A stretch of DNA of 64,000 nt, from positions 1,989 through 65,988 of the forward strand of contig JAHFMX010000005.1 in assembly GCA_023267635.1 (NCBI GenBank). The letters are read 5' to 3'. This stretch comes from a bacterium (GTDB lineage: Bacteria > Patescibacteriota > Minisyncoccia > Phycocordibacterales > UBA5272). The number at the start of each line of letters is the position of its first letter. Position 1 is the stretch's first letter. Below, piece by piece: positions 1 through 64,000 of this stretch. Below the pieces are notes generated by a model. That model was given only the letters and a program-made list of their open reading frames with translations, was not told the DNA's origin and made no database searches. Both the position numbers and the translations under genes were made by a program.

Positions 1-14
1 CAAAGGAAGGGGGG

Positions 15-404
15 CTATGTTTGGAATCCAAGACCTAACGCACTGAGTGCGCTCTTGGTTTTCTCGAAACGCCCTTTGCCAATTCCTGGAGTTTCCAGAA
101 ATTCGCTTTCTGTTTTACTGCAGAGATTGCCCACCGTGCGCATGCCTGCGTGGTAGAACAGATTCACAAGACTCGGTGGCAACGCGAGGGTTGAGTCCTT
201 GGGAAAGAACGTGGGGTCCGACAGCTTTTGAACATCCTCAAGGAGAACTTTTTGTGCAAAGGGCTCCAGGGCTACGGCGGTGAAAGAATTTCCCTTTTCC
301 TTGGAAAAGGTTTTAGGTGTGACGGGCGGTAAGAAGCAGGACTGCAGGCGACGGCGCTGAGCCGTAGTTTTCTTTTGCTTGCGACGCTCACGGACTGAAG
401 GCAT
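15..404 (-). CDS. Small basic protein with helix-hairpin-helix resembling RNA polymerase alpha-subunit C-terminal domain
   Basis: 129-aa ORF; ATG at 404-402 with GGAG about 7 nt upstream; C-terminal LVNLFYHAGMRTVGNLCSKTESEFLETPGIGKGRFEKTKSALSALGLGF fits alpha-CTD pattern (LxxRxxNxLxxAGIxTVGDLxxxTExELLxxxNxGKKSxxEIxxxLxxxGLxL); segment is GC-richer (about 52%) than flanks. Confidence 0.45.
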   Translation of the reverse strand: MPSVRERRKQKKTTAQRRRLQSCFLPPVTPKTFSKEKGNSFTAVALEPFAQKVLLEDVQKLSDPTFFPKDSTLALPPSLVNLFYHAGMRTVGNLCSKTESEFLETPGIGKGRFEKTKSALSALGLGFQT

Positions 405-500
405 GGTTTTACTCCATCTTTACATAGTGTACAAACCCTTACGGGGCTATCAAGACACTACCACAAAACAGTATTTGGCCCAATGTGGTATATTTCACCC

Positions 501-1421
501 ATGCCAGAGCTTCCAGAGGTACACACAACAGTAACTGGCCTCCAAAGTGTTTTACCAGAACTATCTATCACCGATATCTGGACAGACATGTGGAGCGAGT
601 CCCGACTTTCTAAAAATACGATTAAGGATCGTAGCTATTTTCCCTACTTCAAAAAGTACGCACTTAATACAAAAGTAAAACAGGTTCGTCGTCGAGCAAA
701 ACATATTCTTATTGATTTCGAGAATGGCTTCACGATGATTATTCACATGAAGATGACGGGGCATTTAATGTACGGAAAATACAAACAAAATAAGAACTAT
801 GATGGACGTCAGTGGCCATGGGTTCCTGTAGATAAAGGTTCCCCTCTTAACGACCCTTACAACCGCCACATCCATGTTGTGTTCACTTTATCTAATGGTT
901 ACCACCTCGCATTTTGCGATTCCAGAAAATTTGGAACTATTGTTATAGAAAAAACTGACACGTTACACACAGAAAGATTATCTCACCTAGGTCCTGAGCC
1001 ACTTGAAACGTCGTTCACATCAAACAACTTCAAGGAACGCTTAATGAAATCCCCTACCCGAGCAATTAAAACAGTGCTTATGGATCAATCCATCATTGCA
1101 GGAATTGGAAATATTTATTCTGATGAAATGTTACACCGCGCGCACATTTTGCCCACTCGAACATCGAAGAGCCTTACCTCTTCAGAATACAAACTATTAT
1201 TTACCTCAATGAAAGCAGTGCTTTCAAAAGGAATAGACTTTGGAGGTGACAGTACAAGCGACTATAGAAATATTAAAGGTGAGCGTGGAGCATTTCACGA
1301 AAACCACCAGGTCTATTTGCGGACAAAAGAAAAATGCCTCACAAAAAATTGTAAAGGCATTATCGAAAAAAGAATAATTGGTGGACGCAGCGCTCACTTC
1401 TGTCGCGTGTGCCAGAAATAA
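501..1421 (+). CDS. mutM: Formamidopyrimidine-DNA glycosylase (Fpg/MutM)
   Basis: N-terminal MPELPEVHT (catalytic Pro2 signature), C-terminal zinc finger CxxC...CRVCQK; ORF track starts at 483 but MPELPEV at 501 is the canonical start. Confidence 0.85.
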   Translation: MPELPEVHTTVTGLQSVLPELSITDIWTDMWSESRLSKNTIKDRSYFPYFKKYALNTKVKQVRRRAKHILIDFENGFTMIIHMKMTGHLMYGKYKQNKNYDGRQWPWVPVDKGSPLNDPYNRHIHVVFTLSNGYHLAFCDSRKFGTIVIEKTDTLHTERLSHLGPEPLETSFTSNNFKERLMKSPTRAIKTVLMDQSIIAGIGNIYSDEMLHRAHILPTRTSKSLTSSEYKLLFTSMKAVLSKGIDFGGDSTSDYRNIKGERGAFHENHQVYLRTKEKCLTKNCKGIIEKRIIGGRSAHFCRVCQK

Positions 1422-1431
1422 CTGATGCATC

Positions 1432-1938
1432 TCAGACAAAGAAACAGTCATCGAGCCCTTCTTCTTTAATCGCCCTTCCTGAGTAATTCACTCCTGTTTT
1501 GTGGCAATATTTATCTTGCCGCATAAAAGCAGTCTTGTCTTTCGGGCTTTCGTAGACAGGAATCTTGGAAGTAATGAGTCCCGCCGCCAACTTGGCTGGA
1601 TGGTGGACCTTACCGTCCAGAAAGAAGAAGTTTGTCACCTTGCCTCTTTCTGCTTTGAAAGCTTTTCGCCACATTTCAAAATTACACCTTGAATTGAAAA
1701 AGATATCTCCCGAAGACATCAATCTCATGCCACGAGTAACGCCCCAAGCATGAGAGGGAGAGCCGAGAAGTCTTGATCTCACCACTACTGCGTGTCTGGA
1801 ATCACACCACGACAACACCATCCCATACCCAGCATGCCAATGCCTAAGGTACAAAATCCATAGAAAAACTCCGACTGTGGACAAACACAGCAGAGCAAAA
1901 AGCGTTGTCAGATATCTATCTGTAAATAAAGAACTCAT
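1432..1938 (-). CDS. Hypothetical membrane-anchored protein with conserved Cys/His residues
   Basis: 168-aa ORF; N-terminal TM helix (LTTLFALLCLSTVGVFLWILYL) followed by HWHAGYG and SWCDSRH motifs; no family recognised. Confidence 0.35.
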   Translation of the reverse strand: MSSLFTDRYLTTLFALLCLSTVGVFLWILYLRHWHAGYGMVLSWCDSRHAVVVRSRLLGSPSHAWGVTRGMRLMSSGDIFFNSRCNFEMWRKAFKAERGKVTNFFFLDGKVHHPAKLAAGLITSKIPVYESPKDKTAFMRQDKYCHKTGVNYSGRAIKEEGLDDCFFV

Positions 1939-2202
1939 GAGAAACTCCTTGTAATTAGTTTACTTAAACACTACTCCACATTCTACCAATATGCAAAAAG
2001 CTGTATACTCATACACATGGGAACACTTCTTAAAATATTCGTAGGGTTTTGGGTCATCTGGATTATTTGGTACATCACAGGCGGACCCCTTCGTGACGAT
2101 AAAACAAAACCCTTTGTACGGTTTAATGAAACAGGACAAATAGAAACAGTTGGGAGGTAGCTGGAAACTTTAGCGTATTTTTGCTAGGATAGAGCAACAA
2201 AT

Positions 2203-2226
2203 GTCCCTATAGTTCTGTCGGCAAAG
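2203..2226 (+). repeat. Degenerate duplicate of the 5' half of the downstream tRNA-Lys (pseudo-tRNA fragment)
   Basis: atgtccctatagttctgtcggcaaag vs tRNA 5' end atgtccctatagctcagtcggtagag (about 22/26 identical) 65 bp upstream of the intact tRNA; followed by ctgacTAAAAGgcag resembling an inverted anticodon arm. Confidence 0.4.
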
Positions 2227-2267
2227 TAAACTAGCCAGCTGACTAAAAGGCAGATGTGTCAGTATAT

Positions 2268-2340
2268 GTCCCTATAGCTCAGTCGGTAGAGCAGCTGCCT
2301 TTTAAGCAGACGGTCGAAGGTTCGATCCCTTCTGGGGGCA
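2268..2340 (+). tRNA. tRNA-Lys (anticodon UUU)
   Basis: Manual cloverleaf: acceptor GTCCCTA/TGGGGGC (two G-U), D-arm GCTC-AGTCGGTA-GAGC, anticodon arm GCTGC-CTTTTAA-GCAGA, variable CGGTC, T-arm GAAGG-TTCGATC-CCTTC, discriminator A; CCA not encoded. Confidence 0.8.
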
Positions 2341-2522
2341 CCCAAACGTGCTAGCACGAGAAGGCTAGCATAAGCAATCATGCCTGCTGCCCATGAAATA
2401 ATTTCAAAGATTAAATATGTATACATAGTTGTTGGTTTATTACGGAGACCGCGTGTCTTCCTTTCTCCTTATAAGAAGACCATGTTACTTTTCTAACGCC
2501 TTTCAACAGCACAATTATGCGT

Positions 2523-3248
2523 CTAGAAAAATGCCTCGGTATATATTTTTTCTACAGGAACCCCTGCACCTTTCAATCCCCTCCAATAATCTCTTACGAA
2601 CTCGATAGAGCCACAAATGAAAAGTTCTGAATCGGTGAAATCCTCATAACACCTAAAGATATCACTGACAGGAATTCGCCCTTTCTTTTCTTCCATTTTT
2701 GGCATTTCCTGTGTCAGATAATATTCGACAACCAAATTTCCATCTGATTGACGAGATAATTCATTCAGTTCATTTCTAAAAATGATATGCTTGGGTGTTT
2801 TATTAGAAAAAAGTAGGATAATTTTTCTTCTGGGAAATACCTTTCTTGAACACTTAATCATACTCATTAATGGAACAATACCTATGCCCCCGGCGACCAG
2901 GATCATAGCATTTGCTTCTGATTCAGAATAAAAATATCCATACGGCAACGAACCGTTGATTGTATCCCCAATTTTTTTAGCGATGAGCTTGTTAGAAAAA
3001 GTGCCGACACCGCGAACAGTAATACTCATACCTGACTCGTTAGGAGAAGATGAGAGGCTGTAGGACTTGCCTTCTTTGTGTCCGGTTTCTGGGAAAAAGA
3101 CAGTGATAAATTGTCCAGCTTTGTATGGCGGAATAACATTTTGCAATGGCCGAAGACGTAAAGTAACAACATCCTCTGCTTCAGGAATAACCTCTTGTAC
3201 CAAGTAAGTTATTGTATTATTCTCCATGATTGTTTTCGTAATCCTCAA
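2523..3248 (-). CDS. FAD/NAD(P)-binding oxidoreductase (ferredoxin-NADP reductase-like electron-transfer subunit)
   Basis: KSYSLSS (RxYS FAD motif), GGIGIVPLMS (NAD(P) GGxGxxP motif); likely start MENNTI at 3227. Confidence 0.7.
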   Translation of the reverse strand: MRITKTIMENNTITYLVQEVIPEAEDVVTLRLRPLQNVIPPYKAGQFITVFFPETGHKEGKSYSLSSSPNESGMSITVRGVGTFSNKLIAKKIGDTINGSLPYGYFYSESEANAMILVAGGIGIVPLMSMIKCSRKVFPRRKIILLFSNKTPKHIIFRNELNELSRQSDGNLVVEYYLTQEMPKMEEKKGRIPVSDIFRCYEDFTDSELFICGSIEFVRDYWRGLKGAGVPVEKIYTEAFF

Positions 3249-3651
3249 TTGCTTTTCGTAGTGCTTCGTGCCCCAGAACAGAACAGTGATACTTACGATC
3301 AGGCAAACCGCCTAGTCGTTCTATGATTGCTTCTGGTGAAATTCGCTTAGCCGAAGCAAGCGTCATACCGCCATTTTCTGTTACCATGACAGACATCATT
3401 GATGTAGAACCTATTGCTGAGGCGCATCCAAATGTTCGCCATTTGCATTCTCGTATCTTGCCCGTATTCTCGTCGACCTTAATCCAAACAGCCATCATGT
3501 CGCCACACAGAGGGCTACCTGAAATACCTATCCCGTCCGCTCTATAATCCTTATCGTCAAGAAGAATGTTTCTTGGGTTGAAAAAATGATCCTTTACAAT
3601 ATCGCTGTAAAGCCATTCTTGTACATTGCAGGTGTTTGATATGTTGTTCAT
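3217..3651 (-). CDS. iscU: Fe-S cluster assembly scaffold IscU/NifU-like
   Basis: Conserved GSPLCGDMM, KWRTFGCASAIGSTS, KYHCSVLGHEAL cysteine/His motifs. Confidence 0.8.
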   Translation of the reverse strand: MNNISNTCNVQEWLYSDIVKDHFFNPRNILLDDKDYRADGIGISGSPLCGDMMAVWIKVDENTGKIRECKWRTFGCASAIGSTSMMSVMVTENGGMTLASAKRISPEAIIERLGGLPDRKYHCSVLGHEALRKAIEDYENNHGE

Positions 3652-4835
3652 AAAGATAGTGGTAAAGGTGACATGGCTCGTAATTTTTCAACAACAGTAA
3701 ATAGCGCTTTAACAAAATAATCACACTCCTTTTCGGTCGTCGTCTCCCCGAGCGTTATGCGAAGACTCCCGTGCATAAGAAGGGGGTCTTGATTAATTGC
3801 TTGCAATACATGAGAAACCTGCAGATCTTGGGACGAACATGCTGAACCGGTCGCAACTGCAATTCCAAGCGCATCTAACATGAGGACCATTGATTCTCCT
3901 TCAATGTCAGGTATGGAAATATGAATGTTATTTGGCAGACGCTCTTTTGGGTGACCGTTTAACACAAGGAAAGGTAATACACCTCGAAGTGACTTAAGGC
4001 ACTCATCCCGAAGCGCAGATATTCGGACCACTTCTTTTTCTTTTTTTCGTTCTACGCGAGATAGAGCTTCTTGAAACCCAACAATGTGAGGAAGACTTTC
4101 AGTGCCCGAACGGAGACCCTCTTCTTGTCCTCCTCCAAAAATAATAGCCTGCATGGCAACACTCTTTTTTCGATAGAGCACTCCTACTCCTTTAGGTCCG
4201 TAAATTTTGGAACCATTAAGTGAAAGAAGATCTACGTCAAGATCTTTAACATTAAGAGAAAGGTACCCGGCGGCCTGACACGCGTCAGTGTGAAGAATAG
4301 GGTATACCACCCCTTTTCTTTTAAAAGATAAAGCTCTTGATAAATCTTTTATAGGCTGAATCGTGCCAATTTCATTGTTTGCGTACATCACAGAGATAAG
4401 AATGGTTTTCTCGTTAATTCTTCTGATGCAGTCGTTGACGTCAATCATACCGAATGCATCCACTGGAACATGCTCTATAATGAACCCTTCTTTTGCAAGC
4501 TGTTGAGTAGCTTCCAAAACAGCTTTATGTTCAATGGCCGAAACGAGAATATGATTGCCGTGTATTTTATTAGCGCGAGCAGTTCCTAACAGCGCTAAGT
4601 TGTTTGACTCAGTTCCCGAGCCGGTAAAAATAATCTCTTCTGGTAAGGCATGGAGAACTGAAGCAACAGCACTCCTTGATTTTTCAAGAACGTATCTTGC
4701 TTTTCTCCCTAGAGAGTAAAGGGCTGACGGATTGCCGTAGCCAGATCCAAAATAGGGAAGCATCAAGTCAAGCACCTCATTAGAGGTTGGTGTTCCTGCT
4801 GCGTGGTCGAGGTAGATTGATGGTTTACTAATCAT
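3648..4835 (-). CDS. iscS: Cysteine desulfurase (IscS/NifS, class V aminotransferase)
   Basis: PLP-lysine motif SLNGSKIYGPKGVGVLY, active-site loop GSACSS; 395 aa. Confidence 0.85.
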   Translation of the reverse strand: MISKPSIYLDHAAGTPTSNEVLDLMLPYFGSGYGNPSALYSLGRKARYVLEKSRSAVASVLHALPEEIIFTGSGTESNNLALLGTARANKIHGNHILVSAIEHKAVLEATQQLAKEGFIIEHVPVDAFGMIDVNDCIRRINEKTILISVMYANNEIGTIQPIKDLSRALSFKRKGVVYPILHTDACQAAGYLSLNVKDLDVDLLSLNGSKIYGPKGVGVLYRKKSVAMQAIIFGGGQEEGLRSGTESLPHIVGFQEALSRVERKKEKEVVRISALRDECLKSLRGVLPFLVLNGHPKERLPNNIHISIPDIEGESMVLMLDALGIAVATGSACSSQDLQVSHVLQAINQDPLLMHGSLRITLGETTTEKECDYFVKALFTVVEKLRAMSPLPLSL

Positions 4836-4844
4836 GATACAAGA

Positions 4845-5534
4845 TTATCTAATTCCACAAAAAGACACATAGTGTCCCATCATTGTTTGTATTCTTGCGA
4901 ATTCTTCATCGTTGTAGGTAACTTTCTTTAAAAATTGAGGGTTGAGTATTTTTGTTGGAACAAACTTTTGCAAATAGTAATTTGCTGCCCCCTTGATTTC
5001 TCTCCCTATTTCTTCAATGTCCTCAACGGATAACATCGAACGAACAATGGTCGTACGAAACTCATACGGAATATCACTTCCCATGATTACTTCAATACTG
5101 CTTTTGATCGCGTGAATGTCTACAGGACGGGCTACGGTTTGCGAGTATTTACTAAGTGGAGACTTGATGTCCATCGCGATGTAGTCAGCCAAGTTTTCCT
5201 TTATAACCTCTTGTATAAATTCCGGATGAACGCCATTTGTGTCTAATTTAATCAGAAAGTTTCTTTGCTTCACTTCCCGCATAAATGAGATTAATTTTGG
5301 ACCATGCATCGTCGGCTCGCCTCCTGTTATTACGATGCCGTCTATCATCCCTTTCCTCTCGTCAAGAAACTTAAGGATGACGCTCTCATCAATTCGTGTC
5401 GTACATGTTTCATCAACCAGTTCCGGATTATGACAGTATGGACATCGAAATGGGCATCCAATGGTATACACCATGCATGCAATTTTCCCCGGAAAATCTA
5501 TAAGAGTAAATTTTTCAAAGCCTCCAAACTCCAT
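4845..5534 (-). CDS. nrdG: Anaerobic ribonucleoside-triphosphate reductase activating protein (radical SAM)
   Basis: GCPFRCPYCHNPELV (CxxxCxxC radical-SAM cluster motif), adjacent to nrdD. Confidence 0.8.
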   Translation of the reverse strand: MEFGGFEKFTLIDFPGKIACMVYTIGCPFRCPYCHNPELVDETCTTRIDESVILKFLDERKGMIDGIVITGGEPTMHGPKLISFMREVKQRNFLIKLDTNGVHPEFIQEVIKENLADYIAMDIKSPLSKYSQTVARPVDIHAIKSSIEVIMGSDIPYEFRTTIVRSMLSVEDIEEIGREIKGAANYYLQKFVPTKILNPQFLKKVTYNDEEFARIQTMMGHYVSFCGIR

Positions 5535-5536
5535 AC

Positions 5537-7735
5537 CTATACAGTTACTCTAATCTTAGGAACTACAACCACTTCGCTTGGCGCTGTTTCAGGCGCGTAC
5601 ATTTCCCGAATAGAATACTCGGCTTGCTTACCTTCATTCCACTGGCTTACCGGCCGCAAGTACCCAACGATACGAGAATACACTTCACATGCACTCTGGC
5701 ATGTCGGACATGTAAAATGTTCCCCTGTAATATAACCATGAGTTCCGCATACGCTGAATGTTGGCGTAATGGTAAAATAAGGCAATTTATAGTTCTCGCA
5801 CACTTTTCTGACCAAGTTGGGAATAGATCTATAGTCCGCAATTCGCTCACCCAAGAAGAGGTGAATAACCGTTCCTCCTGTATATTTTGTTTGAAGCCCG
5901 TCTTGGATATTTAACGTCTCAACAATATCTGTACTGTAGTTAACTGGAAGATGGGAGGAGTTTGTATAAAACGGTTTAGCCCCTTTATTATATTCAACCT
6001 CATTAGCAACAAGAATATTTGGATACATCTTTTTATCTCGTAACGCCAAACGAAATGATGTCCCTTCAGCGGGAGTAGCTTCAAGGTTATAGAGATTATC
6101 TGTTTCTTTTTGATATTGAATCAAGCGACTTCGCATGTGGTCAAGCGTCTCGCCGGCGAATTGCTCACCTGATTTAGTGCCTACGCTTTCACCAAAAAGG
6201 TTAAGTGTAGCCTCATTCATTCCGATTAATCCAATGGTAGAGAAATGATTCCTCCAATACTGTCCAAGTCCTTTTTTAATATTTCGCAAGTAGAACTTTG
6301 TGTATGGGTAGAGGTTCGCGTCAGTTAACTTCTCGAGCAGTTTTCGTTTGATCTCAAGGCTCTCTTTTGCGATATCCATTTGTCTATCTAATGCTTCGTA
6401 AAAATATTTTTTAGCTTCCTCAGATGAGTCTTTGTAATTGGACTTCGCCTGATAGGCTAGACGTGGCAGGTTAATTGTAACTACCCCGACCGATCCAGTA
6501 AGTGCGTTTGCACCGAAGAGTCCGCCTCCACGTCTATCTAATTCTTCCAAATCAAGCCGTAAGCGACAACACATAGATCTCGTATCTTCCGGCTTCATGT
6601 CTGATGTGACGAAATTACTAAAATAGGGAATACCATATTTAGCAGTAATTTCCCAAAGACCTTTCAGCTTGGGGTTTTCCCAATTAAAATCTTTGGTAAT
6701 ATTCACGGTAGGTATCGGGAAAGAAAACACTCTTCCTGACGAATCACCGCCCATCATTACTTCAAAAAACGCTTCATTGAACATGTCCATCTCCTTCTGA
6801 AATTCACTATATTTTTCTGCTTGTGGTTTACCCCCAATAATAACGGGAAGATCTTTGAAATTTACTGATGGGGTAAGGTCAAGTGTGATATTCGAGAACG
6901 GGGTTTGGAATCCGACACGTGTTGGTACATTCATATTAAAGACAAATTCTTGTATGGCTTGCTTAACCTCCTTCTGCGAAAGGTTGTCGTAGCGAATAAA
7001 TGGTGCAAGTAGCGTGTCGAAATTAGAAAAAGCTATAGCTCCTGCGGCTTCACCTTGCAAGGTATACATGAAATTTACCACCTGGCCGAGTGCTGTACGA
7101 AAATGTTTTGCTGGTGCCGACTCTATCTTGTCTGAAACTCCCTTAAATCCAACAGTAAGAAGATCCGTCAAATCCCAGCCCACACAATAGATTGATAACG
7201 TGCCGAGATCGTGAATATGGATATCTCCATTTTCGTATGCAGAACGAATTTCCTGTGGATAAATCTTATTGAGCCAGTATGTCTTACTAACTTCCGAGAA
7301 AATATAATTATTAAGCCCTTGAAGAGAGTACCCCATGTTACTGTTTTCTTTGACTTGCCAATCGAGCTTATCCAAATAGTTATCTACCAAACCTAGCGAC
7401 GACATTGTAGCAAACGATCGCATCTCGGCGTGCTGATCACGATACAAAATATACGCTTTTGCTGTTGCTTTATAAGAAGATATCATAAGCACATGCTCAG
7501 CCGCATCCTGTATCTGCTCGATTGATACAGTGTCTCCCAATACCGTTTTCTCTAAATAGTTAATGACTTTTTCGGCAAGTTGGACAGCCTGGAATTCGTC
7601 GTATTCTTTTGTCGCGAGCCCGGCACGCGTTAAGGCCTGGATGATTTTTCCTCCATCAAATAGCACATGAGACCCGTCTCTTTTAGTAACCACTAAAAAT
7701 TGAGATGTATTGCTAGTCGGGGTTTTGGTTTTCAT
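5537..7735 (-). CDS. nrdD: Anaerobic ribonucleoside-triphosphate reductase (class III)
   Basis: N-terminal ATP-cone (VVTKRDGSHVLFDGGKIIQALTRAG), C-terminal zinc/glycyl-radical region CPTCQSACEVYSRIVGYLRP; ORF track extends to 8038 via alt start but first ATG with ATP-cone-proximal start is 7735 (MKTKTPTS). Confidence 0.85.
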   Translation of the reverse strand: MKTKTPTSNTSQFLVVTKRDGSHVLFDGGKIIQALTRAGLATKEYDEFQAVQLAEKVINYLEKTVLGDTVSIEQIQDAAEHVLMISSYKATAKAYILYRDQHAEMRSFATMSSLGLVDNYLDKLDWQVKENSNMGYSLQGLNNYIFSEVSKTYWLNKIYPQEIRSAYENGDIHIHDLGTLSIYCVGWDLTDLLTVGFKGVSDKIESAPAKHFRTALGQVVNFMYTLQGEAAGAIAFSNFDTLLAPFIRYDNLSQKEVKQAIQEFVFNMNVPTRVGFQTPFSNITLDLTPSVNFKDLPVIIGGKPQAEKYSEFQKEMDMFNEAFFEVMMGGDSSGRVFSFPIPTVNITKDFNWENPKLKGLWEITAKYGIPYFSNFVTSDMKPEDTRSMCCRLRLDLEELDRRGGGLFGANALTGSVGVVTINLPRLAYQAKSNYKDSSEEAKKYFYEALDRQMDIAKESLEIKRKLLEKLTDANLYPYTKFYLRNIKKGLGQYWRNHFSTIGLIGMNEATLNLFGESVGTKSGEQFAGETLDHMRSRLIQYQKETDNLYNLEATPAEGTSFRLALRDKKMYPNILVANEVEYNKGAKPFYTNSSHLPVNYSTDIVETLNIQDGLQTKYTGGTVIHLFLGERIADYRSIPNLVRKVCENYKLPYFTITPTFSVCGTHGYITGEHFTCPTCQSACEVYSRIVGYLRPVSQWNEGKQAEYSIREMYAPETAPSEVVVVPKIRVTV

Positions 7736-7790
7736 AGGTAAATGTGTTATATTGATGGGTATAAATATATCATAATATAGATAACCGTCT

Positions 7791-8159
7791 ATGAATAGAA
7801 AAAACTTGGGGACAAGAAGCACAGTTGTCAAAATACCTGAAAGAAAGGAACAAACACACCCTACTCCGTCATGGGTGCCAATGTCCGTTACTGGTGAAAA
7901 GGAGCTTTGTCCCGACTGTTTTAAAGTGGTTGGGGAGCGCAGTCGATATAATCTTGTTTGCACGCTCGGAAAGGCTAAGGACGGCATGACCGTAGGAGAG
8001 TTAACCGATACCATGAATCTCAAGCAACCAACAATCACGCATCACTTGCAGATGCTTGAGTCCGTTAATGCTGTAGAGAGTAAATCCGAAGGAAGAACCC
8101 GGACTTACAAGCTTAATAGGAATGCTCATTGTTTTGAAGACTGTAAAATTCCTTATTAG
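7791..8159 (+). CDS. ArsR/SmtB-family metalloregulatory transcription factor
   Basis: wHTH with GERSRYNLVCTL...MTVGELTDTMNLKQPTITHHLQML...GRTRTYKL (SHHL-type recognition helix), CPDC N-terminal Cys pair; divergent from nrdD; alternative start ATG 7881. Confidence 0.7.
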   Translation: MNRKNLGTRSTVVKIPERKEQTHPTPSWVPMSVTGEKELCPDCFKVVGERSRYNLVCTLGKAKDGMTVGELTDTMNLKQPTITHHLQMLESVNAVESKSEGRTRTYKLNRNAHCFEDCKIPY

Positions 8160-8216
8160 TTTTGGAAGATCTCTATAAAAGAATTACAACTTTATTTGAA
8201 AGTGTTATTTTTGTTT

Positions 8217-8846
8217 CTAAATACTTAATAAAATACTTTCGAGTTCCACTTTCAAATCCTTCTCTCCTCGGTGAGCTAAAATACTAGCTCGCAGGATCCT
8301 GCCGCCGAACACTTCACATTCTACTTGTGTAAATTTTCCTGGGCGCCCAGAACGAATATCCGACCACACGGTTCCAAACTTCCACTGAAGAGCACCAGCA
8401 ATTGCTTCTGGAGACTCTATATCTCTTAATTTCATCCACTCAATCCAAACAGCTTTCTTATCTCGTCGAGCAAATGCTGTTGCTAAAGCAAACGGCGTCA
8501 CCTCGAACCCCTTCTCCTCTCGTGCATCATAGAGAGTCTCCGCAAACTTTTCTATTTTTTTCATTCTATTCGCATCTGCAAATGGTTCATCAATAACAAA
8601 AATATTTTGTGACTCTTTCATTGAAGGAAGCAGGTCATATACATGTTCTCGAGCTTCTGCTTTCTCCAACACCTGAATAAGGTGTGCTATAACCGTGTCT
8701 CCGAACAAACTTGTTGCTTCAACAAGTGGGGCGAGCTGATATATTTGCTCTGCATAAATATGCGCCGAAGGAGTCCCAAGCTTTGCTATCTGAGCTAAAG
8801 CCTTTTCTCTTTTTTTAGCATCTGTACCAATGAGTGCGTATATCAT
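8217..8846 (-). CDS. holA: DNA polymerase III delta subunit-like (HolA, truncated form)
   Basis: N-terminus MIYALIGTD...SLFGDTVIAHL resembles HolA MIYLLYGED...PfFgerrLVvv; follows polA; only 209 aa. Confidence 0.4.
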   Translation of the reverse strand: MIYALIGTDAKKREKALAQIAKLGTPSAHIYAEQIYQLAPLVEATSLFGDTVIAHLIQVLEKAEAREHVYDLLPSMKESQNIFVIDEPFADANRMKKIEKFAETLYDAREEKGFEVTPFALATAFARRDKKAVWIEWMKLRDIESPEAIAGALQWKFGTVWSDIRSGRPGKFTQVECEVFGGRILRASILAHRGEKDLKVELESILLSI

Positions 8847-8851
8847 AGTTC

Positions 8852-11191
8852 TTAAATAGCCTGCAGGTTAGTTCCAAGTGTACGAGAAACCACAAGTGGG
8901 AGCGTTGAGAGGTTTCTTTTCTTGAGAACGCTCTCAAGCACGACAACGAGCTGGTCGGCAACAGATTCAGCAACTTCTTTTTCAATTTCAAATACAAGTT
9001 CATCATGAATTTGAATAACAAGCTTCACTTTGTCAGTTAGTCCCTTTTCAACAAGATACTCATGGGCATCAAGCATTGCGAGTTTAAGAATATCTGCAGA
9101 CGTTCCTTGGATTGGGGCGTTGATCGCAATTCTCTCCCCCTGCGCACGAAGGAATGGGAGCGGGCTTTTAAGAAGCGGAACTTCGCGACGGCGTCCGAGA
9201 ATTGTTTCTGTGTACCCATGTTTCCATGCAAACGCTTTTACTTCTTCCAAGTATTCCATCAAACGAACAAACGTTACTTTATACTGATCATAAAATTCCT
9301 GCGCTTCTGCACGTTCAACTTTCATACCTTCTTTAAGAGCAGTAACTCCCATGCCGTACAAAATTCCGAAGTTAATTGCTTTTGCTTTTCGTCTCATATC
9401 AGGTGTTACATCTTCTTCTTTCACATTAAACACACGAGCTGCTGTTCCTGTGTGAACATCTATGTTATTCGCAAAAATTTCTACGAGGTGAGGATCGTTC
9501 GAAAGCATCGCTGCTGCACGAAGATCAATCTGAGCATAATCACACGAAAGAAGAACTTTTCCTTTTGAAGCAACGAAGGCTTCACGAACTTTCTGCCCTA
9601 GCTCACTCTTGATTGGAAGGTTCTGTAGGTTTGGATCTTCACAACTAAATCTTCCCGTCCCCGCCCCTGTTTGAATAAAGTGCGCATGTATTCTTCCGTC
9701 TTCTTTCACGTACTGTGGGAGTGAGTCGATATACGTTGAAAGAAGTTTCATCATTTCTCGATATGTTGAAATCTTGTCCACGATTGGATGTTCATCTCTT
9801 ATTTTTTCAAGCTCTGTTGCATTAGTACTCTTCGCGCCTGTCGCAGTCTTTTTAATCTTTGTCCCAAGATTAAGTTTCTCGTACAATACTTCACTTAACT
9901 GTTTTGGTGAACCAATATTAAACTCCATACCAGCAAGTGTGTAGATTTCTTTTTCTAGTTTCTTTACCTCAATATGAAGATGCTCACTTAGTACTTTGAG
10001 CTCTTTGACATCGAGCGTGATTCCGTTAACTTCCATATCACGAATTCGCGGCATGAGTGGACGCTCTACATCAACAAAGAGCGGCCACAATTTTTCTCGT
10101 TTCAGCTCTTCTTCAAGATACGCTTTCATCTCTGCTGCCGTCTTTTTACCGGTAACATTTTGAATATCAACAACTGAAGCATTAGTCATTTCACTGTGAA
10201 GAAGATGGACCATTACTCGCAACTCTTCCAGATCATCAAATGCAACTTCTTCTTTAACTTCCTCTACTACAACAGGTGCCCCTCTCATTCTTTCGAGCTT
10301 GCTTCTGAGCGATCGGAATTCATACTTATCGCACATCGCTTCATACTGTGAGATGTCTATACTTTCAAGCCATGTTGTGTCTGGCTTCTCATATACACAC
10401 GGCGCATCTCGTCGGATGGTGGCGAGCGTTTTAGAAAACAATGCCTCCTCTTCCCCTTCTTCAACAAGCTTAACCACTCGCTCTTTGAAACCATCAAGAA
10501 GTAACTGATCGCGCTTCTTTTTTAGCTGCTTATAGATGCCTTCAATTTCACCGTACTTCTTAATGAGTTCAGTAGCTGTCTTGTCTCCAATACCTTTAAT
10601 ACCGATGATGTTATCCGACGGATCCCCAGCTAATCCTTTGTAGTCAGGAATACGTTCTGGTCCAAAACCAAAACGATCAATAACCGCTTGTTCATTGTAG
10701 AGAATTGTCTCCGTACCTTTTCTCATGGTGTACACCGTCACGCGATCATCATCTACAAGCTGTAATGTATCCATGTCCCCTGACGCAATAATAATGCGTG
10801 TATCTTTTTCTTTCTTTAACTGCTCTGCGATTGTTCCCAGTAAATCATCTGCTTCAAATCCCTCACACTCATACAAAGGAATTGAGAGTGCTTTACAAAG
10901 ATTTCTTGATTCTTTGATTTGCTCAATGAGTGAGTCATCAGTTTTTGCGCGCCCCGCTTTGTATCCAGCGTAACTTGTGTGACGAAAAGTTGGCTTCGGT
11001 AAATCAAAACATGCAGCAATATAGTCTGGTTGTATTTCTTCAAAGATACGCAGTGTCATGGTAATGAATCCATAGAGCGCCCCTGTTGGTCGTCCATCAT
11101 GCGTAGCAAATCCTGTCATAGCGTGAAACCCACGATGAAGTATCGCATGAGCATCTAGCAGCACAATAGTTGTTCTTTTATCTTTCGTCAT
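8852..11191 (-). CDS. polA: DNA polymerase I (5'-3' exonuclease + polymerase domains; no obvious 3'-5' exonuclease domain)
   Basis: N-terminal 5' nuclease (ILLDAHAILHRGFHA), polymerase motif A DYAQIDLR, motif B RRKAKAINFGILYG, motif C QIHDELVFE; 779 aa. Confidence 0.85.
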   Translation of the reverse strand: MTKDKRTTIVLLDAHAILHRGFHAMTGFATHDGRPTGALYGFITMTLRIFEEIQPDYIAACFDLPKPTFRHTSYAGYKAGRAKTDDSLIEQIKESRNLCKALSIPLYECEGFEADDLLGTIAEQLKKEKDTRIIIASGDMDTLQLVDDDRVTVYTMRKGTETILYNEQAVIDRFGFGPERIPDYKGLAGDPSDNIIGIKGIGDKTATELIKKYGEIEGIYKQLKKKRDQLLLDGFKERVVKLVEEGEEEALFSKTLATIRRDAPCVYEKPDTTWLESIDISQYEAMCDKYEFRSLRSKLERMRGAPVVVEEVKEEVAFDDLEELRVMVHLLHSEMTNASVVDIQNVTGKKTAAEMKAYLEEELKREKLWPLFVDVERPLMPRIRDMEVNGITLDVKELKVLSEHLHIEVKKLEKEIYTLAGMEFNIGSPKQLSEVLYEKLNLGTKIKKTATGAKSTNATELEKIRDEHPIVDKISTYREMMKLLSTYIDSLPQYVKEDGRIHAHFIQTGAGTGRFSCEDPNLQNLPIKSELGQKVREAFVASKGKVLLSCDYAQIDLRAAAMLSNDPHLVEIFANNIDVHTGTAARVFNVKEEDVTPDMRRKAKAINFGILYGMGVTALKEGMKVERAEAQEFYDQYKVTFVRLMEYLEEVKAFAWKHGYTETILGRRREVPLLKSPLPFLRAQGERIAINAPIQGTSADILKLAMLDAHEYLVEKGLTDKVKLVIQIHDELVFEIEKEVAESVADQLVVVLESVLKKRNLSTLPLVVSRTLGTNLQAI

Positions 11192-11639
11192 AGGAAATAG
11201 TTACCTCGCGAGTCGATTCATCCTGCACCTTAAAATCAATCTCCATATCAGGACGAACATACGTCATCTTTGACGGCCACTCAATAACAATGAGTGCACT
11301 TTCATCTTTCAGGTCTTCCTCGAGTCGTAACACTTTTGCTTCTTCTGGAGAATTAAATCTATACGCATCCACATGAATTAATTTTTTAAATTTTGCATGT
11401 GTTCCCTCGTATTCTTTCTTAAGAATAAATGTCGGACTGTGCACGGTGTGTGATTCTATCCCAAGTACGCCAGCCAAAGATTTTGTAAAGGTTGTTTTTC
11501 CTGCACCCAAGTCTCCAGTAAGCAAAATAACAAATGCCTTCTTGGTGAGGCTGGCTGTATGCATTCCGCTTAAGATAGTGGAAACTCTCTCAGAAAGCCC
11601 TCCTAAGTCTTGTTCTGTAAGTAAAAAAACCTCTTTCAT
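11178..11639 (-). CDS. tsaE: tRNA threonylcarbamoyladenosine biosynthesis ATPase TsaE
   Basis: LLTGDLGAGKTTFTKSL P-loop typical of TsaE/YjeE; track start 11663 is a TTG, first ATG at 11639. Confidence 0.75.
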   Translation of the reverse strand: MKEVFLLTEQDLGGLSERVSTILSGMHTASLTKKAFVILLTGDLGAGKTTFTKSLAGVLGIESHTVHSPTFILKKEYEGTHAKFKKLIHVDAYRFNSPEEAKVLRLEEDLKDESALIVIEWPSKMTYVRPDMEIDFKVQDESTREVTISYDER

Positions 11640-11742
11640 TACCCCTATGATACCACGAAACAAACCACCCTTTCAGGCTCCCGATTTCATTAGATTGTAA
11701 TCAATCCTTTTGAAATCGCAGTACCTTTAGGTGCGGTTTGTT

Positions 11743-11787
11743 AAAAAGAAAAGCGACACCGTACGGTGTCGCTTTTCTTTTTATTTT
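11743..11787. terminator. Bidirectional rho-independent terminator
   Basis: A-run, hairpin gcgacacc-gtac-ggtgtcgc, T-run; downstream of the surface-protein gene. Confidence 0.7.
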
Positions 11788-11822
11788 TCCTGTCGGCTCA
11801 CATAAGGCAATACGTGAACAGT

Positions 11823-13637
11823 TTAGTGAGATACTCGTCTATCAGTTGAGTATGATGAGTAGAGACTTCGTCCAAGGATAAAGATGATGAAGAGGATTGC
11901 AATAAGAGCAAGCCATTCAACAAGAGAGTTTGGAAGGAATCCTCGCTCATCTGAAGCACCAATCACCTTCTTTGAACCTGTGTCTACTTTCGCGTCTGAT
12001 GAAGATGCAACTGAACCAACAACGTATGCTGTTACTTCGTCTTCTACAGTAGTTCCTGGTACTGAATAATTCGTGTACGCAGTTGTAACCATAGACTTAC
12101 CAAGCACGGCATCCTTAGCTACTGTTCCTGTCCAATTGATACTCATTTCTCCGTATGGTGAAAGTGAAACATTTGAAACAGTAAGCACGTGAGTGATAGG
12201 ATCGTAATTTCCTGCTGAAGCATTTGTAAGAGTAATTTCCTGTGGGATAGTTACCTTTACTGTTACTCCAGTAAGCGCACTATCAGAAACGTTCTTAAGT
12301 GTAAGTTTGTAATTAACTACAGAAGAAGCTGTAAGGTTTCCTCCAACCTTTTCAATCTGAAGAGAGATAAGTTTCTGTCCGTTGTTAATAATCTCAGATG
12401 CTGACTTTGAACCTACGGTAACGTATGTACCATCAACACAAAGAACCTGGTTTGTCTTTGTTACTGTCTTAGTAACAGGAGACTTTACGATTGGTTTTAC
12501 ATACGTAACTGCTGTTGTCTTTGTAGTAAACGCTACAATCTCTCCCTTAACTACACCGTACTGGTTCTGCATTACTGCGCGACAGTAGTATGTTGTTCGT
12601 GGCTTAAGATTTGTAAGAACGTTTGAGAATGGCGCTGTTGGAGATGATCCAATGTTTGCCTTTGCTGTCTCGCGTCCAAGGTTTGATGTCTCACCGTATT
12701 CGAACCATCCAGTTGACTGTGCGCCTGAAGCGATAAGTCCGATTCCGTTACAACGAGCGCTTGTAAGAGTGATCTCAGTTGCTACTGATGTGATAACGTT
12801 ATTAAACTTAATGGTCTGTGGAGGAACGTATGGAACATAGGTGTTTCCTACGTAACATGTCTGGTTAACAGGAATACTTGTTCCGTTAGCACATACTTTG
12901 TACTGTGCAGGACAAATTGAGTTAACAGAGATTCTTGATCCATCCCAACAAAGCTGTGTAGTTACTACGGGAGCAACGACTGTACGGTTACATCCAGTTG
13001 TAGGAGACGGAAGCTGTCCGTCAGAACATACAGTGTTTGTATTTGTAGGAATAATGTTTGTACGAGTACATGATCCATTCGTCGGAGCAAAACCATCAGA
13101 ACATACTGTGTTATTAGTTACAGGGAGTGTTGTCGTCCGGTTACACCCTGTTGTTGGTGAAGGAATAGTTCCATCAGAACAACGAGTAACTGTCGTAACA
13201 GGAACTGTAGGCTGCGTTACAACTGGCTGTGTGTACACAGGTTGAGTGTATGTTGGTTGTGTATATACAGGCTGAGTATATGTAGGTTGTGTGTAGGTAT
13301 ATGAAGGGTAACTATATGATGTGCCTGTGTTATACCCAGTCCATGAAGGAGATGTGCTGTAATTAGTTGAACCATAATTAACTGTACCGTACTCTACAGA
13401 GCTGTAAGTAACACCTGTATCATATGTAGGATATATTGTTCCTGTATCATACGTTGGATACGTAGTTGACCAAGATCCTGTGTCGTATGTCGGATATGTT
13501 GTAGACCAAGAACCTGTGTCGTAGCTTGGGTAAGTTGTTGACCATGAGCCATCTTCTTGAGCAATAGCAATAGCTACTCCTGAGAGGAGATTCATTGTAA
13601 GCATTACAGCAAGCATTTTCTGAGTGATGTGTTTCAT
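11823..13637 (-). CDS. Repeat-rich cell-surface protein with signal peptide and C-terminal membrane anchor
   Basis: Signal peptide MKHITQKMLAVMLTMNLLSGVAIAIA; tandem GSWSTTYPTYDTG, YTQP(T/V) and CSDGxxPxPTTGCNRT repeats; DUF11-like beta segments; C-terminal FLPNSLVEWLALIAILFIIFILGRS hydrophobic anchor plus basic tail. Confidence 0.6.
   Translation of the reverse strand: MKHITQKMLAVMLTMNLLSGVAIAIAQEDGSWSTTYPSYDTGSWSTTYPTYDTGSWSTTYPTYDTGTIYPTYDTGVTYSSVEYGTVNYGSTNYSTSPSWTGYNTGTSYSYPSYTYTQPTYTQPVYTQPTYTQPVYTQPVVTQPTVPVTTVTRCSDGTIPSPTTGCNRTTTLPVTNNTVCSDGFAPTNGSCTRTNIIPTNTNTVCSDGQLPSPTTGCNRTVVAPVVTTQLCWDGSRISVNSICPAQYKVCANGTSIPVNQTCYVGNTYVPYVPPQTIKFNNVITSVATEITLTSARCNGIGLIASGAQSTGWFEYGETSNLGRETAKANIGSSPTAPFSNVLTNLKPRTTYYCRAVMQNQYGVVKGEIVAFTTKTTAVTYVKPIVKSPVTKTVTKTNQVLCVDGTYVTVGSKSASEIINNGQKLISLQIEKVGGNLTASSVVNYKLTLKNVSDSALTGVTVKVTIPQEITLTNASAGNYDPITHVLTVSNVSLSPYGEMSINWTGTVAKDAVLGKSMVTTAYTNYSVPGTTVEDEVTAYVVGSVASSSDAKVDTGSKKVIGASDERGFLPNSLVEWLALIAILFIIFILGRSLYSSYSTDRRVSH
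12947..13556 (-). repeat. In-frame tandem coding repeats (three repeat families) inside surface-protein gene
   Basis: Repeated 39-42-nt units encoding GSWSTTYP(T/S)YDTG x3-4, 12-15-nt units YTQP(T/V) x6, and about 120-nt units CSDG...TTGCNRT x3 visible in DNA and translation. Confidence 0.7.
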
Positions 13638-13721
13638 ATAATAATTATGGTTATATGATATGCATTATACTACACATGATTACAAAAGTCAATAGCCTTA
13701 AATAAGTTACCTCTTCAATAT

Positions 13722-13753
13722 AAAAAACACCCAGACGATTCCTCGTCTGGGTG
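13722..13753 (-). terminator. Rho-independent terminator
   Basis: Hairpin cacccagacg-attc-cgtctgggtg flanked by A-run on + strand (T-run on - strand), downstream of 13770..14516. Confidence 0.7.
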
Positions 13754-13769
13754 CATTGTCAAATGCGCG

Positions 13770-14516
13770 TCATTTCACCTGAACATGACTAAAGGTCGTG
13801 CTGGAGATGGTGCCTTTACCGTCCTTCACGCCAACCGCGATGCCGTTTTTGGCAGCAACCCGTGCATTCCACTGCTTTTCCGATTCAGCTCCAACGCGGG
13901 GTTCAACCTGAATAGCAGAGCACTGGGACGGCATCCCAGAGATAAGGCGATCCGCGTAGCAACCACGCTTGTTAGCAGCAGTTGCCTCTGGATGCACCCA
14001 GCCCCAGAACGCGCCGCCTGCTGGAGGTGGTGAAAGCACTGCCTCTTTTTGGTCAGACACAGGCTTGCGACTGTCGGCCACGTTGCCACCTTTCTTCGGC
14101 GCCTTCTTGGGCGGTGCTTTTTGCACAACAGGAACTTCCTTGCCGACACATTTTTCGCCGACGATTTTCTCCACCTCGGAGGCAGAGACGCCGAAAGTTT
14201 CAACCTTCGGGACTTTTTGCGCCGCGAGTTTCAGTTGATCGACTTCGTCCTGAAGTTTTTTCAGTTCGACCTTGTGGGCCACCTTGGCTTCCTTGCGGTC
14301 ACCCAGGTTGTCACACAAAAGAAAGACGGAAAAGAGGAACAGGAGGGCGGCCGCAATAAATGCGCCGATCGCCATCTTCTTCCACTTTTGCGTTTCCTGC
14401 TTGGATTCGCCGAGTTTGCTGTTGAGCTCGTCAGCGACAGTTTTCAAGCGGACCGAATAATCGGAATCGCTTTCGCCTTGGCCTTTTTCAAAGCCGTTCG
14501 GGTTCATGACTTGCAT
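13770..14516 (-). CDS. Bitopic membrane protein with coiled-coil and Lys/Pro-rich ectodomain, in GC-rich islet
   Basis: 248 aa; one TM (MAIGAFIAAALLFLFSVFLLC), coiled-coil KKLQDEVDQLKLAAQK, PPKKAPKK tract, C-terminal domain GAFWGWVHPE...; local GC about 57% vs about 40% background, which generates the many overlapping spurious ORFs on both strands. Confidence 0.55.
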   Translation of the reverse strand: MQVMNPNGFEKGQGESDSDYSVRLKTVADELNSKLGESKQETQKWKKMAIGAFIAAALLFLFSVFLLCDNLGDRKEAKVAHKVELKKLQDEVDQLKLAAQKVPKVETFGVSASEVEKIVGEKCVGKEVPVVQKAPPKKAPKKGGNVADSRKPVSDQKEAVLSPPPAGGAFWGWVHPEATAANKRGCYADRLISGMPSQCSAIQVEPRVGAESEKQWNARVAAKNGIAVGVKDGKGTISSTTFSHVQVK

Positions 14517-14650
14517 GAGATTTCTCCTTCAAAAAGGTTTTCAAATAAAAGAACTAGCTTCGAGTGGGCCGTGTATGCACCACGCTCTTAAGTATTAGTA
14601 TACAGTAAATTATAAAAAAGTCAATAGCTTCATTCATTATGTTTGGATAT

Positions 14651-14676
14651 AAAAAACCGACCCTGAGTAGGGTCGG
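14651..14676 (-). terminator. Rho-independent terminator
   Basis: aaaaaa + hairpin ccgaccctgagtagggtcgg, downstream of 14706..15410. Confidence 0.7.
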
Positions 14677-14705
14677 TTGCCTTCAAAAGAAAGCTTGTGG
14701 GAGAA

Positions 14706-15410
14706 TTACTCCTGAAAACGAGGGGCGTCCCCTGGCAAGCACGCGAACGTGTTGTGTTGAGGGTGTCCTTGCCAGTTGAGGCGGCCCCAGGTTTTACCTG
14801 TCCCGCAAACGGGGGCATGTCCTTGCGACATGACCTGCGAAGCCTTGCCTGTGACAAGGCCTTCTGCTTTTTGGCGAGCCTTTGCTTCACAGGTCGGGGT
14901 GTCAGCTTCCTTGGTGACGACGCCGTCAATGTTGCAGAAGACGCCGCGAGTCGAAGACTGAACACCGCCTTGGTGTCCGTAGCCAACGTTTTCGTGTTGA
15001 TGTCCTTGTGGAACCGCAACACGCTGACCTTGGTTGCTCATCATTGGGCAAAACACATTGCCGGCGAGAAAGCCGAGCAATCCGCCGCCTTCGGTGTGTT
15101 TGGCATCGTTACCATCCCGTGCTCCGAGATAGCGTCCGCCGCGTTCCACCAGTCCAGCGCAGAAACTGCTACTGCCTTGAGTTGAACCAAACGGAGCACT
15201 CGAACCGTAGTACGGTTGTGGTTGCGCGACAATAATGTTCTGACCACCGACGTGTCCACCGCTGTTTTGGGTGCACCACATGCCGTTGGTAAGAATCACC
15301 GGAGGCGAACCCGCGGGAATCAGTCCGCTGTTGGGATAGCAAGCAGCAGAAGCCGCTTGAACACCACACAGAAAAGCCAAAGCTGCGAGAGTTTTGAAAA
15401 ACGTGCTCAT
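14706..15410 (-). CDS. Secreted Cys/Gly/Gln-rich protein of unknown function, in GC-rich islet
   Basis: ATG at 15410 preceded by AAGGAG; signal peptide MSTFFKTLAALAFLCGVQAASAA; 10 Cys in mature part; GC about 57%. Confidence 0.55.
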   Translation of the reverse strand: MSTFFKTLAALAFLCGVQAASAACYPNSGLIPAGSPPVILTNGMWCTQNSGGHVGGQNIIVAQPQPYYGSSAPFGSTQGSSSFCAGLVERGGRYLGARDGNDAKHTEGGGLLGFLAGNVFCPMMSNQGQRVAVPQGHQHENVGYGHQGGVQSSTRGVFCNIDGVVTKEADTPTCEAKARQKAEGLVTGKASQVMSQGHAPVCGTGKTWGRLNWQGHPQHNTFACLPGDAPRFQE

Positions 15411-15488
15411 GACGAACTCCTTGAAATTGAAACGATTTGAAAGGGCAACTGAGCGTAGATTTAACGGAACTAATTCCACCCTATCTAG

Positions 15489-15507
15489 CATGTATACAGT
15501 ATACATG
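15489..15507. promoter_or_regulatory. Perfect 19-bp palindrome (candidate operator) in divergent intergenic region
   Basis: catgtatac-a-gtatacatg between 14706..15410 (-) and pilB (+). Confidence 0.35.
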
Positions 15508-15628
15508 AAATATAGGATTTGTCAAGTCCTTTTCTTTTATCAAACAAAGAGGCCTATCCCCTCACTTTTATTCCAAAAGCCTAGCCCCTTCACGACGTCC
15601 ACCATAAAAATAATCTAACTATAGAAGA

Positions 15629-17434
15629 TTGAGTGCTATGTGTATTTTTATGCGGTCGGGTACATGGATAGCGAAAAATATAATCGAGATGACCACATCT
15701 CTCTTTATTTTTCTGGTATATACTAATGCCATGACAATTGTCTTTGATGATGCACTCCAAAACCATAGACTTGACGAACTTCGTAAAGACGAAGAAGAGC
15801 AGCTCGTAAAAATCCTTTCTGACAAATACGGACTTCCTTATATTGATTTGCGAGGAATAGCGCCAGAACCTGACGCAATGCAATTTGTGAAAGAAGAAGA
15901 AGCGCGAGCCGCAGGATGTGTGCCTTTTAAGGTGGTTGGGCGTAAATTATATGTTGCCACTCTCTCCCCTTCTAATTCAAAATTAGAAGAACTTATTCGT
16001 CCTATTGAAACTAGGGGGTCAGAAATTATTCTCTATCTTTGTTCTCACGCGTCTCTTGAACATGTACTTTCTCGTTACGCGGATTTGAACCAATCAACAA
16101 AAGTTGAGAGTGGGATGCTTGAACTAACCAAAGAAAAGATGGTTACACTTATGGCGAGTTTCAGTAACATCGACGAGCTGCGTCAGCAATTCGATCTTCT
16201 CCTTGGTTCACCTGTGCTCTACAAAACAACACGAGTGATAGAACTCATTGTTGCTGGGGCTCTTAAGTTTGATGCGTCAGACATTCACATCGAACCAGAG
16301 GAAGAGAAAGTGCGTCTGCGGTATCGTTTAAATGGTGTGTTGGATGACATTGCTTTCTTTGATTTTGCTGCGCTTAAAAACATCACCAGTCGATTGAAGC
16401 TTCTCTCAGGACTTAAACTCTCCACAACGGCGAATGCTCAGGACGGGCGATTTAGTATTGATCTAGGAGATGTTGAGGTAGACGTTCGCGTGTCTGTTGT
16501 TCCAGGAAATTATGGTGAATCTTTCGTAATGCGTTTACTTGATCCACGACACACTGTTTCTAATCTGGATAACATTGCGTTCCCTGCACGACTCCGCGAG
16601 CTTGTTGAACACTCACTCGTTAAACCAAACGGTGTTATTTTAACTACTGGGCCAACAGGATCTGGAAAAACAACGACACTCTACGCGTTTTTACATAAGG
16701 TATATAATCCTGAAGTAAAAATTATTACGATTGAAGATCCAATCGAATATCACTTTGAAGGTATTACACAAACTCAGGTAGAGGAAGAAAAAGGATATAC
16801 ATTTCTTTCTGGTCTTCGAGCGGCGCTTCGCCAAGACCCTGACGTAATCATGGTGGGAGAAATTCGAGATGAAGACACAGCTAAAGTAGCGATTAACGCA
16901 GCCCTCACAGGACACTTGGTGCTTTCAACACTTCACACCAACAACGCTGCTGGAACTATTCCACGTTTAATTGATCTTGGCATAAATCCAAAAGTTATTG
17001 CGGGAGCGCTTTCTCTTGCACTTGCTCAGCGCCTTGTGAGAACTCTCTGTCAAGAATGTAAAGCCGCCTATGAAACAACAGAAAAAGAAGCTCGTATTAT
17101 TACGACTATTTTGGGTGATATGAAAACATCTGGTAAAGAACCTGAGATGATGGGGCATGTTCCAGCGCTCACCTACTCTATATTTAAACCAGTTGGATGT
17201 GCTAAGTGTGAAATGACAGGATACAAAGGGCGTATCGGAATCTTTGAGGCAATTGTAATGACTGAGGCTGTTGAAAAGACGCTTATTACGAATCCGAGCG
17301 AGCGAGAAGTGCGTGCGGCAGCCAAAGATCAAGGAATCCCTACCCTTCGTGAAGATGCTATAATTAAGGTACTCGAAGGTATTACTTCACTTGATGAAGT
17401 TTCCAGAGTGGTAGATCTTTATAGTGAAAGCTAA
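15629..17434 (+). CDS. pilB: Type IV pilus / type II secretion assembly ATPase (PilB/GspE family)
   Basis: GspII_E N-domain (LSDKYGLPYIDL), Walker A GPTGSGKTT, Asp box DPIEYHF, Walker B IMVGEIRD, His box GHLVLSTLHTN, tetracysteine CQEC...CAKC; track start is TTG, ATG candidates 15638/15689/15731. Confidence 0.85.
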   Translation: MSAMCIFMRSGTWIAKNIIEMTTSLFIFLVYTNAMTIVFDDALQNHRLDELRKDEEEQLVKILSDKYGLPYIDLRGIAPEPDAMQFVKEEEARAAGCVPFKVVGRKLYVATLSPSNSKLEELIRPIETRGSEIILYLCSHASLEHVLSRYADLNQSTKVESGMLELTKEKMVTLMASFSNIDELRQQFDLLLGSPVLYKTTRVIELIVAGALKFDASDIHIEPEEEKVRLRYRLNGVLDDIAFFDFAALKNITSRLKLLSGLKLSTTANAQDGRFSIDLGDVEVDVRVSVVPGNYGESFVMRLLDPRHTVSNLDNIAFPARLRELVEHSLVKPNGVILTTGPTGSGKTTTLYAFLHKVYNPEVKIITIEDPIEYHFEGITQTQVEEEKGYTFLSGLRAALRQDPDVIMVGEIRDEDTAKVAINAALTGHLVLSTLHTNNAAGTIPRLIDLGINPKVIAGALSLALAQRLVRTLCQECKAAYETTEKEARIITTILGDMKTSGKEPEMMGHVPALTYSIFKPVGCAKCEMTGYKGRIGIFEAIVMTEAVEKTLITNPSEREVRAAAKDQGIPTLREDAIIKVLEGITSLDEVSRVVDLYSES

Positions 17435-17576
17435 GCAGGATATGAGACGATTTTTGATTCCAGTAAGACTTTAGATGTGAGGCGTGACTAAGATTTTTTA
17501 CGAAGGTGTACGAAATAGTACTCCGAGAAAAAAATTGACGTCACAACAAAGCAGATAAGGTTTTAATGGAAGACAA

Positions 17577-17718
17577 AAACCCATATACCTCTAAGCAACC
17601 CCTTGGTGAAGAACGATCCTTCATAAGGATAGGCACAGAACGTAGCAAGTACGACCAGACCGTCCTCCGAATTAGAAAGTGAAAACTAGGTTTCCGATTG
17701 TTTAGAGATATATGGGTT
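17577..17718. ncRNA. Candidate structured RNA closed by a 21-bp helix
   Basis: aacccatatacctctaagcaa (17577-17597) pairs with ttgtttagagatatatgggtt (17698-17718) with 1 mismatch + 1 G-U; internal hairpins (atcctt-cat-aaggat); 380-bp non-coding gap between pilB and ruvB. Confidence 0.3.
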
Positions 17719-17816
17719 CTGACAAAGTTGTGAACTGCTTGCAATCCACTACCAGCTAATTATAGCACATAAAAAACTTTTGTCAAATCCCCTTCCTTAC
17801 CCTCAAAAAAGACCCC

Positions 17817-18809
17817 ATGTCTACCCCTACTCCAAAAATTGCAAAAGTTGAAAGTGAAGAGACACGACATTTGGACAGCACTCTTCGTCCAGATACTTTT
17901 TCTGATTATATTGGACAAGAAACCATTAAAAAGAATCTTCATATTCTTCTTACCGCAGCAAAAGAACGCGGCGCCCCACCTGAACATATTCTTTTATACG
18001 GTCCCCCAGGACTTGGAAAGACGACACTTGCCCATCTCATCGCAAAAGAGTTGAATGCTAACTTAAAATTATCGAGCGGTCCTGCGATTATGAAAGTTGG
18101 AGACCTCGCTGCGATACTAACGAACCTCACTCCGGGGGACGTTCTCTTCATTGATGAAATTCATCGTTTAAATAAAATGATTGAAGAGGTTCTTTACCCT
18201 GCAATGGAATCAGGGCAGCTTGATATCGTGATCGGTAAAGGTCCTTCAGCCAGAACAATACAACTCGACCTTCCTCCATTTACACTTATCGGAGCAACGA
18301 CTCGTATTTCTCTTCTCTCGTCCCCTCTTCGTTCACGATTCTCAGGAGGAGTACACAGACTTCAATATTATACAGAAGACGAGATTGCAACGATTGTAAA
18401 AAATAGTGGGAAAATTTTAGGGGCGGACGTTCCACATGACGCAGCGTTTGAAATTGCAAAGCGTTCTCGCTTCACACCGCGTATTGCAAACTACTACCTC
18501 AAACGTGCTCGAGATTACGCTCAAGTCCATAAAGCAAACATTGATCGTGACATTGTAGACGTTTCTCTTTCGCTTCTTGAGATTGACCAATTCGGTCTTG
18601 GTATTGCTGAACGTATGGTGCTTGATTCTCTTATTAACACATTCAATGGTGGGCCTGTTGGATTAAACACACTCGCCGCAGCAACAGGAGAAGAGATGGC
18701 AACTATTGAAGACGTAACTGAGCCGTACCTTCTCCAGATTGGGATGATCGAACGAACGCCACGCGGGAGAAAAGCGACAGACAAAGCGCTTCTTCATTTT
18801 AAGAAATAA
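17817..18809 (+). CDS. ruvB: Holliday junction branch-migration helicase RuvB
   Basis: LLYGPPGLGKTTLAHLIA Walker A, AAA+ sensor regions, typical RuvB length 330 aa. Confidence 0.9.
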   Translation: MSTPTPKIAKVESEETRHLDSTLRPDTFSDYIGQETIKKNLHILLTAAKERGAPPEHILLYGPPGLGKTTLAHLIAKELNANLKLSSGPAIMKVGDLAAILTNLTPGDVLFIDEIHRLNKMIEEVLYPAMESGQLDIVIGKGPSARTIQLDLPPFTLIGATTRISLLSSPLRSRFSGGVHRLQYYTEDEIATIVKNSGKILGADVPHDAAFEIAKRSRFTPRIANYYLKRARDYAQVHKANIDRDIVDVSLSLLEIDQFGLGIAERMVLDSLINTFNGGPVGLNTLAAATGEEMATIEDVTEPYLLQIGMIERTPRGRKATDKALLHFKK

Positions 18810-18810
18810 T

Positions 18811-19305
18811 ATGTCTACGAGAATTTTAGGGATTGATCCTGGGTTTGATCGACTTGGTGTGTGTGTTTTAGAAAAAGAAGGGGCTGCTGAAACACTTCTT
18901 TTTTCAACTTGTATCATAACTTCAAAAAAAGATTCTTTCGAAGCACGCCTTGCGTCCATCGCAACGGAGCTTACTGTCATACTTAAAAAGTATGCTCCGA
19001 CAGAGCTTGCGATTGAAAAACTTTTCTTAGCCAACAATCAGCGCACCGTGATGAATGTTTCTGAGGCGCGCGGAGTACTGCTCTATATATGTCACATCAA
19101 TGGACTCTCAGTTCATGAATACTCTCCACCACAAATAAAAGTTGCTGTTACGGGGTATGGAAAAGCAACCAAGAATGATATTGCGCTTATTGTTCCGAAG
19201 ATACTTAAAGAGCCTCTCGATGCGAAACTTTTGGATGACGAATTAGACGCTATTGCTATTGCTTTAACACATAGTGCACATAGAAAAATGAATAGTTGGA
19301 AATAG
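18811..19305 (+). CDS. ruvC: Holliday junction resolvase RuvC
   Basis: ILGIDPGFDRLGVCVLE N-terminal catalytic Asp motif; immediately follows ruvB. Confidence 0.8.
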   Translation: MSTRILGIDPGFDRLGVCVLEKEGAAETLLFSTCIITSKKDSFEARLASIATELTVILKKYAPTELAIEKLFLANNQRTVMNVSEARGVLLYICHINGLSVHEYSPPQIKVAVTGYGKATKNDIALIVPKILKEPLDAKLLDDELDAIAIALTHSAHRKMNSWK

Positions 19306-19365
19306 GGTTTAAGTCTTTATAGATTCAAACCTTTTTGCGGATTGGGGCTCAAGTTTTACTAACCC

Positions 19366-19593
19366 TTGCAACAGGGCCTGCGCTATGGTATCTTTTTCAA
19401 TACATTAAAGAATATTATGCTTATTGACGAAGAAGTAGAAAAACCAGTTGGTGAGGTAAACCCAGATGCACTTGAGGCAGTCTTTGAAGACGACTCAGCA
19501 ACAGACGAGGAAGTATTTATCTTTGGAACGACAGAAGAGGAGGAAAATGAGGTGGATATTGCTTTTGAACCAAATCCAGAAAACTATTGGTAA
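19366..19593 (+). CDS. Small highly acidic hypothetical protein
   Basis: 75-aa ORF rich in D/E (DEEVFIFGTTEEEENEVDIAFEP); likely ATG start at 19417; followed by terminator. Confidence 0.3.
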   Translation: MQQGLRYGIFFNTLKNIMLIDEEVEKPVGEVNPDALEAVFEDDSATDEEVFIFGTTEEEENEVDIAFEPNPENYW

Positions 19594-19639
19594 AACAGGA
19601 CTAGTGTGCAGTTAAAAGCATACAGGAAATAGCTAATAC

Positions 19640-19678
19640 AAAATACGGGCGACACCTTTGGTGTCGCCCGTATTTTTC
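19640..19678. terminator. Bidirectional rho-independent terminator
   Basis: atacgggcgacacc-tttg-gtgtcgcccgtat hairpin flanked by A- and T-runs between convergent genes. Confidence 0.75.
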
Positions 19679-19695
19679 TGGCTGTGCGCTCTTAC

Positions 19696-20892
19696 CTATT
19701 CGCTAATCACTATCTTTACAAATCTCTTCTTACCAATCTTAAGGGTTACATTATACGCTTTTACTTTTGCATCAGTTACAGCCGCTCCTGACACATCGGA
19801 GACTGCTCCATCTTCTATAAGTCTCCTCCAGTCGGTTTTAGATGTAACCATCCCCGCTTCTATGAGAACATCTACCAGCTCCTTATCAGATGTTGTTACT
19901 ATTTCTGGAATAGTGTCTGGCACCCCGCCTTTTGAAAAGGTTTCGATCCAAGAATTTTTTGCGAGCGCTGCCTGCTTCTCGTCGTGATACATCGTGACCA
20001 CTTCAGTTGCGAGTCTCATTTTTATATCTTTAGGATTTGCTCCATCTGCTAATTCTTTTTCAATTGCTGCAATGTCTGTAAGAGAGAGGTCTGTGCAGAG
20101 AGTGAAGTACTTAACCACCAATTCATCGCGCACAGACATTAATTTACCAAACATATCAAACGGCTCATCGACGATAGTAATAATATTACCCCAACTTGTG
20201 GACATTTTACGTCCGTCTGTTCCTTCAAGCATGACAGTAGTGAGGAGGTTTTGCTTTGGTTGTCCATAATATTCTTGAACAGTTCTTCCTGCTTTTAGAT
20301 TAAACAGTTGATCAAACCCGCCAAGTTCAAGATCCGCCTTTACTGCAACAGAATCATACCCTTGCATCATTGGGTACAAAAACTCACGAAGTGAAATCTC
20401 TACACCTGCGTCATATCTATCCTTAAAATTTCGTCTTGCAAGCATCTGCTGTACCGAAAAACACTCTGCGAGTTTTGTTACTTCTTCAAATGTAAGCTTT
20501 GATAGCCAGTCGTTATTGTAGACAAATTCTGTTTTTGAAAGATCGAGAATTTTTGAAATCTGACTTTTGTAGTCCTTAAGGTTTTCGTCAATCTTTGCAC
20601 GAGTGAGCATTGGCCGCTTTTCACTCTTATCTGATGCATCTCCTACCTGAGCGGTAAAGTCTCCAACAATAAAAACAACTTGATGTCCAAGCTTTTGAAA
20701 TTCGCGAAGTTTTCGTAATGGTATTGCGCGCCCAAGATGAATTTTTGGTCCCGTCGGATCAACGCCTAATTTAATTCTAAGAGTACGCCCAGAAAGAAGC
20801 TCTTTTTTTAGTTCTTCTCTTACAATAACGTCTTCGACGCCGCGGGAGAGTAGTTCATCAATTTTTACTTCATCAGTAATTACTTTGTCCAT
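19696..20892 (-). CDS. tyrS: Tyrosine--tRNA ligase
   Basis: HIGH-region GVDPTGPKIHLGRA, KMSTS (KMSKS variant), C-terminal S4-like RNA-binding domain. Confidence 0.85.
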   Translation of the reverse strand: MDKVITDEVKIDELLSRGVEDVIVREELKKELLSGRTLRIKLGVDPTGPKIHLGRAIPLRKLREFQKLGHQVVFIVGDFTAQVGDASDKSEKRPMLTRAKIDENLKDYKSQISKILDLSKTEFVYNNDWLSKLTFEEVTKLAECFSVQQMLARRNFKDRYDAGVEISLREFLYPMMQGYDSVAVKADLELGGFDQLFNLKAGRTVQEYYGQPKQNLLTTVMLEGTDGRKMSTSWGNIITIVDEPFDMFGKLMSVRDELVVKYFTLCTDLSLTDIAAIEKELADGANPKDIKMRLATEVVTMYHDEKQAALAKNSWIETFSKGGVPDTIPEIVTTSDKELVDVLIEAGMVTSKTDWRRLIEDGAVSDVSGAAVTDAKVKAYNVTLKIGKKRFVKIVISE

Positions 20893-20928
20893 CCCCTTAT
20901 ATTATCATAGGTATGCTACTATTATGAA

Positions 20929-23133
20929 ATGACCACAAACGTAGAAATGCGCAAGAAAAAAGCTCAAAAGAAACTCTTACGGGAAGCTTTTTTTATACTA
21001 ACGTCTCTTGGAGTTGTTGTAGTGGCTATTATGATTGGGTGGGTTGCAACACTTCAGTTGCCTGACTTTAATAACTTTGAAAACAGGTCTATCGCAAATT
21101 CAACAAAAATTTACGACCGCACTGGGAAAATAGTGCTCTACAACATTCACGACAACGTCAGACGAACTGAAGTTTCTATTGCTGATATCAGTCTCTATAT
21201 TCAGCAAGCTACGATCTCAATTGAAGATGCTCACTTCTATGAACACAATGGATTCCGTCCGACATCGTTTATCCGAGCTGCTATTGCAAACGTGCTGAGT
21301 GGAGGATATTCACAAGGTGGGTCAACAATTAATCAGCAAGTTGTTAAAAACGCCCTCCTTACTCGAGAAAAAACCATCTCTCGAAAATTGAAGGAAATTG
21401 TGTTGTCTCTTAAGCTTGACCGCGAAGTACCGAAAGACACCATTCTTCAGATTTACTTAAATGAAAGTCCATATGGTGGAACACTCTACGGTGTTGAGGA
21501 AGCCTCTCTCTCTTTCTTTAATAAACATGCAAAAGAAATAACCCTTACGGAGGCAGCTTACCTTGCTGCTCTTCCACAGTCTCCAACGTATTATTCTCCG
21601 TACGGCAAACACAGGGACGCTCTAGAGAAGCGTAAAAATCTTGTGCTTGAAAGAATGTATGAGCTTGGATATATTACTGAAGCTCAAAAAAATGATTCTC
21701 AAGCTGAGTCTGTGGTATTTGAACGCGATGTTTCTAATAGTGGTAAAGCGCTTCACTTTGTCATGTATATCCGTGAGTACTTGGAGCAACAGTACGGTGA
21801 TGACGCAATACAAAACGGTGGGCTTAAGGTTGTCACCACTATTGATTACGAACTACAAAAAAGTCTTGAGGAAATTGTAAAAGTGGGAGCGTTAGAAAAT
21901 GCTAAGAAATATAAAGCAACAAATGCTGCCGCTGTTGCTATCGACCCACGCAACGGACAAATATTAGCTATGGTTGGTTCTCGAGATTTTTTCGACACAG
22001 AAATACCAGGACAGTACAACATTGCTTTGGCGGAAAGGCAGCCAGGTTCATCATTTAAACCTATTGTCTACGCTGCAGCTTTTGAGAGAGGATATACTCC
22101 TGAAACAGTTCTCTTTGATGTTCCAACGCAATTTAGTACCGCTTGTGACGCCTATGGTAATCCACGAGGAAATGCGGATGCCTCTTCGTGTTACATGCCT
22201 GGGAATTATGATGAGTTATTCCGTGGACCTGTGTCACTTCGCGACGCACTTGCTCAATCACTCAACGTTCCTGCTGTTAAACTTCTCTACCTTACTGGAT
22301 TAAATAACGCAGTACGACTAGCACAACTCATGGGACTCTCTACGATTCAAGACCCTGCTCGATACGGACTTTCTCTTGTGCTTGGAGGTGGTGAAGTTAC
22401 TCTTCTTGAACTTACCAATGCATACGGCGTATTTGCCAACAATGGTATTTACAACCCACCACAAGGAATACTCGAAGTACGCGACGGAGATGATACTGTG
22501 CTTGAAAAGTTTACAAAGAAAGAAAAGGAGGTTCTTTCTGAGTCTGTCTCGTCCCTTGTATCAAGTGTTCTCTCAGATAACAGCGCAAAGATTCCAGCCT
22601 ATGGTGCAAACTCACCACTGTTTTTCGGAGATAGGCCTGTTGCTTCTAAAACTGGTACAACAAACGATTACCGAGATGTCTGGGTTATTGGATATACCCC
22701 ATCAGTTGTAGTTGGTATGTGGGGAGGAAATAATAATAACAGTCCGATTGATAAGAAGGTGGCAGGGTTCGTACTTGCTCCTATTTGGCATAAAGCTATG
22801 GTGGCAGCTATAGGAACCTCTACTGTTGAGTATTTTACTAACCCCCTTCCAAACACCACTTCAAAACCGATTTTACACGGGGACTACTGTTCTGGTGGAC
22901 TTCGTACAATACTAGCTTCTGTTATTAAAGATAATCCAGACGGACCATACCCAACAAACCCTACTGGGGACTCACAATATTCCAACTGGGACGTTGCTGT
23001 ACAAAACTGGGCTTCTAGAAATACCGTACACTGTTCTACTCCTGTGGAGCCTACTACTGGAACTACAACACAATCAACATCAACTGATCCAAATGGTGGC
23101 GTAGAAATACCTATCACTAACGTTGGTCTTTAG
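20929..23133 (+). CDS. Bifunctional penicillin-binding protein 1A (GT51 glycosyltransferase + transpeptidase)
   Basis: GT51 motifs EDAHFYEHNGF, GGSTINQQVVKN, RKLKE; transpeptidase SSFKP (SxxK), SLN (SxN), KTGTT. Confidence 0.9.
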   Translation: MTTNVEMRKKKAQKKLLREAFFILTSLGVVVVAIMIGWVATLQLPDFNNFENRSIANSTKIYDRTGKIVLYNIHDNVRRTEVSIADISLYIQQATISIEDAHFYEHNGFRPTSFIRAAIANVLSGGYSQGGSTINQQVVKNALLTREKTISRKLKEIVLSLKLDREVPKDTILQIYLNESPYGGTLYGVEEASLSFFNKHAKEITLTEAAYLAALPQSPTYYSPYGKHRDALEKRKNLVLERMYELGYITEAQKNDSQAESVVFERDVSNSGKALHFVMYIREYLEQQYGDDAIQNGGLKVVTTIDYELQKSLEEIVKVGALENAKKYKATNAAAVAIDPRNGQILAMVGSRDFFDTEIPGQYNIALAERQPGSSFKPIVYAAAFERGYTPETVLFDVPTQFSTACDAYGNPRGNADASSCYMPGNYDELFRGPVSLRDALAQSLNVPAVKLLYLTGLNNAVRLAQLMGLSTIQDPARYGLSLVLGGGEVTLLELTNAYGVFANNGIYNPPQGILEVRDGDDTVLEKFTKKEKEVLSESVSSLVSSVLSDNSAKIPAYGANSPLFFGDRPVASKTGTTNDYRDVWVIGYTPSVVVGMWGGNNNNSPIDKKVAGFVLAPIWHKAMVAAIGTSTVEYFTNPLPNTTSKPILHGDYCSGGLRTILASVIKDNPDGPYPTNPTGDSQYSNWDVAVQNWASRNTVHCSTPVEPTTGTTTQSTSTDPNGGVEIPITNVGL

Positions 23134-23363
23134 TTTTGGAGGATATACCCCAACGATTCCAATACTTCCTTCCCTCCTTTTTGAAGTACTGCTGTTTTTT
23201 TAACAGACGATGTTGAGATGATTATTTTCTTTTTTGAGATTTGTATTTCTGATTCATCAAGAAGCACTCCCGTTGTATTCATAATTGAAGTAATAATTTC
23301 TTGTTTACTATTTTCTCGTTCTTTAATGTTTCGTATATGTCTTGCGAATAACCCTTGTTCCAT
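23130..23363 (-). CDS. Small hypothetical protein downstream of dnaN
   Basis: 77-aa ORF, position equivalent to yaaA/recF slot but no clear motif. Confidence 0.3.
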   Translation of the reverse strand: MEQGLFARHIRNIKERENSKQEIITSIMNTTGVLLDESEIQISKKKIIISTSSVKKTAVLQKGGKEVLESLGYILQN

Positions 23364-23366
23364 ATA

Positions 23367-24458
23367 TTAGCGATTAAGCGGCATAAGAAGATAGGTAAAA
23401 CTAATATCCTTATTTCCTCGTATAAACATTGGGCGATTTGCTGTACTAAACATACAGATAATAGTTCCACCTTCTATATGGGACAAAACATCTAAGAAAT
23501 ATCTGTTATTATATTTTACTTCAATATCGTCCCCTACTTTTTCTCCTGAGATTGTATGAGTTACTTGTCCTACTGCTTCATTTTTACTGTGAAATGTTAC
23601 CTTTCCTTCTGTAAAGACACATTCAACTTGAGAGTATTGTTCATTGAAGAATGTTGTGAGTGTTAATGTCTTTTGAAGCTCTTCTTTTGCTAAGGTGACG
23701 GTTGTAGTGAATTCTTTAGGGAACAGCTGTCTATAGTCAGGAAATTGACCAGTAACAGTATGTATAGCTAGAGTTAGGTTTGATGTACTGAAAGATAAAA
23801 TACTTTCATGTTGAGAAAGCGTAAACACTTCATCTTCTTCATTAAGGATTTGCAATATATCTGTTATATGTTTTTGCGGAATAAGAATCGAACATTCAAG
23901 ATCAGTTGTATTTGGTATTGATTTTTCAGCTAATCGATATGAATCTGTAGCTACAGTATAAATAAGATCATCTTTTGTATACAAATACACAGAAGCAATC
24001 TCTGGTTTAATGTCGGTAGTGGCTGCACAAAAAGAAACTTCTTTTAGGAGTGTATTTATATTTTCTTTTGAGAGAGTCCCTATTGAAGAACCTTGACTTG
24101 GAAGTGTTGGAAAGTCTTCATACGGTGTTGTTTTAATTTCAACAACACCTTTATCTGTTGTTATTGAAAAAACTCCTTCCTGAACCTCACAAATAAGAAC
24201 AGTATCTAGAGATTGAAATGTAGAAAGAATTCTTAAAAAAGCTTCTCCTTGTAAAATACAGGTTCCATTTACGAGACCTTTTACAGGAATACTTTTTTCA
24301 CAAAATAATTCAAGATTTGTTGCTCGTAATGTTAAAAGATGAGTATCTAACTCAAGATGAATATCCTGAAGATAGTTTTGTGACTGCTGTTTACTACGAG
24401 CACGTGACACTTGTTGAACAGCTTTTATAAATACCTCTCCTCTGCATTCGAATTTCAT
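23367..24458 (-). CDS. dnaN: DNA polymerase III beta sliding clamp
   Basis: MKFECRGEVFIKAVQQVSRA N-terminus typical of DnaN, about 363 aa three-domain length, position between dnaA/oriC and downstream genes. Confidence 0.8.
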   Translation of the reverse strand: MKFECRGEVFIKAVQQVSRARSKQQSQNYLQDIHLELDTHLLTLRATNLELFCEKSIPVKGLVNGTCILQGEAFLRILSTFQSLDTVLICEVQEGVFSITTDKGVVEIKTTPYEDFPTLPSQGSSIGTLSKENINTLLKEVSFCAATTDIKPEIASVYLYTKDDLIYTVATDSYRLAEKSIPNTTDLECSILIPQKHITDILQILNEEDEVFTLSQHESILSFSTSNLTLAIHTVTGQFPDYRQLFPKEFTTTVTLAKEELQKTLTLTTFFNEQYSQVECVFTEGKVTFHSKNEAVGQVTHTISGEKVGDDIEVKYNNRYFLDVLSHIEGGTIICMFSTANRPMFIRGNKDISFTYLLMPLNR

Positions 24459-24694
24459 AGTATCTAGTATATATAATATATGATACTAAGTATAGGTCTG
24501 TGGACGATGTGGGAATGTTAAAAAAGCCTTATAGTATAAATATTTTTTAGGAATTTACGATAGCCAGACAGGTATATATGAGTAAAGTATTTGTGGGTAG
24601 TTACTTGGTGTATGGAGATATCTGTTGATAAGGGGATGAGTTATTAGGAAGATATTAGTATGTTATCCACAAGAATATCCACATATCTGTAAAA
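24459..24694. promoter_or_regulatory. oriC: Putative chromosomal replication origin (oriC): DnaA-box cluster plus AT-rich unwinding element
   Basis: Perfect DnaA box ttatccaca (24663-24671), near-boxes atatccaca (24675), tgttgataa (24623, rc TTATCAACA), tgtggacga/tgtgggaat (24499-24516), tgtgggtag (24592); AT-rich tagtatatataatatatgatac at 24466-24490; located between dnaA and dnaN. Confidence 0.6.
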
Positions 24695-24714
24695 AGAGCC
24701 CTTAAAGGCTCTTT

Positions 24715-26052
24715 TTACACTAACATTGCGCGGATATCTTCAATCTCTCTAGATAATTGTGGATTTTCTTTTAAAACTCCCTTAATCTTTTCGTATGAGT
24801 GGATTACCGTTGTATGATCTCTTCCCCCTAACCTGTCTCCAATCATTGGATATGAGATATCAAAATCCTCTCGTAAAATATACATAACAATCTGACGAGG
24901 TTTTACTACATCCTTTCTTCTTGTTTTGTTATAAATATATACATCAGGGATATGATAATAGTCGGCGATAAGTTTTACAATTTCTGGTATTGAGATGCTT
25001 TTCTTTACTCGAACATTATTTTTTAGGAGATTTTTTACATCAGCTAGTGTAATCGCCTGTTGTTTAACTTGGATATAGCCAAGTATTGAGGTCATAACAC
25101 CTTCCAATTCTCGAATATTACCCTGAACTGTTTCAGCAACGTACTGTAAAACCTCTTGTGGAATCTTTTCAGAATAATCTTTTGTTTTAGCCATTAAAAT
25201 AGCAAGCCTTGATTCAAGTGAAGGAATGTTTACGTCCACTATCATTCCGTGATTAAAGCGTGACCTGAGACGGTCTTCTAGTCCCACAATAAGATTTGGG
25301 TGTTTATCAGAAGAAAAGATAATTTGTTTATTCATTTCATAGAGAGAATTGAAGAGGTGAAATAATTCATCTTGCGTTCTTTCTTTTCCATTAATGAATT
25401 GAATATCATCCATAATAAAGACATCATATTTTCTGTACTTCTCTTTAAAAGAGTTGATTTTATTCATGTTCGTCGCATTCACATAGTCCATATAGAACTT
25501 TTCAAGAGATGTATAAAACACTTTCCTCTCAGGGTGTTTCTTTTTAACGGTGTTCCCTATTGCTTGCATGAGGTGCGTCTTTCCAAGCCCAGTGTTTCCG
25601 TAGACAAAGAAAGGATTGTAGACGATTCCTAGTCCATTAATAACTGCTTGCGAGCAAGCATAAGCAACCTCATTAAAAGAACCAACAATAAAAGTGTCGA
25701 AGGTGTATCGAGGATTAAGTCCGTCATCCTTATTAATATATAAATCTTGAAGAGGAAGAGGTTGCCCAGTGATCGCTATGTGCTGCGCCTTCTTTTGAAG
25801 GTTTTCTGGTTTTACAACCGTAAAGACAATAGAGCGAACACTTTCATGAATGGTGCGCAAGATACGAAGGATGAATTTGTGGTATTTCTGATTGAGCCAG
25901 TCCTTAACGAATTCATTAGGAACACCAATAGTTACCTCACCATCTTTGTAGTCAATAATACGCGTGTTCTTAAACCACGTATTGAAGTTAACTCGAGAAA
26001 GTTCAATCTCAATCTGAGATAATGCACTGTTCCAGAGTTGTTGGTAATCCAT
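24715..26052 (-). CDS. dnaA: Chromosomal replication initiator protein DnaA
   Basis: AAA+ Walker A GNTGLGKTHLMQAIGN, sensor/box VII, C-terminal DNA-binding domain with GGRDHTTVIHS signature. Confidence 0.9.
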   Translation of the reverse strand: MDYQQLWNSALSQIEIELSRVNFNTWFKNTRIIDYKDGEVTIGVPNEFVKDWLNQKYHKFILRILRTIHESVRSIVFTVVKPENLQKKAQHIAITGQPLPLQDLYINKDDGLNPRYTFDTFIVGSFNEVAYACSQAVINGLGIVYNPFFVYGNTGLGKTHLMQAIGNTVKKKHPERKVFYTSLEKFYMDYVNATNMNKINSFKEKYRKYDVFIMDDIQFINGKERTQDELFHLFNSLYEMNKQIIFSSDKHPNLIVGLEDRLRSRFNHGMIVDVNIPSLESRLAILMAKTKDYSEKIPQEVLQYVAETVQGNIRELEGVMTSILGYIQVKQQAITLADVKNLLKNNVRVKKSISIPEIVKLIADYYHIPDVYIYNKTRRKDVVKPRQIVMYILREDFDISYPMIGDRLGGRDHTTVIHSYEKIKGVLKENPQLSREIEDIRAMLV

Positions 26053-26118
26053 AGTAGAGTAGTATACACTCAGAAAATTTTGCTACAACTTGACGAGGTA
26101 GAGATAAGTATACGCTTA

Positions 26119-26147
26119 TTGATTTATCTCCCTTATTCGTGTAGAAT
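26119..26147 (+). promoter_or_regulatory. Putative sigma-70 promoter of rpmH (-35 TTGATT, 17-bp spacer, extended -10 TGTAGAAT), implying a leaderless or near-leaderless transcript
   Basis: -10 hexamer ends 6 nt before the rpmH ATG at 26154. Confidence 0.35.
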
Positions 26148-26153
26148 AGCGCC

Positions 26154-26288
26154 ATGTCTATTACATATAACCCAAAAAGGAAGAAGCGAGGAACAACCCA
26201 CGGTTTTCTCGTTCGTATGGCGTCAAAAGGTGGACGTAGAGTAATTTCTCGTCGCCGATCAAATGGACGAAAGAAGCTTTCTGTCTAA
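26154..26288 (+). CDS. rpmH: 50S ribosomal protein L34
   Basis: Translation [44 protein letters not shown] (44 aa) is a canonical L34; not in the ORF track because <60 aa; classic rpmH-rnpA-yidC order. Confidence 0.9.
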
Positions 26289-26296
26289 TTATTTTT

Positions 26297-26620
26297 ATGC
26301 TTCCAAAGACGAAGCGGGTAACGGCAACTGATTTCAAGGGTACAAAAACGCGGCTCGTTTATCGAGGTGCGTTTTTTGATCTTAGTACCGCCCCAACGGC
26401 TTCACCTGAAAGTATCACTAAATTTGCTTGTGTTATAGCGAAAAAGCGCATTAAACGAGCCGTCGACAGAAACAGAGCTAAAAGAAAAATCTATACGCAA
26501 CTCGCAGGCATACAAACAAAGGTCCCTATGCTGGTTTTTATATATCCCACTAAACACATACTCCAAGCACCTTCTTTTGCGATCAAAGAGGAAATAACTA
26601 AAGCATTTGCTACACTGTAA
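26297..26620 (+). CDS. rnpA: Ribonuclease P protein component
   Basis: Basic 107-aa protein with KRAVDRNRAKRKIY (RNR motif), follows rpmH. Confidence 0.8.
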   Translation: MLPKTKRVTATDFKGTKTRLVYRGAFFDLSTAPTASPESITKFACVIAKKRIKRAVDRNRAKRKIYTQLAGIQTKVPMLVFIYPTKHILQAPSFAIKEEITKAFATL

Positions 26621-27353
26621 CAACAAAACTATGTTCCACACTATTTTCTACGAACCAATTTATAACTTACTTGTTCTTGTTCTTACCTACGCCCCTCTTC
26701 ATGACATAGGAACAGCGATCGTTATTGTTACGCTTATTGTTAAGGTGGTGCTTCTTCCCCTTAATCTATCTGCATTACGAAGTCAGTACATCATGAAGCG
26801 CCTAGAAGGAGAAATGGCAGCTCTTAAGGAAGAACACAAAGCATCACCACAAGAAGCTTCAAAGAAAATGATGGAAGTGTATAAACGTGAAAAGATAAAC
26901 CCATTTGCAAGTCTTTTTACTGTTCTTATACAGATTCCAATCTTCTTCGCTCTTTACTTCGTCTTCTCGAAAGGCCTTTTTGCTGACCCAAACTCACTCT
27001 ATTCTTTCGTTAGTTTCCCAGAGACACTTCACACAAAAGCATTCGGACTATTTGATGTGATGGATAAAAATATTGTAATTGCAGTATTGGCTGGGCTTTC
27101 TTCATATGTTCTTGCGCGACGTCAAACAGCTTCAATGGTTGCTCCTAAAAAAGAAGGAAAAGATGAATCGTTCCAAGATCAATTTATGAAATCTATGAGA
27201 ATACAACTTCTCTATGTTCTTCCTGTTATTATTGGTTTCTCTGCAGCCGTTCTTCCTTCGGCGCTCGGACTCTATTGGTTTGTAAGTAATGTTATTGGGT
27301 ACGCACAAGACGTATACATAAAAAACAAGTTGGCTCACCTCCACACCATTTAG
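26607..27353 (+). CDS. yidC: Membrane protein insertase YidC (short form)
   Basis: GTAIVIVTLIVKVVLLPL TM1, amphipathic helix, multiple TMs, position after rnpA. Confidence 0.8.
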   Translation: MLHCNNKTMFHTIFYEPIYNLLVLVLTYAPLHDIGTAIVIVTLIVKVVLLPLNLSALRSQYIMKRLEGEMAALKEEHKASPQEASKKMMEVYKREKINPFASLFTVLIQIPIFFALYFVFSKGLFADPNSLYSFVSFPETLHTKAFGLFDVMDKNIVIAVLAGLSSYVLARRQTASMVAPKKEGKDESFQDQFMKSMRIQLLYVLPVIIGFSAAVLPSALGLYWFVSNVIGYAQDVYIKNKLAHLHTI

Positions 27354-27356
27354 TTT

Positions 27357-28385
27357 TTACAGTTGATTTAAACAGGCGGTCAGTTCACAAGCATAAGATT
27401 TTACAGCGCACATGTTGTATTGGCTGTCGCCCGGATTAATCGGACAAACCCATTTTGGAACACTCTGATTAAACCCCGTTTCTTGTTTGCAGTCAGCGCT
27501 TGGAGAATGAGGAACGGTACCGTTTGCACAACAGTTATACGACGCAAAGACCCCCGCCATTGTCGGAATGTTTGGGTATACCTGATTCGTCGCTGCGATT
27601 TTTCCTTTAAGCAATGAAACTCCGCGAGCTATATTTGTTTCAGGGTTAAGGATGGAAGCATCACAAGGTGTTTTTTGGTTTATTTGCATAAGTCCGCAAT
27701 CATAGGTACCATTTGGGTTTGTGTTTTGAGCAATTTCTCTAGCACTTGATTCTTTGCACATGAGAGCGATCACCATTTTATAGTCCACGCCAGCATTACT
27801 GGCTTCACGTTGTATGGTGGGTAAATATTTTTGGTAATTACATCCTGTAAGTACTGTGCAACGAGCACCCCCACAGACACCACCAGTTGATTTGAGTGAA
27901 GCTATAACAGTGCTTGTTGGTTCACAGGTTTTAGATGAGTTGTTGGACGAAGGAAAACTCCCCGTCGCCCCTCCTCCGCCCATGTCCCCTCCTCCCCCAC
28001 TCACAATCCCACCACCTTTTCCTGCTGCAGCTCGTAATCCATCTAACCCAACATTTCCAGAAAGTAGATCTTTGTTAAAGGTATAAAGAATAACAAACAA
28101 AGAAAGAACACCAAGCAATCCAAGTGTTACTCTCTTAATTTCATCATTAGACTTCCTCACCCCTGCTTCTGATGCCTGCATTCTATATACCCCAGCTCGT
28201 GCGTACATTACTCCTGCTGCAAGTACAGAGATCATAATAGCCAATGAATACAGAAAGCTTGTAGAAGAGAACAAAGAAACAGCTTGTCCTGTAGTAAACG
28301 TTGGAGCAATCCCCTCCTTTCCAAGAGATTGGAAGTATGAGGGCTCGAGGGAGGTGTAGTTTTTATTATTCGGATTCATCGGCAA
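27357..28385 (-). CDS. Fusion of VirB2-pilin-like double-TM module (Gly-rich tail) with family-1 lytic transglycosylase (SLT) domain; VirB1-like function
   Basis: N-module two hydrophobic helices separated by charged loop + GKGGGIVSGGGGDMGGGGATG; C-domain YKMVIALMCKESSAREIA...YDCGLMQINQ (catalytic E-S, GLMQ motif); first gene position of the T4SS-like operon (distal end). Confidence 0.7.
   Translation of the reverse strand: MPMNPNNKNYTSLEPSYFQSLGKEGIAPTFTTGQAVSLFSSTSFLYSLAIMISVLAAGVMYARAGVYRMQASEAGVRKSNDEIKRVTLGLLGVLSLFVILYTFNKDLLSGNVGLDGLRAAAGKGGGIVSGGGGDMGGGGATGSFPSSNNSSKTCEPTSTVIASLKSTGGVCGGARCTVLTGCNYQKYLPTIQREASNAGVDYKMVIALMCKESSAREIAQNTNPNGTYDCGLMQINQKTPCDASILNPETNIARGVSLLKGKIAATNQVYPNIPTMAGVFASYNCCANGTVPHSPSADCKQETGFNQSVPKWVCPINPGDSQYNMCAVKSYACELTACLNQL
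27960..28359. repeat. 400-bp perfect direct repeat, copy 1 (identical to 30140..30539)
   Basis: Base-by-base identical over 400 bp by visual alignment; covers 5' coding module of 27357..28385. Confidence 0.9.
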
Positions 28386-29655
28386 AAAGGTTTGTATTAA
28401 GAAGGAAAAGAGAGCCGTCTTGTCTTCGTATAAAACTAATAAGGTCAGATCCTGCGCTTGCTGTGAGGTGAGTCACATCAATCTGTCCGTAGGTTTCTGG
28501 AAAAGAATAGAGTGTATAGGTTTCTCCATTCTGTGCATTTACAATGGAAAGTGTATCGTCAAACATAAACCTTCCTTGATACCAGTCATCAGGCAACCCT
28601 TCAACGCTTTCTGGAATAGATTGAGGAATACCACAGACAAAGTATGGAGACACTGTTCCAACACACTTAGAAGCAAGGGTTTTTGTTGTGAAGGAAGCAA
28701 TCTTTCCAACGCTTACTCCAAAGGTTGCAAGCCCAGACTGAGACCACATGCTGTTAAGCATTGGACCATTAGATGAAGGAGTGCTTAGGAGACCTGTCTT
28801 GCCTCCTACGACTGAAGAAAATGAAGGAAGAGCAACCGTTGCCCCCTCCACATACGCAGACGCATGTGATGTTGCATAGAGCTGCTCGCCTCCGTAGGAA
28901 AGGGTCCATTCTGAAAAAGGAGAATCTGCCACACGCGCTGTACCTCGCAGTGAAAGTGAGTAGATAGTTGATCCGTTTGATCCAGGAACAACATAACTAA
29001 CCGTCGACAAATTTTTACTAACTGCAGTAGATGAAATATTTTGAGGTAGATAGGTTGTATCAATAAGTGGCTCAGGATCTCTCCCCTCTTGAACATTTGG
29101 GATAGAAGCCAGGATGCTTACAATAGTTTTCCTGTCGGCACCTAGAGAGCGCATAACAATACGATCACCTCCCGCCCATATGTATGCATCAAACACCCCT
29201 GGAATGGTTGTATTACTTATTTGATATGTTGTACCAGACTCCACCACATGACCGTATACGTACCCTGTTACTCGGTCAACAAACATAAGGACGGTGGTTG
29301 TGGCGCGAACTGTTTTTGTTGTTGAAATGGTTGTTGTCCCCACCGTTGAGGTAGACGTTACTTCTCGTAGTATGGGGCGACTCACGAAAACATTTCCTGT
29401 TGCAGGTGCGCCCCAAATACGATTGAAAGGAATCGCCGAAGCGGGAGTAATTTCAGTTTCTGTATTTGTGCCAGGCTCATCCCCTTGAAAGATAAAAGCA
29501 AAACGAGCAGGCAAATCACGAAGTGAAAAAGCACTTGTGGGTGTCTGTAGAGTTGGAGCTGATTCAGGTTTTGAAAAAAGAAAATACCAAACAATAACAC
29601 CAAAAGCAAACAGTGCGATAAGAGCAAATAAAATCTGAAGACGGCGATGTTCCAT
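28366..29655 (-). CDS. Bitopic membrane protein with large Thr/Ser-rich extracytoplasmic domain (T4SS-like locus)
   Basis: 429 aa; N-terminal TM LQILFALIALFAFGVIVWYFLF; no recognised domain. Confidence 0.5.
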   Translation of the reverse strand: MEHRRLQILFALIALFAFGVIVWYFLFSKPESAPTLQTPTSAFSLRDLPARFAFIFQGDEPGTNTETEITPASAIPFNRIWGAPATGNVFVSRPILREVTSTSTVGTTTISTTKTVRATTTVLMFVDRVTGYVYGHVVESGTTYQISNTTIPGVFDAYIWAGGDRIVMRSLGADRKTIVSILASIPNVQEGRDPEPLIDTTYLPQNISSTAVSKNLSTVSYVVPGSNGSTIYSLSLRGTARVADSPFSEWTLSYGGEQLYATSHASAYVEGATVALPSFSSVVGGKTGLLSTPSSNGPMLNSMWSQSGLATFGVSVGKIASFTTKTLASKCVGTVSPYFVCGIPQSIPESVEGLPDDWYQGRFMFDDTLSIVNAQNGETYTLYSFPETYGQIDVTHLTASAGSDLISFIRRQDGSLFLLNTNLFADESE

Positions 29656-29695
29656 GTAGTTTCAGTATAGCAAGTACTTCGCTTCTTTTTGTGAG

Positions 29696-30553
29696 TTATC
29701 TACCAGTAAAGGACGCATGAAAGTGACGTGCTGTAGATTTACCGCAACCAGACTCGGGTTCGTCCCAGAAAATGAATCCACTATACCCATATTTCACATT
29801 ACATGGTGGGCTGTTGGCAATAATTGATTTTGATTTTAGAAATGTGCCCAGTTGTTCGGTGTACTGTATATCTACGGCTTCTTTTCCTGGTCCATGGTTT
29901 GAGTTTGTGCTATGTCCAGGCTCTGATCCGCCAGTCACCATAAGCGAACAGTTGCATTCTGCTTTTAGTTTAAGCAACATATTGACGGTGGCTGGATTCA
30001 TGTTTCCAACATTCGTACAGCTTGTGTCTGAACCAACACAAGCAGGTTTGTTTATGGTGATTCCTTGAGCAGACAATGCGTTGCGATTTGCTTGCTCCGT
30101 TCCGTTTGTTGAGGGTGTTGGAACGGGTGTACCAAATCCCCCCGTCGCCCCTCCTCCGCCCATGTCCCCTCCTCCCCCACTCACAATCCCACCACCTTTT
30201 CCTGCTGCAGCTCGTAATCCATCTAACCCAACATTTCCAGAAAGTAGATCTTTGTTAAAGGTATAAAGAATAACAAACAAAGAAAGAACACCAAGCAATC
30301 CAAGTGTTACTCTCTTAATTTCATCATTAGACTTCCTCACCCCTGCTTCTGATGCCTGCATTCTATATACCCCAGCTCGTGCGTACATTACTCCTGCTGC
30401 AAGTACAGAGATCATAATAGCCAATGAATACAGAAAGCTTGTAGAAGAGAACAAAGAAACAGCTTGTCCTGTAGTAAACGTTGGAGCAATCCCCTCCTTT
30501 CCAAGAGATTGGAAGTATGAGGGCTCGAGGGAGGTGTAGGAAATCAGTGCCAT
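29696..30553 (-). CDS. Fusion of the same VirB2-pilin-like membrane module with peptidase M15 (VanY-like D-Ala-D-Ala carboxypeptidase / LAS metallopeptidase) domain
   Basis: N-terminal 133 aa identical to 27357..28385 product; C-domain SEPGHSTNSNHGPGKEAVDI (H..D zinc ligands) and ARHFHASF (second His). Confidence 0.65.
   Translation of the reverse strand: MALISYTSLEPSYFQSLGKEGIAPTFTTGQAVSLFSSTSFLYSLAIMISVLAAGVMYARAGVYRMQASEAGVRKSNDEIKRVTLGLLGVLSLFVILYTFNKDLLSGNVGLDGLRAAAGKGGGIVSGGGGDMGGGGATGGFGTPVPTPSTNGTEQANRNALSAQGITINKPACVGSDTSCTNVGNMNPATVNMLLKLKAECNCSLMVTGGSEPGHSTNSNHGPGKEAVDIQYTEQLGTFLKSKSIIANSPPCNVKYGYSGFIFWDEPESGCGKSTARHFHASFTGR
30140..30539. repeat. 400-bp perfect direct repeat, copy 2
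   Basis: Identical to 27960..28359; 2180 bp offset. Confidence 0.9.
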
Positions 30554-30558
30554 AGATA

Positions 30559-31533
30559 CTAATTGGGTCGCGTGTCGAAGATAACCTCAATCTCATTTGT
30601 TGCTTTCTGCAGTTTACGCTTCGCACTTTCTACCATCACAGAAAGAGTGCGGATCCCCACACTATTTTCTCTTGGACGAAGAGAAAGAAGTGTTTTTTCC
30701 ATAGGGGTAACAGGAAGACCATCTAAGTACCATGAATATGAAGCGGTATTTTCGAATTCATTGTTTGAAGAAAAATAAAATGGAACAAGAGAAAGTGTTA
30801 TATCTTTAGATGTTTCAAGTCTTCTCCAGAATGTTTTTGTAAGGTTTGTTCCGAGCACTTCGTCGTATGAGTACAAAAGTGGCATAACAGCATGAGGAGA
30901 AATTGAAGTTCTTTTTTCCGCCACACTTCCACGTGGGCTTCTCACAACAACTCGCACATCGTTGGAGTCGCTTAAATAATCGAGCGCAATAGTTGCAACA
31001 GATCTTCCCACGCCAGAAGCGTTTTCTAGAAACTCTCCGTTTAGATACCAGCTATATGCAAGACTTGAGGCTTGAATTCTGACACCGCCTTCACTTAATG
31101 AAGGTAATGCAGTAACACGAACAACGGCCCCCTCAGAAGGAAGAGATCTTCCTTGATAAAAGGGAGGAACAAAACTTTCTCGTGATTCATAGAGAAGTTC
31201 AACTGTCTGAGAGGAAACAATAAATGATCCACTAGCCCCACCCCCGTCTACAGTAATGACGGTATATGAAATAGGGATTTCTTGCCCAGAAGCGCCAGCG
31301 GTTACAGTTACTTTTTTAGCACCAAGGCCCGAAAGAAGTGTCGTTCCTCCGCTCTTCCAGGTTATCATCGCCCCATTAACATCAAAGGAGGCACTCGTAA
31401 GAGTAATGGTTGTTTCTTGATACGGTGCAGGATTTGTTGGGCTCATACTAACGCTCACATCAAGTGCTGCGAAAGCGTACATTGGAACAAAGAGAAGAGC
31501 GAAAGAGAGTAGCAGTCGTGTGGCTAGCGTCAT
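30559..31533 (-). CDS. Secreted protein of unknown function (T4SS-like locus)
   Basis: Signal peptide MTLATRLLLSFALLFVPMYAFAA; beta-rich 324 aa. Confidence 0.5.
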   Translation of the reverse strand: MTLATRLLLSFALLFVPMYAFAALDVSVSMSPTNPAPYQETTITLTSASFDVNGAMITWKSGGTTLLSGLGAKKVTVTAGASGQEIPISYTVITVDGGGASGSFIVSSQTVELLYESRESFVPPFYQGRSLPSEGAVVRVTALPSLSEGGVRIQASSLAYSWYLNGEFLENASGVGRSVATIALDYLSDSNDVRVVVRSPRGSVAEKRTSISPHAVMPLLYSYDEVLGTNLTKTFWRRLETSKDITLSLVPFYFSSNNEFENTASYSWYLDGLPVTPMEKTLLSLRPRENSVGIRTLSVMVESAKRKLQKATNEIEVIFDTRPN

Positions 31534-33347
31534 AGTACTTTTGATTGTGCCACTTCATCTTTCATGGCTTTAATCTGAAGAAGTTGAGACGGATCACTCG
31601 TGATGATCTGATCTTCCGTGTATGAAGCAACAACTTTTATCGCTACGTGCTTAAGTCCGGCAAAGAAGATTCCCTCCCCTACACCAGACTCAAGCAGGAG
31701 AAACTTCTCTTCGTCGGTGAGGTTAAATGTTTTTTGTACAAGGTCTATAGAAGAAGGTGATTGTTTAAGAAGGATTTGAATTGAGGAGTTTGTGATAATA
31801 GGAAGTCCGTATGGAGACTTAAGGAAGTCTCCAACGTCTTGTGTAATGGTTGCAAGTCCAAGGTAATACTTTCGTCCGCGCTTAGCGAGTCCGAAGAGGA
31901 ATGATGCAGTGTCATCGTTTTTCATCATGATCCAAGCTTCATCCACCACTAAAAGTCTTTTTCGAATATCTTTTCGTACCGCATTCCAAATGTAGTGAGT
32001 AATAATATACATCGCAACAGGTTTAAGCTCATCCTCCATGTCTCGGATAGAGAAACACACAAGCTTTTTATTGATATCAACGTTTGATGGCTGATTAATA
32101 AACCCAGACCACGTTCCTTTTGTGTATTTAGAAAGTCGCGCAAGAAGATCGTCTGACCCCCCTATTCCTTGAAGAACAGTTTCAAAGTCAGAAAGAAGTG
32201 GTGGTTCAAGTTTTGTGAAATCAACATCACCATTAATATCTTTAAGCGCGTATGTTTCGGTGATTGCTTGGTCTATGATCGCATCTTCTTCTGGGGTAAG
32301 TCCTCCAAGCATCACACGGAAAAGTCCAACCAAGTTAACAATGTTTGATCGAAGTACTTCAGACGGCGACTCATCTTCTGTTGGATGTGGTAAATCAAAA
32401 GGGTTAATGTGGTGGTCACTTGTGAGAGAAATATCAAAATATCTTCCCCCTACTGATTCAGCGAGGTATTCGTATTCTCGTTCAGGGTCAATAATAATCA
32501 CCTCAGTATCAAACATAAGCGTACGAAGAATTTCAAGTTTTGTTGTATAACTTTTACCAGAACCAGATTTTGCAAAAACAATCGAATTGTAGTTCTCAAG
32601 AGAAAAACGATCAAAGAGGATGAGTGATCCATTGTGACGATTGAGCCCGTAGAGAATTCCTTTGTCTGACGAAAGGTCAAACGACACGAATGGGAAAAAC
32701 GATGAGAGTGGTGATGTGTTCAGTTTGTTTTTTATCTGCAACTGGTCTTGTCCCAAAGGAAGAGTAGAGAGGAAACCAACATCTTGCTGGAACAAGGCTG
32801 GTTTTACATATACCAATCGACTTTCTAGTATATTTTTTATCTCATTTTCAACTTTATCAACTTCCGCTTCTGTTGACCCATAGATAGAAATATACAGAGA
32901 CACTTCAAACATTTTTTCTTGCGCTTGAGTAAGTCCGTCACGCAGGTCTTCGAGATCTTTGTATGCTACATCAAGTGTTGGGTCACGCACGAGCCCCTTT
33001 TCTTCACGTGTCATAATCTGACTTTCAACCTCAGCAACTTTTCTTTGGAATTTTTTCATCACATCCCCTGTGTCGAGTGGAGTTACGTGAATAGCAACAT
33101 CAAATACTTTGTCTAGGTTAATAATTGGGCTTAACCAGTTATCCGTAAGGAATCGAGGGTATGAGATAACGAAATAAGAGCGCACAATATTGGTACCGAG
33201 ATTAAGATTCTTTGGGCCAACACCCAAAGCAGAAGGCGCAATAATATCCTTTAGTTGCATTTCTGCCACCTTGTAGACTTGCTCAGGCAAGATTGGGCTT
33301 ACTGGCGAAGCTCCCTGTTTTTTATTTATAAAATCAAATATTCCCAT
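31530..33347 (-). CDS. VirB4/TrbE-family type IV secretion ATPase, C-terminal (NTPase) portion
   Basis: Walker A FAKSGSGKSYTT, Walker B LLVVDEAWIMM (DEAW typical of VirB4), 605 aa. Confidence 0.75.
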   Translation of the reverse strand: MGIFDFINKKQGASPVSPILPEQVYKVAEMQLKDIIAPSALGVGPKNLNLGTNIVRSYFVISYPRFLTDNWLSPIINLDKVFDVAIHVTPLDTGDVMKKFQRKVAEVESQIMTREEKGLVRDPTLDVAYKDLEDLRDGLTQAQEKMFEVSLYISIYGSTEAEVDKVENEIKNILESRLVYVKPALFQQDVGFLSTLPLGQDQLQIKNKLNTSPLSSFFPFVSFDLSSDKGILYGLNRHNGSLILFDRFSLENYNSIVFAKSGSGKSYTTKLEILRTLMFDTEVIIIDPEREYEYLAESVGGRYFDISLTSDHHINPFDLPHPTEDESPSEVLRSNIVNLVGLFRVMLGGLTPEEDAIIDQAITETYALKDINGDVDFTKLEPPLLSDFETVLQGIGGSDDLLARLSKYTKGTWSGFINQPSNVDINKKLVCFSIRDMEDELKPVAMYIITHYIWNAVRKDIRKRLLVVDEAWIMMKNDDTASFLFGLAKRGRKYYLGLATITQDVGDFLKSPYGLPIITNSSIQILLKQSPSSIDLVQKTFNLTDEEKFLLLESGVGEGIFFAGLKHVAIKVVASYTEDQIITSDPSQLLQIKAMKDEVAQSKVL

Positions 33348-33351
33348 AGTG

Positions 33352-33993
33352 TTAGTTGTTGTTTACCTTAGGCGCTTCTCGGTCTTGTTCCCCTGGATTA
33401 AAAAGTTTATAGAAGAGCTCAACGACTTCTTCTGTTCCAAGCTTTTGTGAGCGTAATCCAAAGCGATTAAGTCCTTGCATAACCGTTGCTACACGTTGTT
33501 CAAGCTGAATTCGAGCTGCATCAAAAGACCCCTGCTCTCCGCCAGTAGAAGAGTTAGCTAAACCAAATGATAAGAATTTGTTCGCTTGATTTTGATTTTG
33601 TGTTTGAGCAGGCAAGTACGGAATCACAATGAAGAAATGTTTTGTCATAATGTTTGTTTCTTCTGTAAACTTTGTGATGAAGCCCATGTACTCATGAATT
33701 TGAATCTTTAAAAGATCCTCCTTTACCTCCCCTGATCGCTGCTGCAGGAGATCCATGTATGGTTTGATATTGAGTCTTCTTGATTGGATGAAAAATTGAA
33801 TTGGGAAATCAAGTGAATTAAGAAGGTTTTGAAACTGAAGAAGAATCGCCTGCTGCTCATCTTCACTTTTGAGGGACAAGTTGAGTGATGAAGTAATAAG
33901 CACGGCACGGAGTTCGCCGTTTTTAAGTACAACAACACCATCACGCACGCGTTCGATCGGTACAAATTGTTGTGTTGCTATTCCAGAAGCCAT
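33352..33993 (-). CDS. VirB4-family N-terminal domain encoded as separate ORF (split VirB4)
   Basis: FVPIERVRDGVVVLKNGELRAVLITS resembles VirB4 N-terminus; stop TAA then ATG of NTPase ORF 4 nt later in a different frame; combined length about 818 aa equals a normal VirB4. Confidence 0.55.
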   Translation of the reverse strand: MASGIATQQFVPIERVRDGVVVLKNGELRAVLITSSLNLSLKSEDEQQAILLQFQNLLNSLDFPIQFFIQSRRLNIKPYMDLLQQRSGEVKEDLLKIQIHEYMGFITKFTEETNIMTKHFFIVIPYLPAQTQNQNQANKFLSFGLANSSTGGEQGSFDAARIQLEQRVATVMQGLNRFGLRSQKLGTEEVVELFYKLFNPGEQDREAPKVNNN

Positions 33994-34029
33994 ATCTTGA
34001 AGTATACAGCATAGAAACAGGACTGAAGG

Positions 34030-34452
34030 CTATTCCTGTGAGTTACGATCAAGAACATCAAGACCAAGAGATACTTCATGAAGTCTATCTTTGTTTACTT
34101 TTGAGACAGTTATTTCTTTTTCTGCATCAGCAACTACTTTTTCTATATTAGAAGTGCTCTCAGTTTGTTCCTTTGGCTGCTTCCAGGTATAAATTTTACT
34201 CCCTGTGTAGTAAGCGAAAGCGCTCTCAAGTAAATCTCCAAAGGGTCTATTGTTAATTTTTACAAAAGCAAGAGAAAGAAATAATCCAGAAACGACCAGA
34301 ATAAGAACAACGGCGATGATTTTTATTGAGATAAACGTCCAAATAATGAAGGAGAATCCGCCCGCACCTAAAATATACCCAAATTGTTTGAGGGTAAGAG
34401 GTCCGACAACCTTGTCTTCCATGTCGATAAATTGAGGGACTCGGAATTGCAT
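34030..34452 (-). CDS. VirB3-like small membrane protein
   Basis: 140 aa, hydrophobic hairpin (FGYILGAGGFSFIIWTFISIKIIAVVLILVVSGLFLSLAF), immediately upstream of VirB4 as in canonical loci. Confidence 0.5.
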   Translation of the reverse strand: MQFRVPQFIDMEDKVVGPLTLKQFGYILGAGGFSFIIWTFISIKIIAVVLILVVSGLFLSLAFVKINNRPFGDLLESAFAYYTGSKIYTWKQPKEQTESTSNIEKVVADAEKEITVSKVNKDRLHEVSLGLDVLDRNSQE

Positions 34453-34480
34453 AGGTTAAAGTATATCACGCACTGATTAG

Positions 34481-35257
34481 CTATTCTGAGGTTTCTCGGT
34501 ACGGGTCAATATTGTATTTGGTCGGAGCTTTACTGTATGAGGCGGTCTGAGCTTCAGCTTCTACCGCTTTGTCGTCACCCGCATGAGGCATAAATTCCTG
34601 AAGAGCGATGTTTGAGTCCAGTGCCCTATCGTCCTTTGTTTCTATCCCAGAGATTTGTTCTTGGATTTTTTTAAGTCTTTCTGAAACCTCCTCATCATCT
34701 GGAATAGTGTCTAAAATCTGTAGTTGTTCCAAGAGTTGGGAGCGAGATCCTACTACAGCCGTTGTTTTTTTAGCGGGCGCAGGCGCAGGTGTTACAGGCG
34801 CAGGAGCTGTTGGCTGAGCTTGTTGGTTTTGAGTTGAGGCAGGTACTGGTTCGCGCTTGGTGGTGTCGAGAATTTCTTTTCGTAATTCGTCAGGTGACCT
34901 CCCCTCTTGAAACGTAAGCGTTACCATATCTTTGGGTGATTTACCCAAGATACTAATACGAGCTTTTTCTAGAATAGTTTTATCCAGGTCTGCAGCAAGT
35001 TTGTAAGCCTCTTCTTCAGAAAGAGCTAAAATATCCACGATAGCCCGCACAACATCTTTTGGTTGTAAGGCTCCAATCAGAATGAATGAAATGATATTCT
35101 CAAGCGCAATGTAAGAACTCACTGGTATTTTATATAGTTTACCTAAAATTGCGGTTACGTTGTTTACTTCGTCTCCATGAATAAGCTCCTGAATATCTTC
35201 TGGAGATTGATCGAATAACTCGTCTTGATTTGTTGCGATATAAGATACAGTTTTCAT
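34481..35257 (-). CDS. Hypothetical soluble protein with Ala/Pro-rich linker (T4SS-like locus)
   Basis: 258 aa, no TM, PAPVTPAPAPAKK low-complexity, acidic C-terminus. Confidence 0.45.
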   Translation of the reverse strand: MKTVSYIATNQDELFDQSPEDIQELIHGDEVNNVTAILGKLYKIPVSSYIALENIISFILIGALQPKDVVRAIVDILALSEEEAYKLAADLDKTILEKARISILGKSPKDMVTLTFQEGRSPDELRKEILDTTKREPVPASTQNQQAQPTAPAPVTPAPAPAKKTTAVVGSRSQLLEQLQILDTIPDDEEVSERLKKIQEQISGIETKDDRALDSNIALQEFMPHAGDDKAVEAEAQTASYSKAPTKYNIDPYRETSE

Positions 35258-35259
35258 AC

Positions 35260-37605
35260 TTATACGGTCTCAGCTTCTGGGGTGTTTTTAGGTGTCACAG
35301 TTGTTGCGTTACTAGTATCAAATTTTTTCGAACGAACTCCCGCTCTAAAACTTGTACTATGAATATCGTCAACATTAACAGGAGATTCTTCACTCGCCTC
35401 GCCTTCTTTCGGTACAAGTCCAGCCTTGTCTAAGTCCACTGAAGGGCCTTTTGACGTGGTCGGATTTGGCCGAGCACTCCCCGCTTGGTTTTTAAGTATT
35501 GTTTGCATGTCCTCCGACTGTGATTCCAAGTACTCCTGCTTTTTGTCAGGGTCTGCGGTGTTGTTATATCTATCAATTATCTTTTGTTTACCATTTTCAA
35601 GACTTTCTTTTATAATCTCTGCATCACTTCGCCCTTCTTTGCCGCTGAGCCCGAAGACTTTTAGCGTACCACGCTGAGCCCTTGAACCAATTGTGTTAGT
35701 CATCTGGTTGAGATATCTATCACGAACACCTGCGTCTTTAATGTATGAAGCTTTTGCCTGAGTCGCGGTTTTTCTCTCCTGAAAATTTTTGTCATATGTT
35801 TTCGTTGACCCCGCCCCCATTCCCATTCCGGCGGATGCCATGCCGCGGTTAACCATTCCTATATTTTTTGCATCAAACGTGCTTTGAGCTAATGAATTTG
35901 TAAGGGAAAACAACCCACGCCCAGTTCTGGAATCTTGTTTATTTTTCATCCAATCACTATCGCGCATACGAGCTGCGGCCATTCCAACAGTGCCTCGTGC
36001 AAGTAGTCCAGCCCCACCTGTTGCTACACCAAGCCCAAACCCTCCTACTTTACCCATGAAATTTGTCGCCATTTCTCCTGCTGTTCCAGCGGCAGCTTTG
36101 GTTACTTTGAGCATTATCATTAGCATAATTGTCATCATAAGGAGATTGAAGAAGACTTTTACACTATCCCCACCGTTGGCAAGTGGTCCTGTTTGGAATA
36201 CGTCCATAAATCTAAGAGTAAGCGCAAGCATAAGCATAAACACGGGAGCAACAATGAGTTGTTCAAAAAACATTTTACGCATTTTTACGGCAACGTCCCC
36301 TAATTTTGGCACTACCGCATCAACTAAAAGGAGTGGAGAGGCAACAATAAGGAAAGCAAGTACGGCGGACCTCATAACAAGTAACCACGTACACATAAAG
36401 AGCACAAAGGCTGCACATAAAGCAAAAGCAACAGCAGCAAGAGCTCCAGGTGTGGTATTAATTTGTCCAACAAACCCAGACCCTGTTTTTACATTAAATC
36501 CGCTTTCTGCGGTTACTGTGGTGGCGCTTACAAAAAGATCAGTTAAACCAAGTTTACTTACAATAAGTGATCCCGCAGTGTTGCCGCCAGACGTTGTTAC
36601 AGCGCTTCCAAAACTGCTACCCAACGCTTCACTCCCCACAGCGCTTGAATAAATATTTAAAGAAACAATATTTGAAACATCAACAAGGGCTCTTGTGATT
36701 GGATATGAAAAGTTTACAAAGAGAGCAAAGATTACAAGCCACCCAATGTATTTACCAAAGGTGTCTTCACGTCCAATAATATACATGAATCCAAGGTAGA
36801 GTCCCGCAAACACTACAACAAGAGAAACTATTTGGCGAATAATTACCCATACAGAGTATATAGATGCTGTGGGTGACCATTTAGCAAAGTCCAGAATACT
36901 TATTTGAATCGCATAATTAAGCATGTTGGCACTAAGCCATGCAAGAAACCCAGCCATTTGAAGGAAAGTATTCTTAATAAGCCAAGAAAAACCTTCATCA
37001 ATACAGGCAGAAACTGTAAAGTTATTCCAACGGCAACCCCCACTAATTGTTTTACTTCCTGGGTTAGCAGATTCTTTGGATGCGACGGCGTTTGCTTGAG
37101 CCTCTGCGCTCAGTGCTTTTCCTGTGGTTATTGCACGGATGCGTTCTTGGCTAAGAGCCTCTGCCATTAACTCTTGTCTAAATTTACGAATAAAATCATC
37201 CGCTTGAGGTCTTTTGAGTATAGGGTTTGAGCTTTGTTGATCAACAAGCGATCGACTTGTTGCTACAAGAGCATCTCCATAGAGTTCTGTGGGGGTGCGG
37301 GTAGATTTTGCTGTCAGTGTTGTTTCAAAGACACCTTTAGCCACCCTAACCATTGCAATTTCTGCTGCATTTGTTTGCACATATTCTTTGTACTCAGTAC
37401 TATTTTTGTCTCCATGGGTTGAACCAAATAATTTCATTTCATTATTCAGTGCAAGAATCTTTTCATCAATAATAGGACTAGCGTGCTGAAGTATTTGTTC
37501 CACAGTAACAGTATTTTGTGCAAAAGCTTTTTCTGGATGGGTAAATCCACCAATTGTACCAATGAGTATTATCGCGATAAAAGCGTAGACACCAAGTCGT
37601 TTCAT
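35260..37605 (-). CDS. VirB6/TrbL-like polytopic membrane protein (large form)
   Basis: Signal peptide then at least 6-8 TM helices in central region, hydrophilic Gly/Met-rich C-terminal extension; 781 aa. Confidence 0.55.
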   Translation of the reverse strand: MKRLGVYAFIAIILIGTIGGFTHPEKAFAQNTVTVEQILQHASPIIDEKILALNNEMKLFGSTHGDKNSTEYKEYVQTNAAEIAMVRVAKGVFETTLTAKSTRTPTELYGDALVATSRSLVDQQSSNPILKRPQADDFIRKFRQELMAEALSQERIRAITTGKALSAEAQANAVASKESANPGSKTISGGCRWNNFTVSACIDEGFSWLIKNTFLQMAGFLAWLSANMLNYAIQISILDFAKWSPTASIYSVWVIIRQIVSLVVVFAGLYLGFMYIIGREDTFGKYIGWLVIFALFVNFSYPITRALVDVSNIVSLNIYSSAVGSEALGSSFGSAVTTSGGNTAGSLIVSKLGLTDLFVSATTVTAESGFNVKTGSGFVGQINTTPGALAAVAFALCAAFVLFMCTWLLVMRSAVLAFLIVASPLLLVDAVVPKLGDVAVKMRKMFFEQLIVAPVFMLMLALTLRFMDVFQTGPLANGGDSVKVFFNLLMMTIMLMIMLKVTKAAAGTAGEMATNFMGKVGGFGLGVATGGAGLLARGTVGMAAARMRDSDWMKNKQDSRTGRGLFSLTNSLAQSTFDAKNIGMVNRGMASAGMGMGAGSTKTYDKNFQERKTATQAKASYIKDAGVRDRYLNQMTNTIGSRAQRGTLKVFGLSGKEGRSDAEIIKESLENGKQKIIDRYNNTADPDKKQEYLESQSEDMQTILKNQAGSARPNPTTSKGPSVDLDKAGLVPKEGEASEESPVNVDDIHSTSFRAGVRSKKFDTSNATTVTPKNTPEAETV

Positions 37606-37712
37606 ACTGTGAAGTGTACCACGCGAAGGAGTGATGGAGGGCGTTGATATCCATATTTTCTAAACAAAAATAACCTCAAAAATGAGGTTATTTTTTGTAT
37701 TCTGGTATTTAT

Positions 37713-39416
37713 TTAGAATGATCCACCTCCACCCGATTGAGTGTTTTGCTGTGAGTAACTTTGTCCTATCGACACACATTCGTCAGCAAGGGTTGTAAGC
37801 TGTGGGATAGCTGAAGCAATTTCTGCGTCTAGGTTGTCTTTAAATGGTATAAATTCTGATTCCCGCATAGCTGCCATAGATAAGCTAGGAATGTCTTGTC
37901 GTTGGTAATTATTAAACAAGCTCAGTATTTCTTCACTTGATTGTGATGAGGCTATAGAAATAAGCGTGTCATTGATAAGAGTTCGGGCGGTTGTTATAGA
38001 ATTAAGAGTCTTAACTGAAGGCGCTTTTCTGAAAGCAAGGTCTATGATTTTATTCCCTGTAAAACTAAGTGCATTGATGATTCGTTGGTCATTTTTTATA
38101 GTTTGGTTGTTCGGGTTATCTTTAAGTATTTGCTCGTAACATGCCTGCACAGGTCGTACACGGTCTTCATATGCAGATAATGCTGATATGAATTTCCCCT
38201 CAACGCTTTCGAGTGAGCTTAAAGAAGCAAGATGTGCCTTAAGTGGTTCGCTCACGCTGGTTGTTGTTTCTCTTTGCCGTACAGGGTCAGTAAGATTTTT
38301 GGTTTGCACCGCGGATTCTTGCTTCGGTGCTGCCTTAGAAGGATTTGATAATGAACGAGCAGAAGAAACTAAAGAGAGAATTGAAGCAATACTTTTACCA
38401 GCCCCAGGACCAAAAGCTTCCATAAGTTTCTTGAGACTTCCGTTGACCGATTCTTGGAAGGCATTATTTAACACACTTCCAACATTGGTAATAGATTCTA
38501 CTCTACAAGGAATATTAGAGACACCTGATTCTTCGGCTACTGCTGGTTGATCACACTTCGTGGCACTCGCGATACCCCCTCCGTTTCTAAGGTCGTTTTC
38601 CGCATTTTTTTCTTTTACTTCTTTATTTTTTGCTATTGCTAGTTGTGTTTGAATACTTCTGTTGTACTCATTGTCCCCAAAACTTACCGCCAAAAGGCTG
38701 TCCATTCCTGCTACATCGGGACGCTGCTTACTGACCGCTGTAAGTCTTTGTCCAAGTTGAATATTCACACTAGGATTTCCTACACAGAGTGAGTTAAAAA
38801 GGTCCTGCTTTCTGTTTTGAAATGCTTCTAAGTCGTACGTTCCATCACTTTTCATGACATCATTCTTCGCAACATTAGAAAGCGAGGCGTCTTTACAAAG
38901 ATTATTCTGAACAATGTTTGGTATTGATGAATTACTGAGTGAACTTAGGGTAGACTTGAGATCAGATGCCCCTCTATACGTATTTATTACACTCCCTAAA
39001 ATACTTGAACTGTATGTTCCATTTTGTTGAGAAATATCTCCAATGTTAACCCTTACAGAATTTAATCCTTTATTTTGAACCCATTGTTCAGGATTTTGAA
39101 TAAGAAGAGAGTTGCCCCCCAACGAACCTGTTATCAAATTAATGGTATTGTTTTGTTGCTGGATTTGAGTAGCGACAATCATGGCATTTGCCAAAGGATC
39201 AAGAACGCTTGACTGAAGATAGGTGTAATAGGTGTTAACTTGGTTTGCTACGTTAGCTGCAGTGTTTATAACATCCTTTGCATACTGAGGTATTTGGGTG
39301 GCGTACTGAGCAGGGTCAAATACTATATCCCCCACCCCAAGAATTGCATAGGAGGGCTGAGTGCTAGAAAAAAAGATACTAAAGAAAAAAGCTGAGGCAA
39401 TAAAAAAGTGTTTCAT
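37713..39416 (-). CDS. Secreted protein with TrbJ/VirB5-like N-terminal region and long C-terminal extension
   Basis: Signal peptide; GVGDIVFDPAQYATQIPQYAKDVINTAANVANQVNTYYTYLQSS resembles TrbJ N-terminus (VFDPxNLxQNxL...Q-rich helix); located next to VirB6-like as in trbJ-trbL. Confidence 0.45.
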   Translation of the reverse strand: MKHFFIASAFFFSIFFSSTQPSYAILGVGDIVFDPAQYATQIPQYAKDVINTAANVANQVNTYYTYLQSSVLDPLANAMIVATQIQQQNNTINLITGSLGGNSLLIQNPEQWVQNKGLNSVRVNIGDISQQNGTYSSSILGSVINTYRGASDLKSTLSSLSNSSIPNIVQNNLCKDASLSNVAKNDVMKSDGTYDLEAFQNRKQDLFNSLCVGNPSVNIQLGQRLTAVSKQRPDVAGMDSLLAVSFGDNEYNRSIQTQLAIAKNKEVKEKNAENDLRNGGGIASATKCDQPAVAEESGVSNIPCRVESITNVGSVLNNAFQESVNGSLKKLMEAFGPGAGKSIASILSLVSSARSLSNPSKAAPKQESAVQTKNLTDPVRQRETTTSVSEPLKAHLASLSSLESVEGKFISALSAYEDRVRPVQACYEQILKDNPNNQTIKNDQRIINALSFTGNKIIDLAFRKAPSVKTLNSITTARTLINDTLISIASSQSSEEILSLFNNYQRQDIPSLSMAAMRESEFIPFKDNLDAEIASAIPQLTTLADECVSIGQSYSQQNTQSGGGGSF

Positions 39417-39419
39417 AGA

Positions 39420-40400
39420 TTAATGGGTGACTCCAGTATATCCCACAACATAGATATACCCAGATTCATGTGAGGAAAAGGTTATGTTCTTAAGATTAAA
39501 ATAATCAGCAAGCATAGGAAATATTCGAAGAGCCTCCAGTATTGTTTCGTGATATTTTTCAATTGCAGCAGTAGCACGCATCGCATCAGTATTCACTACA
39601 GAGAGATTTGAGAGCACGTTATTATATTCTGACACCCTGTTTAAAACAATGAGGTGGTATGGAATTGCAGATTTTGGAACCTTAACTTCAAGAAGTTTTT
39701 GGATGGACGCTTCCACTCTTTTCGAATTGGTAACCAAAGGAACAAGATTAGCTTCATCTGCTGTCTGTAGATACTTTGTGACACTCATAAGCTCGTCCGT
39801 AATTGTTTTCTCAGTAATGAGGTTTTTTAAAATGAGGGCTACATCATTTCCGTATTTTTTAATTGTTATTTTGCTGTCGGCAACAGAGGATATATCCAAA
39901 GAGGTGTATATTTTTGGTGCAATTTTTTTGCTTTCTTCAGCAAGTAGTTGGTTAACAACTTCTTGCTTGCTTGATTCATCTGCTATGCCCCCTTGTTGTA
40001 GGGCGGTAGAAGCAAGGAATGCGTTTTTTGTGAATGATGCAGTTACGTTGTTTGGATCGTTTAGAATAGCTAGTACTTTTGGGTCTGTTTCAAATTTTAT
40101 TCCAGACTCCTCTTTTGAGAGAGAGAGCGAACTTGCAATTATTTCCCCCCAACTTATCGCACCATCATTATCAGTGTCTGTTGCAAGGTTTTCTGGTTGA
40201 GAAATAGTCCCTAGATTTAAGGGCTCATAGCGTCTCACTTGTTTTTCTATACCAAACCAAGAAGCTGGAAGGAGTGATGTTCCAATCGTTAAGATAAAAA
40301 CAATGCCCAATAACAACAGAGGTGTGTTGCTTTTTTCTTGTGAAGTGAGATTTTTAGATGTGGGGATGTTCATATTCATGAGTATACATCTAAAAATCAT
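39420..40400 (-). CDS. Bitopic membrane protein with EF-hand-like DxDxDG loop; possible VirB8-like component
   Basis: Single N-terminal TM, DTDNDGAISWGE Ca-binding-like loop, about 280-aa periplasmic part; first gene of the operon. Confidence 0.35.
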   Translation of the reverse strand: MIFRCILMNMNIPTSKNLTSQEKSNTPLLLLGIVFILTIGTSLLPASWFGIEKQVRRYEPLNLGTISQPENLATDTDNDGAISWGEIIASSLSLSKEESGIKFETDPKVLAILNDPNNVTASFTKNAFLASTALQQGGIADESSKQEVVNQLLAEESKKIAPKIYTSLDISSVADSKITIKKYGNDVALILKNLITEKTITDELMSVTKYLQTADEANLVPLVTNSKRVEASIQKLLEVKVPKSAIPYHLIVLNRVSEYNNVLSNLSVVNTDAMRATAAIEKYHETILEALRIFPMLADYFNLKNITFSSHESGYIYVVGYTGVTH

Positions 40401-40463
40401 TCAAAAATGAATGTTTGTTAACATTTGAAACCAAACAAGAGAACCACCTGTTAATTCGAGAAA

Positions 40464-41222
40464 TTAAAGTATTGAAATAGTAAGCCAAGTTGCAAGTGGA
40501 ACATCTTCCGCTCGAGTCTTCTCGTTTACATTCTGTTTTAGAAAGACTTCTTGCCAATTTGTTGTAGGGATTTTTTCTTTCAAATTAGATAACAAGTACT
40601 TTCTTTTGTGAGCAAAGCCAGCTTTTACAATGTTAAAAAACATTTGTTCGTGGTATTGGTTTTTAAAGTTTTTACGAGAGATGTTTTTAATCTGGAGGAC
40701 CGCTGAATCAACTGTTGGAATAGGATTAAAACTTCCTCTAGATACTTTATATACAAGTTTTGGTTCTCCGTAGGCTTTCACTGAAAGAGAAAGGATGGAT
40801 TCTTTTCCTTCTTTTGCACACACACGCACAGCAACTTCCTTTTGCACAAGCACCACCATAGTAGTTGGCTGATTAACATGAGAAAGATATCGCTCAAGAA
40901 TTGCTCCTGTTATATAGTACGGAATATTTGCAATGAGCTTGTAACCAGGAGCTTCTGGGTTATGAGTAAGCGCGTCCCCTTCGATAAGGGTAAAGTTTTT
41001 ATTCGCGCAGAACTTTTCAGTAAGCAACGGAATAAGATCGCTGTCTTTTTCAAGAGCGGTAACGTGGGCTCCTGTTTCAATGAGGGATTGTGTGAGGAAT
41101 CCCTTCCCTGGACCAATTTCAAGAATTGAGTCTGATGGAACAACTTCTCCTGCCTCAACGATCGCAATACGAGCTGGGATTGAGGTGAGAAAGTTTTGAC
41201 CAAGCGCCTTTTTCGGTTTCAT
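40464..41222 (-). CDS. rsmA: 16S rRNA (adenine1518/1519-N6)-dimethyltransferase
   Basis: MKPKKALGQNFLTSIP...ILEIGPGKGFLT SAM motif. Confidence 0.85.
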   Translation of the reverse strand: MKPKKALGQNFLTSIPARIAIVEAGEVVPSDSILEIGPGKGFLTQSLIETGAHVTALEKDSDLIPLLTEKFCANKNFTLIEGDALTHNPEAPGYKLIANIPYYITGAILERYLSHVNQPTTMVVLVQKEVAVRVCAKEGKESILSLSVKAYGEPKLVYKVSRGSFNPIPTVDSAVLQIKNISRKNFKNQYHEQMFFNIVKAGFAHKRKYLLSNLKEKIPTTNWQEVFLKQNVNEKTRAEDVPLATWLTISIL

Positions 41223-41282
41223 GTATGAACTCTATCATGTTTGACTCCTTAATCCAAAAAGAGTAGTGTTGCAGTATGTTCA

Positions 41283-41690
41283 TTGTATAAGGAGGTGGTC
41301 ATGTCACAACGCAGGCGCCCTTACAGGGTTGGGATTTCATTAAAGAACACGCCGTCAAGCGGTCTCTCTGTTGTTGAGACATTGCTTGCTCTTAACAAGG
41401 TGGTTGATTGTTTTGTGCGGAAGCATAAAAAGCACCCCAAGCTAAAGCCAGAGGGTCCTTTTATCAAAATCACTCTTGGATCTGGAAAAGAGGTGGAAGG
41501 GGTGCTGGATTGCGCTACTGAGCATTCAGTTACCTTGTTTCCAAAAGTGGTTGATTGCATTGTTGGACACAACCAGAAAATGTATCGCATAAGTTCGGTT
41601 GCTTCAACAGTGATAAAGATGAGCTCTGTGGACATGCTGGATTTCCAGTTTCGTTGTCGTGAAGTTTATCCAAACGAGCTTTCTGCATGA
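41283..41690 (+). CDS. Hypothetical protein (moderately GC-rich islet)
   Basis: 135-aa ORF, GGAGG RBS before first ATG; no recognised motif; GC about 49%. Confidence 0.4.
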   Translation: MYKEVVMSQRRRPYRVGISLKNTPSSGLSVVETLLALNKVVDCFVRKHKKHPKLKPEGPFIKITLGSGKEVEGVLDCATEHSVTLFPKVVDCIVGHNQKMYRISSVASTVIKMSSVDMLDFQFRCREVYPNELSA

Positions 41691-41716
41691 AAATTGCGTC
41701 CTACGGACGCAATTTT

Positions 41717-43669
41717 TTATATGTACACAACTGAACCCCCGCCCTGTTTGTAGTACAGGTCATTATAATCCCCAGTGTCTTCAGGAACATCTTCCAAAAA
41801 TTCACTAGGTGCATTAATTTGCTTTTGACCAAAGATCGTTCGAAGTTCAGCATACGTAAGATAGAGGTTCTTTCGTGCCCGTGTCACGGCTACATAGAAC
41901 AATCTTCGCTCTTCTTCCTCCTCTTCTTTGCTACGTTTTCGGTTACCAATGTTTTTATGTGGAAAGAGATCTTGTTCAAGTCCTGTAACAAAGACGTGAT
42001 CAAATTCAAGTCCCTTTGAAGCGTGAACCGTCATAAGTCTCACACCTGATTTTTCTTTTGTGTCATTGTCTTGGTCGGATTGAAGAGAGGTTTCTTCAAG
42101 GAATTGTGTGAGAATCTCTTTTGCATGGACCCCATCATAGCGCACAGTAAGAGACACAAGTTCGCGGGCGTTTTCTAAGCGTTCGCGGTCTTCCCCAGAA
42201 CCTTCTAGCATTTCTTTTTCCATGCCTGAGTCAACAATAATCATTTGCATGACATGAGACAGCGGCTCTGTTTCAACGGCTTCCATAATTTGGTCCAAAA
42301 AGTCATATACTTTTTCTATTTTTACCATCGCTGAAGCAGGTATCGGAGCGCCAGCAAATATTTTCGCAACAGTCACCTTACCAATTCCACGCTTTGGAGT
42401 ATCAAACACACGCTTGAGATCTGGTTGGCAGGCACGGTTAACAGCTGCACGCAGGTAACTCATAACGTCTTTCACTTCTTTTCTTTCAAAAAACTTTGTA
42501 CCTAAAAGGTTATAGGTTACGTTCGCACGAATGAAGGCTTCCTCAAGTACACGTGACTGAAAGTTGGCACGGTAGAGTACCGCAATAGTTTCCCCACCCA
42601 CACCGTCAGAAATTAACGCCTTACATTTTTCTGCAATCATTTCAGACTCCCCTTGTTCATCCCACGCAGGCATAATAGTAATCTTGTCCCCCAGCCCCTT
42701 CGAAGTAAATAAATTTTTATCAGTGCGAACAGTGTTCTTTTTTATTGCTTTGTTGGCAAGCGCTAAAATATTTCCTGTCGAGCGATAGTTTTCTTCAAGA
42801 AGCACAGTATGTGTTCCTGGGAAATCCTTTTCAAAATTAAGAATATTACGCACATTAGCCCCTCTCCAGCTATAAATATTTTGATCGGTATCACCTACAG
42901 CGCAGACATTATTGTAGAGAGGATTGATGAGCAGCTTAACAAAAGCGTATTGAGCGGCGTTGGTGTCTTGGTATTCGTCCACATGCACATACATAAAACG
43001 TTGCTGATAATGATTACGGATATCTGCGTGGTCTTCCAACATGTGTACGGTGGAAACAATAAGATCATCGAAATCAACTGCTTTTTGTTTCTTGAGCTCT
43101 TCTTCGTATATTCTCCACACACTAGAAATGATATCCATCTGCGCGGTCGCCACTTTTTGTTTGTAATCTTGCTGACTTACGAAATCCCCTTTCTCGCGGC
43201 TAATAATACTTCGAATTTTTGAAGGGTCATTAATTTTCGGATCAATACCGAGCTGCTCAATTGCTTGCTTGATAATAGATAGTGAATCTGAAGAGTCTAA
43301 AATAGTAGGATGTCTTTGTAATCCGAGCCGTGAACCATATTCAGATAACATCATAAGTCCAAGCGAATGGAATGTTTTAATAACAGGCGTATGGTGAAAA
43401 GGATTTTCTTTTTCAATGATACGTTCCTCTTCGAGACGTGAGACAATACGTTCTCGCATTTCTTTTGCTGCTTTGTTGGTGAATGTTACCGCAAGAATGT
43501 TTCTTGGGTCAGTTCCCTTTTTCACAATTTCAACAATTCTCTCCGTTATTGTTTTTGTTTTTCCAGCACCTGCCCCAGCTAAAATAAGAAGCGGTCCTTC
43601 GGTATGAAGAACTGCTTCTTGTTGTTTTGTGTTAAGTAAGACGTTTGCCACAGGACCCCAGTGTAGCAT
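41717..43669 (-). CDS. uvrD: ATP-dependent DNA helicase UvrD/PcrA family
   Basis: LNTKQQEAVLHTEGPLLILAGAGAGKTKTITERI (motif I), DEYQDTN (motif II), helicase motifs III-VI present. Confidence 0.85.
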   Translation of the reverse strand: MLHWGPVANVLLNTKQQEAVLHTEGPLLILAGAGAGKTKTITERIVEIVKKGTDPRNILAVTFTNKAAKEMRERIVSRLEEERIIEKENPFHHTPVIKTFHSLGLMMLSEYGSRLGLQRHPTILDSSDSLSIIKQAIEQLGIDPKINDPSKIRSIISREKGDFVSQQDYKQKVATAQMDIISSVWRIYEEELKKQKAVDFDDLIVSTVHMLEDHADIRNHYQQRFMYVHVDEYQDTNAAQYAFVKLLINPLYNNVCAVGDTDQNIYSWRGANVRNILNFEKDFPGTHTVLLEENYRSTGNILALANKAIKKNTVRTDKNLFTSKGLGDKITIMPAWDEQGESEMIAEKCKALISDGVGGETIAVLYRANFQSRVLEEAFIRANVTYNLLGTKFFERKEVKDVMSYLRAAVNRACQPDLKRVFDTPKRGIGKVTVAKIFAGAPIPASAMVKIEKVYDFLDQIMEAVETEPLSHVMQMIIVDSGMEKEMLEGSGEDRERLENARELVSLTVRYDGVHAKEILTQFLEETSLQSDQDNDTKEKSGVRLMTVHASKGLEFDHVFVTGLEQDLFPHKNIGNRKRSKEEEEEERRLFYVAVTRARKNLYLTYAELRTIFGQKQINAPSEFLEDVPEDTGDYNDLYYKQGGGSVVYI

Positions 43670-43684
43670 GAGAGAAAGGCCTGT

Positions 43685-43975
43685 TTAGGCGCTCTTTTTG
43701 AATGATTCTTTCACCTTCTCTCGAGCTATTTGAAATAGTTCTTCATAGTTAGGCACGAGATGTTTGAGTGTGGTCGCGTAGAATTCTTCCCCCATATCAG
43801 TACTTGTCTTAAGTGCTGCAAATTTTTCATCCCCTAGCACGTCGTACACATCTAAAAGGAATTGCTTCTGAACTGTTTTTGTAATTTCAAACAGAGCTGC
43901 CTCCCTGTCTTCTTCAGATAGTTTCTCAAGTTCAAAGTCTTCTACGAGCTGGTTGTAAAGTTGTGTGAAATCCAT
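43685..43975 (-). CDS. Hypothetical small acidic protein
   Basis: 96-aa ORF, 4-nt spacing to upstream gene. Confidence 0.35.
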   Translation of the reverse strand: MDFTQLYNQLVEDFELEKLSEEDREAALFEITKTVQKQFLLDVYDVLGDEKFAALKTSTDMGEEFYATTLKHLVPNYEELFQIAREKVKESFKKSA

Positions 43976-43979
43976 GGTG

Positions 43980-46226
43980 TTATTTTTCTTTTCTAGTAAC
44001 CTTATCTTTAACTTCTTTAATCGCTTGTCTGAACGTTTTGGCCTTCAGTTTTTCAGCACTTGTTGTCATCGAAACATCATCAAGTGCTTTCCATAACATA
44101 CTTAGTTCTTTACCCCCTTTGTCAAGCGGCTTGTCATACAACCCTTTTGCATCCATTTCTTGAACATCTTTCCCAATCATCTCAAGAGCAGAACTTATTT
44201 TAGAGAGTTCATCGGAATACTGTACATATGAAGGTGCGTACTTCTGTATTAGTTTTTCACTAAGCTCGTTGGTGGAGTATGTGGATAGTTCCTTGGGAAA
44301 TTCTCTGTAGAAAGGATTTGTTTTTCCTAGATGAAAATATTTATGCCATTCGAATTTTGCCATTTGTCTACCGTCGGGCGCTGATGTTGTTGCTAATGAA
44401 ACGTCACCCTCTTCTTTCTTTGGACTTGTGTACGCGGTATAGAAAGCGGCAGACACCAATGTGGCGGTTCCAAGGTATTTCCACATAGGCACCCCAAAAA
44501 GTTTGTTTTGTTTTAGCCGTGCAATCCTAGTCTCAAAAGGAGGATTTACAATTTTTAATTTCTTGGCAAGAGAAATTTCTTTCTCAGAAGGAACTTTCTC
44601 CTGCTCGGGCGACACCTCTTTAGGGGCAGCAGTAGGTGCTACTAATTCTTCAGGTGCAGATTGATCGGCTGCTTTTGGTCTTCGAAGAATATTTTTAGTG
44701 GAGGGTGTTGTGGGACGAAGCACCAGAGAGGTGCCACTTTTCATTGGCTCCGCATGTTTTTCTTGTGGGTGTTCTGCTGTTGCTTGAGTAGGAGGAATAT
44801 GCAAAACGTCAGGCTTAACGTGGTGTTTAATATTGTTTGCTATAGGATGGTGAACTCCAATGAGAAGTCTCCCAGATAAACCTATGTTAGTAATGGCAGA
44901 CCTCCGCGCCTCCCCTGTAGCTGTATTGTCTTGAAGAGTTGCAATATCAACATCAATTGCCTTTTTTGCGGCATCAAGTTGGTCTTGAGATATTGAGAGA
45001 TTTGTGTTTTTCTCTCGATAGAGATCAATTTCACCACTATCAAGCCATTTCTTTTTCCAGGCTAAAAGTCCGCTAACACTGTACTCATTTTTTTGACTGA
45101 ACATTGTAAAAAGATCCTTGATTGGCGGGTAGGAAGGCGCCGCTTCTTTTTTGTTTTGGGCTAGTTTCTTTTTGAGTTCTTCTTCACTAAAAAATTCAAC
45201 TCCTTTTTCGCGGTGGTTTATTGAAGCAACTTCGACCATTCCATCTTTTGTGTTACGAACCCTGTAACTTTCATTTCCTGATGGAGTTGAAATAACAATG
45301 ATGTGTCCAGGGGTAAAATACACCTTCCCAAAAGGTTCCTTGGTTTCTTTTTGAAGAGGCGCGCTCTCAGCAGTTTTTTTCTGTGATTCTTTCCACATCT
45401 CACGCTGTTTCTCCAACTGAAATTCACTTAAAATTTCTTTTAACCCTCCGAAAGAGAATTTCTCTGTTCTCCCTTTTTGGGCACCGTCCGTTTGTTGCAT
45501 CATCATCCCACCTTCTTTTTCTAGAACTTCAACGATTTTCCAGCGGGATTCTTCGCTTATGTGATCTCTTGGTAAGAGAAATACTTGCCCCACCTCAAAG
45601 CGTTTAGGGATAATAAAAGACTGTTCTGTTGTTGTAGGAGAAGGTTCGATTTCTGCAATAACAGCTTCAGGCTCTCCTTGTGCATTTTTGGAAAGAGCGT
45701 CCAGCATACGCATAGCGTCTTCTGGAGAAAATATTTTTGATTCGATAAGCTTTTTTCCAAGATGAAGAGCAGTTTGCTCCTCAGGGGTGAGATTCACTTG
45801 TGGCTTAGGTGTTCGAATTTCACCATCCACCCGGCGAGGGCGATCTGGTTGAGGTGAAAGGGCTTTATCTTTCTTGATTTGGTCTTGGTGTGGCAGAAAA
45901 GTCCCCTGATTTTTTCTTATCAGCGGAGTTTCTTCCGTGACCCCCAGCTGCTCCTTCATAGTTTTGGGGTCTCTTCGAAAATCTTTGTCTTTTGGGGCTC
46001 CCTCAGAGCTAAAACGGTTATCTTTTCCCATAGTTGTAGTGCCCCAAGTATACTTTATTTTCAATAGGTTTGTGATACTTCTCCCCAGATTGTGGGGTCT
46101 TTCTAGCTGGGGATAAAGCTTGTAGTGTGACCCCCTTTTTGCTAGTATAGAGGGGTTACTTGAGAGACCTATATATCTTGACGTATACAGTAAAATGTTA
46201 CGTTCTGATACACGCACAGGGTACAT
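43980..46226 (-). CDS. Large Lys/Glu-rich orphan protein with single C-proximal TM helix
   Basis: 748-aa uninterrupted ORF; TM LFGVPMWKYLGTATLVSAAFYTAYTSP at about residue 565; start uncertain. Confidence 0.45.
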   Translation of the reverse strand: MYPVRVSERNILLYTSRYIGLSSNPSILAKRGSHYKLYPQLERPHNLGRSITNLLKIKYTWGTTTMGKDNRFSSEGAPKDKDFRRDPKTMKEQLGVTEETPLIRKNQGTFLPHQDQIKKDKALSPQPDRPRRVDGEIRTPKPQVNLTPEEQTALHLGKKLIESKIFSPEDAMRMLDALSKNAQGEPEAVIAEIEPSPTTTEQSFIIPKRFEVGQVFLLPRDHISEESRWKIVEVLEKEGGMMMQQTDGAQKGRTEKFSFGGLKEILSEFQLEKQREMWKESQKKTAESAPLQKETKEPFGKVYFTPGHIIVISTPSGNESYRVRNTKDGMVEVASINHREKGVEFFSEEELKKKLAQNKKEAAPSYPPIKDLFTMFSQKNEYSVSGLLAWKKKWLDSGEIDLYREKNTNLSISQDQLDAAKKAIDVDIATLQDNTATGEARRSAITNIGLSGRLLIGVHHPIANNIKHHVKPDVLHIPPTQATAEHPQEKHAEPMKSGTSLVLRPTTPSTKNILRRPKAADQSAPEELVAPTAAPKEVSPEQEKVPSEKEISLAKKLKIVNPPFETRIARLKQNKLFGVPMWKYLGTATLVSAAFYTAYTSPKKEEGDVSLATTSAPDGRQMAKFEWHKYFHLGKTNPFYREFPKELSTYSTNELSEKLIQKYAPSYVQYSDELSKISSALEMIGKDVQEMDAKGLYDKPLDKGGKELSMLWKALDDVSMTTSAEKLKAKTFRQAIKEVKDKVTRKEK

Positions 46227-46332
46227 ATTCTAAGGTTGGGAATGTTAACCCCTCACCAACCTCCACTTTATCGTAGTAGATACACAAAAACGCGTTCACG
46301 CGGCCTTCCATATCTCAGGATCTGCAATACTA

Positions 46333-47310
46333 GTGATTGCACTTATGTTCCCTATTTCTTCAGCACACGCTGGCTTTTTTTCGTCTTTTACTGAGAAAGT
46401 GAAAGCGGTTTTCCTTAGTCCGGCTGAGGATGGTTCACCAGAAGAGTCTGCCACATCTCAAACAATGGCTGTTTTTAAGCCTGTTGTAGTTAGTGAAGAA
46501 AATGAGATTGATACGTTAGACTCTTCTTCAACGGGGGTGCTTTCTGCAACAACCGGATCACTTCGAGTTTCTACTGAAAATATTGAATACCCAATGAACG
46601 ACACGATTAGTGTCTACGAAGTAAAAAAAGGAGACACTATCGGCATGGTTGCTGAGCTTCACGGTGTTTCTAAGAATACTATTGTATGGGCAAACAATTT
46701 AAAATCTGAAAAACTTACACCAGGAGACATTCTCGTTATTCTTCCTATTACAGGCGTTCGTCATACTGTTAAGAATGGTGACACTGTGACTTCAATTGCT
46801 AAGAAATACAAAGGAGACACAGACGATATCGCAAAATATAACGGTATCGCAGCGGACGCAAAGCTTGTCGTCGGAGAGATTGTGCTCGTACCAGAAGGAG
46901 AAATTGCTGCGGTTGTCGTAAAGGGTAAGCCAAGCGTATCTGTTTCTTCTGGGAATTCAACACCAAACGGATTCTTTACTCGACCGCTTGTGGGAGGGAG
47001 AAAGACACAGGGCATTCACGGCAACAACGGAGTTGATATTGCAGCTCTTGTTGGAACCCCCGTTCTTGCTGCTGCAGATGGACAGATAATCGTTGCTCGT
47101 AACTCAGGATATAACGGTGGATATGGAGACATGATTATTATCAAGCACAATGGAAATATTCAAACCGTGTACGCTCACTTAAGTTCTGTAGGCGTTGTAA
47201 CTGGACAGTATGTTTCAAAAGGCCAAACAATCGGCGCGGTTGGTAATACAGGACGATCAACTGGACCACATCTTCACTTTGAGGTACGTGGAGCGAAGAA
47301 CCCCTTCTAG
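46333..47310 (+). CDS. LysM-domain M23 family metallopeptidase (peptidoglycan endopeptidase)
   Basis: Two LysM repeats (YEVKKGDTIGMVAELHGVS; HTVKNGDTVTSIAKKY), M23 motifs HGNNGVDIAA, HLSS, GPHLHFEV. Confidence 0.85.
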   Translation: MIALMFPISSAHAGFFSSFTEKVKAVFLSPAEDGSPEESATSQTMAVFKPVVVSEENEIDTLDSSSTGVLSATTGSLRVSTENIEYPMNDTISVYEVKKGDTIGMVAELHGVSKNTIVWANNLKSEKLTPGDILVILPITGVRHTVKNGDTVTSIAKKYKGDTDDIAKYNGIAADAKLVVGEIVLVPEGEIAAVVVKGKPSVSVSSGNSTPNGFFTRPLVGGRKTQGIHGNNGVDIAALVGTPVLAAADGQIIVARNSGYNGGYGDMIIIKHNGNIQTVYAHLSSVGVVTGQYVSKGQTIGAVGNTGRSTGPHLHFEVRGAKNPF

Positions 47311-47399
47311 TTTTTGTTTCAAAATCATTCCATACCTAAAGGTACTGCGACTTTTAACAAACTGAGTACAGTTTAAAAAAGTCGGGAGCCTGCTTTGTT

Positions 47400-47460
47400 G
47401 AGTAAGAAATTTTTTCGGTCAATGTACTGCACGTACACTTCTCTCAAAAATTTCTTACTC
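47400..47460. other. Perfect 15-bp inverted repeat with 31-nt loop (stem-loop of unknown role)
   Basis: gagtaagaaattttt ... aaaaatttcttactc in the 216-bp gap between M23 peptidase and comM. Confidence 0.4.
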
Positions 47461-47489
47461 GCCTCGCATCTAGGGCGATTTAAAAACAA

Positions 47490-47530
47490 AAATAAAATAA
47501 AAGCACCTAATCAGGTGCTTTTATTTTTAT
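47490..47530. terminator. Bidirectional rho-independent terminator
   Basis: A-run, hairpin agcacctaa-tcaggtgct, T-run between convergent genes. Confidence 0.7.
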
Positions 47531-49083
47531 AGCCTATTCTCGTATAGTTTTGGTCTGTATTGAAAGGCTTCCAGAATATCAGCCTCAACTATGTGTTCTA
47601 TTTGTTTTAAGTCTGCAATAGTTCGAGCAAGTCGTAGTACTCGATGGTATGCTCGCGGCGAAAGCGCATATGAGGTCGCTAACTTTTTCATAAGGGTAAG
47701 CACTGGAGGGGTGAGGACGACAAACGTATCTATGTCTTTTGCTTTCATGTCTTTATTTTTGGAGATGTTCATTGCACCCCCTTTTTCAAAACGTGCTTTC
47801 GCAAACGTACGCGCTTTATGAACTTGTAAAACTATCGATTCGCTTTCTTCCCCTATGCGAGCATGAGAAAGCGTATCGTAATCAACGTGTTGCACAGGGA
47901 CCCAAATATCAATACGATCCATAATTGGACCAGAAAGTTTTCGAGCATATCTGTCTATGTCGGAAGGTTTACACACGCAACGCTTTAATTTACTCCCCAT
48001 GTACCCGCATGGACAAGGATTCATTGAAGCAATGAGTGTACATGACGCCGGAAAAAGAAATGTTCCTTTTGCTCGAGATACAGAAATGAAACCCTCTTCA
48101 AGTGGTTCGCGCAATGATTCAATAACTCGTTTATCAAACTCAGGAAATTCATCCAAGAAAAGTACACCATGATGAGCGAGCGTTACTTCACCTGGTCGTG
48201 GGCTTGCTCCCCCACCAACAAGTGAAACATAGGATGATGTGTGATGTGGACTCCTAAAAGGAGGGTGAGTAATGATAGAAGTTTTAGCGTGAGCAACAGA
48301 ATGTATACGGGTAACATCAAGCGCTTCAGTGCGTGATAGTGGTGGAAGTATTCCAGTGAACGCTCGAGCAAGCATTGTCTTTCCTGTTCCTGGTGGACCA
48401 TAGAGAGCAATGTTGTGTCCCCCAGCTGCCGCAATAAGAAGCGCTCGTTTTGCGGTTTCTTGCCCGCGAATATCTTTGAAATCTAAATATGAATCAGGAC
48501 GAGAGTACGCAATGTCTGTATACGGCGCAGGTGTAAGTGTGATGATATCCTCCACACCCTCAATGGTTCCACCTAAATGAAGAACAAGATCACGAAGATT
48601 TTTACAGCCATACACAGTAAGCCCCTGCACCAAAGAAGCTTCTTCGGTATTTGCTTCGGGAACATAGAGAGCCTGCGCCCCTTCTTTCTTTGCGCACTCA
48701 GCAATAGAAAGAACTCCCATCATCGGAAGGATTTCTCCTGTTAATGAAAGTTCACCAACAAACCATCCAACGTCCGTTGGAATTGATACTTGTTTCGATG
48801 CGATAAGATACGTTAATGCAACGGGAACATCAAAGTGAGAACCTTCTTTTTTAATATTTGCAGGTGAAAGAGAAACGGTTACTTTATGGTTTTCTGTTTT
48901 TGGATTTCGTAACTTAGTGTTCTTTAACGCTGCATTGATTCTGTCTTTGCTCTCATCAATCGCCTTATCAGGAAGTCCTACAATAGAAAACGAATAGAGG
49001 CCGTTAGATACATCAACCTCAACCGTAATTGGTTCAGCGTGTAATCCAACGATGTGTGCACTTTTTAAACTGGCGACACTCAT
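47527..49083 (-). CDS. comM: Mg-chelatase-like AAA+ ATPase YifB/ComM
   Basis: N-terminal Lon-like domain, Walker A LYGPPGTGKTMLARAF, Walker B VLFLDEFPEF, C-terminal Mg-chelatase C domain. Confidence 0.85.
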   Translation of the reverse strand: MSVASLKSAHIVGLHAEPITVEVDVSNGLYSFSIVGLPDKAIDESKDRINAALKNTKLRNPKTENHKVTVSLSPANIKKEGSHFDVPVALTYLIASKQVSIPTDVGWFVGELSLTGEILPMMGVLSIAECAKKEGAQALYVPEANTEEASLVQGLTVYGCKNLRDLVLHLGGTIEGVEDIITLTPAPYTDIAYSRPDSYLDFKDIRGQETAKRALLIAAAGGHNIALYGPPGTGKTMLARAFTGILPPLSRTEALDVTRIHSVAHAKTSIITHPPFRSPHHTSSYVSLVGGGASPRPGEVTLAHHGVLFLDEFPEFDKRVIESLREPLEEGFISVSRAKGTFLFPASCTLIASMNPCPCGYMGSKLKRCVCKPSDIDRYARKLSGPIMDRIDIWVPVQHVDYDTLSHARIGEESESIVLQVHKARTFAKARFEKGGAMNISKNKDMKAKDIDTFVVLTPPVLTLMKKLATSYALSPRAYHRVLRLARTIADLKQIEHIVEADILEAFQYRPKLYENRL

Positions 49084-49742
49084 TATTTGAGTATACCACC
49101 GCGAAGTGCAAGGACACCTTCTGTTGAAGATGAAATGACGAGCGTGTTTGTGTTTACGAATGCGTAGATGATTGTGCTACTTCCAGAAGTTCCAACGCGC
49201 ATGTTTTGATTGTTGCGGGTGACATCAATAAACATAAAAGGAACACTTGAGGTAGATACTTCTCGCGGAGAACCGACAGCCGTCGCAAGTTCATCAGCGT
49301 AGAGGCTTTCATTTTTTAACATGTATGAGAAAACGTCGGTATACGAAAGCACTTGCATGGAGTAACCGTATTCTGATTTTGTGATTGTTCCAATGTTATT
49401 TCCAATTGAATCATTAAGAGCAAGAGAAATTGCTAAGAGACGCCTACTTGTGTCTGGTAATGTGCCAGTGTTTGTTTGAAGTTGTTCATTACTAACAGGA
49501 TCTTTTGTTTCGAAAAAGAAAAGAGCTGCAACGGTTGCAATGACGGCGACCAAACAAAGCCCTCCAAGAATGAAAAGCATCTTTGAGGTTTGTACATGTG
49601 GAGTTGCAATGTTACCAATATCTCCCCCAGCAGAAGCAATGTCAGTAAGGCTCGCTTCTTTATGTTTTATCTCCTCAGAGATGTCGTGCTCAAATGTATC
49701 TACATTAGGTATCATACGTTCAGTATACAGGTAACATCTCAC
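49083..49742 (-). CDS. Hypothetical bitopic membrane protein
   Basis: TM MLFILGGLCLVAVIATVAALFFF; overlaps comM stop by 1 nt. Confidence 0.4.
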   Translation of the reverse strand: MRCYLYTERMIPNVDTFEHDISEEIKHKEASLTDIASAGGDIGNIATPHVQTSKMLFILGGLCLVAVIATVAALFFFETKDPVSNEQLQTNTGTLPDTSRRLLAISLALNDSIGNNIGTITKSEYGYSMQVLSYTDVFSYMLKNESLYADELATAVGSPREVSTSSVPFMFIDVTRNNQNMRVGTSGSSTIIYAFVNTNTLVISSSTEGVLALRGGILK

Positions 49743-49803
49743 AAGAAAAATGGTATATAAAAAATCAACCCGTAGCTTGCGGCTACGGGTTGATTTTTAA
49801 GGA

Positions 49804-50466
49804 TTACTTTTCGTCCTCTGGAGAAAAGATTCCAAGTGCGTCATCAGAGAATTCTTTCGACGCAGCTTTCTTTTGAGGAACTTTGATTCGAGTGTTTGGT
49901 TTATTGTCTCGTTTTGTTTCCTGTTTAGCCTCTCCCTTTTTAGGAGCGCGGTGCGCGCGATATCCAATAAGGAATTTTTCAGGATGGTCACACATATCGA
50001 TAAAGTCTTCACAAGCTTCTTTTAGTTCGCCTGATGAAGATCGTCCGAATGAAATAACTTCCACCTGAATACCATGGTGTTCTTTAAGGAATGTAACGAG
50101 CGGAACGAAGTCCCCATCCCCTGTTGCGAGAATAATAGTGTCTACTTTAGGAGCAAGACGAATTGCATCCACCGCAAGACCAACGTCCCAGTCGGCTTTT
50201 TTCGCACCTCCGTAAAAGATTTTTAAGTCTTTTGTTTTGGTTTCGATTCCAAGCTTGGTGAGTGCTTCAAAGAAATTTGTCTCGTCCCCTGCTTCTGTCG
50301 TGATAACGTATGCGAGTGCGCGGATAAGCTTTCGCTTACCAACGGATTCTGTCATAACGGCACCGAAGTTTACTTTAGTGTTATAAAGATTTTTTGCGCT
50401 GTGGTATAGATTTTGTGTATCTATAAAAACTGCGACGCGCTGGTCGCTGTGTTTGATAACTGCCAT
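49804..50466 (-). CDS. NYN/LabA-like domain protein with Lys-rich C-terminal tail
   Basis: VAVFIDTQNLYHSAKN...ILATGDGDFVPLV matches NYN (PIN-like) nuclease fold signatures. Confidence 0.7.
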   Translation of the reverse strand: MAVIKHSDQRVAVFIDTQNLYHSAKNLYNTKVNFGAVMTESVGKRKLIRALAYVITTEAGDETNFFEALTKLGIETKTKDLKIFYGGAKKADWDVGLAVDAIRLAPKVDTIILATGDGDFVPLVTFLKEHHGIQVEVISFGRSSSGELKEACEDFIDMCDHPEKFLIGYRAHRAPKKGEAKQETKRDNKPNTRIKVPQKKAASKEFSDDALGIFSPEDEK

Positions 50467-50569
50467 ATAAATGTAAGTGAGAATGTACGAAACAGAAAAT
50501 ATAAAAATGAAACTGCTCCACTACAAACGTATTGTTTATTAAAATAAGAACCTATAGTTAGTATATATC

Positions 50570-50601
50570 CTACATACATAAACGCCGCATGGTGTGCGGC
50601 G
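50570..50601 (-). terminator. Hairpin terminator downstream of rpsO
   Basis: cgccgca-tggtg-tgcggcg followed on - strand by T-rich tract. Confidence 0.5.
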
Positions 50602-50622
50602 CTTACTGTTGATTACCCGAAA

Positions 50623-50886
50623 TTACTTCAAACCGAGTTTTGTAACGAGAGCAGTATATCGCTTCTTGTTATTTGCCTCGAGATACTTCAAATGTGTACG
50701 TCGGTCAGCAACCATCTGAATAAGTCCACGACGTGAGTGATTGTCCTTCTTGTGTGTCTTAAGGTGGTTAGTGAGTTCAACGATCTTCTTTGAAAGAAGT
50801 GATACCTGAACATCGGCAGAGCCAGTGTCTGTATCGTGAATCTGGGCGTTTTTAATGGCCGTAGCCTTTTTTCGTGCAGTAAGCAT
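50623..50886 (-). CDS. rpsO: 30S ribosomal protein S15
   Basis: HSRRGLIQMVADRRTHLKYL signature; 87 aa. Confidence 0.9.
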   Translation of the reverse strand: MLTARKKATAIKNAQIHDTDTGSADVQVSLLSKKIVELTNHLKTHKKDNHSRRGLIQMVADRRTHLKYLEANNKKRYTALVTKLGLK

Positions 50887-51010
50887 ATTGATTAACTATA
50901 AGATATATTGTATCACATATTTGCTCATAATGCAAGCCCTCCCCCACTGCGTCCATTTATCCCCAATACTATTGTGCGACATTGCTCGGTATCTGCTATA
51001 TACTCATATA

Positions 51011-51970
51011 ATGCAAAGCTTATCGAGCCTTAAAGCCGACTTTCTTCAATATATAGAGATTGAAAAAGGACGCTCCCCACTCACTGTAAGGAATTATGAT
51101 CATTATCTTAGTCGATTCTTGGATTTCATTAAAGTTGAGTCCCCTTCTGATATTACCGAGTCAATGATGCGTGAATATCGTGTGTATTTGAACCGTTTAC
51201 CAGCAAAACCACCCAAAAAAGGGAGTAAAAAGAGTGCTGCCGTGGAAACTCTCGACAAAAAGACTCAAAATTATCACTTAATTTCACTTCGTGCGTTTCT
51301 GAAGTACATGCGTAAGCAAGGATTCCAAGGATACGACCCTGAGAGAATAGAGCTTGCAAAGACCTCTTCTCGAGAGCTTGATCTTATTTCTGAAAAGGAA
51401 TTACAGAATCTTATGGCGGCCCCAGACACATCTACCATCCTTGGTCTTCGTGACCGAGCAATGCTTGAACTCTTTTTTTCAACAGGACTTCGTGTGTCTG
51501 AGTTGTGTTCTTTAGATCGTGACACTGATTTAAAGACAGGAGAAATTTCAATTCGTGGAAAAGGTGGAAAGATACGAGTGGTGTTCGTTTCAGGCGCTGC
51601 GTTGCTTGCTGTAAAGAAATATATTGAAGCGCGCGTTGATATTGATGAAGCAATGTTTATTGATCACTCCCCTCGTGCACATGCTCGTATTGTTCGTGAA
51701 GAGTCCATTCGCCTTACTCCTCGTTCGGTTGAAAGAGTTGTTGAAAAGTATGCAATGATTGCAGGTATTGCAAAAAAGTGTACCCCTCACGTGATTCGCC
51801 ACTCGTTTGCTACCGACCTCCTCTATAATGGGGCTGATCTTCGTACGGTTCAGTTGATGTTGGGGCACGCTTCTATTGCGACAACGCAAATTTATACCAA
51901 CGTAACAAACAAATTCCTTCGTGACCAGTTTGAAAAGTTCCACTCAAAGAGGAAAAATGATTCTCATTGA
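51011..51970 (+). CDS. xerD: Tyrosine recombinase XerC/XerD family
   Basis: N-terminal SAM-like domain (FLQYIEIEKGRSPLTVRNYDHYLSRF), catalytic R...HVIRHSFAT...LGHASIATTQIYTNV (R-H-R-Y); ORF track N-extension from 50855 overlaps rpsO and is rejected. Confidence 0.8.
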   Translation: MQSLSSLKADFLQYIEIEKGRSPLTVRNYDHYLSRFLDFIKVESPSDITESMMREYRVYLNRLPAKPPKKGSKKSAAVETLDKKTQNYHLISLRAFLKYMRKQGFQGYDPERIELAKTSSRELDLISEKELQNLMAAPDTSTILGLRDRAMLELFFSTGLRVSELCSLDRDTDLKTGEISIRGKGGKIRVVFVSGAALLAVKKYIEARVDIDEAMFIDHSPRAHARIVREESIRLTPRSVERVVEKYAMIAGIAKKCTPHVIRHSFATDLLYNGADLRTVQLMLGHASIATTQIYTNVTNKFLRDQFEKFHSKRKNDSH

Positions 51971-52114
51971 TTCAACCTCTCTATTCTGATAGTCTATCTA
52001 TACGCTCTTCGTTAATTATACGCCGGTGCCCGAAGTGGTTTTAATCGCCACAACACATCAGTTTATATACGGCAAAAAAATTTCCGAAGGCGTCCTATTT
52101 TAAAAGGAGGTAGC

Positions 52115-52495
52115 ATGAGTCCGCAAGAAGTATCTCGTCAGTTCAAAATTCTTCGAGATTCAACTTTCCACCTTGATATATTGGTCGCTTGGACGGAAAT
52201 GTTCTCCCACACAGGGAAACATCGCCTCCATTCTGGTCCTCGAAGGATGGCTCTCTGTGTTTTTCACGACGAAAAGACTCCGTCTTTGCGGGTGTATCCA
52301 CAAAGTCAGCGGTTTCATTGCTACGGATGTGGCAGAAACGGAGATGTGCTTGATTTAGTTCTTTTTGTTCACGGCATGGAAGAGCATCGCATTCGTCTTT
52401 TTCCTGAGGCTTCACAAAAAGAAGACCTGTCGTTTGTTAGAGAAAAAATTAGAAGCCTCGTAAGGGTTTCTAATGAAAGGGATTTATTTAAATGA
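52115..52495 (+). CDS. Stand-alone CHC2 (DnaG primase-type) zinc-finger protein
   Basis: CVFHDEKTPSLRVYPQSQRFHCYGCGRNGDVLDLV matches primase zinc-binding domain (CxFHxExTPSxxV...xCFGCGxxGDxIxFV); strong RBS AAGGAGG; no TOPRIM or helicase-binding domain follows. Confidence 0.65.
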   Translation: MSPQEVSRQFKILRDSTFHLDILVAWTEMFSHTGKHRLHSGPRRMALCVFHDEKTPSLRVYPQSQRFHCYGCGRNGDVLDLVLFVHGMEEHRIRLFPEASQKEDLSFVREKIRSLVRVSNERDLFK

Positions 52496-52519
52496 GCTCA
52501 AAAGGAGGCTCATTTTTTT
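52492..52519 (+). terminator. Rho-independent terminator
   Basis: atgagc-tcaaaaggag-gctcat + TTTTTTT. Confidence 0.55.
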
Positions 52520-52617
52520 ACCCCAAGATACCATTGACATAAAGTATATATGATTATAGTGTATATAGTAGCAATGGCATTCTGCCTAGCACTTTCACAA
52601 ACTAGAAGGAGCTCATC

Positions 52618-52887
52618 ATGAGCGACCCAAAGAAACCACAAACCAACAACCCAAAAAGCCCGGCGCTTCAAGACCCGTTCTTGAATACTCTGCGTCGTGA
52701 ACATGTGCCTGTTTCGATTTACCTCGTGAACGGTATCAAGCTGCAAGGGCAGATCGAGTCGTTTGACCAATACGTGGTGTTGCTCAGGAGTACAGTGACG
52801 CAAATGGTGTACAAGCATGCCATCTCCACCATCGTTCCTGGGCGCGCCGTGAACTTCGCTGCTGCAGAACCCGCACCAGCCTCGTGA
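52618..52887 (+). CDS. hfq: RNA chaperone Hfq (Sm-like), proteobacterial-type
   Basis: [58 protein letters not shown] is near-identical to enterobacterial Hfq core (Sm1/Sm2 motifs); AAGGAG RBS; GC about 53%. Confidence 0.9.
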
Positions 52888-52903
52888 TTGGTTTTTACCC
52901 GAA

Positions 52904-52930
52904 GCGCGCATCGAAAGATGCGCGCTTTTT
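52904..52930 (+). terminator. Rho-independent terminator after hfq
   Basis: gcgcgcatc-gaaa-gatgcgcgc + TTTTT. Confidence 0.75.
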
Positions 52931-52949
52931 CTTTTGCTATACTCAAGAA

Positions 52950-53717
52950 ATGAAACTTATTTCTTGGAACGTAAACGGTATTCGCGCAGTTCATAAAAAA
53001 GGTGCCTTTGATGAACTCATGAAATTGAAGGCCGATATTATTGGTATTCAAGAAACTAAATCTACCCCCGATCAATTGAGTAGCGCTCTCATCTCCCCTC
53101 CTGGATATTTTTCATATTTTGATTCAGCAAAAGAACGTAAAGGGTACGCTGGTGTTGCTGTATATACAAAAATACAACCCGAGAAAGTAGAATACGGGTT
53201 AGGTATTGAAGAGTACGATACAGAAGGACGATGTCTTACGCTTCATTTTAAAGAGTTCGCGTTTGTAACATGTTATTTCCCAAATGGTGGACGCGACGCA
53301 GACCATTTTCAATATAAGTTGCGATATTACGACATGTTCTTGAAACACGTTAAGCAACTAGAAGAAGAATATGCACACGTTGTTTTTTGTGGAGATTTGA
53401 ACGTGGCGCATGAGGCTATCGATCTTGCTCGACCAAAAGAGAACGCAAATTCAATTGGGTTTCTGCCGATTGAGCGCGCGTGGGTTGATAAAGTTCAGTC
53501 CGAAGGGTTTATCGATACGTTTCGCGCGCTTCATCCTGAAACAGTAAAGTATAGTTGGTGGGATGTGAAAACTGGATCACGAGAGCGTAATGTTGGGTGG
53601 AGAATTGATTATTTCTTTGTTCCAGAATCTTTGTTCCCACATGTTAAGAAATCAGATATTCTCACAGAGTTTATGGGAAGTGATCATGCTCCAGCGGTGC
53701 TTGATGTTGAGCTGTAA
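52950..53717 (+). CDS. xth: Exodeoxyribonuclease III (AP endonuclease, Xth/ExoA)
   Basis: MKLISWNVNGIRA N-terminus, EEP-family motifs (QETK, GDLNVAHE, SDHAP); track N-extension from 52884 runs through the hfq terminator and is rejected. Confidence 0.85.
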   Translation: MKLISWNVNGIRAVHKKGAFDELMKLKADIIGIQETKSTPDQLSSALISPPGYFSYFDSAKERKGYAGVAVYTKIQPEKVEYGLGIEEYDTEGRCLTLHFKEFAFVTCYFPNGGRDADHFQYKLRYYDMFLKHVKQLEEEYAHVVFCGDLNVAHEAIDLARPKENANSIGFLPIERAWVDKVQSEGFIDTFRALHPETVKYSWWDVKTGSRERNVGWRIDYFFVPESLFPHVKKSDILTEFMGSDHAPAVLDVEL

Positions 53718-53823
53718 AAGTAAAAGAGCGATGTACCTAAAGGTATTGCGATTTCAAAAGGATTGATTACAATCTAATGAAATCGGGAACCTACGGCATC
53801 GCTCTTTTACCAATTAACCAGTT

Positions 53824-54504
53824 TTAGTTCTTTTTAAAAAAAGAGAAAAAAGAATCTATCTGTTCTTTAAGTGCTTTACGAAATGTTTTTTGCTCAGGTT
53901 TGTGATCTTCTACGACCACACTAGCAACACTTTCAGTAGCTTTGAAACTTGCTTGCATGGTTGCAGCAGCCGGTGCCATTGCTGGTGCAACTCGTAACCC
54001 TGCTTTTGCTTCTGGTGCAGCGTCTTTTGTCTCAGCTTCTGTCTTGGCTTCCATTTTCATTTCTGCAACATATGCCTCACGTTTGTCTTTACTTATTTCT
54101 CGACACCCCTTTGTGTTTACTTCAAATGCTAGCCACGCCTCTTTGCGAGCTTTTGTGAGACCGTCTTGTGCTTGTGTTACAGATTTTTTATAACCTTCAA
54201 CCGCTACCTCAACAGCATCTTTCTTATCTCCTGAGTCTTCAATAGCAACTGCTTCTTTTTCAGCATTCTTGCGTGCTTCAAGAGCTATAGACATAGCATT
54301 ATTGTATGCGGTGCGAGCAGAACCAATAGCGCTATCTCTGATTTCGATGGAGCTTTGAGAACACGCTGTCAGTATTTGAGCTTCAGTTGGCTGTTGCCCA
54401 ACACCTATTTGAAGGCTTGTAGTTGCGCTTATTTGAGCACTAGCAAGAAAAGGAATGAGTACCGCGCTGAGTGCGAGAGTGGTGATGAATGTATTCTTTT
54501 TCAT
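53824..54504 (-). CDS. Secreted Ala/Lys/Glu-rich coiled-coil protein
   Basis: Signal peptide MKKNTFITTLALSAVLIPFLASA; heptad-rich; downstream of sigma/anti-sigma pair. Confidence 0.5.
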   Translation of the reverse strand: MKKNTFITTLALSAVLIPFLASAQISATTSLQIGVGQQPTEAQILTACSQSSIEIRDSAIGSARTAYNNAMSIALEARKNAEKEAVAIEDSGDKKDAVEVAVEGYKKSVTQAQDGLTKARKEAWLAFEVNTKGCREISKDKREAYVAEMKMEAKTEAETKDAAPEAKAGLRVAPAMAPAAATMQASFKATESVASVVVEDHKPEQKTFRKALKEQIDSFFSFFKKN

Positions 54505-54529
54505 AATAATTTAGTATAGTATTGTTGAT

Positions 54530-54871
54530 CTATAAAGTATAGTCAGCAAGGATCATTCGCTCATCTTCTGCGTTAAGGTTCTGTTCGAACATTTCAACCT
54601 GTTGATCTACTGCGTAGAAAGGATTAATTGCCAGCTCTCGTGTTTGAAGAGTTGGGTACACGGCAAGTGCAACAAGAAACACTGATGCGAGTTGCGCCAT
54701 AGCAAGCCATCTATAGGGGGATCGTATCGCGCGCCTGTCTTCTAGCTCTTTTTCTTTTATCTCTGGTATTTGATTTAAAATATATACAAGCGTACCTCTA
54801 GACGGCGACACGGTCTCCTTATACATAGCAAGCGCTTGTTCTTCTATTGTGAGTGGTTTGTTGTTATTCAT
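54530..54871 (-). CDS. Putative anti-sigma factor (single-TM)
   Basis: 113 aa, TM WLAMAQLASVFLVALAVY, overlaps 3' end of ECF sigma gene by 8 nt. Confidence 0.45.
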   Translation of the reverse strand: MNNNKPLTIEEQALAMYKETVSPSRGTLVYILNQIPEIKEKELEDRRAIRSPYRWLAMAQLASVFLVALAVYPTLQTRELAINPFYAVDQQVEMFEQNLNAEDERMILADYTL

Positions 54872-55451
54872 GGAGGTGACGGGTGAGCGCTCGTAGTTTT
54901 GTGAGCGCTCGTTCTTTGATCTTTCGTACGGTTGCTTCTTCTTTACGAAGAACTTCTCCGATTTCTTTATGGCTGAGTTCTCCGTAAAAATGCATACGGA
55001 TTACTTCTTCCTCGTCCCCTGTTAGAGATGGAAGGAAAGAGTCAATTGATTCTGAAAGAAGTTTCACATGTGTTTCTTTTACAATATCAACGTGTTCATC
55101 TGGGGTTGTCTCAAAGAGAGATTCGTCAAATGGAACAGGTTTCTTCTTAACACCTTCATTAATAAGAAGGTGTTTGGCGATAGTAAAAAGATATGCAAGT
55201 GGGCTTTTATCTGGTTCGTACCCAGGCAACGCCTGGAAAAACCTTAAAAAAGCTTGCTGGCAAACATCATTTGCTAACTCCGTATCTCTGCAGCGTGTGA
55301 AAACATATCTGTACAGTGGGGTAAACAGTTGTGTGTACACAACGCCAAAAGCCTCAGTATCGCCCTTTTTTGCTGAAAGTATGAGGCTTCTAAGATCTTC
55401 TGTCTCCTCCACACTATCTATAACCGGTTTGTTTGGATTCTGTGACAGCAT
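54864..55451 (-). CDS. ECF-type RNA polymerase sigma-70 factor
   Basis: Region 2 (FTPLYRYVFTRCRDTELANDVCQQAFLRFF) and region 4 HTH (LSHKEIGEVLRKEEATVRKIKERALTKLR). Confidence 0.8.
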   Translation of the reverse strand: MLSQNPNKPVIDSVEETEDLRSLILSAKKGDTEAFGVVYTQLFTPLYRYVFTRCRDTELANDVCQQAFLRFFQALPGYEPDKSPLAYLFTIAKHLLINEGVKKKPVPFDESLFETTPDEHVDIVKETHVKLLSESIDSFLPSLTGDEEEVIRMHFYGELSHKEIGEVLRKEEATVRKIKERALTKLRALTRHLHE

Positions 55452-56562
55452 GTATTCCTGGTAGTGTACCAGATGCTAAAAAATCTAGCATGGCTCCGCC
55501 GCCCAAAGAAACAAAATCAAAGGTTCGAAGAAGGTGTAACGAGTGAGCGACAGACACCGTGTCCCCTCCTCCAATGTATGTTGTTGCGTTCGAAGTACCT
55601 ATTTTCGTGAGCACTTGCTCGGTTCCTGTGAGCCACCCTTTTTCGTAGAGTCCAAGTGGGCCATTTGCGATAATTGTTTTCGCTTCAGCAATAGTTTTTG
55701 AAATCATTTCAACAGTATCTTTCCCGCAGTCTACAACTTTTCCATCATGGGGGATGGAATAGAATGGAACGGTTTCACCGTTCTCAAGCACGACATCTAT
55801 TGGTGTCATGAGAAATGGATGAGCGAGAAATGTTTCAGTGAGTGGTGTTGTCCCATCAAAAAGACTCGTACCAATTTCGACTCCGCGTGCTTTCCAGATA
55901 TCGTGCACCATCGCTCCACCCACGAACACATGTACTCCTTGGTTAAGATATCTTTCAATAAGAGAAAGTTTTGTTTTTATTTTTGCACCACCAATAATAA
56001 GAAGCGCTGGTTTCTGAGGGGTAAGTGCATGAGTTAAATGTTCTAGTTCACGAACAAAAAGCGGACCTAGATATGAAAGAAGATTCTTCGGGATTCCAAC
56101 AACGCTCGCATGTTCTCGGTGTGATACTGAAAAAGCATTATTGATGTACACGTCTCCTAGGGTTGCAAAATTTCGCCCGAGTGACGGAAGGTTGTCTGTC
56201 TCACCTTTCCACATTCGAACATTTTCTAGCAGTATTGCTTCTCCTTCTTTGATGTCGCGTGAAGCTTGTTCGAGTTCATCAAATGAAAGCGATGGAGTGT
56301 AGGTAATAAATGGTACGTGTAATTTAATGTAGGAAAGAATAGGCTCAATGCTTTCACCCTTTTCTCCGAAGTGAGTCATAAGAACCATTTTTACCCCTGC
56401 AAATGAAAGCTTTTTAAGAAATTCAAATGTTACATCTGCTCGACTTGTGTCGCTTACCACACCATCTGTAATGGGCATGTTCCAGTCTAGGCGCACAATA
56501 ACTCGCTTCCCCTTAAGGGAAGAATAATCTTCAATCAAATGTTCTCTCCAGTTTTTTTCCAT
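55414..56562 (-). CDS. pgk: Phosphoglycerate kinase
   Basis: KRVIVRLDWNMP N-terminal motif, GGGDTVSVAH, GGGAMLDFL. Confidence 0.9.
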   Translation of the reverse strand: MEKNWREHLIEDYSSLKGKRVIVRLDWNMPITDGVVSDTSRADVTFEFLKKLSFAGVKMVLMTHFGEKGESIEPILSYIKLHVPFITYTPSLSFDELEQASRDIKEGEAILLENVRMWKGETDNLPSLGRNFATLGDVYINNAFSVSHREHASVVGIPKNLLSYLGPLFVRELEHLTHALTPQKPALLIIGGAKIKTKLSLIERYLNQGVHVFVGGAMVHDIWKARGVEIGTSLFDGTTPLTETFLAHPFLMTPIDVVLENGETVPFYSIPHDGKVVDCGKDTVEMISKTIAEAKTIIANGPLGLYEKGWLTGTEQVLTKIGTSNATTYIGGGDTVSVAHSLHLLRTFDFVSLGGGAMLDFLASGTLPGIHAVTESKQTGYR

Positions 56563-56570
56563 TATGATAC

Positions 56571-57359
56571 TTACTTATTTTTATGACACGAAAGAATAAT
56601 TTCTTCAAACGTCTCTACGTCTTGTGAAGCACGTCCGATGAGTAATCCGTCTACTCCGCCTTCTTCAATAAAACTTTTTGCATTTTCCGTTGTAACTGTT
56701 CCGCCGTACAGAATGTGTACTTTCTTTGCGTATTCAATTCCTGCAAGCGCTGCAAGCGCACGTCTCAAAGCAATTACCACCTCAAAACATTCATGTGTGC
56801 TTGCAGGAGTTTTTCCTCCGATTGCCCACACGGGTTCGTATGCAATAACAAGGTGTTCAAAGAGATCTCTCTTCACCAATGACAATGTTTGTTTTACGTC
56901 TTCTTCTAGTTCAGCTAGATATTTTCCTTGGTTGTCACGAGTGTGTTCGCCAACACAGAGTATTGTGGTGAGTTTACTTTGTAATGAAAGCGCAACTTTG
57001 TGAGCTCGAGCATCAGATGTTTCTCCGCGGGCTCGCACTTCACTGTGTCCAATAATTGCGAAGTCTGCGCCACCTGAAATAATCATTGAAGGAATAGTCT
57101 CCCCTGTTTCTTGTCCGAGACTTACTCCAGATATATTTTGTGACCCAATGTATCCGTGCGTAGCAACGTCTTGTAAGTGTGGTATGAAAATATCTGGAGC
57201 AGCAAGGTAGTAGCTCTTTTTTGGGAGAGTCTTTAGGCTTTTTGTTTTTGCGCTCGCTAATTTCTTATCAAGGGTTTTTACAAACTTTACCGCTTCAACA
57301 AGCGTTGCTGGCGTGGTTTTCCAATTACCAACAAGTAAAGGCACTGTGCGTTTAGTCAT
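56571..57359 (-). CDS. tpiA: Triosephosphate isomerase
   Basis: GNWK, GHSEVRARGETSD, AYEPVWAIGGK, ILYGGTV motifs. Confidence 0.85.
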   Translation of the reverse strand: MTKRTVPLLVGNWKTTPATLVEAVKFVKTLDKKLASAKTKSLKTLPKKSYYLAAPDIFIPHLQDVATHGYIGSQNISGVSLGQETGETIPSMIISGGADFAIIGHSEVRARGETSDARAHKVALSLQSKLTTILCVGEHTRDNQGKYLAELEEDVKQTLSLVKRDLFEHLVIAYEPVWAIGGKTPASTHECFEVVIALRRALAALAGIEYAKKVHILYGGTVTTENAKSFIEEGGVDGLLIGRASQDVETFEEIILSCHKNK

Positions 57360-57504
57360 GTTTGAAAGTATACCATCAAGAAAAGCTATAAATCACTCCA
57401 TCTACTTTGTCGCTACGGAATCTTCTTCAGTCAACGTAGGCTAACTACGTCTCCTTCGGAAAATTCCTAAGCTTCGCGTACCTGAAGCAATTTCTAACTT
57501 TTCT

Positions 57505-57533
57505 GAAAAAGAAAAAGCCGCCCGTGGGCGGCT
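57505..57533 (-). terminator. Rho-independent terminator
   Basis: agccgcccgtgggcggct hairpin with A-run on + strand. Confidence 0.7.
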
Positions 57534-57536
57534 TTG

Positions 57537-58112
57537 TTAGAAATGAACAGGTGACCAATTGCCTGTACTGGGATCTTTTCGATTCAGGAAAATGGTTGGT
57601 ATGTGAAGCGAAATCGAAGAAACTTCACCATCAGGACGCTCCTTTGGGGGAAGTTCCATGATTTTCTCGTAAAAACTGGGCTGCTCTTTCGGTGTCACTG
57701 CGGCTGTTGCGTGCATGAGGAGCGTAAAGCGGTCTGGTGGGTACTTCCACCTTTCTGGTGTGATGCTTACCCGTAAATCCTCGACCACCTCTCGCATGAT
57801 CTCGCTTGGTTCGAGCACTATTGCGCAGGCTCGCCTGTCGCGGTCGAGGTACCGACACTCCTTTGTTCGGACAGTGGCTACGGAGACCCCGTTTTCGAAA
57901 AGTTTGCAAAAACGGAGACCTTTTGCAAAACCTTCAGCGAAGTCTTCGCTTGCAAAAAACGGAGGGATCCAACTAATGTGGTCACCCAGCTTTGGCTCGT
58001 CAAATGAGATTTTGTTGTTGCGGAGTTTTTCGCGCATGCACTCAAGCATGTTTCCGAGGTTTGAATCTTCTCGGATAAGGCTTGCTACGCTGTAGAGGCT
58101 TTCAGTCTTCAT
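57537..58112 (-). CDS. 2H phosphoesterase superfamily protein (LigT/ThpR-like 2'-5' RNA ligase / cyclic phosphodiesterase)
   Basis: Two H-x-T/S-x motifs (DHISW, MHATA) at appropriate spacing in a 191-aa protein; GC-elevated. Confidence 0.45.
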   Translation of the reverse strand: MKTESLYSVASLIREDSNLGNMLECMREKLRNNKISFDEPKLGDHISWIPPFFASEDFAEGFAKGLRFCKLFENGVSVATVRTKECRYLDRDRRACAIVLEPSEIMREVVEDLRVSITPERWKYPPDRFTLLMHATAAVTPKEQPSFYEKIMELPPKERPDGEVSSISLHIPTIFLNRKDPSTGNWSPVHF

Positions 58113-58331
58113 GAAGTTCTCCCTTGTTAATGAACTGATGCTATCCTACTCCTTTTGTATACGAAATAAAACTTGCTTTTCCCTGCGTTTGTTGTATACT
58201 AAAAGGGTTACATTTGGATGTGTGATGAATCAGTTTACGAATCAGTTTCTTGTGAACCAGCCCTAAAAGGCTGGTCAAATTTTTATCAAAAATCGAATAT
58301 CGATTTAGTAATAGCTTAGAAATATATACAT

Positions 58332-59708
58332 ATGTTAGACATTAAAGCGTTGAAGGTTGCTCTCGAGCAGCTCGAACAAGAAAAGAAGATTAGCCATGAA
58401 AAGGTGGTAGACGCAGTAGAGAAGTCTCTTGCGGCAGCGTACCAGAAGGAATACGGAAAGCGCGGACAGATTGTTCGTTGTCAGATTAACTTTGAAACTG
58501 GTGAAACAAGTTTTGAGCAAGTTAAGATCGTTGTTGATGAATCAACAGTTCGTATGCCAGTTGAAGGAGAAGAGGAAGTATATGAACCTATCATCGCAGA
58601 AGGTGAAAGTGTTGACGGACTTCTTCCACGATACAACGAAGAGCGTCACATTCTTCTTGGAACTGCAAAGCTTCTCAAGAAAAACGCGATTCTCGCTGAA
58701 GAAATTGTATTTCCACTGGATAATCAAGATGACTTCGGACGTATTGCTGCGCAAACTGCAAAGCAGGTTATTGTTCAGAAGCTCCGTGAAGCAGAACGTG
58801 AAAGTATTGTTGGAGAATTTACTGATAAAGAAAATACTATCGTATCAGGTGTTGTTCAGCGTGTAGAACGTGGAACAGCATTTATCGACCTTGGACGCAC
58901 AACAGCTATCCTTCCATTTGAAGAACAGATTCCATCAGAACGTCTTCGTCCAGGCGAACGTATTCGTTGTTACCTTTTCTCTATTGAGGAAGGTTTCCGC
59001 GGACTTTCTATTCGTCTCTCACGTACACATCCAAAGTTCTTGATTGAACTCTTTAAGAATGAAAGTGCAGAAATTGCACAAGGTGTTGTTGAAATTGTTG
59101 CTGTTGCTCGTGAACCAGGAAGTCGTTCAAAGATTGCTGTTAAATCAAATGATGAACGAGTAGATCCAATTGGAGCATGTGTTGGACAGCGTGGTGTTCG
59201 AGTATCAGCTATTACTGACGAACTCTCAGGAGAAAAGATTGATGTTATTGAATGGTCTGCAGATACACGTCGCTTTATTGCAACAGCTCTTTCTCCAGCA
59301 AAGGCAGTTTCTATCGAACTTAACGAAGATGAAAAGAAAGCAGTTGTAACAGTAGCTCCAGAAGAGCAATCTCTCGCTATTGGTAAGGGTGGACAGAACG
59401 TTCGCCTCGCTGCAAAGCTCACGGGGTGGAAGATTGATATCGTGTCAGGTGGTGAAATGATTGCAGAAGCTGATGAGGCAGGAATGTTCACAGAAAATCA
59501 GATTGTTGATGAAACTCTTTCAGAAGAAGTAGGAGAAGTAATGGAAGCGTTGAATGTAACCGAGGAAGAGGTTGTTAAAGCAACGGAAGAAGATGTGGTA
59601 ACTGAAGAATCAGTAGTTGATGAAATTATTGCTGACGAAGGAGCTTCAACCACAGAAGGAACAGGGCTTGATAAAGAAGCTGTTGACGCTGCTGAAGAAA
59701 CAAAATAA
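58332..59708 (+). CDS. nusA: Transcription termination/antitermination factor NusA
   Basis: N-terminal domain, S1, two KH domains (GACVGQRGVRVSAI; IGKGGQNVRLAAKLTGWKIDI), acidic C-terminal tail. Confidence 0.9.
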   Translation: MLDIKALKVALEQLEQEKKISHEKVVDAVEKSLAAAYQKEYGKRGQIVRCQINFETGETSFEQVKIVVDESTVRMPVEGEEEVYEPIIAEGESVDGLLPRYNEERHILLGTAKLLKKNAILAEEIVFPLDNQDDFGRIAAQTAKQVIVQKLREAERESIVGEFTDKENTIVSGVVQRVERGTAFIDLGRTTAILPFEEQIPSERLRPGERIRCYLFSIEEGFRGLSIRLSRTHPKFLIELFKNESAEIAQGVVEIVAVAREPGSRSKIAVKSNDERVDPIGACVGQRGVRVSAITDELSGEKIDVIEWSADTRRFIATALSPAKAVSIELNEDEKKAVVTVAPEEQSLAIGKGGQNVRLAAKLTGWKIDIVSGGEMIAEADEAGMFTENQIVDETLSEEVGEVMEALNVTEEEVVKATEEDVVTEESVVDEIIADEGASTTEGTGLDKEAVDAAEETK

Positions 59709-59738
59709 CTTTATTCATTTAACCCCCCCTAATTCACT

Positions 59739-60275
59739 ATGAGTTTAAATTTACTTCACGACATTGCTCCAGGAGACAATGTTCCAAATGAAATAACTGT
59801 TGTTATAGAAATTAATAAAGGTTCTCTTAACAAGTATGAGCTCGACAAAGTTACAGGTCTTATTAAGCTAGACCGCGTCTCTCATACTTCTCAGACATTC
59901 CCATTTGATTATGGATTTGTTCCACAAACACATTGGCATGACGGAGACCCACTGGATGTGATTGTTATTGCAACAGCACCATTAATTCCTGGAATTCTTG
60001 TTGATGTTCGTCCAGTTGGAGTTATGGATATGATTGATTCTGGCGAAAGCGATGCAAAGATTCTTGCGGTTCCCGTTGGAGATCCTCGATTTGGACATGT
60101 CCATGACCTTAAAGATGTTAACCCTCACTTTGTAAAGGAGGTTACGCATTTTTATGAAAATTATAAAAAGCTTCAGAATAAGGAAGTAACAATTCCAACA
60201 GTGCGAGACGCAGCTGCTGCGAGGGAAGTCATTCTCGAAGGAATTGCTCTCTACAAAAAAGAGTTCAATAAATAA
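59739..60275 (+). CDS. ppa: Inorganic pyrophosphatase (family I)
   Basis: DGDPLDVIVI, PGILVDVRPVGVMDMIDSGESDAKILAV signature. Confidence 0.85.
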   Translation: MSLNLLHDIAPGDNVPNEITVVIEINKGSLNKYELDKVTGLIKLDRVSHTSQTFPFDYGFVPQTHWHDGDPLDVIVIATAPLIPGILVDVRPVGVMDMIDSGESDAKILAVPVGDPRFGHVHDLKDVNPHFVKEVTHFYENYKKLQNKEVTIPTVRDAAAAREVILEGIALYKKEFNK

Positions 60276-60299
60276 ATTACACGGTAACGAGAAATCTAT

Positions 60300-61415
60300 A
60301 TGAAAATAACATTAACAAAACTTCCAAAATCTATCGCAGAGCTCAACATTGTTGTTGATGAAACAGAATTTGAAACATATCACCAGAAAGGATTTAAGCG
60401 TGTACAGGAAATGGTAGAAGTGGACGGTTTCCGAAAAGGAAATGCGCCAGAAGATATGATTGTAAAAAAGTATGGCGACATGATCATTCTAGAAGAGATG
60501 GCGAACCTTGCGTTGCGTGATGCATACGTAAAGGCTGTAGATGAACACAAGATCTCCCCTATCACTGAACCAAAAGTGACTATCACAAAACTTGCTAAAG
60601 GAAACCCACTTGAACTTACTATCACAGTGTCCCTTATGCCAGAGGTAGAACTTCCTGCGTACAAGAAGCTTGCTAAGGAATCTATGAAAGATGAAGAAGT
60701 GGTTGTTGTATCTGACAAAGATATTGATGATGTTCTAGAAGAGCTTCGTAAAGGTCGAGCAACACAGCATGATCACGATCACGCTGGGCACGATCATGAT
60801 CATGACCATGATCATGAATCACATGAGGGACATGATCACACTGAAGGTGAAGGGCACGATCACGAAGAAGGAAAGGAAATTGTTCCTGCAGAACTCCCTG
60901 CTCTTGATGATGAATTCGCTCAGAGTTTTGGTCCAGACTTCAAGTCACTTTCTGACCTTAAAACAAAGGTTGAAGAAAATCTTAAGCTTGAAAAAGAACA
61001 GAAAGCTCGTGAGAAGCGACGCACTGCAATTATGGAGAAGCTTGTTGAGGAAACAAAAGTAGATATTCCAGATGCAATCGTTGAAAGTGAACTACAGAAC
61101 ATGCTTGCTCAAATGAAGGCAGACGTAACTCGCTTTGGGGGAACATGGGAAGACTACCTTACTCATACAAAGAAAACAGAAGATGAAATAAAAGCAGATT
61201 GGATAACTGACGCAGTGAAGCGTGCGATGAGTCAGCTTATTTTGCACAAGATTGCAGAAGCTGAAAAGCTTACAGCAACTGATGATGAAATTGAAGTTGA
61301 ACTTGTTCGCCTTCTGACTAAGGTACAAGATGCTGATGAAGAACGTGCTAAGAGCTATTTATACCAAGCTCTTACAAACGAAAAGGTTCTTAAGTTCTTA
61401 GAAGAATCTAAGTAA
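60300..61415 (+). CDS. tig: Trigger factor lacking PPIase domain, with His/Asp-rich insert
   Basis: N-domain VDGFRKGNAPEDMIVKKYG (GFRxGxxP ribosome-binding signature), C-terminal chaperone arm domain; FKBP region replaced by HDHDHAGHDHDHDHDHESHEGHDHTEGEGHDHEEG. Confidence 0.75.
   Translation: MKITLTKLPKSIAELNIVVDETEFETYHQKGFKRVQEMVEVDGFRKGNAPEDMIVKKYGDMIILEEMANLALRDAYVKAVDEHKISPITEPKVTITKLAKGNPLELTITVSLMPEVELPAYKKLAKESMKDEEVVVVSDKDIDDVLEELRKGRATQHDHDHAGHDHDHDHDHESHEGHDHTEGEGHDHEEGKEIVPAELPALDDEFAQSFGPDFKSLSDLKTKVEENLKLEKEQKAREKRRTAIMEKLVEETKVDIPDAIVESELQNMLAQMKADVTRFGGTWEDYLTHTKKTEDEIKADWITDAVKRAMSQLILHKIAEAEKLTATDDEIEVELVRLLTKVQDADEERAKSYLYQALTNEKVLKFLEESK
60768..60866 (+). repeat. Imperfect (CAY-GAY)n codon microsatellite encoding His/Asp tract
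   Basis: catgatcacgatcac...cacgatcatgatcatgaccatgatcat... visible in DNA. Confidence 0.7.
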
Positions 61416-61426
61416 TAGAAAGAGAA

Positions 61427-61462
61427 ACAGAAAAGCGGCACCTGACGGTGCCGCTTTTCTGT
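61427..61462. terminator. Bidirectional rho-independent terminator
   Basis: gcggcacc-tgac-ggtgccgc with flanking A/T runs between tig and doxX. Confidence 0.75.
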
Positions 61463-61481
61463 TGAGTACTACTAGTAGAAA

Positions 61482-61841
61482 CTAGTTGTGACCATTTTTC
61501 CCGCAACGAATTGCAAGCATGATACCACCGATGATGGCGACATTCTTAAGTGCCATAACCATGTTACCTGCCATAGCAAAGTCACGATGAGCGATAAGTG
61601 TTGCTAGTGCTGTAAAAGCAATCAAAGCATATCCTGTTTCACGGATCTTGTATCCCCATGCGAAGGCTAGAGCTACAGGAACTTCAATAATAATAACGAT
61701 GAGTGTTGCAAGCATTGGAGCTGGAATTCCAAGTGATCCAACGTATCCAGCCGTCATGTCAAAGCTCATAAGTTTCTGTACACCCGCTACTACGAAAAGA
61801 AGCGCAATAAGTGAACGAGAGATTGTAGCGTAATTCTTCAT
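61482..61841 (-). CDS. DoxX-family small membrane protein
   Basis: MKNYATISRSLIALLFVVAGVQKL start and 4 TM segments typical of DoxX; ATG at 61841. Confidence 0.55.
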   Translation of the reverse strand: MKNYATISRSLIALLFVVAGVQKLMSFDMTAGYVGSLGIPAPMLATLIVIIIEVPVALAFAWGYKIRETGYALIAFTALATLIAHRDFAMAGNMVMALKNVAIIGGIMLAIRCGKNGHN

Positions 61842-61908
61842 AAAAATAGAAATTATTGTTTGTAATCCCGTTAAACAGGGAATGATATAAGTATACTCCG
61901 TATTTCTC

Positions 61909-62670
61909 TTACGCAAGAGTGTTTGCTTCAGGCAAGGCAAGAAGTGCTGAAAGAAGAGCTATCGCGGCAGTATCTGCTTTCAATACTGTGGTGGTGTGTA
62001 AAAACGGCAGAATCCCAGCAACGCGTGCAAGGTTTTCTTCTTCGGCTGTCCATCCGCCCTCAGGTCCAATCCACAATGTTAAGCCCTTTTCCTTAGATAG
62101 GTCTTTAAATAGACCTTTTTCAGTAATTTTTGTAAGTGATTCACCTGAAAGACTTCCAATAATCGAAATAGATTCTGTGTTTGGAATGCAAAGGCTTTCA
62201 AAAGAAACAATATCAGACAGTATAGGAATAGCCCCTCTCCCCGATTGCTCACATGCCTCAACTACTATTGTGGATAACCTTTCAAAGTTGAGATTCTTTT
62301 TCTCTGATCGAGTGGCGACTACAGGAATAATATGAGTAACACCAAGTTCAGTCGCTTGACGTGCTATTGTTTCAAAGGTATCTTTCTTCACAAGTGCCAT
62401 TACAAGTGTAAGAGGAAAGGTAGGTACAATATTTGGTGAGGAAGTTACGAGAGTAAGCGTTGCGGCTTGCTTTGAAATGGATAGTATTTTGTAGAGAAAA
62501 TCTTTTCCTGGAGTTACGGAAGAAAAAAGAAAGACTTCGTCTCCGCTTGTATAGCGGAAGACGTTTGTCCACTGATGTAATAATTTCTTTTCTACCTCTG
62601 TATCACCAACATTTTCTACAACAATCTCTTCACCAAGGGGTTTGTTAACGTAGAAGCGATGTAATCGCAT
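61909..62670 (-). CDS. rsmE: 16S rRNA (uracil1498-N3)-methyltransferase RsmE
   Basis: MRLHRFYV start (ATG 62670), PUA-like N-domain, C-terminal SPOUT motif LWIGPEGGWTAEE. Confidence 0.75.
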   Translation of the reverse strand: MRLHRFYVNKPLGEEIVVENVGDTEVEKKLLHQWTNVFRYTSGDEVFLFSSVTPGKDFLYKILSISKQAATLTLVTSSPNIVPTFPLTLVMALVKKDTFETIARQATELGVTHIIPVVATRSEKKNLNFERLSTIVVEACEQSGRGAIPILSDIVSFESLCIPNTESISIIGSLSGESLTKITEKGLFKDLSKEKGLTLWIGPEGGWTAEEENLARVAGILPFLHTTTVLKADTAAIALLSALLALPEANTLA

Positions 62671-63044
62671 TACTATGTACTCTACGCAGGTTACAAGGAC
62701 ATTGCAAGGGTATGTAAAAGCCAATATTTATAAGGACGTTTTTAGTATACAAAGTATTAAAGACAGTTATCCACAGGTAGGCTCTTGCATATAAAAGACA
62801 GTGGAGTATTATTAAGGACAGAGCAGTAGTACATACAAACAAGCTTCATCGCGCTTAGCGATTAACAACACTTTGTTTAATGATCTCTGCCTCAGATCTT
62901 TCCCATAGCGGTCCTCATAATCATCACTCGATGAACCGCGCCTCATAAACAGTTTCTGAAAAACCCTTAAGTTTATTAGTTTCTGTTCTCTTTATCAGCT
63001 TTTGGTCTTAGATATTCCATGTAGCTATAAATCTTTTTTAGAAT

Positions 63045-63103
63045 CCCCTGCATTGTGTGCACGAACTCCTTTCGCGCTTACAATGCAGGGGATTTTTTAT
63101 TTC
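63045..63103 (+). terminator. Orphan plus-strand hairpin terminator in 460-bp intergenic region
   Basis: Perfect 12-bp stem cccctgcattgt ... acaatgcagggg with 23-nt loop followed by ATTTTTTATTT; no + strand CDS upstream. Confidence 0.45.
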
Positions 63104-63135
63104 TCAACTTGCTTGAGTATTTTTTATATGAGAGA

Positions 63136-63168
63136 CAAAAAAAGGGCGGATGCATGACGCATCCGCCC
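63136..63168 (-). terminator. Rho-independent terminator
   Basis: gggcggatgc-atga-cgcatccgccc with A-run on + strand, downstream of 63186..63998. Confidence 0.7.
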
Positions 63169-63185
63169 CGTCTACCCTTTTGAGT

Positions 63186-63998
63186 TCACTTCCCTTTGAT
63201 TCGAGTGTTCATAAAAACAACCACCGAAACAAGGAAAAGGATGAAAGAAGCCGTCAATACTGCTTCTGCGACTGGAATTGCTGCGCCTTGAATGTTGATG
63301 AGTGTTCCTGAAAGAGAAGAAATCCCTACAAAGAGAAGACCTATCAAAAGAAGCAGCATCGACCAGCCAAACAAAGCACTATCCCAGCCCCACGTTCCCG
63401 AAAGGAGCTTAGACAGAAGGCCTGCGATTCCACCGATTGCCCACACGGCTAGCCGTACACCGAGTGCGGCGAGTTTTTGTACCGCCCACACAAAGCCAGC
63501 AACCAATTTCCTGATACAAAACCAAATCAGACTTCCTACAGCACCCCATCCGTTACACAGGGTGATCGTTGCCATAAGTGCCGATATAGCAAAAGCACCA
63601 AGGATTACGACGTCATATTCGAATGCCACGACGTGGAACATTCCATAGAGGGACAGTCCAAGCCAGTAGGCTTTCCAGTGATCAACAACATGCTGGGCGC
63701 CCAAGAAGTGAGCGATAGAGAACCCAGCAGTCAGAAGAATCGCTAGAAAAGCCGCTTCTGCCCACTGTTTGCTTTCGTATCCGATTGCAAGTCCAGTGAA
63801 GAGAAGGCAGAAACAAAAGCCAATAATCGCAAGCGTACCTGCAACATTTCCTTTTGCTTTCTGCCACAGTTTCTGCGCAGGCGGGCCAGCGCGTTGTGCG
63901 CCGACTTGTGCTGCACCGAGAACTCGCCCCCAACCTTGAAAAAGGAAGAGGGCAGTTATTCCCGTAAGCACCAGTGCCACAATGGCAATTGCCGGCAC
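63186..63998 (-). CDS. Polytopic membrane protein of unknown function (GC-rich islet)
   Basis: 270 aa, about 8 predicted TM helices, Trp/Gly/Ala-rich, GC about 55%. Confidence 0.5.
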   Translation of the reverse strand: MPAIAIVALVLTGITALFLFQGWGRVLGAAQVGAQRAGPPAQKLWQKAKGNVAGTLAIIGFCFCLLFTGLAIGYESKQWAEAAFLAILLTAGFSIAHFLGAQHVVDHWKAYWLGLSLYGMFHVVAFEYDVVILGAFAISALMATITLCNGWGAVGSLIWFCIRKLVAGFVWAVQKLAALGVRLAVWAIGGIAGLLSKLLSGTWGWDSALFGWSMLLLLIGLLFVGISSLSGTLINIQGAAIPVAEAVLTASFILFLVSVVVFMNTRIKGK

Positions 63999-64000
63999 CT

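Follow-up and report, generated by a model that had tools for sequence, protein, structure and literature searches.

A GC-rich two-gene islet in a Patescibacteria clade as a possible fixed expression site for reshuffled surface-displayed modules

Genes and signals of the islet

The window, that is, the whole 64-kb stretch of DNA that was analysed, contains a GC-rich islet of two genes on the minus strand. Gene A (14706..15410, 234 aa) occupies the first position (slot 1), and gene B (13770..14516, 248 aa) the second (slot 2). The islet is bordered on one side by the divergent gene of a PilB-like type IV pilus/T2SS ATPase (15737..17434, plus strand). On the other side lies BIG (11823..13692, minus strand, including its own promoter at 13692-13664), which encodes a 604-aa repeat-rich surface protein with a signal peptide, DUF11 and a C-terminal TM anchor. 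The genes near the islet in the window are those of PilB, TsaE, PolA and RuvB. The adjacency of PilB may be coincidental, as further pilus genes are not found beside it. The search for known RNA genes in the islet gave nothing credible and no Rfam match, the only tRNA of the window being at 2268-2340, and no reverse transcriptase was found among the approximately 30 window ORFs scanned.

Each gene is equipped with its own signals. The promoter of A (TTGACA-16-TATACT, 15498..15525, minus strand) has 11/12 consensus matches, and its -35/-10 core showed no change across eight related loci. It is overlapped by a palindrome with 18-nt arms (I1, 15480-15516), detected by the inverted-repeat search. 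The 5′ leader of approximately 80 nt (15411..15492, minus strand) varies less between species than the coding sequence does, and its predicted structure is limited to a weak small hairpin (GGAAUUAGUUCC, -6.5 kcal/mol). In the case of B, the promoter (TTGACT-16-TATACT, 14597..14624, minus strand) has 10/12 matches and contains a 16-nt repeat (D2, GCTATTGACTTTT.TA), found again at the promoter of the next gene (13681-13696). The RBS AAGGAG, which had been pointed out for A, is indeed located 6-7 nt before the ATG (15422-15417, minus strand), and the same RBS at the same spacing is read at B (14529-14524, minus strand). Intrinsic terminators with a T-run follow A (14647..14678, minus strand; 10-bp stem, six GC pairs) and B (13727..13754, minus strand; 12-bp stem, seven GC pairs). 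The terminator claimed for each gene in the sequence-only reading was thus found, together with a promoter-like site for each, and A and B are separate transcription units.

The public annotation of A is a 266-aa protein starting from the ATG at 15506, which adjoins the -10 box (15503-15498) on its upstream side. This codon lies upstream of the predicted transcription start and the homologues start at the equivalent of 15410; the true start of A is the ATG at 15410.

Protein A begins with a signal peptide (aa 1-22), cleaved after ASA; as read from the sequence, it ends in AASA followed by AC, is of the SPase I type and has no lipobox. A small Cys24-Cys46 hairpin and a Q/P linker are followed by a degenerate glycine-zipper helical hairpin bracketed by Cys84 and Cys121, a Q-rich linker and the C-terminal module CT-I (aa ~155-234, 14709..14948, minus strand), with Cys159/174 and Cys202/224. 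The pattern of CT-I in alignment A6 is GVFCNIDGxVTKE...C.AKA..KAE / C..GKTW..LNWPGHPQH...CLP. The earlier description of a secreted, Gly/Gln-rich protein with 10 Cys holds for the secretion and for the richness in Cys, Gly and Gln; the cysteines are nine, or eight once the signal peptide is cleaved.

The second helix of the zipper holds GGGLLGFLAGN and the first is charged (ERGGRYLGARDG). Protein A itself had no Pfam match, even with the threshold relaxed to E<=1. Thirteen of the 20 A-family members in alignment A4 matched PF05433 (best E 1.9e-7), and the matching region aligns to aa 84-121 of A. The top match of the A4 profile in the PDB was SlyB (7ojf, E=0.032). AF2, run on a shallow alignment, predicted helices at aa 83-99 and 103-127 with a pLDDT of ~60 there and 58 for the whole protein. 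In Foldseek, the hairpin was matched to those of SlyB, TraT and MceA (microcin E492), all weakly (E>1). The hairpin probably tethers or oligomerises the protein at the membrane.

The A family resembles the glycine-zipper 2TM proteins (PF05433, Rick_17kDa_Anti; SlyB, YcfJ and Pcp of E. coli) in its Cys-bracketed, G-x3-G-rich predicted hairpin. In comparison with SlyB and YcfJ, however, the zipper of the window allele is degenerate and below threshold, the signal is of the SPase I type and not a lipobox, and the family carries an extra N-terminal hairpin and the C-terminal disulfide modules. CPR bacteria, to which the organism belongs, are presumed to have no outer membrane. The family has 20 representatives in 5.8 billion clusters, and among its members the A scaffold carries at least three C-terminal types.

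Protein B is composed of an acidic cytoplasmic N-terminus, KWKK, a TM helix (aa ~47-68), a coiled coil, the conserved VGEKC(123)xGK, a Pro/Lys linker and the FWGW domain. Its hydropathy profile shows one Kyte-Doolittle peak (2.73 at aa 50), that is, a single TM helix; in three homologues a lipobox stands in its place. This agrees with the earlier proposal of a bitopic membrane protein that has a coiled coil and ends in an unrecognised domain.

The FWGW domain (~65-85 aa; 13773..14021, minus strand; alignments A5 and A7) follows the pattern [FL]WG[WY]..P.A[ST]..N[PK]..C....I.G.P..CS.V.V.P...GE[ST]E..W..R... and is also present on slot-1-type scaffolds. AF2 predicted a small beta/alpha domain (core pLDDT 79-83, 68 for the head of B; shallow alignment). 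No fold relative of the head was found in the PDB or BFVD, the PDB sequence-profile searches with alignments A5, A6 and A7 gave nothing significant, and hhalign found no homology between CT-I and FWGW (probability 0.2%). FWGW is a new domain. The B family counts 54 representatives in 1.84 billion clusters; the search with its profile gave nothing in genome contigs, and the search of metagenome contigs gave one short locus. Both proteins are orphans, as had been supposed.

Composition of the islet and its position in related genomes

The GC content was 0.53-0.59 at 13800-14399 and 0.56-0.58 at 14700-15299, dipped to 0.42 in the A-B spacer and was 0.36-0.39 just outside the islet (300-nt windows). 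Throughout the 64 kb, the mean was 0.417 (sd 0.045, 200-nt windows), and the only runs with GC>=0.52 longer than 350 nt were 13751-14451 and 14651-15401. Both coding blocks reach 55-56% GC against the window mean of 41.7%. The excess is found at the codon level, since the GC3 of A (0.545; total GC 0.565) and of B (0.602; total GC 0.542) exceeds that of the neighboring genes (~0.29-0.35). GC3 is elevated over the entire CDS of both genes and the rise begins at the start codon, while the three intergenic spacers have a GC of 0.33-0.37. C-ending codons are doubled, and ATA, AGA, AGG, CGA, CTA, TTA and GTA are unused. Sliding-window GC and GC3 thus confirmed the compositional jump noticed in the sequence-only reading, and the dense spurious ORFs that accompanied it were seen as many overlapping ORFs in all frames.

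Sharp compositional boundaries and ORFs in every frame may also be produced by an assembly chimera, or by GC-rich structured non-coding RNA genes misread as ORFs. However, an independent assembly (Logan, L008) showed 100% identity across 15523..13278, and the gene order was found again in more than 10 assemblies. Chimera, the artifact for which a check had been proposed, is therefore excluded. The conservation at the protein level, with dN/dS well below 1, and the missing Rfam match argue against RNA genes, and the probability of this explanation as a whole is negligible.

Base composition and codon usage are both atypical, as in a recently acquired genomic island. Together with the orphan proteins, this favors a recent transfer in which an unrelated donor rich in GC supplied the two genes as a foreign cassette, and a horizontally acquired cassette had been suggested for the islet. 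The distribution in relatives speaks against it. Among 12 fetched loci and one gene map without DNA, the GC-rich secreted/membrane pair, or its surviving gene, was found at the same site in 11. Where both sides are assembled, the order is PilB (divergent), slot 1, slot 2, BIG, TsaE and PolA, and PilB is the constant left border in the relatives with that side assembled. The amino acid identity of PilB between the window and these loci ranges from 99% down to ~69%. The slots have a GC of 0.48-0.66 and a GC3 of 0.34-0.76, and their flanks 0.38-0.51 and 0.25-0.59, respectively. One relative (L012) has no islet in its assembled sequence upstream of PilB, which is 900 bp long.

The reading of a recent import fails because homologues or analogues of the pair, GC-rich as well, are located at the syntenic site of related low-GC genomes, down to ~70% PilB identity, an observation set beforehand as a refuting one. 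The islet has native-like promoters, leaders and terminators, all of them conserved. It is accompanied by no mobility genes, no tRNA target and no flanking repeats, the sole repeat being the 16-nt promoter motif shared with the next gene. No homologues were found in PHROGs, INPHARED phages, PLSDB plasmids or IMG/VR, and the PADLOC defence search was negative. The families are restricted to this locus, where every A- or B-family member that could be traced to a contig is positioned, and there is no signal of amelioration. The islet is not a recent import; it is old and positionally conserved, and acquisition of a cassette from an unrelated donor is very improbable. Compositional islands are routinely taken as recent horizontal transfer, and the islet is a caution for island-calling.

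Exchange of modules within the slots

The content of the slots varies greatly at this fixed site. The PolA, PilB and RuvB of the sister species match those of the window to 97-99% in protein and to 85-90% in DNA; of A only the N-terminal half is kept (67-73% aa identity) and B is replaced. The species representative of this genus (L014) has a different slot-2 head.

The N-scaffold and C-terminal types of B are found in all four combinations, that is, alpha-FWGW (window and L088), alpha-CTII (L091), beta-FWGW (L001) and beta-CTII-like (L005 and L014). The N-scaffold and C-terminal types of A are likewise found in all combinations. An example of such mosaics is the comparison of the window with L088 at the DNA level. 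The N-terminal two thirds of A are unrelated and its C-terminus is 90-98% identical (97% overall), and in B the N-terminus is ~65% and the C-terminus 92-100% identical. The adjoining PilB fragment is 92% identical, below the 97% of CT-I. The boundaries between modules are sharp.

The same contrast is seen at synonymous sites, with a dS of 0.155-0.175 for the C-terminal modules as against 0.41-0.69 for PilB and 0.67-1.24 for the N-terminus of B. The C-terminal modules show a dN/dS of 0-0.2 (CT-I has dN=0 and dS=0.16) and are under purifying selection. Searches of the 64-kb window by tblastn and blastn revealed no silent donor cassettes.

The heads of the two slots are associated. Full CT-I and canonical FWGW occur together in 6/6 loci, which are not phylogenetically independent, and canonical FWGW is missing wherever slot 1 lacks the full CT-I; other head pairs occur elsewhere. 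This co-variation suggests that the two heads act jointly as a cognate pair.

Substitution pattern and proposed function

The lower divergence of the C-terminal modules is compatible with a shared allele pool, in which modules recombine among clade members (genomes of ~37% to >60% GC), hence the GC-rich look in low-GC members, by repeated acquisition from close relatives only. CT-I is closer between the window and L088 (90-98% per 60-nt window) than the PilB fragment, and in dS the C-terminal modules lie 2-4 times below the flanks. The backgrounds of the clade range from 0.39 to 0.51 GC with one relative of 0.66 GC known, and the slots have ~0.55-0.62 GC irrespective of background. On the contrary, the slots do not fall below the background even in L093, the carrier with the highest background GC (0.51), and the sole high-GC relative fetched (L016) is without the pair. 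The vertically inherited N-scaffold of B, with a flank-like 89% DNA identity to L089, is equally GC3-rich (0.60-0.77), and no S->W excess follows import. A shared pool as the source of the GC content is possible but rather doubtful.

The polarised third-position changes in the slots were 60 W->S and 46 S->W (parsimony; small counts from alignments of fast-evolving genes). In the same trios, the implied equilibrium GC3 of the slots is 0.55-0.62 against a current 0.47-0.56, whereas the flanks, polarised by the same method, have an equilibrium of 0.30-0.52. The slot substitutions differ from a flank-like process (binomial p = 3e-4). As far as these changes indicate, the slots do not decay toward the genomic GC and have a compositional equilibrium of their own.

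The leading candidate for the cause is recombination-associated GC enrichment, or synonymous-site selection, at an exchange hot spot. Recombination-associated GC enrichment in bacterial genes was reportedly described by Lassalle in 2015 and by Bobay and Ochman in 2017. The islet is similar in having a higher GC where recombination is evident. It differs in that the enrichment amounts to 20-45 GC3 points and is limited to two CDS, far above the usual effect, and in that the variable BIG is not enriched. BIG varies between species, yet its GC3 is normal (0.29), so that variability or recombination alone is not obviously enough for the GC-richness. A positive correlation of r/m with GC has been found in 82% of species (Torrance et al. 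2024, PMC11879095). How recombination raises GC in bacteria is under debate, and the islet is a compact natural case on which this can be examined. If its own equilibrium is indeed actively maintained, it would also illustrate, unusually strongly and cleanly for bacteria, that a locus can have a compositional equilibrium of its own. Translational optimisation was rejected as the cause of the high GC3, since no genes of the window have a lower GC3 than the housekeeping genes of NusA, pyrophosphatase and trigger factor (0.26-0.31).

With moderate confidence, the locus of this Patescibacteria (CPR) clade is interpreted as a lineage-specific expression site, fixed in position, whose cognate modules are reshuffled and displayed at the surface. 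It would consist of two independently transcribed slots, in which AT-rich conserved promoters, leaders and terminators surround GC-rich CDS for modular extracytoplasmic proteins. The slot-1 protein would be Sec-secreted, with a SlyB/YcfJ-type glycine-zipper hairpin (degenerate in the window allele) followed by small disulfide-bonded C-terminal modules. The slot-2 protein would be a membrane-anchored coiled-coil stalk, lipid-anchored in some relatives, that presents the disulfide-bonded FWGW head. Homologous recombination between related species would exchange whole modules, both N-terminal scaffolds and C-terminal heads; since the heads are under purifying selection, the diversity would not arise by point mutation. 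The heads would work jointly, and the GC-richness would be a stable property of the coding modules and not a scar of recent transfer. The most likely role would be surface display for cell-cell contact, through which the episymbiont would recognise its host or partner.

A toxin/effector-partner pair had also been considered. The C-terminal modules of both genes do co-vary like those of a cognate pair; no toxin domain, pre-toxin domain or immunity-like protein is recognisable. Polymorphic toxin and contact-dependent inhibition loci include CdiA-CT/CdiI, Rhs and MafB, and glycine-zipper bacteriocins are represented by CdzC/D of Caulobacter. On this reading, A would be a secreted glycine-zipper toxin, membrane-active or contact-dependent, with its specificity set by the C-terminal module, and B its cognate membrane-bound protector or receptor. 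The modular N-terminus, the swapped C-terminus and the co-varying downstream gene resemble polymorphic toxin systems, and glycine zippers are present in membrane-active toxins. A slot-1 relative gave weak, sub-threshold matches to Bacteriocin_IIc and PT-VENN, and the resemblance of the A hairpin to microcin E492, as to SlyB, is weak (E>1). Such loci also share with the islet the swappable C-termini on a conserved N-terminus, the co-varying neighbor and a strong polymorphism between strains or species at a fixed locus.

However, Pfam, NCBIfam and PADLOC gave no family of toxins, pre-toxins, secretion systems or immunity proteins, and the searches of PHROGs and of PDB profiles and folds were negative. 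The C-terminal modules are tiny (40-80 aa), disulfide-bonded and similar to binding modules rather than enzymes. A does have a variable C-terminus, but scaffolds are exchanged as well. Its partner, a stalked surface protein, is able to bear the same heads and would show its variable domain extracellularly, an unusual trait in an immunity protein. The presence of the FWGW head on both scaffolds is hard to reconcile with fixed toxin and antidote roles, and each gene has a promoter and a terminator of its own. A toxin or bacteriocin with its partner is thus unlikely.

The expression site proposed above can also be compared with pilE/pilS of Neisseria and vlsE of Borrelia, in which promoter and leader are likewise conserved and the coding content is exchanged by recombination. 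In contrast to these, silent cassettes are missing from the 64-kb window, and the exchange appears to take place between genomes and not within one.

In a more specific form, which is offered tentatively, the two slots could encode a co-evolving two-component device for recognition at the surface, setting a CPR episymbiont's specificity for host or kin. The hitherto undescribed mini-domains FWGW, CT-I, CT-II and CT-III would be reassorted between species at the dedicated expression site, and the GC would be kept by a recombination-driven GC bias or by synonymous-site selection. According to one source (PMC11623550), the host-recognition molecules of CPR/Patescibacteria are largely unknown, and the islet is a candidate specificity determinant in this group. 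From its proteins, two or more small extracytoplasmic domains are newly defined.

Composition and gene layout of the islet

The GC excursion noticed in the sequence-only reading is real. In 300-nt windows it resolves into two GC-rich coding blocks (GC 0.53-0.59 at 13800-14399 and 0.56-0.58 at 14700-15299), with 0.42 in the AT-rich stretch between them and 0.36-0.39 outside. Over the whole 64 kb the mean GC is 0.417 (sd 0.045, 200-nt windows), and there are no other runs of more than 350 nt at GC ≥0.52. An independent assembly matches the islet at 100% (15523..13278). The dense ORFs reported earlier were also seen, numerous and overlapping in every frame.

Gene A (15410..14706, minus strand, 234 aa, GC3 0.545) and gene B (14516..13770, minus strand, 248 aa, GC3 0.602) are raised in GC3 from their first codons through the entire coding sequences; the genes next to them show about 0.29-0.35 and the three spacers of the islet have a GC of 0.33-0.37. 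Codon usage moves chiefly to C-ending codons (C3 from 0.17 to 0.34, G3 from 0.17 to 0.24), with ATA, CTA, TTA, AGA, AGG, CGA and GTA avoided and GAA and CAA kept. Both genes are preceded by a sigma-70-type promoter close to consensus (15525-15498 for A and 14624-14597 for B, both minus) and by an AAGGAG ribosome-binding site 6-7 nt 5′ of the ATG, and each ends, as had been proposed, at a clean intrinsic terminator (14678-14655 and 13754-13727, minus).

The true start of A is 15410, in line with its homologues. The public protein model P0001 (266 aa) begins at an ATG at 15506, adjoining the upstream side of the predicted −10 box, and is over-extended N-terminally by 32 codons (15411-15506). The JGI model P0002, for the homologue in the related locus L001, is over-extended in a similar way. 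A palindrome at 15480-15516 (18-nt arms, 83% complementary) has its centre next to the −10 box of A; its core is conserved in related loci, and GTATAC is present again at the −10 of B. It is possibly an operator for a shared regulator.

Architecture of the two proteins

Protein A consists of an SPase-I signal peptide (…AASA↓AC), a small hairpin (Cys24-Cys46), a Q/P-rich linker, a region bracketed by Cys84 and Cys121 which aligns with the glycine-zipper domain of relatives, an NxxGQRVxVQQ motif followed by a Q-rich linker, and, at the C-terminus, the module CT-I, which contains two Cys pairs. The signal peptide agrees with the secreted Cys-rich protein described before, but the Cys count is nine (eight in the mature protein), not ten. 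Glycine zipper 2TM (PF05433) is matched by 13 of 20 A-family members (best E 1.9e-7), and SlyB is the top PDB match of the family profile (E 0.032). A of the window, the glycine zipper of which is degenerate, matched no Pfam model; its AF2 model shows a helical hairpin in this region at low confidence (pLDDT ~60). Within the family, one and the same scaffold is combined with at least three C-terminal types that are unrelated to each other.

Protein B starts with an acidic cytoplasmic N-terminus, followed by KWKK, a single TM helix, a coiled coil, a lone conserved Cys123 (VGEKCxGK), a Pro/Lys linker and the C-terminal FWGW head domain, in which a Cys pair is conserved. This bears out the earlier description of a bitopic coiled-coil membrane protein with an unrecognised C-terminal domain. 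In three homologues a lipobox replaces the TM anchor, indicating that all of B past the anchor is extracytoplasmic. An exhaustive HMM search of 1.84 billion clusters returned only 54 representatives of the family. The FWGW head is modelled by AF2 as a small beta-hairpin/beta/beta/alpha domain (core pLDDT 79-83); the model has no structural neighbour in PDB or BFVD, its profile has no relative in PDB, and no relatedness to CT-I is detectable. The two mini-domains are previously undescribed.

Synteny and exchange of modules

The islet is surrounded by housekeeping genes (PolA, TsaE, a PilB-type ATPase, RuvB, RuvC, TyrRS, a class A PBP and others). The nearest public genomes are Patescibacteria/CPR MAGs with varying labels (Nomurabacteria, Saccharibacteria, Parcubacteria); PilB of one related locus, L014, is 99% identical in protein to that of the window.

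In a search of 5.8 billion clusters, 7 homologues of A and 10 of B were found, together on the same contigs. In all family members traceable to a contig the gene order is PilB<- ->slot 1, slot 2, BIG, TsaE, PolA, where A and B occupy slots 1 and 2 and BIG is a large repeat-rich surface protein gene. Even in species-representative genomes with a PilB just 69-72% identical (L009, L010/L011 and L013), a GC-rich pair is located at that position, encoding small secreted, lipoprotein or membrane proteins, some of other families. Across 12 loci the slots have a GC of 0.48-0.66 and GC3 of 0.34-0.76, and the flanks 0.38-0.51 and 0.25-0.59. The interpretation as a horizontally acquired cassette is therefore unsupported, since the GC-rich pair is also syntenic in low-GC relatives, an outcome that the sequence-only reading had itself listed as refuting it. 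No mobility genes, tRNA target or flanking repeats were found at the islet, the sole repeat being a 16-nt motif common to the B and BIG promoters, and the islet proteins have no relatives in phage, plasmid and viral collections. The islet is absent beside PilB in some relatives: in L012 the assembled 900 bp upstream of PilB (1-900, at the contig end) contain an ORF of 163 aa with normal GC, and L016, a 66%-GC relative, has unrelated genes at the position (4000-6000).

FWGW heads occur on both B-type and A-type scaffolds (the latter with signal peptide and glycine zipper). All four combinations of N-scaffold and head type are found in B: the alpha scaffold (MQVMNPNGFEKG…) with FWGW (window, L088) or a CT-II-like head (L091), and the beta scaffold (MSD/MTD…) with FWGW (L001) or a CT-II-like head (L005, L014). 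Which type of promoter and leader is present follows the N-scaffold. In sister species, PolA, PilB and RuvB have protein identities of 97-99% (DNA 85-90%), A is shared only in its N-terminal half (67-73% aa) and the B head is unrelated. Sliding along the window in comparison with L088, 60 nt at a time, gave sharp boundaries: PilB 87-97%, the N-terminal two thirds of A unrelated, CT-I 90-98%, the stretch from the A terminator to the B leader 80-92%, the N-terminal part of B ~65% and FWGW 92-100%.

Orthologous modules are under purifying selection (CT-I dN 0, dS 0.16; FWGW dN/dS 0.20, dS 0.155; N-terminal part of B dN/dS 0.26-0.45). Together with the mosaic boundaries, this indicates that diversity arises through module replacement and not through point-mutational diversification of the heads; modules have recombined between species. 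The regulatory pieces are the best-conserved parts of the locus, the slot-1 promoter core (ACAAA…TGTATACT) being invariant in 8 loci and its leader conserved as far as L001. Several metagenome assemblies (L002-L004, L088, L091, L013) have contig ends inside the islet, as expected from population heterogeneity at the locus.

The product of BIG (11823-13692, minus) is a surface protein of 604 aa, anchored by a TM segment at its C-terminus, that contains DUF11, tandem repeats of the YPTYDTGSWSTT type and Thr-rich repeats bracketed by Cys. Its identity to the counterparts in sister species is only 73%, despite flanks at 97-99%, and GC3 of the gene is a normal 0.29.

Full CT-I in slot 1 is paired with canonical FWGW in slot 2 in 6/6 loci (window, L001, L088, L093, a 3.9-kb and a 127-kb contig). 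Other slot-2 heads are found where slot 1 ends in CT-II, CT-III or other types, and L089 combines a duplicated half of CT-I with a divergent FWGW variant. Between the window and L088, both heads share a low dS, which the segment between them does not; PilB (0.41-0.69) and the N-terminal part of B (0.67-1.24) have much higher values. This co-variation and shared low dS suggest that the two heads function as cognate partners, which partly supports the partner half of the proposed toxin/effector-partner pair. A toxin/partner function has a low probability. The searches turned up no signature of a toxin, a pre-toxin or an immunity protein, and the stalk-and-head design of B is unlike a classical immunity protein.

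The locus is a conserved, fixed pair of expression slots with GC-rich modular coding content and extracytoplasmic architecture. A and B would each display small disulfide-bonded heads on the cell surface, A held via its glycine-zipper hairpin and B on a coiled-coil stalk, possibly as a Cys123-linked dimer. The paired heads may mediate contact with another cell, which for an episymbiotic CPR bacterium could be host recognition or attachment. The islet is a candidate determinant of specificity in CPR bacteria.

Maintenance of the GC-rich composition

Substitutions were polarised by parsimony in three-taxon comparisons of three independent gene/lineage sets. Third-position changes in the slots were 60 W->S versus 46 S->W, giving an implied equilibrium GC3 of 0.55-0.62, equal to or slightly above the present value; flanking genes gave 0.30-0.52. 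The S->W share was 43% against ~61% expected under a flank-like process (binomial p=3e-4, from small counts in fast-evolving genes). The islet composition is maintained at its own equilibrium, with no decay. A recent foreign origin was rejected on the syntenic GC-rich pairs in relatives, the lack of mobility genes and repeats and the lack of compositional decay. The islet is a polymorphic mosaic surface-protein locus on a glycine-zipper scaffold, of unusual, stably maintained GC-rich composition, and a clean counter-example to the equation of compositional island with recent HGT.

NusA, pyrophosphatase and trigger factor, which we take to be well expressed, have the lowest GC3 in the window (0.26-0.31), so the shift in the islet runs against any translational-selection trend. 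For the GC-richness itself, two candidate explanations are left. One invokes recombination-associated GC enrichment, or synonymous-site selection, at a hot spot of exchange. The effect at the islet is far larger than the enrichment of this kind usually known, and the adjacent BIG is variable but unenriched. In favour of this explanation, recombination and GC are positively linked in most bacterial species, with the cause debated (PMC11879095). The other is a pool of modules across the clade, averaging over genomes of differing GC. Two points speak against such a pool: the B scaffold, apparently inherited vertically, is equally GC3-rich, and the GC-richest carrier still has its slots at or above background.

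Between PilB and RuvB (17560-17786, minus), a sigma-70 promoter with all 12 consensus positions (TTGACA-16 with TG-TATAAT, 12/12) is directed into the intergenic gap. The ~190 nt after it fold far better than shuffles (MFE −61 kcal/mol, z −4.2), are closed by a long stem, have a U-run and matched nothing in Rfam. They are a candidate for an unannotated small RNA whose shape recalls 6S RNA.

Four more orphan ORFs, without a Pfam family, have a raised GC3 (0.46-0.55 versus ~0.33): 15-404, 1432-1938, 57537-58112 and 63186-63998, all minus. One is multi-TM; another, of 191 aa, is cytoplasmic-looking with its own terminator, and its exact sequence occurs in 2 contigs only. Orphans of this GC-rich kind may form a class that extends across the genome.

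Follow-up and report, generated by a model that had tools for sequence, protein, structure and literature searches.

Concerted evolution by gene conversion, which keeps paralogues identical inside one genome while they diverge from species to species, is known for tufA/tufB, for the Helicobacter gene pairs babA/babB and sabA/sabB, and for rRNA operons. Patescibacteria depend on host bacteria. Epibiotic growth of Southlakia epibionticum, the one species tested, requires the T4SS with its unusual VirB2-like pilins (PMC10633639, PMC12857230). VirB2-like pilins were reported to be widespread in Patescibacteria (PMC12102498), and the pilin arrays published for these organisms consist of free-standing small pilins with a leader, whose paralogues show a mean identity of 25% and a maximum identity of 54% (PMC12102498). 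The T4SSs of Gram-positive bacteria employ VirB1-like hydrolases that are membrane-tethered, cleave both glycan and peptide, and open the wall for the apparatus (PMC12102498; PMC12857230).

Here we describe a T4SS-linked locus in which two predicted wall hydrolases share a pilin-family module encoded by an exact DNA repeat. The locus lies in a 64-kb stretch of DNA, in the following termed the window, which belongs to the chromosome of an ultrasmall bacterium of the Paceibacteria (Nomurabacteria-like) within the Patescibacteria. Our main new result is comparative and points to concerted evolution of this module across related genomes.

Results

Layout of the locus and the repeat pair

A chromosomal T4SS cluster of the monoderm type, which adjoins yidC-rnpA-dnaA beside the replication origin, terminates in three genes for predicted extracytoplasmic proteins, here designated B, X, and A. 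The genes for a VirB4-like ATPase, a TraC-like protein, and PrgI are located immediately upstream of B-X-A, and this synteny is conserved in related loci. The features referred to below are as follows.

34030..34452, minus strand: PrgI/VirB3-like protein (PF12666, E=1.8e-9)
33352..33993, minus strand: TraC-like/TrsD-like protein (orthologues with PF26593 TraC-like)
31530..33347, minus strand: VirB4-like T4SS ATPase (PF19044 TraG P-loop, E=4.5e-26)
30559..31533, minus strand: secreted Ig-like protein, 324 aa, directly upstream of gene B, with a weak BiPBP_C match, syntenic in all related loci
29696..30553, minus strand: gene B, 285 aa, putatively leaderless pilin-family module, Gly linker, and predicted LAS-type (M15/M74/Hedgehog-like) zinc peptidase domain
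30140..30539, minus strand: repeat copy 1, codons 6-138 of gene B, pilin-family two-helix module and Gly-rich linker
29674..30038, minus strand: peptidase catalytic core, swappable segment, without nucleotide similarity to the closest relatives though both flanks align
28366..29655, minus strand: gene X, 429 aa, N-terminal TM helix, disordered linker, and predicted seven-bladed beta-propeller
27357..28379, minus strand: gene A, 340 aa, same module and linker as gene B, then a Cys-rich predicted SLT lytic transglycosylase (VirB1-like)
27960..28359, minus strand: repeat copy 2, codons 8-140 of gene A, same module and linker as in gene B
17817..19305, plus strand: RuvB and RuvC, Holliday-junction processing (PF05496, E=1.9e-72; PF02075, E=1.2e-34)

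An offset scan of the window revealed an unbroken exact match of 400 bp between 27960-28359 and 30140-30539, in direct orientation and at an offset of 2180, and the same pair was recovered by a separate repeat search. The base-for-base identity asserted in the original prediction was thus correct. Beyond both repeat ends the identity drops to about the random level, with the exception of four scattered matches at 27954-27958. An exact repeat of this length cannot arise by chance within 64 kb. Both copies are coding and belong to complete, conserved genes rather than to silent donor cassettes, and only 1.8 kb separate them.

Gene A starts with an ATG at 28379 (alternatively with a TTG at 28385) and its start overlaps the end of gene X. 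Gene X, which sits between the repeats, is always paired with gene B according to the synteny of related loci. A Pfam scan of its product gave no match; the AF2 model (pLDDT 83.8, pTM 0.75) yielded WD40/TolB-type propellers as Foldseek matches, with E values of about 1e-7.

The two enzyme domains

The SLT domain of gene A matched PF01464 with E=1.4e-9 and a score of 37.9 bits, above the Pfam cut-off of 21.3, which bears out the fusion of one module copy to an SLT lytic transglycosylase. In 14 orthologues E210-S211, comprising the catalytic Glu of the E-S motif, is invariant, as are 14 cysteines. In gene B, the zinc-binding motifs H220-x7-D228 and H277-x-H279, as well as E265, are present without exception across 46 sequences; the H..D motif coincides with its Shh counterpart in an alignment, and the peptidase domain has the LAS fold. 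The peptidase domain of gene B in the window had no significant match in Pfam, and the best M15-type result among its orthologues was Peptidase_M15_3 with E=0.12 in 2 of the 46 members. We therefore classified gene B as a member of the LAS superfamily and not as VanY, so that the M15 (VanY-like) peptidase proposed originally is retained as a zinc peptidase by motif and fold, but not as an M15 enzyme by Pfam. Genes A and B are thus predicted to encode two wall-cutting enzymes, one cutting glycan (SLT) and the other peptide (LAS).

The shared module is related to the T4SS pilin family

Both proteins share, as expected, an N-terminal region of about 133 aa with two hydrophobic helices (residues 34-58 and 82-99), a charged loop, and a Gly-rich tail. 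The loop (residues 59-81) contains 6 Lys/Arg residues compared to 1 in the N-tail, and the tail contains 18 Gly in 42 residues. AF2 predicted a helical hairpin (H34-65/H69-99) with pLDDT above 90, followed by a disordered linker (residues 112-141). An HMM of the module scored 174.6 bits on the gene A copy and 174.2 bits on the gene B copy.

When a profile built of window-type modules only was compared by hhalign with PF18895-positive modules, a probability of 96.3% was obtained (E=1.5e-9, 94 columns), versus 0.3% for the two-TM protein PrgI as a control. Reciprocal HMM matches between the module and PF18895-type modules had E values from 1e-8 to 5e-6. Among 82 distant library matches of the module profile, 62 are PF18895 (T4SS_pilin) proteins and 7 are PF04956 (TrbC/VirB2) proteins. 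Neither PF18895 nor PF04956 directly matched the window module in Pfam even at E up to 10, none of the 46 orthologues matched the Pfam pilin models at E up to 1, and gene B of locus L021 reached only E=0.033. A PDB sequence search with the module gave no match to VirB2, TraA, or TrwL, and these proteins were also absent among its top structural matches.

The proteins start 5-7 residues before a conserved 'YTSLE' motif, which aligns with residue 31, just past the signal peptide, of leader-bearing homologues; judged from this alignment, the module lacks a leader. In this clade it is always fused to an enzyme domain of 150-200 aa and is not a small free-standing protein, and its inter-helix loop is longer than in typical pilins. 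By the profile evidence, the module is a divergent hairpin of the T4SS_pilin/VirB2 family, predicted to be leaderless and to adopt an N-out/C-out topology with the Lys/Arg-rich loop in the cytoplasm. The VirB2/TrbC pilin architecture originally proposed is therefore upheld with respect to hairpin and profile homology, whereas a leader and a direct Pfam pilin match are missing.

Taken together, it is probable that a pilin-family module on two T4SS-linked wall hydrolases is homogenized by gene conversion and presents one identical surface for their joint delivery. A flexible Gly-rich tether of about 30 residues would join the hairpin to each enzyme, and the identical module would let both enzymes offer the same surface to its binding partner. 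Candidate partners are the T4SS membrane platform or, if the module polymerizes like VirB2, neighboring subunits. Glycan-cutting and peptide-cutting activities could in this way be delivered together at the secretion apparatus, with the wall of the organism itself or that of the host as target, and conversion would allow the fast-evolving module to change in both genes at once.

Alternatively, the module might be only a pilin-derived membrane anchor, comparable to the N-terminal TM of PrgK or TraG, which is never polymerized and whose two copies stay identical as a selectively neutral consequence of recombination between the 400-bp repeats. This possibility, which we regard as somewhat doubtful, fits the missing leader peptide, the longer loop, and the invariable fusion in this clade, and the hydrolases of Gram-positive T4SSs are membrane-anchored, too (PMC12857230). 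Moreover, once the copies are identical, RecA-dependent conversion would sustain itself without selection. On the other hand, the module is homologous to a family annotated as T4SS pilins, and neither the 64-kb window nor some 20 kb surrounding related clusters contained a free-standing pilin-like ORF, although VirB2-like pilins are widespread in Patescibacteria (PMC12102498). An extended version of joint delivery, which appears unlikely, is an 'armed pilus' in this Paceibacteria clade, i.e., a filament or wall-spanning stalk of pilin subunits each bearing a Gly-tethered hydrolase and drilling the host's or the organism's own wall. Conversion would then keep the modules identical for co-polymerization, and the peptidase core would be exchanged by recombination through the conserved module and gene X, both serving as homology arms, so as to keep pace with the wall chemistry of the host.

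Module copies are identical within genomes and diverged between genomes

Module copies identical at the DNA level were found in the window (400 bp) and in L003 (405 bp), L004 (328 bp), and L012 (323 bp, on a 775-kb contig), and the modules of P0003 and P0059, located on a 121-kb JGI contig, are identical at the protein level, which brings the genomes with identical copies to at least four besides the window. From genome to genome, 26-50% of the amino acid positions of the module differ; its nucleotide identity is 57-72% with a pS of 0.59-0.78, and its synonymous sites have reached saturation. For VirB4 (against the L003 orthologue) and DnaA, this comparison gave amino acid identities of 97% and 94%, respectively. 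The dN of module and enzymes was 0.18-0.32 versus 0.03 for VirB4, i.e., they evolve about eight times faster. Identity within genomes together with divergence between genomes, including silent sites, argues for gene conversion and not for a one-off duplication. This strongly supports the interpretation that the module copies are kept identical by long-lived, recurrent intrachromosomal gene conversion, i.e., by concerted evolution. Of the two origins suggested originally, very recent duplication or gene conversion, the latter fits these data, whereas a mere recent duplication does not agree with the saturated synonymous sites. The 64-kb window contains genes for RuvB and RuvC, two components of the homologous-recombination apparatus on which gene conversion depends.

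It is very unlikely that this pattern goes back to a separate recent duplication in each genome, or to selection for an identical protein, rather than to ongoing conversion. The more distant relatives L005, L006, and L007 possess gene B and gene X only, and the SLT paralogue missing there could be young. However, the SLT gene has the same position and junction in all genomes that contain it, and the SLT domains share 53-66% amino acid identity between genomes, being as diverged as other genes. L021 represents an old B-X-A arrangement with diverged modules. Protein-level selection cannot maintain silent sites, yet every synonymous site is identical. Finally, tract ends vary, as the first ~25 codons are diverged in L004 and the linker is diverged in L012, and such mosaic tracts are what conversion produces. 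Homogenization is not universal, since in L021 and L022 the B-X-A order is kept and the modules are only 27% identical.

Exchange of the peptidase core and deletion-type loci

In a blastn comparison of L001 with the window, both flanks aligned at 74-80%, whereas 29674-30038 did not align. P0008, a protein from the closest relative, shares with its counterpart in the window 93% amino acid identity in the module, 77% in the linker, and 39% in the core. The two peptidase classes do not track the similarity ranking of gene X or DnaA. The catalytic core, which is flanked by the conserved module and gene X, has thus been exchanged between very close relatives. Cassette shuffling, as originally proposed, is supported only in this evolutionary sense.

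Two loci, L015 and L016, show a deletion-type arrangement in which the gene for the 324-aa protein (g324) is followed by module-SLT, as would result from a crossover between direct repeats. Since the repeats are direct, such recombination deletes the peptidase C-domain and gene X irreversibly, so that the second part of the proposal, phase variation, is not supported as a reversible switch. A programmed switch in which repeat recombination turns off the peptidase and gene X and puts the SLT domain behind the gene B start is permitted by the repeat geometry and would match the existing arrangement of L015 and L016, but it is extremely unlikely: the modules of these two loci are highly diverged (32-38% identity), indicating old fixed lineages and not switch variants, both genes are conserved together in many species, and there are no silent cassettes, invertase genes, or recombinase genes nearby, the latter judged from a Pfam scan of cluster ORFs of 110 aa or more. 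Contigs of a single repeat period (see below) would also be expected from excised circles or tandem amplification, but as they are expected graph artefacts as well, they are ambiguous.

Assemblies break at the repeat

In many related assemblies, contigs end exactly at the repeat. A common prefix of 141 nt links L001 and L002, the shared stretch being 99 nt in L008 and 83 nt in L009, and in L010, L011, L013, L014, and L017 the SLT match begins at the contig end. The repeat thus systematically breaks short-read assemblies of these genomes right beside the origin, and the 614-kb contig of L038 begins at the repeat edge. In 70 of 120 gene X clusters the longest contig measures 1.7-2.4 kb, with a peak at 1.8-1.9 kb; contigs of the peak size are the unique inter-repeat segment, as checked directly for L036. 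L033, L034, and L035 are cyclic permutations that run from the end of X via module and peptidase to the start of X, and the L033 contig equals one repeat period (2177 bp). De Bruijn assemblers can pop small bubbles, and an identity of exactly 100% between the window copies might mask rare differences, whereas their near-identity is robust. In L024, a single mismatch in about 190 nt separates the module copies of the pilin-SLT gene and the next gene.

That an assembler duplicated a single module or homogenized two diverged ones can be dismissed as most improbable: assemblers are prone to errors at exact repeats that exceed k, cyclic permutation is typical of graph cycles, and bubble popping could erase small differences, but the two-copy structure occurs with lineage-specific sequence in independent assemblies from different sources and assemblers (the window, L003, L004, L012, and the 121-kb JGI contig), each of the four junctions keeps the reading frame and yields a conserved protein of full length, the breaks in other assemblies fall precisely at the repeat edges as a true repeat predicts, and the L024 mismatch demonstrates that differences can survive assembly.

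Discussion

The joining of two wall-degrading enzymes to a pilin-family module suggests a testable link between pilin-like components and the breaching of cell walls. The strict homogenization of the module across many species is a clear case, found in nature, of concerted evolution confined to one domain within a minimal genome, and both the exchanged peptidase core and the rapidly evolving propeller are candidate host-range determinants.

Pilin-hydrolase fusions and module homogenization are not mentioned in the Patescibacteria T4SS literature that we searched, in line with the original view of an undescribed arrangement, but this locus is not the only one with a pilin-SLT fusion: proteins combining PF18895 and PF01464 occur in other Patescibacteria (L024, L025, L026, L029, and L031). 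These have the architecture of gene A, and their SLT domains are 31-43% identical to that of gene A; unlike gene A, they have retained their signal peptide and are recognized directly by the Pfam T4SS_pilin model. L029 differs further in that the fusion is followed by arrays of free pilins, and L031 in that its paralogous modules are diverged. With the PF18895 pilins of Patescibacteria, which form arrays in Southlakia epibionticum and TM7x, the module shares the two-helix hairpin, the 'Y-x-x-L-E' N-terminus, the 'N-x-x-L' after helix 2, a location next to virB4, and profile-level homology. In contrast to these arrays, it is apparently leaderless, always enzyme-fused, and present in two copies that are 100% identical.

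PrgK of pCF10, TraG of pIP501, and CwlT of ICEBs1 resemble the proteins described here in being encoded in monoderm-type T4SS clusters and in combining an N-terminal membrane tether with SLT/muramidase activity and peptide cleavage. Here, however, the two predicted activities reside on two separate polypeptides, the peptidase is a putative LAS zinc enzyme and not a CHAP, NlpC/P60, or LytM enzyme, and a pilin-family hairpin, encoded twice by an identical DNA repeat, takes the place of the tether. With tufA/tufB, babA/babB and sabA/sabB, and the rRNA operons, the locus shares identity within the genome, silent sites included, and variable boundaries. It differs from all of these in that only one domain of two otherwise unrelated enzymes is homogenized, and in that this occurs in a minimal-genome episymbiont, inside a T4SS operon, between direct repeats 1.8 kb apart.

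Identical repeats at the 5′ ends of two hydrolase genes

In an offset scan, all 400 positions were equal between 27960-28359 and 30140-30539 of the window, and identity fell at once to random level beyond both ends. A repeat search gave the same pair, so that the original prediction of two 100% identical 400-bp repeats was confirmed; an exact repeat of this length cannot have arisen by chance. Both repeat-carrying genes are coded on the minus strand, within the following arrangement.

Genes of the repeat region and genes upstream of gene B (minus strand)
PrgI/VirB3 (PF12666), upstream of gene B
TraC/TrsD-like protein, upstream of gene B
VirB4-like ATPase (PF19044, E=4.5e-26), upstream of gene B
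324-aa Ig-like secreted protein, upstream of gene B
29696-30553, gene B, shared module plus peptidase, 285 aa; repeat in codons 6-138
28366-29655, gene X, between genes B and A, 429 aa
27357-28379, gene A, shared module plus SLT domain, 340 aa from ATG (TTG at 28385 also possible); repeat in codons 8-140

The 5′ limit of homology is the junction with differing upstream genes, as gene A begins inside the 3′ end of gene X and gene B comes after the gene of the 324-aa protein; the 3′ limit is the onset of the unrelated catalytic domains. Public gene calls start at an internal methionine ("MISVLAAG..."), giving 239 instead of 285 aa for gene B and 287 instead of about 340 aa for gene A (window 29696-30553 and 27357-28379; protein P0001; related contig L038, 1916-2779). 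The conserved N-terminal segment "YTSLEPS" and the first helix are missing from these shortened calls.

Genomic context

The large proteins encoded after PrgI/VirB3 had no Pfam match. Downstream of the cluster lie yidC, rnpA, dnaA, and dnaN, in the window and as orthologues in related loci. The cluster is a chromosomal, origin-proximal type IV secretion system (T4SS) of the monoderm type already described for Patescibacteria. According to PMC12102498, VirB1-like genes are associated with virB4 in Paceibacteria T4SSs. Among named relatives, a Candidatus Nomurabacteria MAG is nearest, sharing 99% amino acid identity in DnaA and ~85% nucleotide identity over 10 kb.

The window also encodes RuvB and RuvC, and Rfam and tRNA scans revealed nothing relevant. 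A separate wall hydrolase, LysM-LysM-Peptidase_M23, is encoded at 46333-47310 on the plus strand, ~16 kb from the T4SS cluster. At 13770-15506 the G+C content is locally 0.49 versus ~0.41, coinciding with two minus-strand ORFs without Pfam matches, one of which (14706-15506) encodes a Cys- and Gly-rich, secreted-looking protein; a PilB-like T2SSE ATPase gene (15629-17434) adjoins both.

Enzyme and propeller domains

The SLT domain of gene A passes the Pfam threshold, and the catalytic E-S motif and 14 cysteines of the gene product are invariant in 14 orthologues. For the C-domain of gene B, a direct Pfam scan gave no match, and 46 orthologues scanned singly yielded nothing but sub-threshold M15_3 and Hedgehog matches. 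Residues E211, H214, H220, D228, E265, H277, and H279 are invariant in these 46 orthologues. When PDB sequences were searched with a gene B profile, the sole match was the N-domain of Sonic hedgehog (E=0.21), with the H..D zinc motifs in register, and the AF2 model of the C-domain has a pLDDT above 90. Because of the invariant residues, the zinc-motif alignment, and the model, the C-domain is predicted to be a LAS-superfamily zinc peptidase. An M15/VanY-like peptidase had been proposed, of which "M15-like" is fair in the sense of the LAS superfamily; VanY is not demonstrated. Gene X encodes a seven-bladed beta-propeller anchored at its N-terminus.

The shared module belongs to the pilin family

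AF2 confidently modelled the module as a helical hairpin (34-65/69-99) followed by a Gly-rich disordered segment (112-141). The loop contains six Lys/Arg residues versus one in the N-tail, and an N-out/C-out topology is therefore predicted, which is the topology required for the enzymes to sit outside the cell.

No pilin was found among direct Pfam or PDB-sequence matches of the module. SLT homologues from other Patescibacteria (L024, L025, L026, L029, and L031) carry the Pfam T4SS_pilin domain (PF18895) ahead of SLT, and a profile of 59 window-type modules could be aligned to one built from these PF18895 modules (96.3% probability, E=1.5e-9, 94 columns). Motifs outside the membrane segments are part of this alignment, namely "Y-x-x-L-E", where the mature protein begins, and "N-x-x-L", which follows helix 2; in a control with PrgI, a cluster protein that likewise has two TM segments, the probability was 0.3%. 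HMMs of the two module types matched each other reciprocally. Among 1.84 billion representatives, a module-only profile matched 1143 proteins with E no higher than 1e-3; 62 of 82 more distant matches sampled had PF18895 and 7 had PF04956 (TrbC/VirB2), with C-terminal partners including SLT, M23, GDSL lipase, and fn3. The profile alignment, the reciprocal matches, and the families of the distant matches show at profile level that the module has pilin-family ancestry, as a divergent domain of the T4SS_pilin/VirB2 family, and the VirB2/TrbC likeness claimed in the original prediction was borne out at that level.

No free-standing pilin-like ORF was found in the window or in related loci of ~20 kb: searches there with two HMMs hit nothing beyond the two fused modules, and small ORFs scanned against Pfam likewise included no free-standing pilin gene. 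In another Patescibacteria lineage (L029, 4040-7712; also L027, L028, and L030), a T4SS_pilin-SLT fusion with a signal peptide precedes an array of at least five free T4SS_pilin genes, one of which encodes a 335-aa protein made of two pilins in tandem. Protein P0015 is labelled "Gracilibacteria".

Module copies are homogenized within genomes

Orthologues of genes A and B are present in many metagenomes. In every listed genome with both copies readable, the module pair is identical within the genome and different between genomes.

Identical module tracts within genomes
Window: 400 bp
L003: 405 bp
L004: 328 bp
L012: 323 bp
P0003/P0059: identical at the protein level

Between genomes, the modules share 57-72% nucleotide identity with saturated synonymous differences (pS 0.59-0.78); in the same comparison, protein identity is 97% for VirB4 and 94% for DnaA. 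The ends of the identical tract differ by genome: the initial ~25 codons have diverged in L004, and the Gly-rich linker after the module has done so in L012. Such a mosaic is characteristic of repeated gene conversion and, with identity within and saturation between genomes, argues strongly for ongoing conversion between the copies, as had been suggested. Neither protein-level selection for module identity nor one very recent duplication, the other origin initially considered, fits the mosaic tracts.

An assembly artefact is ruled out by the breadth of genomes with identical copies and of contigs broken exactly at the repeat. Common prefixes amount to 141 nt for L001/L002, 99 nt for L008, and 83 nt for L009, and five SLT contigs begin within the module. 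The longest contig measured 1.7-2.4 kb in 70 of 120 gene X clusters, with a peak at 1.8-1.9 kb, the size of the unique inter-repeat segment; L036 was confirmed by direct inspection. A single-protein search of genome contigs added at least two loci, both useful as repeat-broken contigs. Contig L038 (GCA_021733405.1; 614,594 bp), which is nearly the size of a genome, starts precisely at the repeat's 3′ edge, and closing these small genomes may be hindered mainly, or even solely, by this repeat.

Homogenization is not universal: the B-X-A order is retained in L021/L022, but their modules share only 27% identity. It also occurs outside the window's clade, as seen in two adjacent genes of an unrelated lineage (L024, 4419-5688) whose common PF18895 module has one mismatch in ~190 nt and whose signal peptides differ.

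Rearrangements and exchange of the peptidase core

Three loci (L005, L006, and L007) contain only B-X. In L015 (2357-3337) and L016 (201-1208), a module-SLT gene directly follows the orthologue of the 324-aa protein gene, without peptidase or propeller gene, as a crossover between the repeats would produce. The unusual divergence of their modules (32-38% identity to those of the window) marks these arrangements as old fixed states. Contigs L033-L035 read from the end of gene X through a module with a gene A-type start and the peptidase to the start of gene X, and L033 (2177 bp, exactly one repeat period) closes on itself. They could stem from excised circles or tandem amplification, but were rejected as evidence of either, as a two-copy direct repeat equally yields exactly this assembly-graph cycle.

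In the closest relatives, identity is 87-91% for gene X, 93% for the module, 77% for the linker, and only 39-41% for the catalytic core of the peptidase (window 29674-30038; P0008; L001, 258-618); no nucleotide similarity to them was found over window 29674-30038. At least two deeply diverged core classes exist ("...HFHASFTGR" and "...HWHVFK"), distributed incongruently with relatedness. The core is a swappable segment exchanged between very close relatives, and its exchange looks like recombination-driven cassette polymorphism.

Surface divergence, proposed function, and known systems

The extracytoplasmic T4SS proteins encoded at 27357-31533 (the 324-aa protein and the products of genes B, X, and A) are only 53-64% identical to their L003 orthologues, versus 97% for VirB4 (31530-33347) and 94% for DnaA (24715-26052). 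With dN of 0.18-0.32 for module and enzymes versus 0.03 for VirB4, the surface T4SS components evolve ~eightfold faster at non-synonymous sites.

The analysis establishes the architecture of the module-enzyme fusions. With one docking or assembly module in common, both enzymes may co-assemble or be drawn to a single T4SS partner, and a predicted glycan cutter and a peptide cutter would be supplied together, to act on either the cell's own wall or that of the host. Conversion would let genes A and B track module changes simultaneously.

Patescibacteria T4SSs near dnaA, with VirB2-like pilins and VirB1-like hydrolases, are already known (PMC12102498, PMC12857230, and PMC10633639), and gene conversion is a known process. 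Term searches of these three papers, and searches of the wider literature with incomplete coverage, turned up neither fusions of pilin-family modules to wall hydrolases nor strict within-genome module homogenization across species nor a swappable peptidase core. The pilin-hydrolase fusion locus is directly testable and should clearly interest those who study T4SSs and the CPR. Compared with typical T4SS_pilin/VirB2 members, the module has no leader peptide, a longer loop, and an obligatory fusion to an enzyme. Whereas PrgK, TraG, and CwlT combine glycan- and peptide-cutting activities on one chain, here they are placed on two.

Follow-up and report, generated by a model that had tools for sequence, protein, structure and literature searches.

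Chromosomal, non-conjugative type IV secretion systems (T4SSs) have already been described for the ultra-small Patescibacteria (CPR). Their repertoire comprises VirB4, TrsD, PrgI/VirB3, VirB6, VirB1, and VirB2-like pilins, without a relaxase, and their genes are found near dnaA, dnaN, rnpA, and ksgA (PMC12102498). In CPR, TrsD is as a rule encoded by a gene of its own (2,272 homologues reported), and VirD4 homologues lie elsewhere in many CPR genomes (PMC12102498). This lineage derives from the conjugation machinery of monoderms (MPF_FATA), the DNA-processing parts of which have been lost. Southlakia has been reported to require its T4SS, pilins included, whereas it tolerates deletion of comEC, which abolishes competence (PMC10633639, PMC12857230).

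Here, we describe an eleven-gene operon in a window of 64 kb (the whole stretch of DNA that was analysed), which is probably a chromosomal, origin-proximal T4SS of Paceibacteria/Nomurabacteria-type CPR that belongs to the Patescibacteria T4SS lineage and would serve as a conduit or attachment device and not for conjugation. Since such systems are already described for ultra-small Patescibacteria, the operon is a further example and not a new system. One detail of it is unusual: the same pilin-like membrane module is present on two cell-wall-cutting enzymes.

According to the ORF list of the window, positions 27357..40400 are filled by eleven minus-strand ORFs, all co-directional and here called g1 to g11 (Table 1), with successive intergenic distances of 3, 107, 2, 28, 36, 4, −4, 5, 40, and −20 nt. 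This is a dense packing (−20 to +40 nt), interrupted only by the 107-nt gap at g2/g3. These coordinates and distances confirm the compact 13-kb T4SS-like operon of packed or overlapping genes that had been proposed in a first-pass annotation. VirD4, VirB11, VirB9/10, and a relaxase had not been seen there, and this holds for the 64-kb window: none of them was found, phmmer queries with PcfC and PcfG of pCF10 gave no match in the window, and its large ORFs contain, by Pfam, housekeeping genes only, plus one PilB-like ATPase, with no relaxase or T4CP domains.

Table 1. Genes and sequence elements of the operon, with positions in the window.
Feature	Position	Strand	Length	Description
g1	39420..40400	-	326 aa	Bitopic; one N-terminal TM helix (residues 28-46), ~230-aa external domain
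g2	37713..39416	-	567 aa	Sec signal; Cys-rich, all-helical, secreted, fast-evolving
Hairpin	37666..37695	-		Perfect 13-bp stem followed by T-run, 17 nt past g2 stop
TGGTACACT motif	37613..37621	-		7 nt upstream of g3 start
g3	35260..37605	-	781 aa	Polytopic, with 'extended VirB6' layout; putative VirB6-like channel subunit
g4	34481..35257	-	258 aa	Helical N-domain, Pro/Ala/Gln-rich linker, invariant C-terminal Y-x-x-DPY-x-E
g5	34030..34452	-	140 aa	PrgI family, the VirB3 equivalent of monoderm T4SSs
g6	33352..33993	-	213 aa	TrsD-like; corresponds to VirB4 N-terminal domain
g7	31530..33347	-	605 aa	VirB4 ATPase, central and C-terminal ATPase domains
g8	30559..31533	-	324 aa	Sec signal; start overlaps VirB4 (g7) stop by 4 nt
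Direct repeat copy 2	30134..30539	-	406 nt	Pilin-like module of g9
g9	29696..30553	-	285 aa	VirB2-like pilin hairpin, linker, zinc hydrolase-like domain
g10	28366..29655	-	429 aa	N-terminal TM anchor, beta-rich external domain
Direct repeat copy 1	27954..28359	-	406 nt	Pilin-like module of g11
g11	27357..28385	-	342 aa	Pilin-like N-module and SLT lytic transglycosylase (VirB1-like); start overlaps g10 by 20 nt

The identity of the operon is carried mainly by g5, g6, and g7. Over positions 183-733 of the NCBIfam model NF045971 ('VirB4-like conjugal transfer ATPase, CD1110 family'), the g7 product scores 373.6 bits (E-value 2e-111, cut-off 325); its translation has both Walker motifs intact (A, KSGSGKSY; B, LLVVDEAW), and Pfam AAA_10 and P-loop_TraG match it as well. 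The score above the NCBIfam cut-off confirms the predicted VirB4-type ATPase. Membership of another P-loop family, such as FtsK/TraG, had been named as the alternative outcome and was not found, because g7 exceeds the CD1110 cut-off and the name P-loop_TraG refers to what we take to be the VirB4-type TraG of Bacteroides transposons and not to a coupling protein. Relatives of g7 occur at 512 genome loci; the best 80 of these are 71–99 % identical and all come from Paceibacteria/Nomurabacteria-type CPR MAGs, which, with best-relative identity as a proxy for phylogeny, suggests a placement in the Patescibacteria clade. The closest plasmid VirB4s are 30–36 % identical and belong to monoderms (Streptomyces, Bacillales, Clostridium); PrgJ of pCF10 is matched at 4e-40 (phmmer).

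The VirB4 N-terminal domain is supplied by g6, which in NCBIfam matches CD1110 model positions 1-162 (6.7e-8), VirB4_plasma (2.6e-12), and TrsD (2.7e-6). Both genes are present at 79 loci, in all of which they are distinct ORFs 1–14 nt apart, so that the 'split VirB4' noted earlier is upheld as a TrsD-like protein beside its ATPase. The proposed VirB3-like protein is likewise borne out: g5, with a single strong TM segment, is above the Pfam PrgI cut-off (1.8e-9, 38.5 bits, cut-off 27) and is found at 77 of the 80 loci.

An operon with such a motor might instead be a machine for the uptake of DNA or other nucleic acids, i.e. a reversed T4SS like Helicobacter ComB or archaeal Ced, feeding a nucleotide-auxotrophic cell. 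This we judge unlikely. The lack of a relaxase and T4CP in the window would suit it, as would weak partial matches of g7 to CedB (2.2e-9) and CedD in NCBIfam and a 2026 preprint that proposes host-RNA uptake by a Patescibacteria-type parasite and has images of tubular structures, possibly T4SS pili; however, the CedB match spans just ~70 residues of the ATPase core, and ComB- or Ced-specific components were not found. In Southlakia, moreover, loss of comEC ends competence and not viability, while the T4SS remains essential. Because the one loss is tolerated and the other is not, DNA uptake by the ComEC route is not the essential role.

The candidate membrane channel of the Patescibacteria-type T4SS favoured here is g3, in which a signal or anchor is followed by a ~230-aa external domain (Cys191 and Cys201 invariant in the alignment), 5–6 TM helices (residues 251-502), and a long hydrophilic C-terminal tail. 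The gene is located upstream of PrgI-VirB4, like prgH in pCF10. No Pfam domain was found in 180 g3 homologues; one distant orthologue (L048:5054-7837) reaches 24.5 bits against TrbL over the TM core, under the cut-off of 25.9, and hhalign of g3 with PrgH gives an E-value of 0.04 and a probability of 1.3 %. The protein is thus weakly identified as VirB6/TrbL-like, since the TrbL match is sub-threshold and the rest of the case is topology and position; these two agree with the large polytopic VirB6/TrbL-like protein of the first-pass annotation, for which support from sequence is weak.

Two signals may lie in the g2-g3 spacer. The hairpin, judged from its sequence, is probably a terminator or attenuator that divides g1-g2 from g3-g11, and similar hairpin and U-run structures occur in this spacer at ~12 related loci. 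The TGGTACACT motif is possibly a −10-like promoter or a translation signal for g3-g11. Variants reading TGATACACT or TGGTACACT recur immediately upstream of g3 at many related loci, and it is on this conservation that the case rests, because the window has just two copies of the motif, no excess over chance.

Five further genes encode conserved accessory families. The first of these, g1, had tentatively been called a VirB8-like bitopic protein with an EF-hand-like loop. It is bitopic, and most of 32 orthologues retain its calcium-loop-like motif (DxDxDGxxxWxE, residues 75-86), but the VirB8 assignment finds no support from sequence: g1 has no match among Pfam, NCBIfam, PHROG, or PDB sequences, its hhalign alignments with PrgL and PrgD are limited to the TM helix, and sequence and profile tests identified no VirB8-like component in the operon. 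The g1 HMM has matches at the equivalent position in 48 loci; Met10 may be the true start. Downstream, g2 has an N-terminal 'VFDP' motif after its signal peptide and six invariant cysteines (Cys174, 211, 288, 304, 426, and 547), and its median identity is 27 % where that of VirB4 is 89 %. The AF2 model has a mean pLDDT of 58, with residues 378-560 forming three long helices and the C-terminal helices at 80–95. A TrbJ/VirB5-like identity, as first proposed, finds no significant support: the best Foldseek hit in the PDB has an E-value of 0.18, TrwJ/VirB5 ranks 46th (E 0.81), a PDB profile search found nothing, and DUF4141 is matched by only one or two homologues, at the N-terminus (P0012, residues 9-62, 33 bits, cut-off 30).

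The g4 protein has no convincing TM helix and is therefore probably cytoplasmic; it gave no significant match to families or the PDB, and at 66 loci its HMM has a match that lies between g3 and g5. A conserved extracellular component is encoded by g8 (78 of 80 loci), which is beta-rich, probably with tandem Ig-like domains, and has weak matches to Pfam BiPBP_C and, by profile, to Hoc (3shs, E 0.003), an Ig-like protein. Invariant features of g10 (56–57 loci) are Cys331, Cys341, and a PDDWYQG motif, and weak profile matches to TolB (E 0.005) suggest that the external domain is possibly a TolB-like beta-propeller. The description of accessory proteins as candidate effectors, which had been offered beside that of novel components, is less apt: being conserved and syntenic across loci, they look structural rather than like variable effectors.

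The two hydrolases had both been labelled VirB1-like. This stands for g11, which matches Pfam SLT over residues 191-287 (1.4e-9, 37.9 bits, cut-off 21.3), has a catalytic Glu-Ser motif read as 'CKESSA', and has a PHROG transglycosylase match. The g9 protein is no transglycosylase; it consists of a pair of helices (34-65 and 69-99) followed by a disordered, Gly-rich linker (112-142) and, at the C-terminus, a domain (145-285) that is a putative Hedgehog/DD-peptidase (LAS)-like zinc hydrolase. What the first-pass annotation overlooked is the VirB2-like pilin module common to both. The modules form a direct repeat of 406 nt with two mismatches (99.5 % identity), the pilin-module HMM matches g11 at 1.5e-44, and AF2 predicts a hydrophobic hairpin of two helices that has the size of a pilin. 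Homologues of the module match Pfam T4SS_pilin (VirB2-like) and, weakly, TrbC; g9 and g11 of this window are themselves below T4SS_pilin significance, which the homologues alone reach. Pilin–hydrolase fusions are not mentioned in the Patescibacteria T4SS papers cited here, supplementary tables aside.

Could g9 and g11 be ordinary membrane-anchored autolysins for growth and division of the cell's own wall, with an anchor that merely resembles a pilin and no role in secretion? Plain TM anchors are also borne by VirB1-like hydrolases of Gram-positive bacteria, an M23/LysM peptidase gene is near the operon (46333-47310), and the sub-threshold T4SS_pilin scores of the two proteins would agree. We nevertheless find this quite improbable. 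An ORF with the pilin module is located downstream of VirB4 in 57 loci, mostly right after g8, and positional equivalents of g9/g11 that are above the T4SS_pilin cut-off carry SLT, NlpC/P60, YkuD, or Amidase_5 domains. Additionally, the two modules are 73–98 % identical within each of 15 other genomes vs ~44 % between genomes, and the overall identity of 73–100 % among paralogues within a genome argues for a specific shared interaction and not a generic anchor.

The surroundings of the operon point to a resident chromosomal locus. It is directly flanked by dnaN, dnaA, rnpA, and yidC (Pfam), and the order rsmA-g1...g10(-g11)-yidC-rnpA-dnaA recurs across Paceibacteria loci. Comparative synteny, which the first-pass annotation had suggested as a check, thus places the ten families g1-g10 in constant order beside yidC-rnpA-dnaA in related Paceibacteria genomes, up to 80 loci among the best of 512, with g11 in fewer. 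Because the families keep their order in related loci, we accept g1-g11 as real genes independent of ORF length. It is very improbable that the operon is a mating-pair-formation module belonging to an integrated conjugative element, or is left over from a degenerate plasmid. The CD1110 VirB4 family, PrgI, and TrsD are indeed characteristic of conjugative plasmids and ICEs in Gram-positive bacteria, and a tyrosine recombinase is encoded at 50855-51970, but this gene is 10 kb off with housekeeping genes intervening, relaxase and T4CP are absent from the window, the base composition is that of the rest of the window (G+C 0.39–0.44 for g1-g11), and dozens of species have the same set of genes with rsmA on one side and yidC-rnpA-dnaA on the other. 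VirB4 is also conserved about as well as, or better than, DnaA (median identity 72 % vs 56 % in the distant half of loci), a comparison biased by the choice of loci for VirB4 similarity. That the operon is decaying, with the split VirB4 a frameshift pseudogene, can practically be dismissed: g6 and g7 do lie in different frames, 4 nt apart, but 79 loci share the split, at differing distances and in all three frame relations (34, 29, and 16 loci), both Walker motifs of g7 are intact, and separate TrsD genes are usual in CPR (2,272 homologues; PMC12102498).

The resemblance to reduced T4SS-like systems of ultra-small episymbiotic bacteria, recognized at first sight, is supported by the profiles of g5, g6, g7, and g11 and by the CPR relatives. 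In the Patescibacteria-type T4SS that we propose, g5, g6, and g7 would form a membrane translocon and motor together with the polytopic, VirB6-like g3. The common pilin module would anchor g9 and g11 at or in the machine, where the zinc peptidase-like and lytic transglycosylase domains could open the peptidoglycan of the cell itself or of its host for the apparatus. Judged from topology, position, and evolutionary rate, which are the sole basis for roles of g1, g2, g4, g8, and g10, the exported or bitopic and fast-evolving g1, g2, g8, and g10 may build a wall-spanning, surface-exposed part that touches the host. Transcription of g1-g2 is probably separate from that of g3-g11 because of the terminator-like hairpin between g2 and g3. 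By analogy with the essential T4SS of Southlakia, a member of a different class (Saccharimonadia), the system may be a conduit or attachment device trading macromolecules with a host cell, and not a conjugation apparatus.

Among known systems, the operon is of the same kind as the Patescibacteria T4SS (Quinonero-Coronel et al. 2025, PMC12102498; Southlakia epibionticum SEML1_0006-0019, Wang et al. 2023, PMC10633639). Both have a monoderm-type VirB4, a separate TrsD, PrgI/VirB3, a polytopic protein (in the operon a candidate VirB6-like one), wall hydrolases encoded downstream of virB4, and pilin domains of the VirB2-like kind, in a chromosomal cluster without relaxase or T4CP beside dnaA, dnaN, rnpA, and ksgA. 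The operon differs in that free-standing pilin genes or a pilin array are lacking, pilin-like modules occurring only as hydrolase N-termini and being homogenised within the genome, and in that the families g1, g2, g4, g8, and g10 are without any annotation. The Trs system of Staphylococcus pGO1/pSK41 (an MPF_FATA subclass with TrsC, TrsD, TrsE, and TrsG) is the sole classical subclass with TrsD beside VirB4 (TrsE); it shares with the operon the VirB3-like TrsC and the hydrolase TrsG, and has neither a VirB6 homologue nor a pilin (PMC12102498). The g6 protein matches NCBIfam TrsD, whereas Trs as a whole is plasmid-borne and conjugative, with relaxase and T4CP. The Prg/Pcf system of pCF10 (Enterococcus faecalis) is collinear with the operon in prgH (VirB6), prgI (VirB3), prgJ (VirB4), and prgK (hydrolase), but its VirB4 is fused and full-length, and its PcfC (T4CP), PcfG relaxase, VirB8-like PrgL and PrgD, and LPXTG adhesins have no detectable counterpart in the operon. 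With no PcfC/PcfG homologues in the window and a conserved chromosomal synteny, the operon falls outside conjugative MPF_FATA systems of the pCF10/pGO1 type. Finally, the pilin-sized hairpin of g9/g11 and the SLT domain of g11 resemble VirB2/TrbC and VirB1 of Gram-negative bacteria; in the classical Gram-negative T4SS pilin and hydrolase are separate, whereas in g9 and g11 they are joined by a Gly-rich linker in one polypeptide.

The interval 27357..40400 is filled exactly by eleven consecutive minus-strand ORFs (g1–g11, numbered in transcription order), so that the packed, co-directional, eleven-gene operon of the same span proposed in the first-pass annotation was correct. From g1 to g11, successive genes are spaced by 3, 107, 2, 28, 36, 4, −4, 5, 40, and −20 nt. 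Two ORFs on the opposite strand, inside g3 and g1, are most likely non-coding shadows of these genes.

Coordinates of the operon ends, internal features, and other genes and ORFs in the window
Feature	Position	Strand	Remarks
ORF, 604 aa	11823-13637	-	no Pfam match
PilB-like ATPase, 601 aa	15629-17434	+	adjoins ruvB and ruvC
ruvB and ruvC	17817-19305		
dnaN	23367-24458		beyond dnaA, downstream side of operon
dnaA	24715-26052		beyond rnpA, downstream side of operon
rnpA	26297-26620	opposite to g11	downstream of g11
yidC	26607-27353	opposite to g11	downstream of g11
g11	27357-28385	-	last in transcription order
Repeat copy	27954-28359		encodes N-terminal module of g11
g9	29696-30553	-	public gene call P0146
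Repeat copy	30134-30539		encodes N-terminal module of g9
g7	31530-33347	-	VirB4 ATPase
Antisense ORF, 220 aa	35990-36652	+	inside g3
g2–g3 gap	37606-37712		sole long intergenic gap in operon
TGGTACACT motif	37613-37621		7 nt before g3 start
Hairpin and T-run	37666-37695		17 nt past g2 stop
g1	39420-40400	-	first in transcription order
Antisense ORF, 183 aa	39649-40200	+	inside g1
rsmA/ksgA	40464-41222		upstream of g1
UvrD/PcrA helicase	41717-43669		upstream of g1
ORF, 96 aa	43685-43975	-	no Pfam match
ORF, 748 aa	43980-46226	-	no Pfam match
LysM-LysM-Peptidase_M23 hydrolase	46333-47310	+	6 kb upstream of operon
ORF	54864-55451		
TGGTACACT motif, second copy	55463-55471		12 nt upstream of ORF 54864-55451

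Firm identifications exist for g5, g6, g7, and g11 and for the pilin module common to g9 and g11. The 605-aa g7 matches the NCBIfam model ‘VirB4-like conjugal transfer ATPase, CD1110 family’ at 373.6 bits (cut-off 325), the TraC-F-type and VirB4_CagE models score lower, and the Walker A (KSGSGKSY) and Walker B (LLVVDEAW) motifs are readable in the sequence. Its top Pfam match is named ‘P-loop_TraG’, which we take to be the VirB4-type TraG of Bacteroides conjugative transposons and not the coupling protein. The alignment of g7 covers positions 183–733 of the CD1110-family model; g6 (213 aa) matches positions 1–162 of the same model as well as the TrsD/TraD family. Therefore, g6 and g7 together are collinear with a full VirB4, and g6 is a separately encoded VirB4 N-domain. 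The 140-aa g5 belongs to the PrgI family (38.5 bits; cut-off 27), PrgI being the VirB3 equivalent in monoderm systems. The VirB4 ATPase and VirB3-like protein named in the first-pass annotation are thereby borne out, both scoring above their model cut-offs. A lytic transglycosylase domain (SLT) is found in g11 (37.9 bits; cut-off 21.3), and a PHROGs search added solely a transglycosylase match for the same protein.

The first-pass annotation listed both hydrolases, g9 and g11, but missed their pilin fusions, which are evident from a 406-nt direct repeat and from homologues matching T4SS_pilin. The two repeat copies differ by 2 mismatches (99.5% identity) and encode an identical N-terminal module of ~135 aa with two hydrophobic helices. 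Of 27 g9 orthologues, 4 match Pfam T4SS_pilin (PF18895), as do 16 of the 63 module homologues that HMMER retrieved when all 1.84 billion representatives were scanned (best E-value 4.7e-10), with occasional TrbC/VirB2 matches; the window's own g9 and g11 copies fall below the T4SS_pilin threshold. The shared module is VirB2-like, and there is no free-standing pilin gene in the window. In the AlphaFold2 model of g9, built on 46 aligned sequences (mean pLDDT 81), the predicted helical hairpin (residues 34–65 and 69–99, pLDDT ~90 or more) is followed by a disordered Gly-rich linker (112–142) and a compact alpha/beta domain (145–285, pLDDT above 90). In the public annotation, the g9 gene call P0146 (239 aa) begins 46 codons downstream of the ORF start, and the longer N-terminus (Y-x-x-LEP...) is kept in orthologues. 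Part of the pilin-like module is thus missing from the call, which would hide the module from annotation pipelines.

Within the C-terminal domain of g9, residues E211, H214, H220, D228, H277, and H279 are invariant. A profile of this domain alone, searched against the PDB, matched solely 17 hedgehog N-domains (E-values 0.13–0.8), which align over the stretch of zinc ligands ‘TEpGH..sHg.g.aVD’. Since DD-/LD-peptidases (LAS enzymes) have the same fold and zinc site as the hedgehog N-domain, g9 is read, with moderate confidence, as a putative LAS-like peptidoglycan peptidase.

The arrangement extends well beyond this genome. An ORF with the pilin module (176–777 aa) lies downstream of VirB4 in 57 loci, mostly directly after g8, and the proteins of distant loci score above the T4SS_pilin cut-off and carry SLT, NlpC/P60, YkuD, or Amidase_5 domains; a pilin–hydrolase fusion is the rule at this position. 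In seven distant Paceibacteria loci (L048, L050, L053, L058, L067, L074, and L077), the protein downstream of g8 (376–777 aa) has the module mid-protein, with N-terminal extensions that include TIG/Ig-like domains and with SLT, NlpC/P60, YkuD, or Amidase_5 at the C-terminus. These ‘pilin plus wall enzyme’ proteins look like a modular family. Among 15 other genomes with both paralogues, module identity is 73–98% within a genome versus ~44% on average between genomes, which indicates that the g9 and g11 modules evolve in concert, probably via gene conversion.

Relatives of g7 were sought in one genome per species, yielding 512 loci. The best 80 of these 512 share 71–99% identity, and all are from metagenome-assembled genomes labelled Nomurabacteria, Paceibacterota, Parcubacteria, or generic CPR (Patescibacteria). 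By tblastn and ORF-level BLAST, the order rsmA-g1-g2-g3-g4-g5-g6-g7-g8-g9-g10-(g11)-yidC-rnpA-dnaA is kept wherever the contig is long enough, and HMMs built from orthologues place g1, g2, and g4 as expected in distant loci where BLAST failed; g1–g10 are therefore parts of a conserved cassette and not lineage-specific cargo. The eleventh gene, g11, was detected by tblastn in fewer loci (28). Accordingly, ten gene families form a fully conserved Paceibacteria set, with g11 present in part of the loci. The split of VirB4 likewise stands: g6 and g7 are separate ORFs in all 79 loci holding both, 1–14 nt apart in most and in all three frame relations (34, 29, and 16 loci), so that a frameshift artefact can be ruled out. 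Evolutionary rates vary sharply from gene to gene: across the nearer half of the loci, the medians of identity are 89% (g7), 72% (g6), 65% (g5), and 27–48% (g1, g2, g3, g4, g8, g9, g10, and g11). Across the distant half, the medians are 72% for g7 and 56% for DnaA, a contrast inflated by the choice of loci by VirB4 similarity; the count of loci in which VirB4 is the more conserved of the two (30 of 46) is biased upward for the same reason.

Five of the conserved families (g1, g2, g4, g8, and g10) are without annotation anywhere, and no meaningful match emerged when all PDB sequences were searched with profiles of g1, g2, g3, and g4. The VirB6/TrbL-like assignment of g3 (781 aa) is plausible: a signal/anchor is followed by an external domain of ~230 aa in which two cysteines are invariant, then by 5–6 transmembrane helices and a long hydrophilic tail, and the gene occupies the position of prgH (VirB6) in pCF10. 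This topology and position speak for the assignment, but the score of one distant orthologue against TrbL is just under the cut-off (24.5 versus 25.9 bits), no precomputed Pfam domain is recorded for any of the 120 homologues listed out of 180, and an hhalign comparison with PrgH was negligible, the weak single-sequence template aligning only transmembrane helices. The TrbJ/VirB5-like label proposed for g2 (567 aa) fares worse. For this secreted, fast-evolving protein with six conserved cysteines, a search space of 5.8 billion sequences yielded only 25 homologues, one of which matches DUF4141 above cut-off on the signal peptide and a ‘VFDP’ segment; a literature search on DUF4141 gave no functional information. 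The AlphaFold2 model of g2 is poor (mean pLDDT 58, residues 17–374 in particular) except for three long C-terminal helices, and Foldseek returned generic helical bundles without a significant match (TrwJ/VirB5 at rank 46, E-value 0.81); the label is therefore without significant support. In g1 (326 aa, bitopic), the EF-hand-like loop noted at first pass is conserved among orthologues as DxDxDGxxxWxE; there is no sequence-level link to VirB8, hhalign against PrgL and PrgD (weak single-sequence templates) having aligned transmembrane helices only. The annotated start of g1 (MIFRCILMNMN...) lies only 63 nt from the rsmA stop, and the true start may be further downstream; across the aligned orthologues, Met10 is almost invariant. 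Finally, the secreted g8 is probably Ig-like, the anchored g10 is possibly a TolB-like beta-propeller protein, and g4, which has no match in Pfam, NCBIfam, or PDB profile searches, is probably cytoplasmic.

The gap between g2 and g3 contains a perfect hairpin with a 13-bp stem and a T-run, followed by the TGGTACACT motif. Comparable hairpins are seen in roughly a dozen related loci, and the motif (TGRTACACT) is found again in related loci immediately before g3. The two elements are suggestive of a terminator and of an internal signal, either a promoter or a translation element, and point to two transcription units, g1–g2 and g3–g11. A second copy of the motif lies elsewhere in the window. A promoter consensus scan was uninformative (35 matches versus 34 in shuffled sequence).

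Most likely, the locus encodes a non-conjugative T4SS for host interaction. As to assembly and function, we infer that g5, g6, and g7 would form the membrane core together with g3, that the wall would be breached by the enzymes g9 and g11, tethered via their shared pilin module, and that g1, g2, g8, and g10 would be fast-evolving external parts. We give only a rather low chance to a more elaborate reading, in which the VirB2-like pilin, rather than being a free filament subunit, would serve several peptidoglycan hydrolases (SLT, LAS-like, NlpC/P60, YkuD, and Amidase_5) as their assembly module, and an enzyme-bearing filament would drill the host's or the cell's own wall; on this reading, the need for the proteins to assemble together into a single T4SS stalk or pilus would be why gene conversion keeps the modules near-identical.

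Among the alternatives to a host-interaction system, a machine for nucleic-acid uptake is possible. An ICE remnant was considered and rejected as unlikely: no relaxase, T4CP, or VirB11 is present within the 64-kb window, operon G+C (0.39–0.44) is no different from that elsewhere in the window, and both flanks consist of core genes. A pseudogene is also unlikely, frameshift and decay readings having been rejected for this conserved cassette, and it is unlikely that g9 and g11, with their pilin modules, are plain autolysins.

Several further genes of the window were recorded. About 10 kb from the operon lies an ATPase of the T2SSE family that has an MshEN N-domain and resembles PilB of type IV pilus assembly. 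The LysM-LysM-Peptidase_M23 protein is a cell-wall hydrolase; M23 and LysM domains occur on some CPR VirB1-like proteins (PMC12102498). The 748-aa ORF is Lys/Glu/Pro-rich, and no homologue was found in the stretches of related loci that were covered, which end around uvrD.

In an analysis of 3,035 Patescibacteria genomes (Quinonero-Coronel et al. 2025; PMC12102498), VirB4 formed a monophyletic clade nested in MPF_FATA, TrsD was abundant beside virB4, relaxases were nearly absent, and the T4SS was often close to dnaA, dnaN, rnpA, ksgA, and rpmH; PrgI/VirB3, VirB6, VirB2-like pilins, and VirB1 were reported, with VirB1 associated with virB4 especially in Paceibacteria. By Tn-seq, the T4SS cluster and pilins were essential for the epibiotic growth of Southlakia, a member of the Saccharimonadia (Wang et al. 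2023; PMC10633639). According to the 2025 FEMS review (PMC12857230), comEC deletion is tolerated, and the T4SS together with a pilus is speculated to provide a conduit to the host. Neither the pilin–hydrolase fusion nor concerted evolution was found in the main text of these two papers or of the FEMS review (PMC12857230). The published general picture is unchanged by this locus, and the useful leads are the five conserved families that lack annotation and the fusion: a pilin-like module physically coupled to cell-wall hydrolases, and evolving in concert, offers concrete targets for structural work and depletion and a testable idea on how the apparatus crosses walls. The plasmid conjugative VirB4s nearest to g7 are from monoderms (30–36% identity). 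The published description of Patescibacteria T4SSs is matched point by point; the locus is therefore a further example of an already described system.
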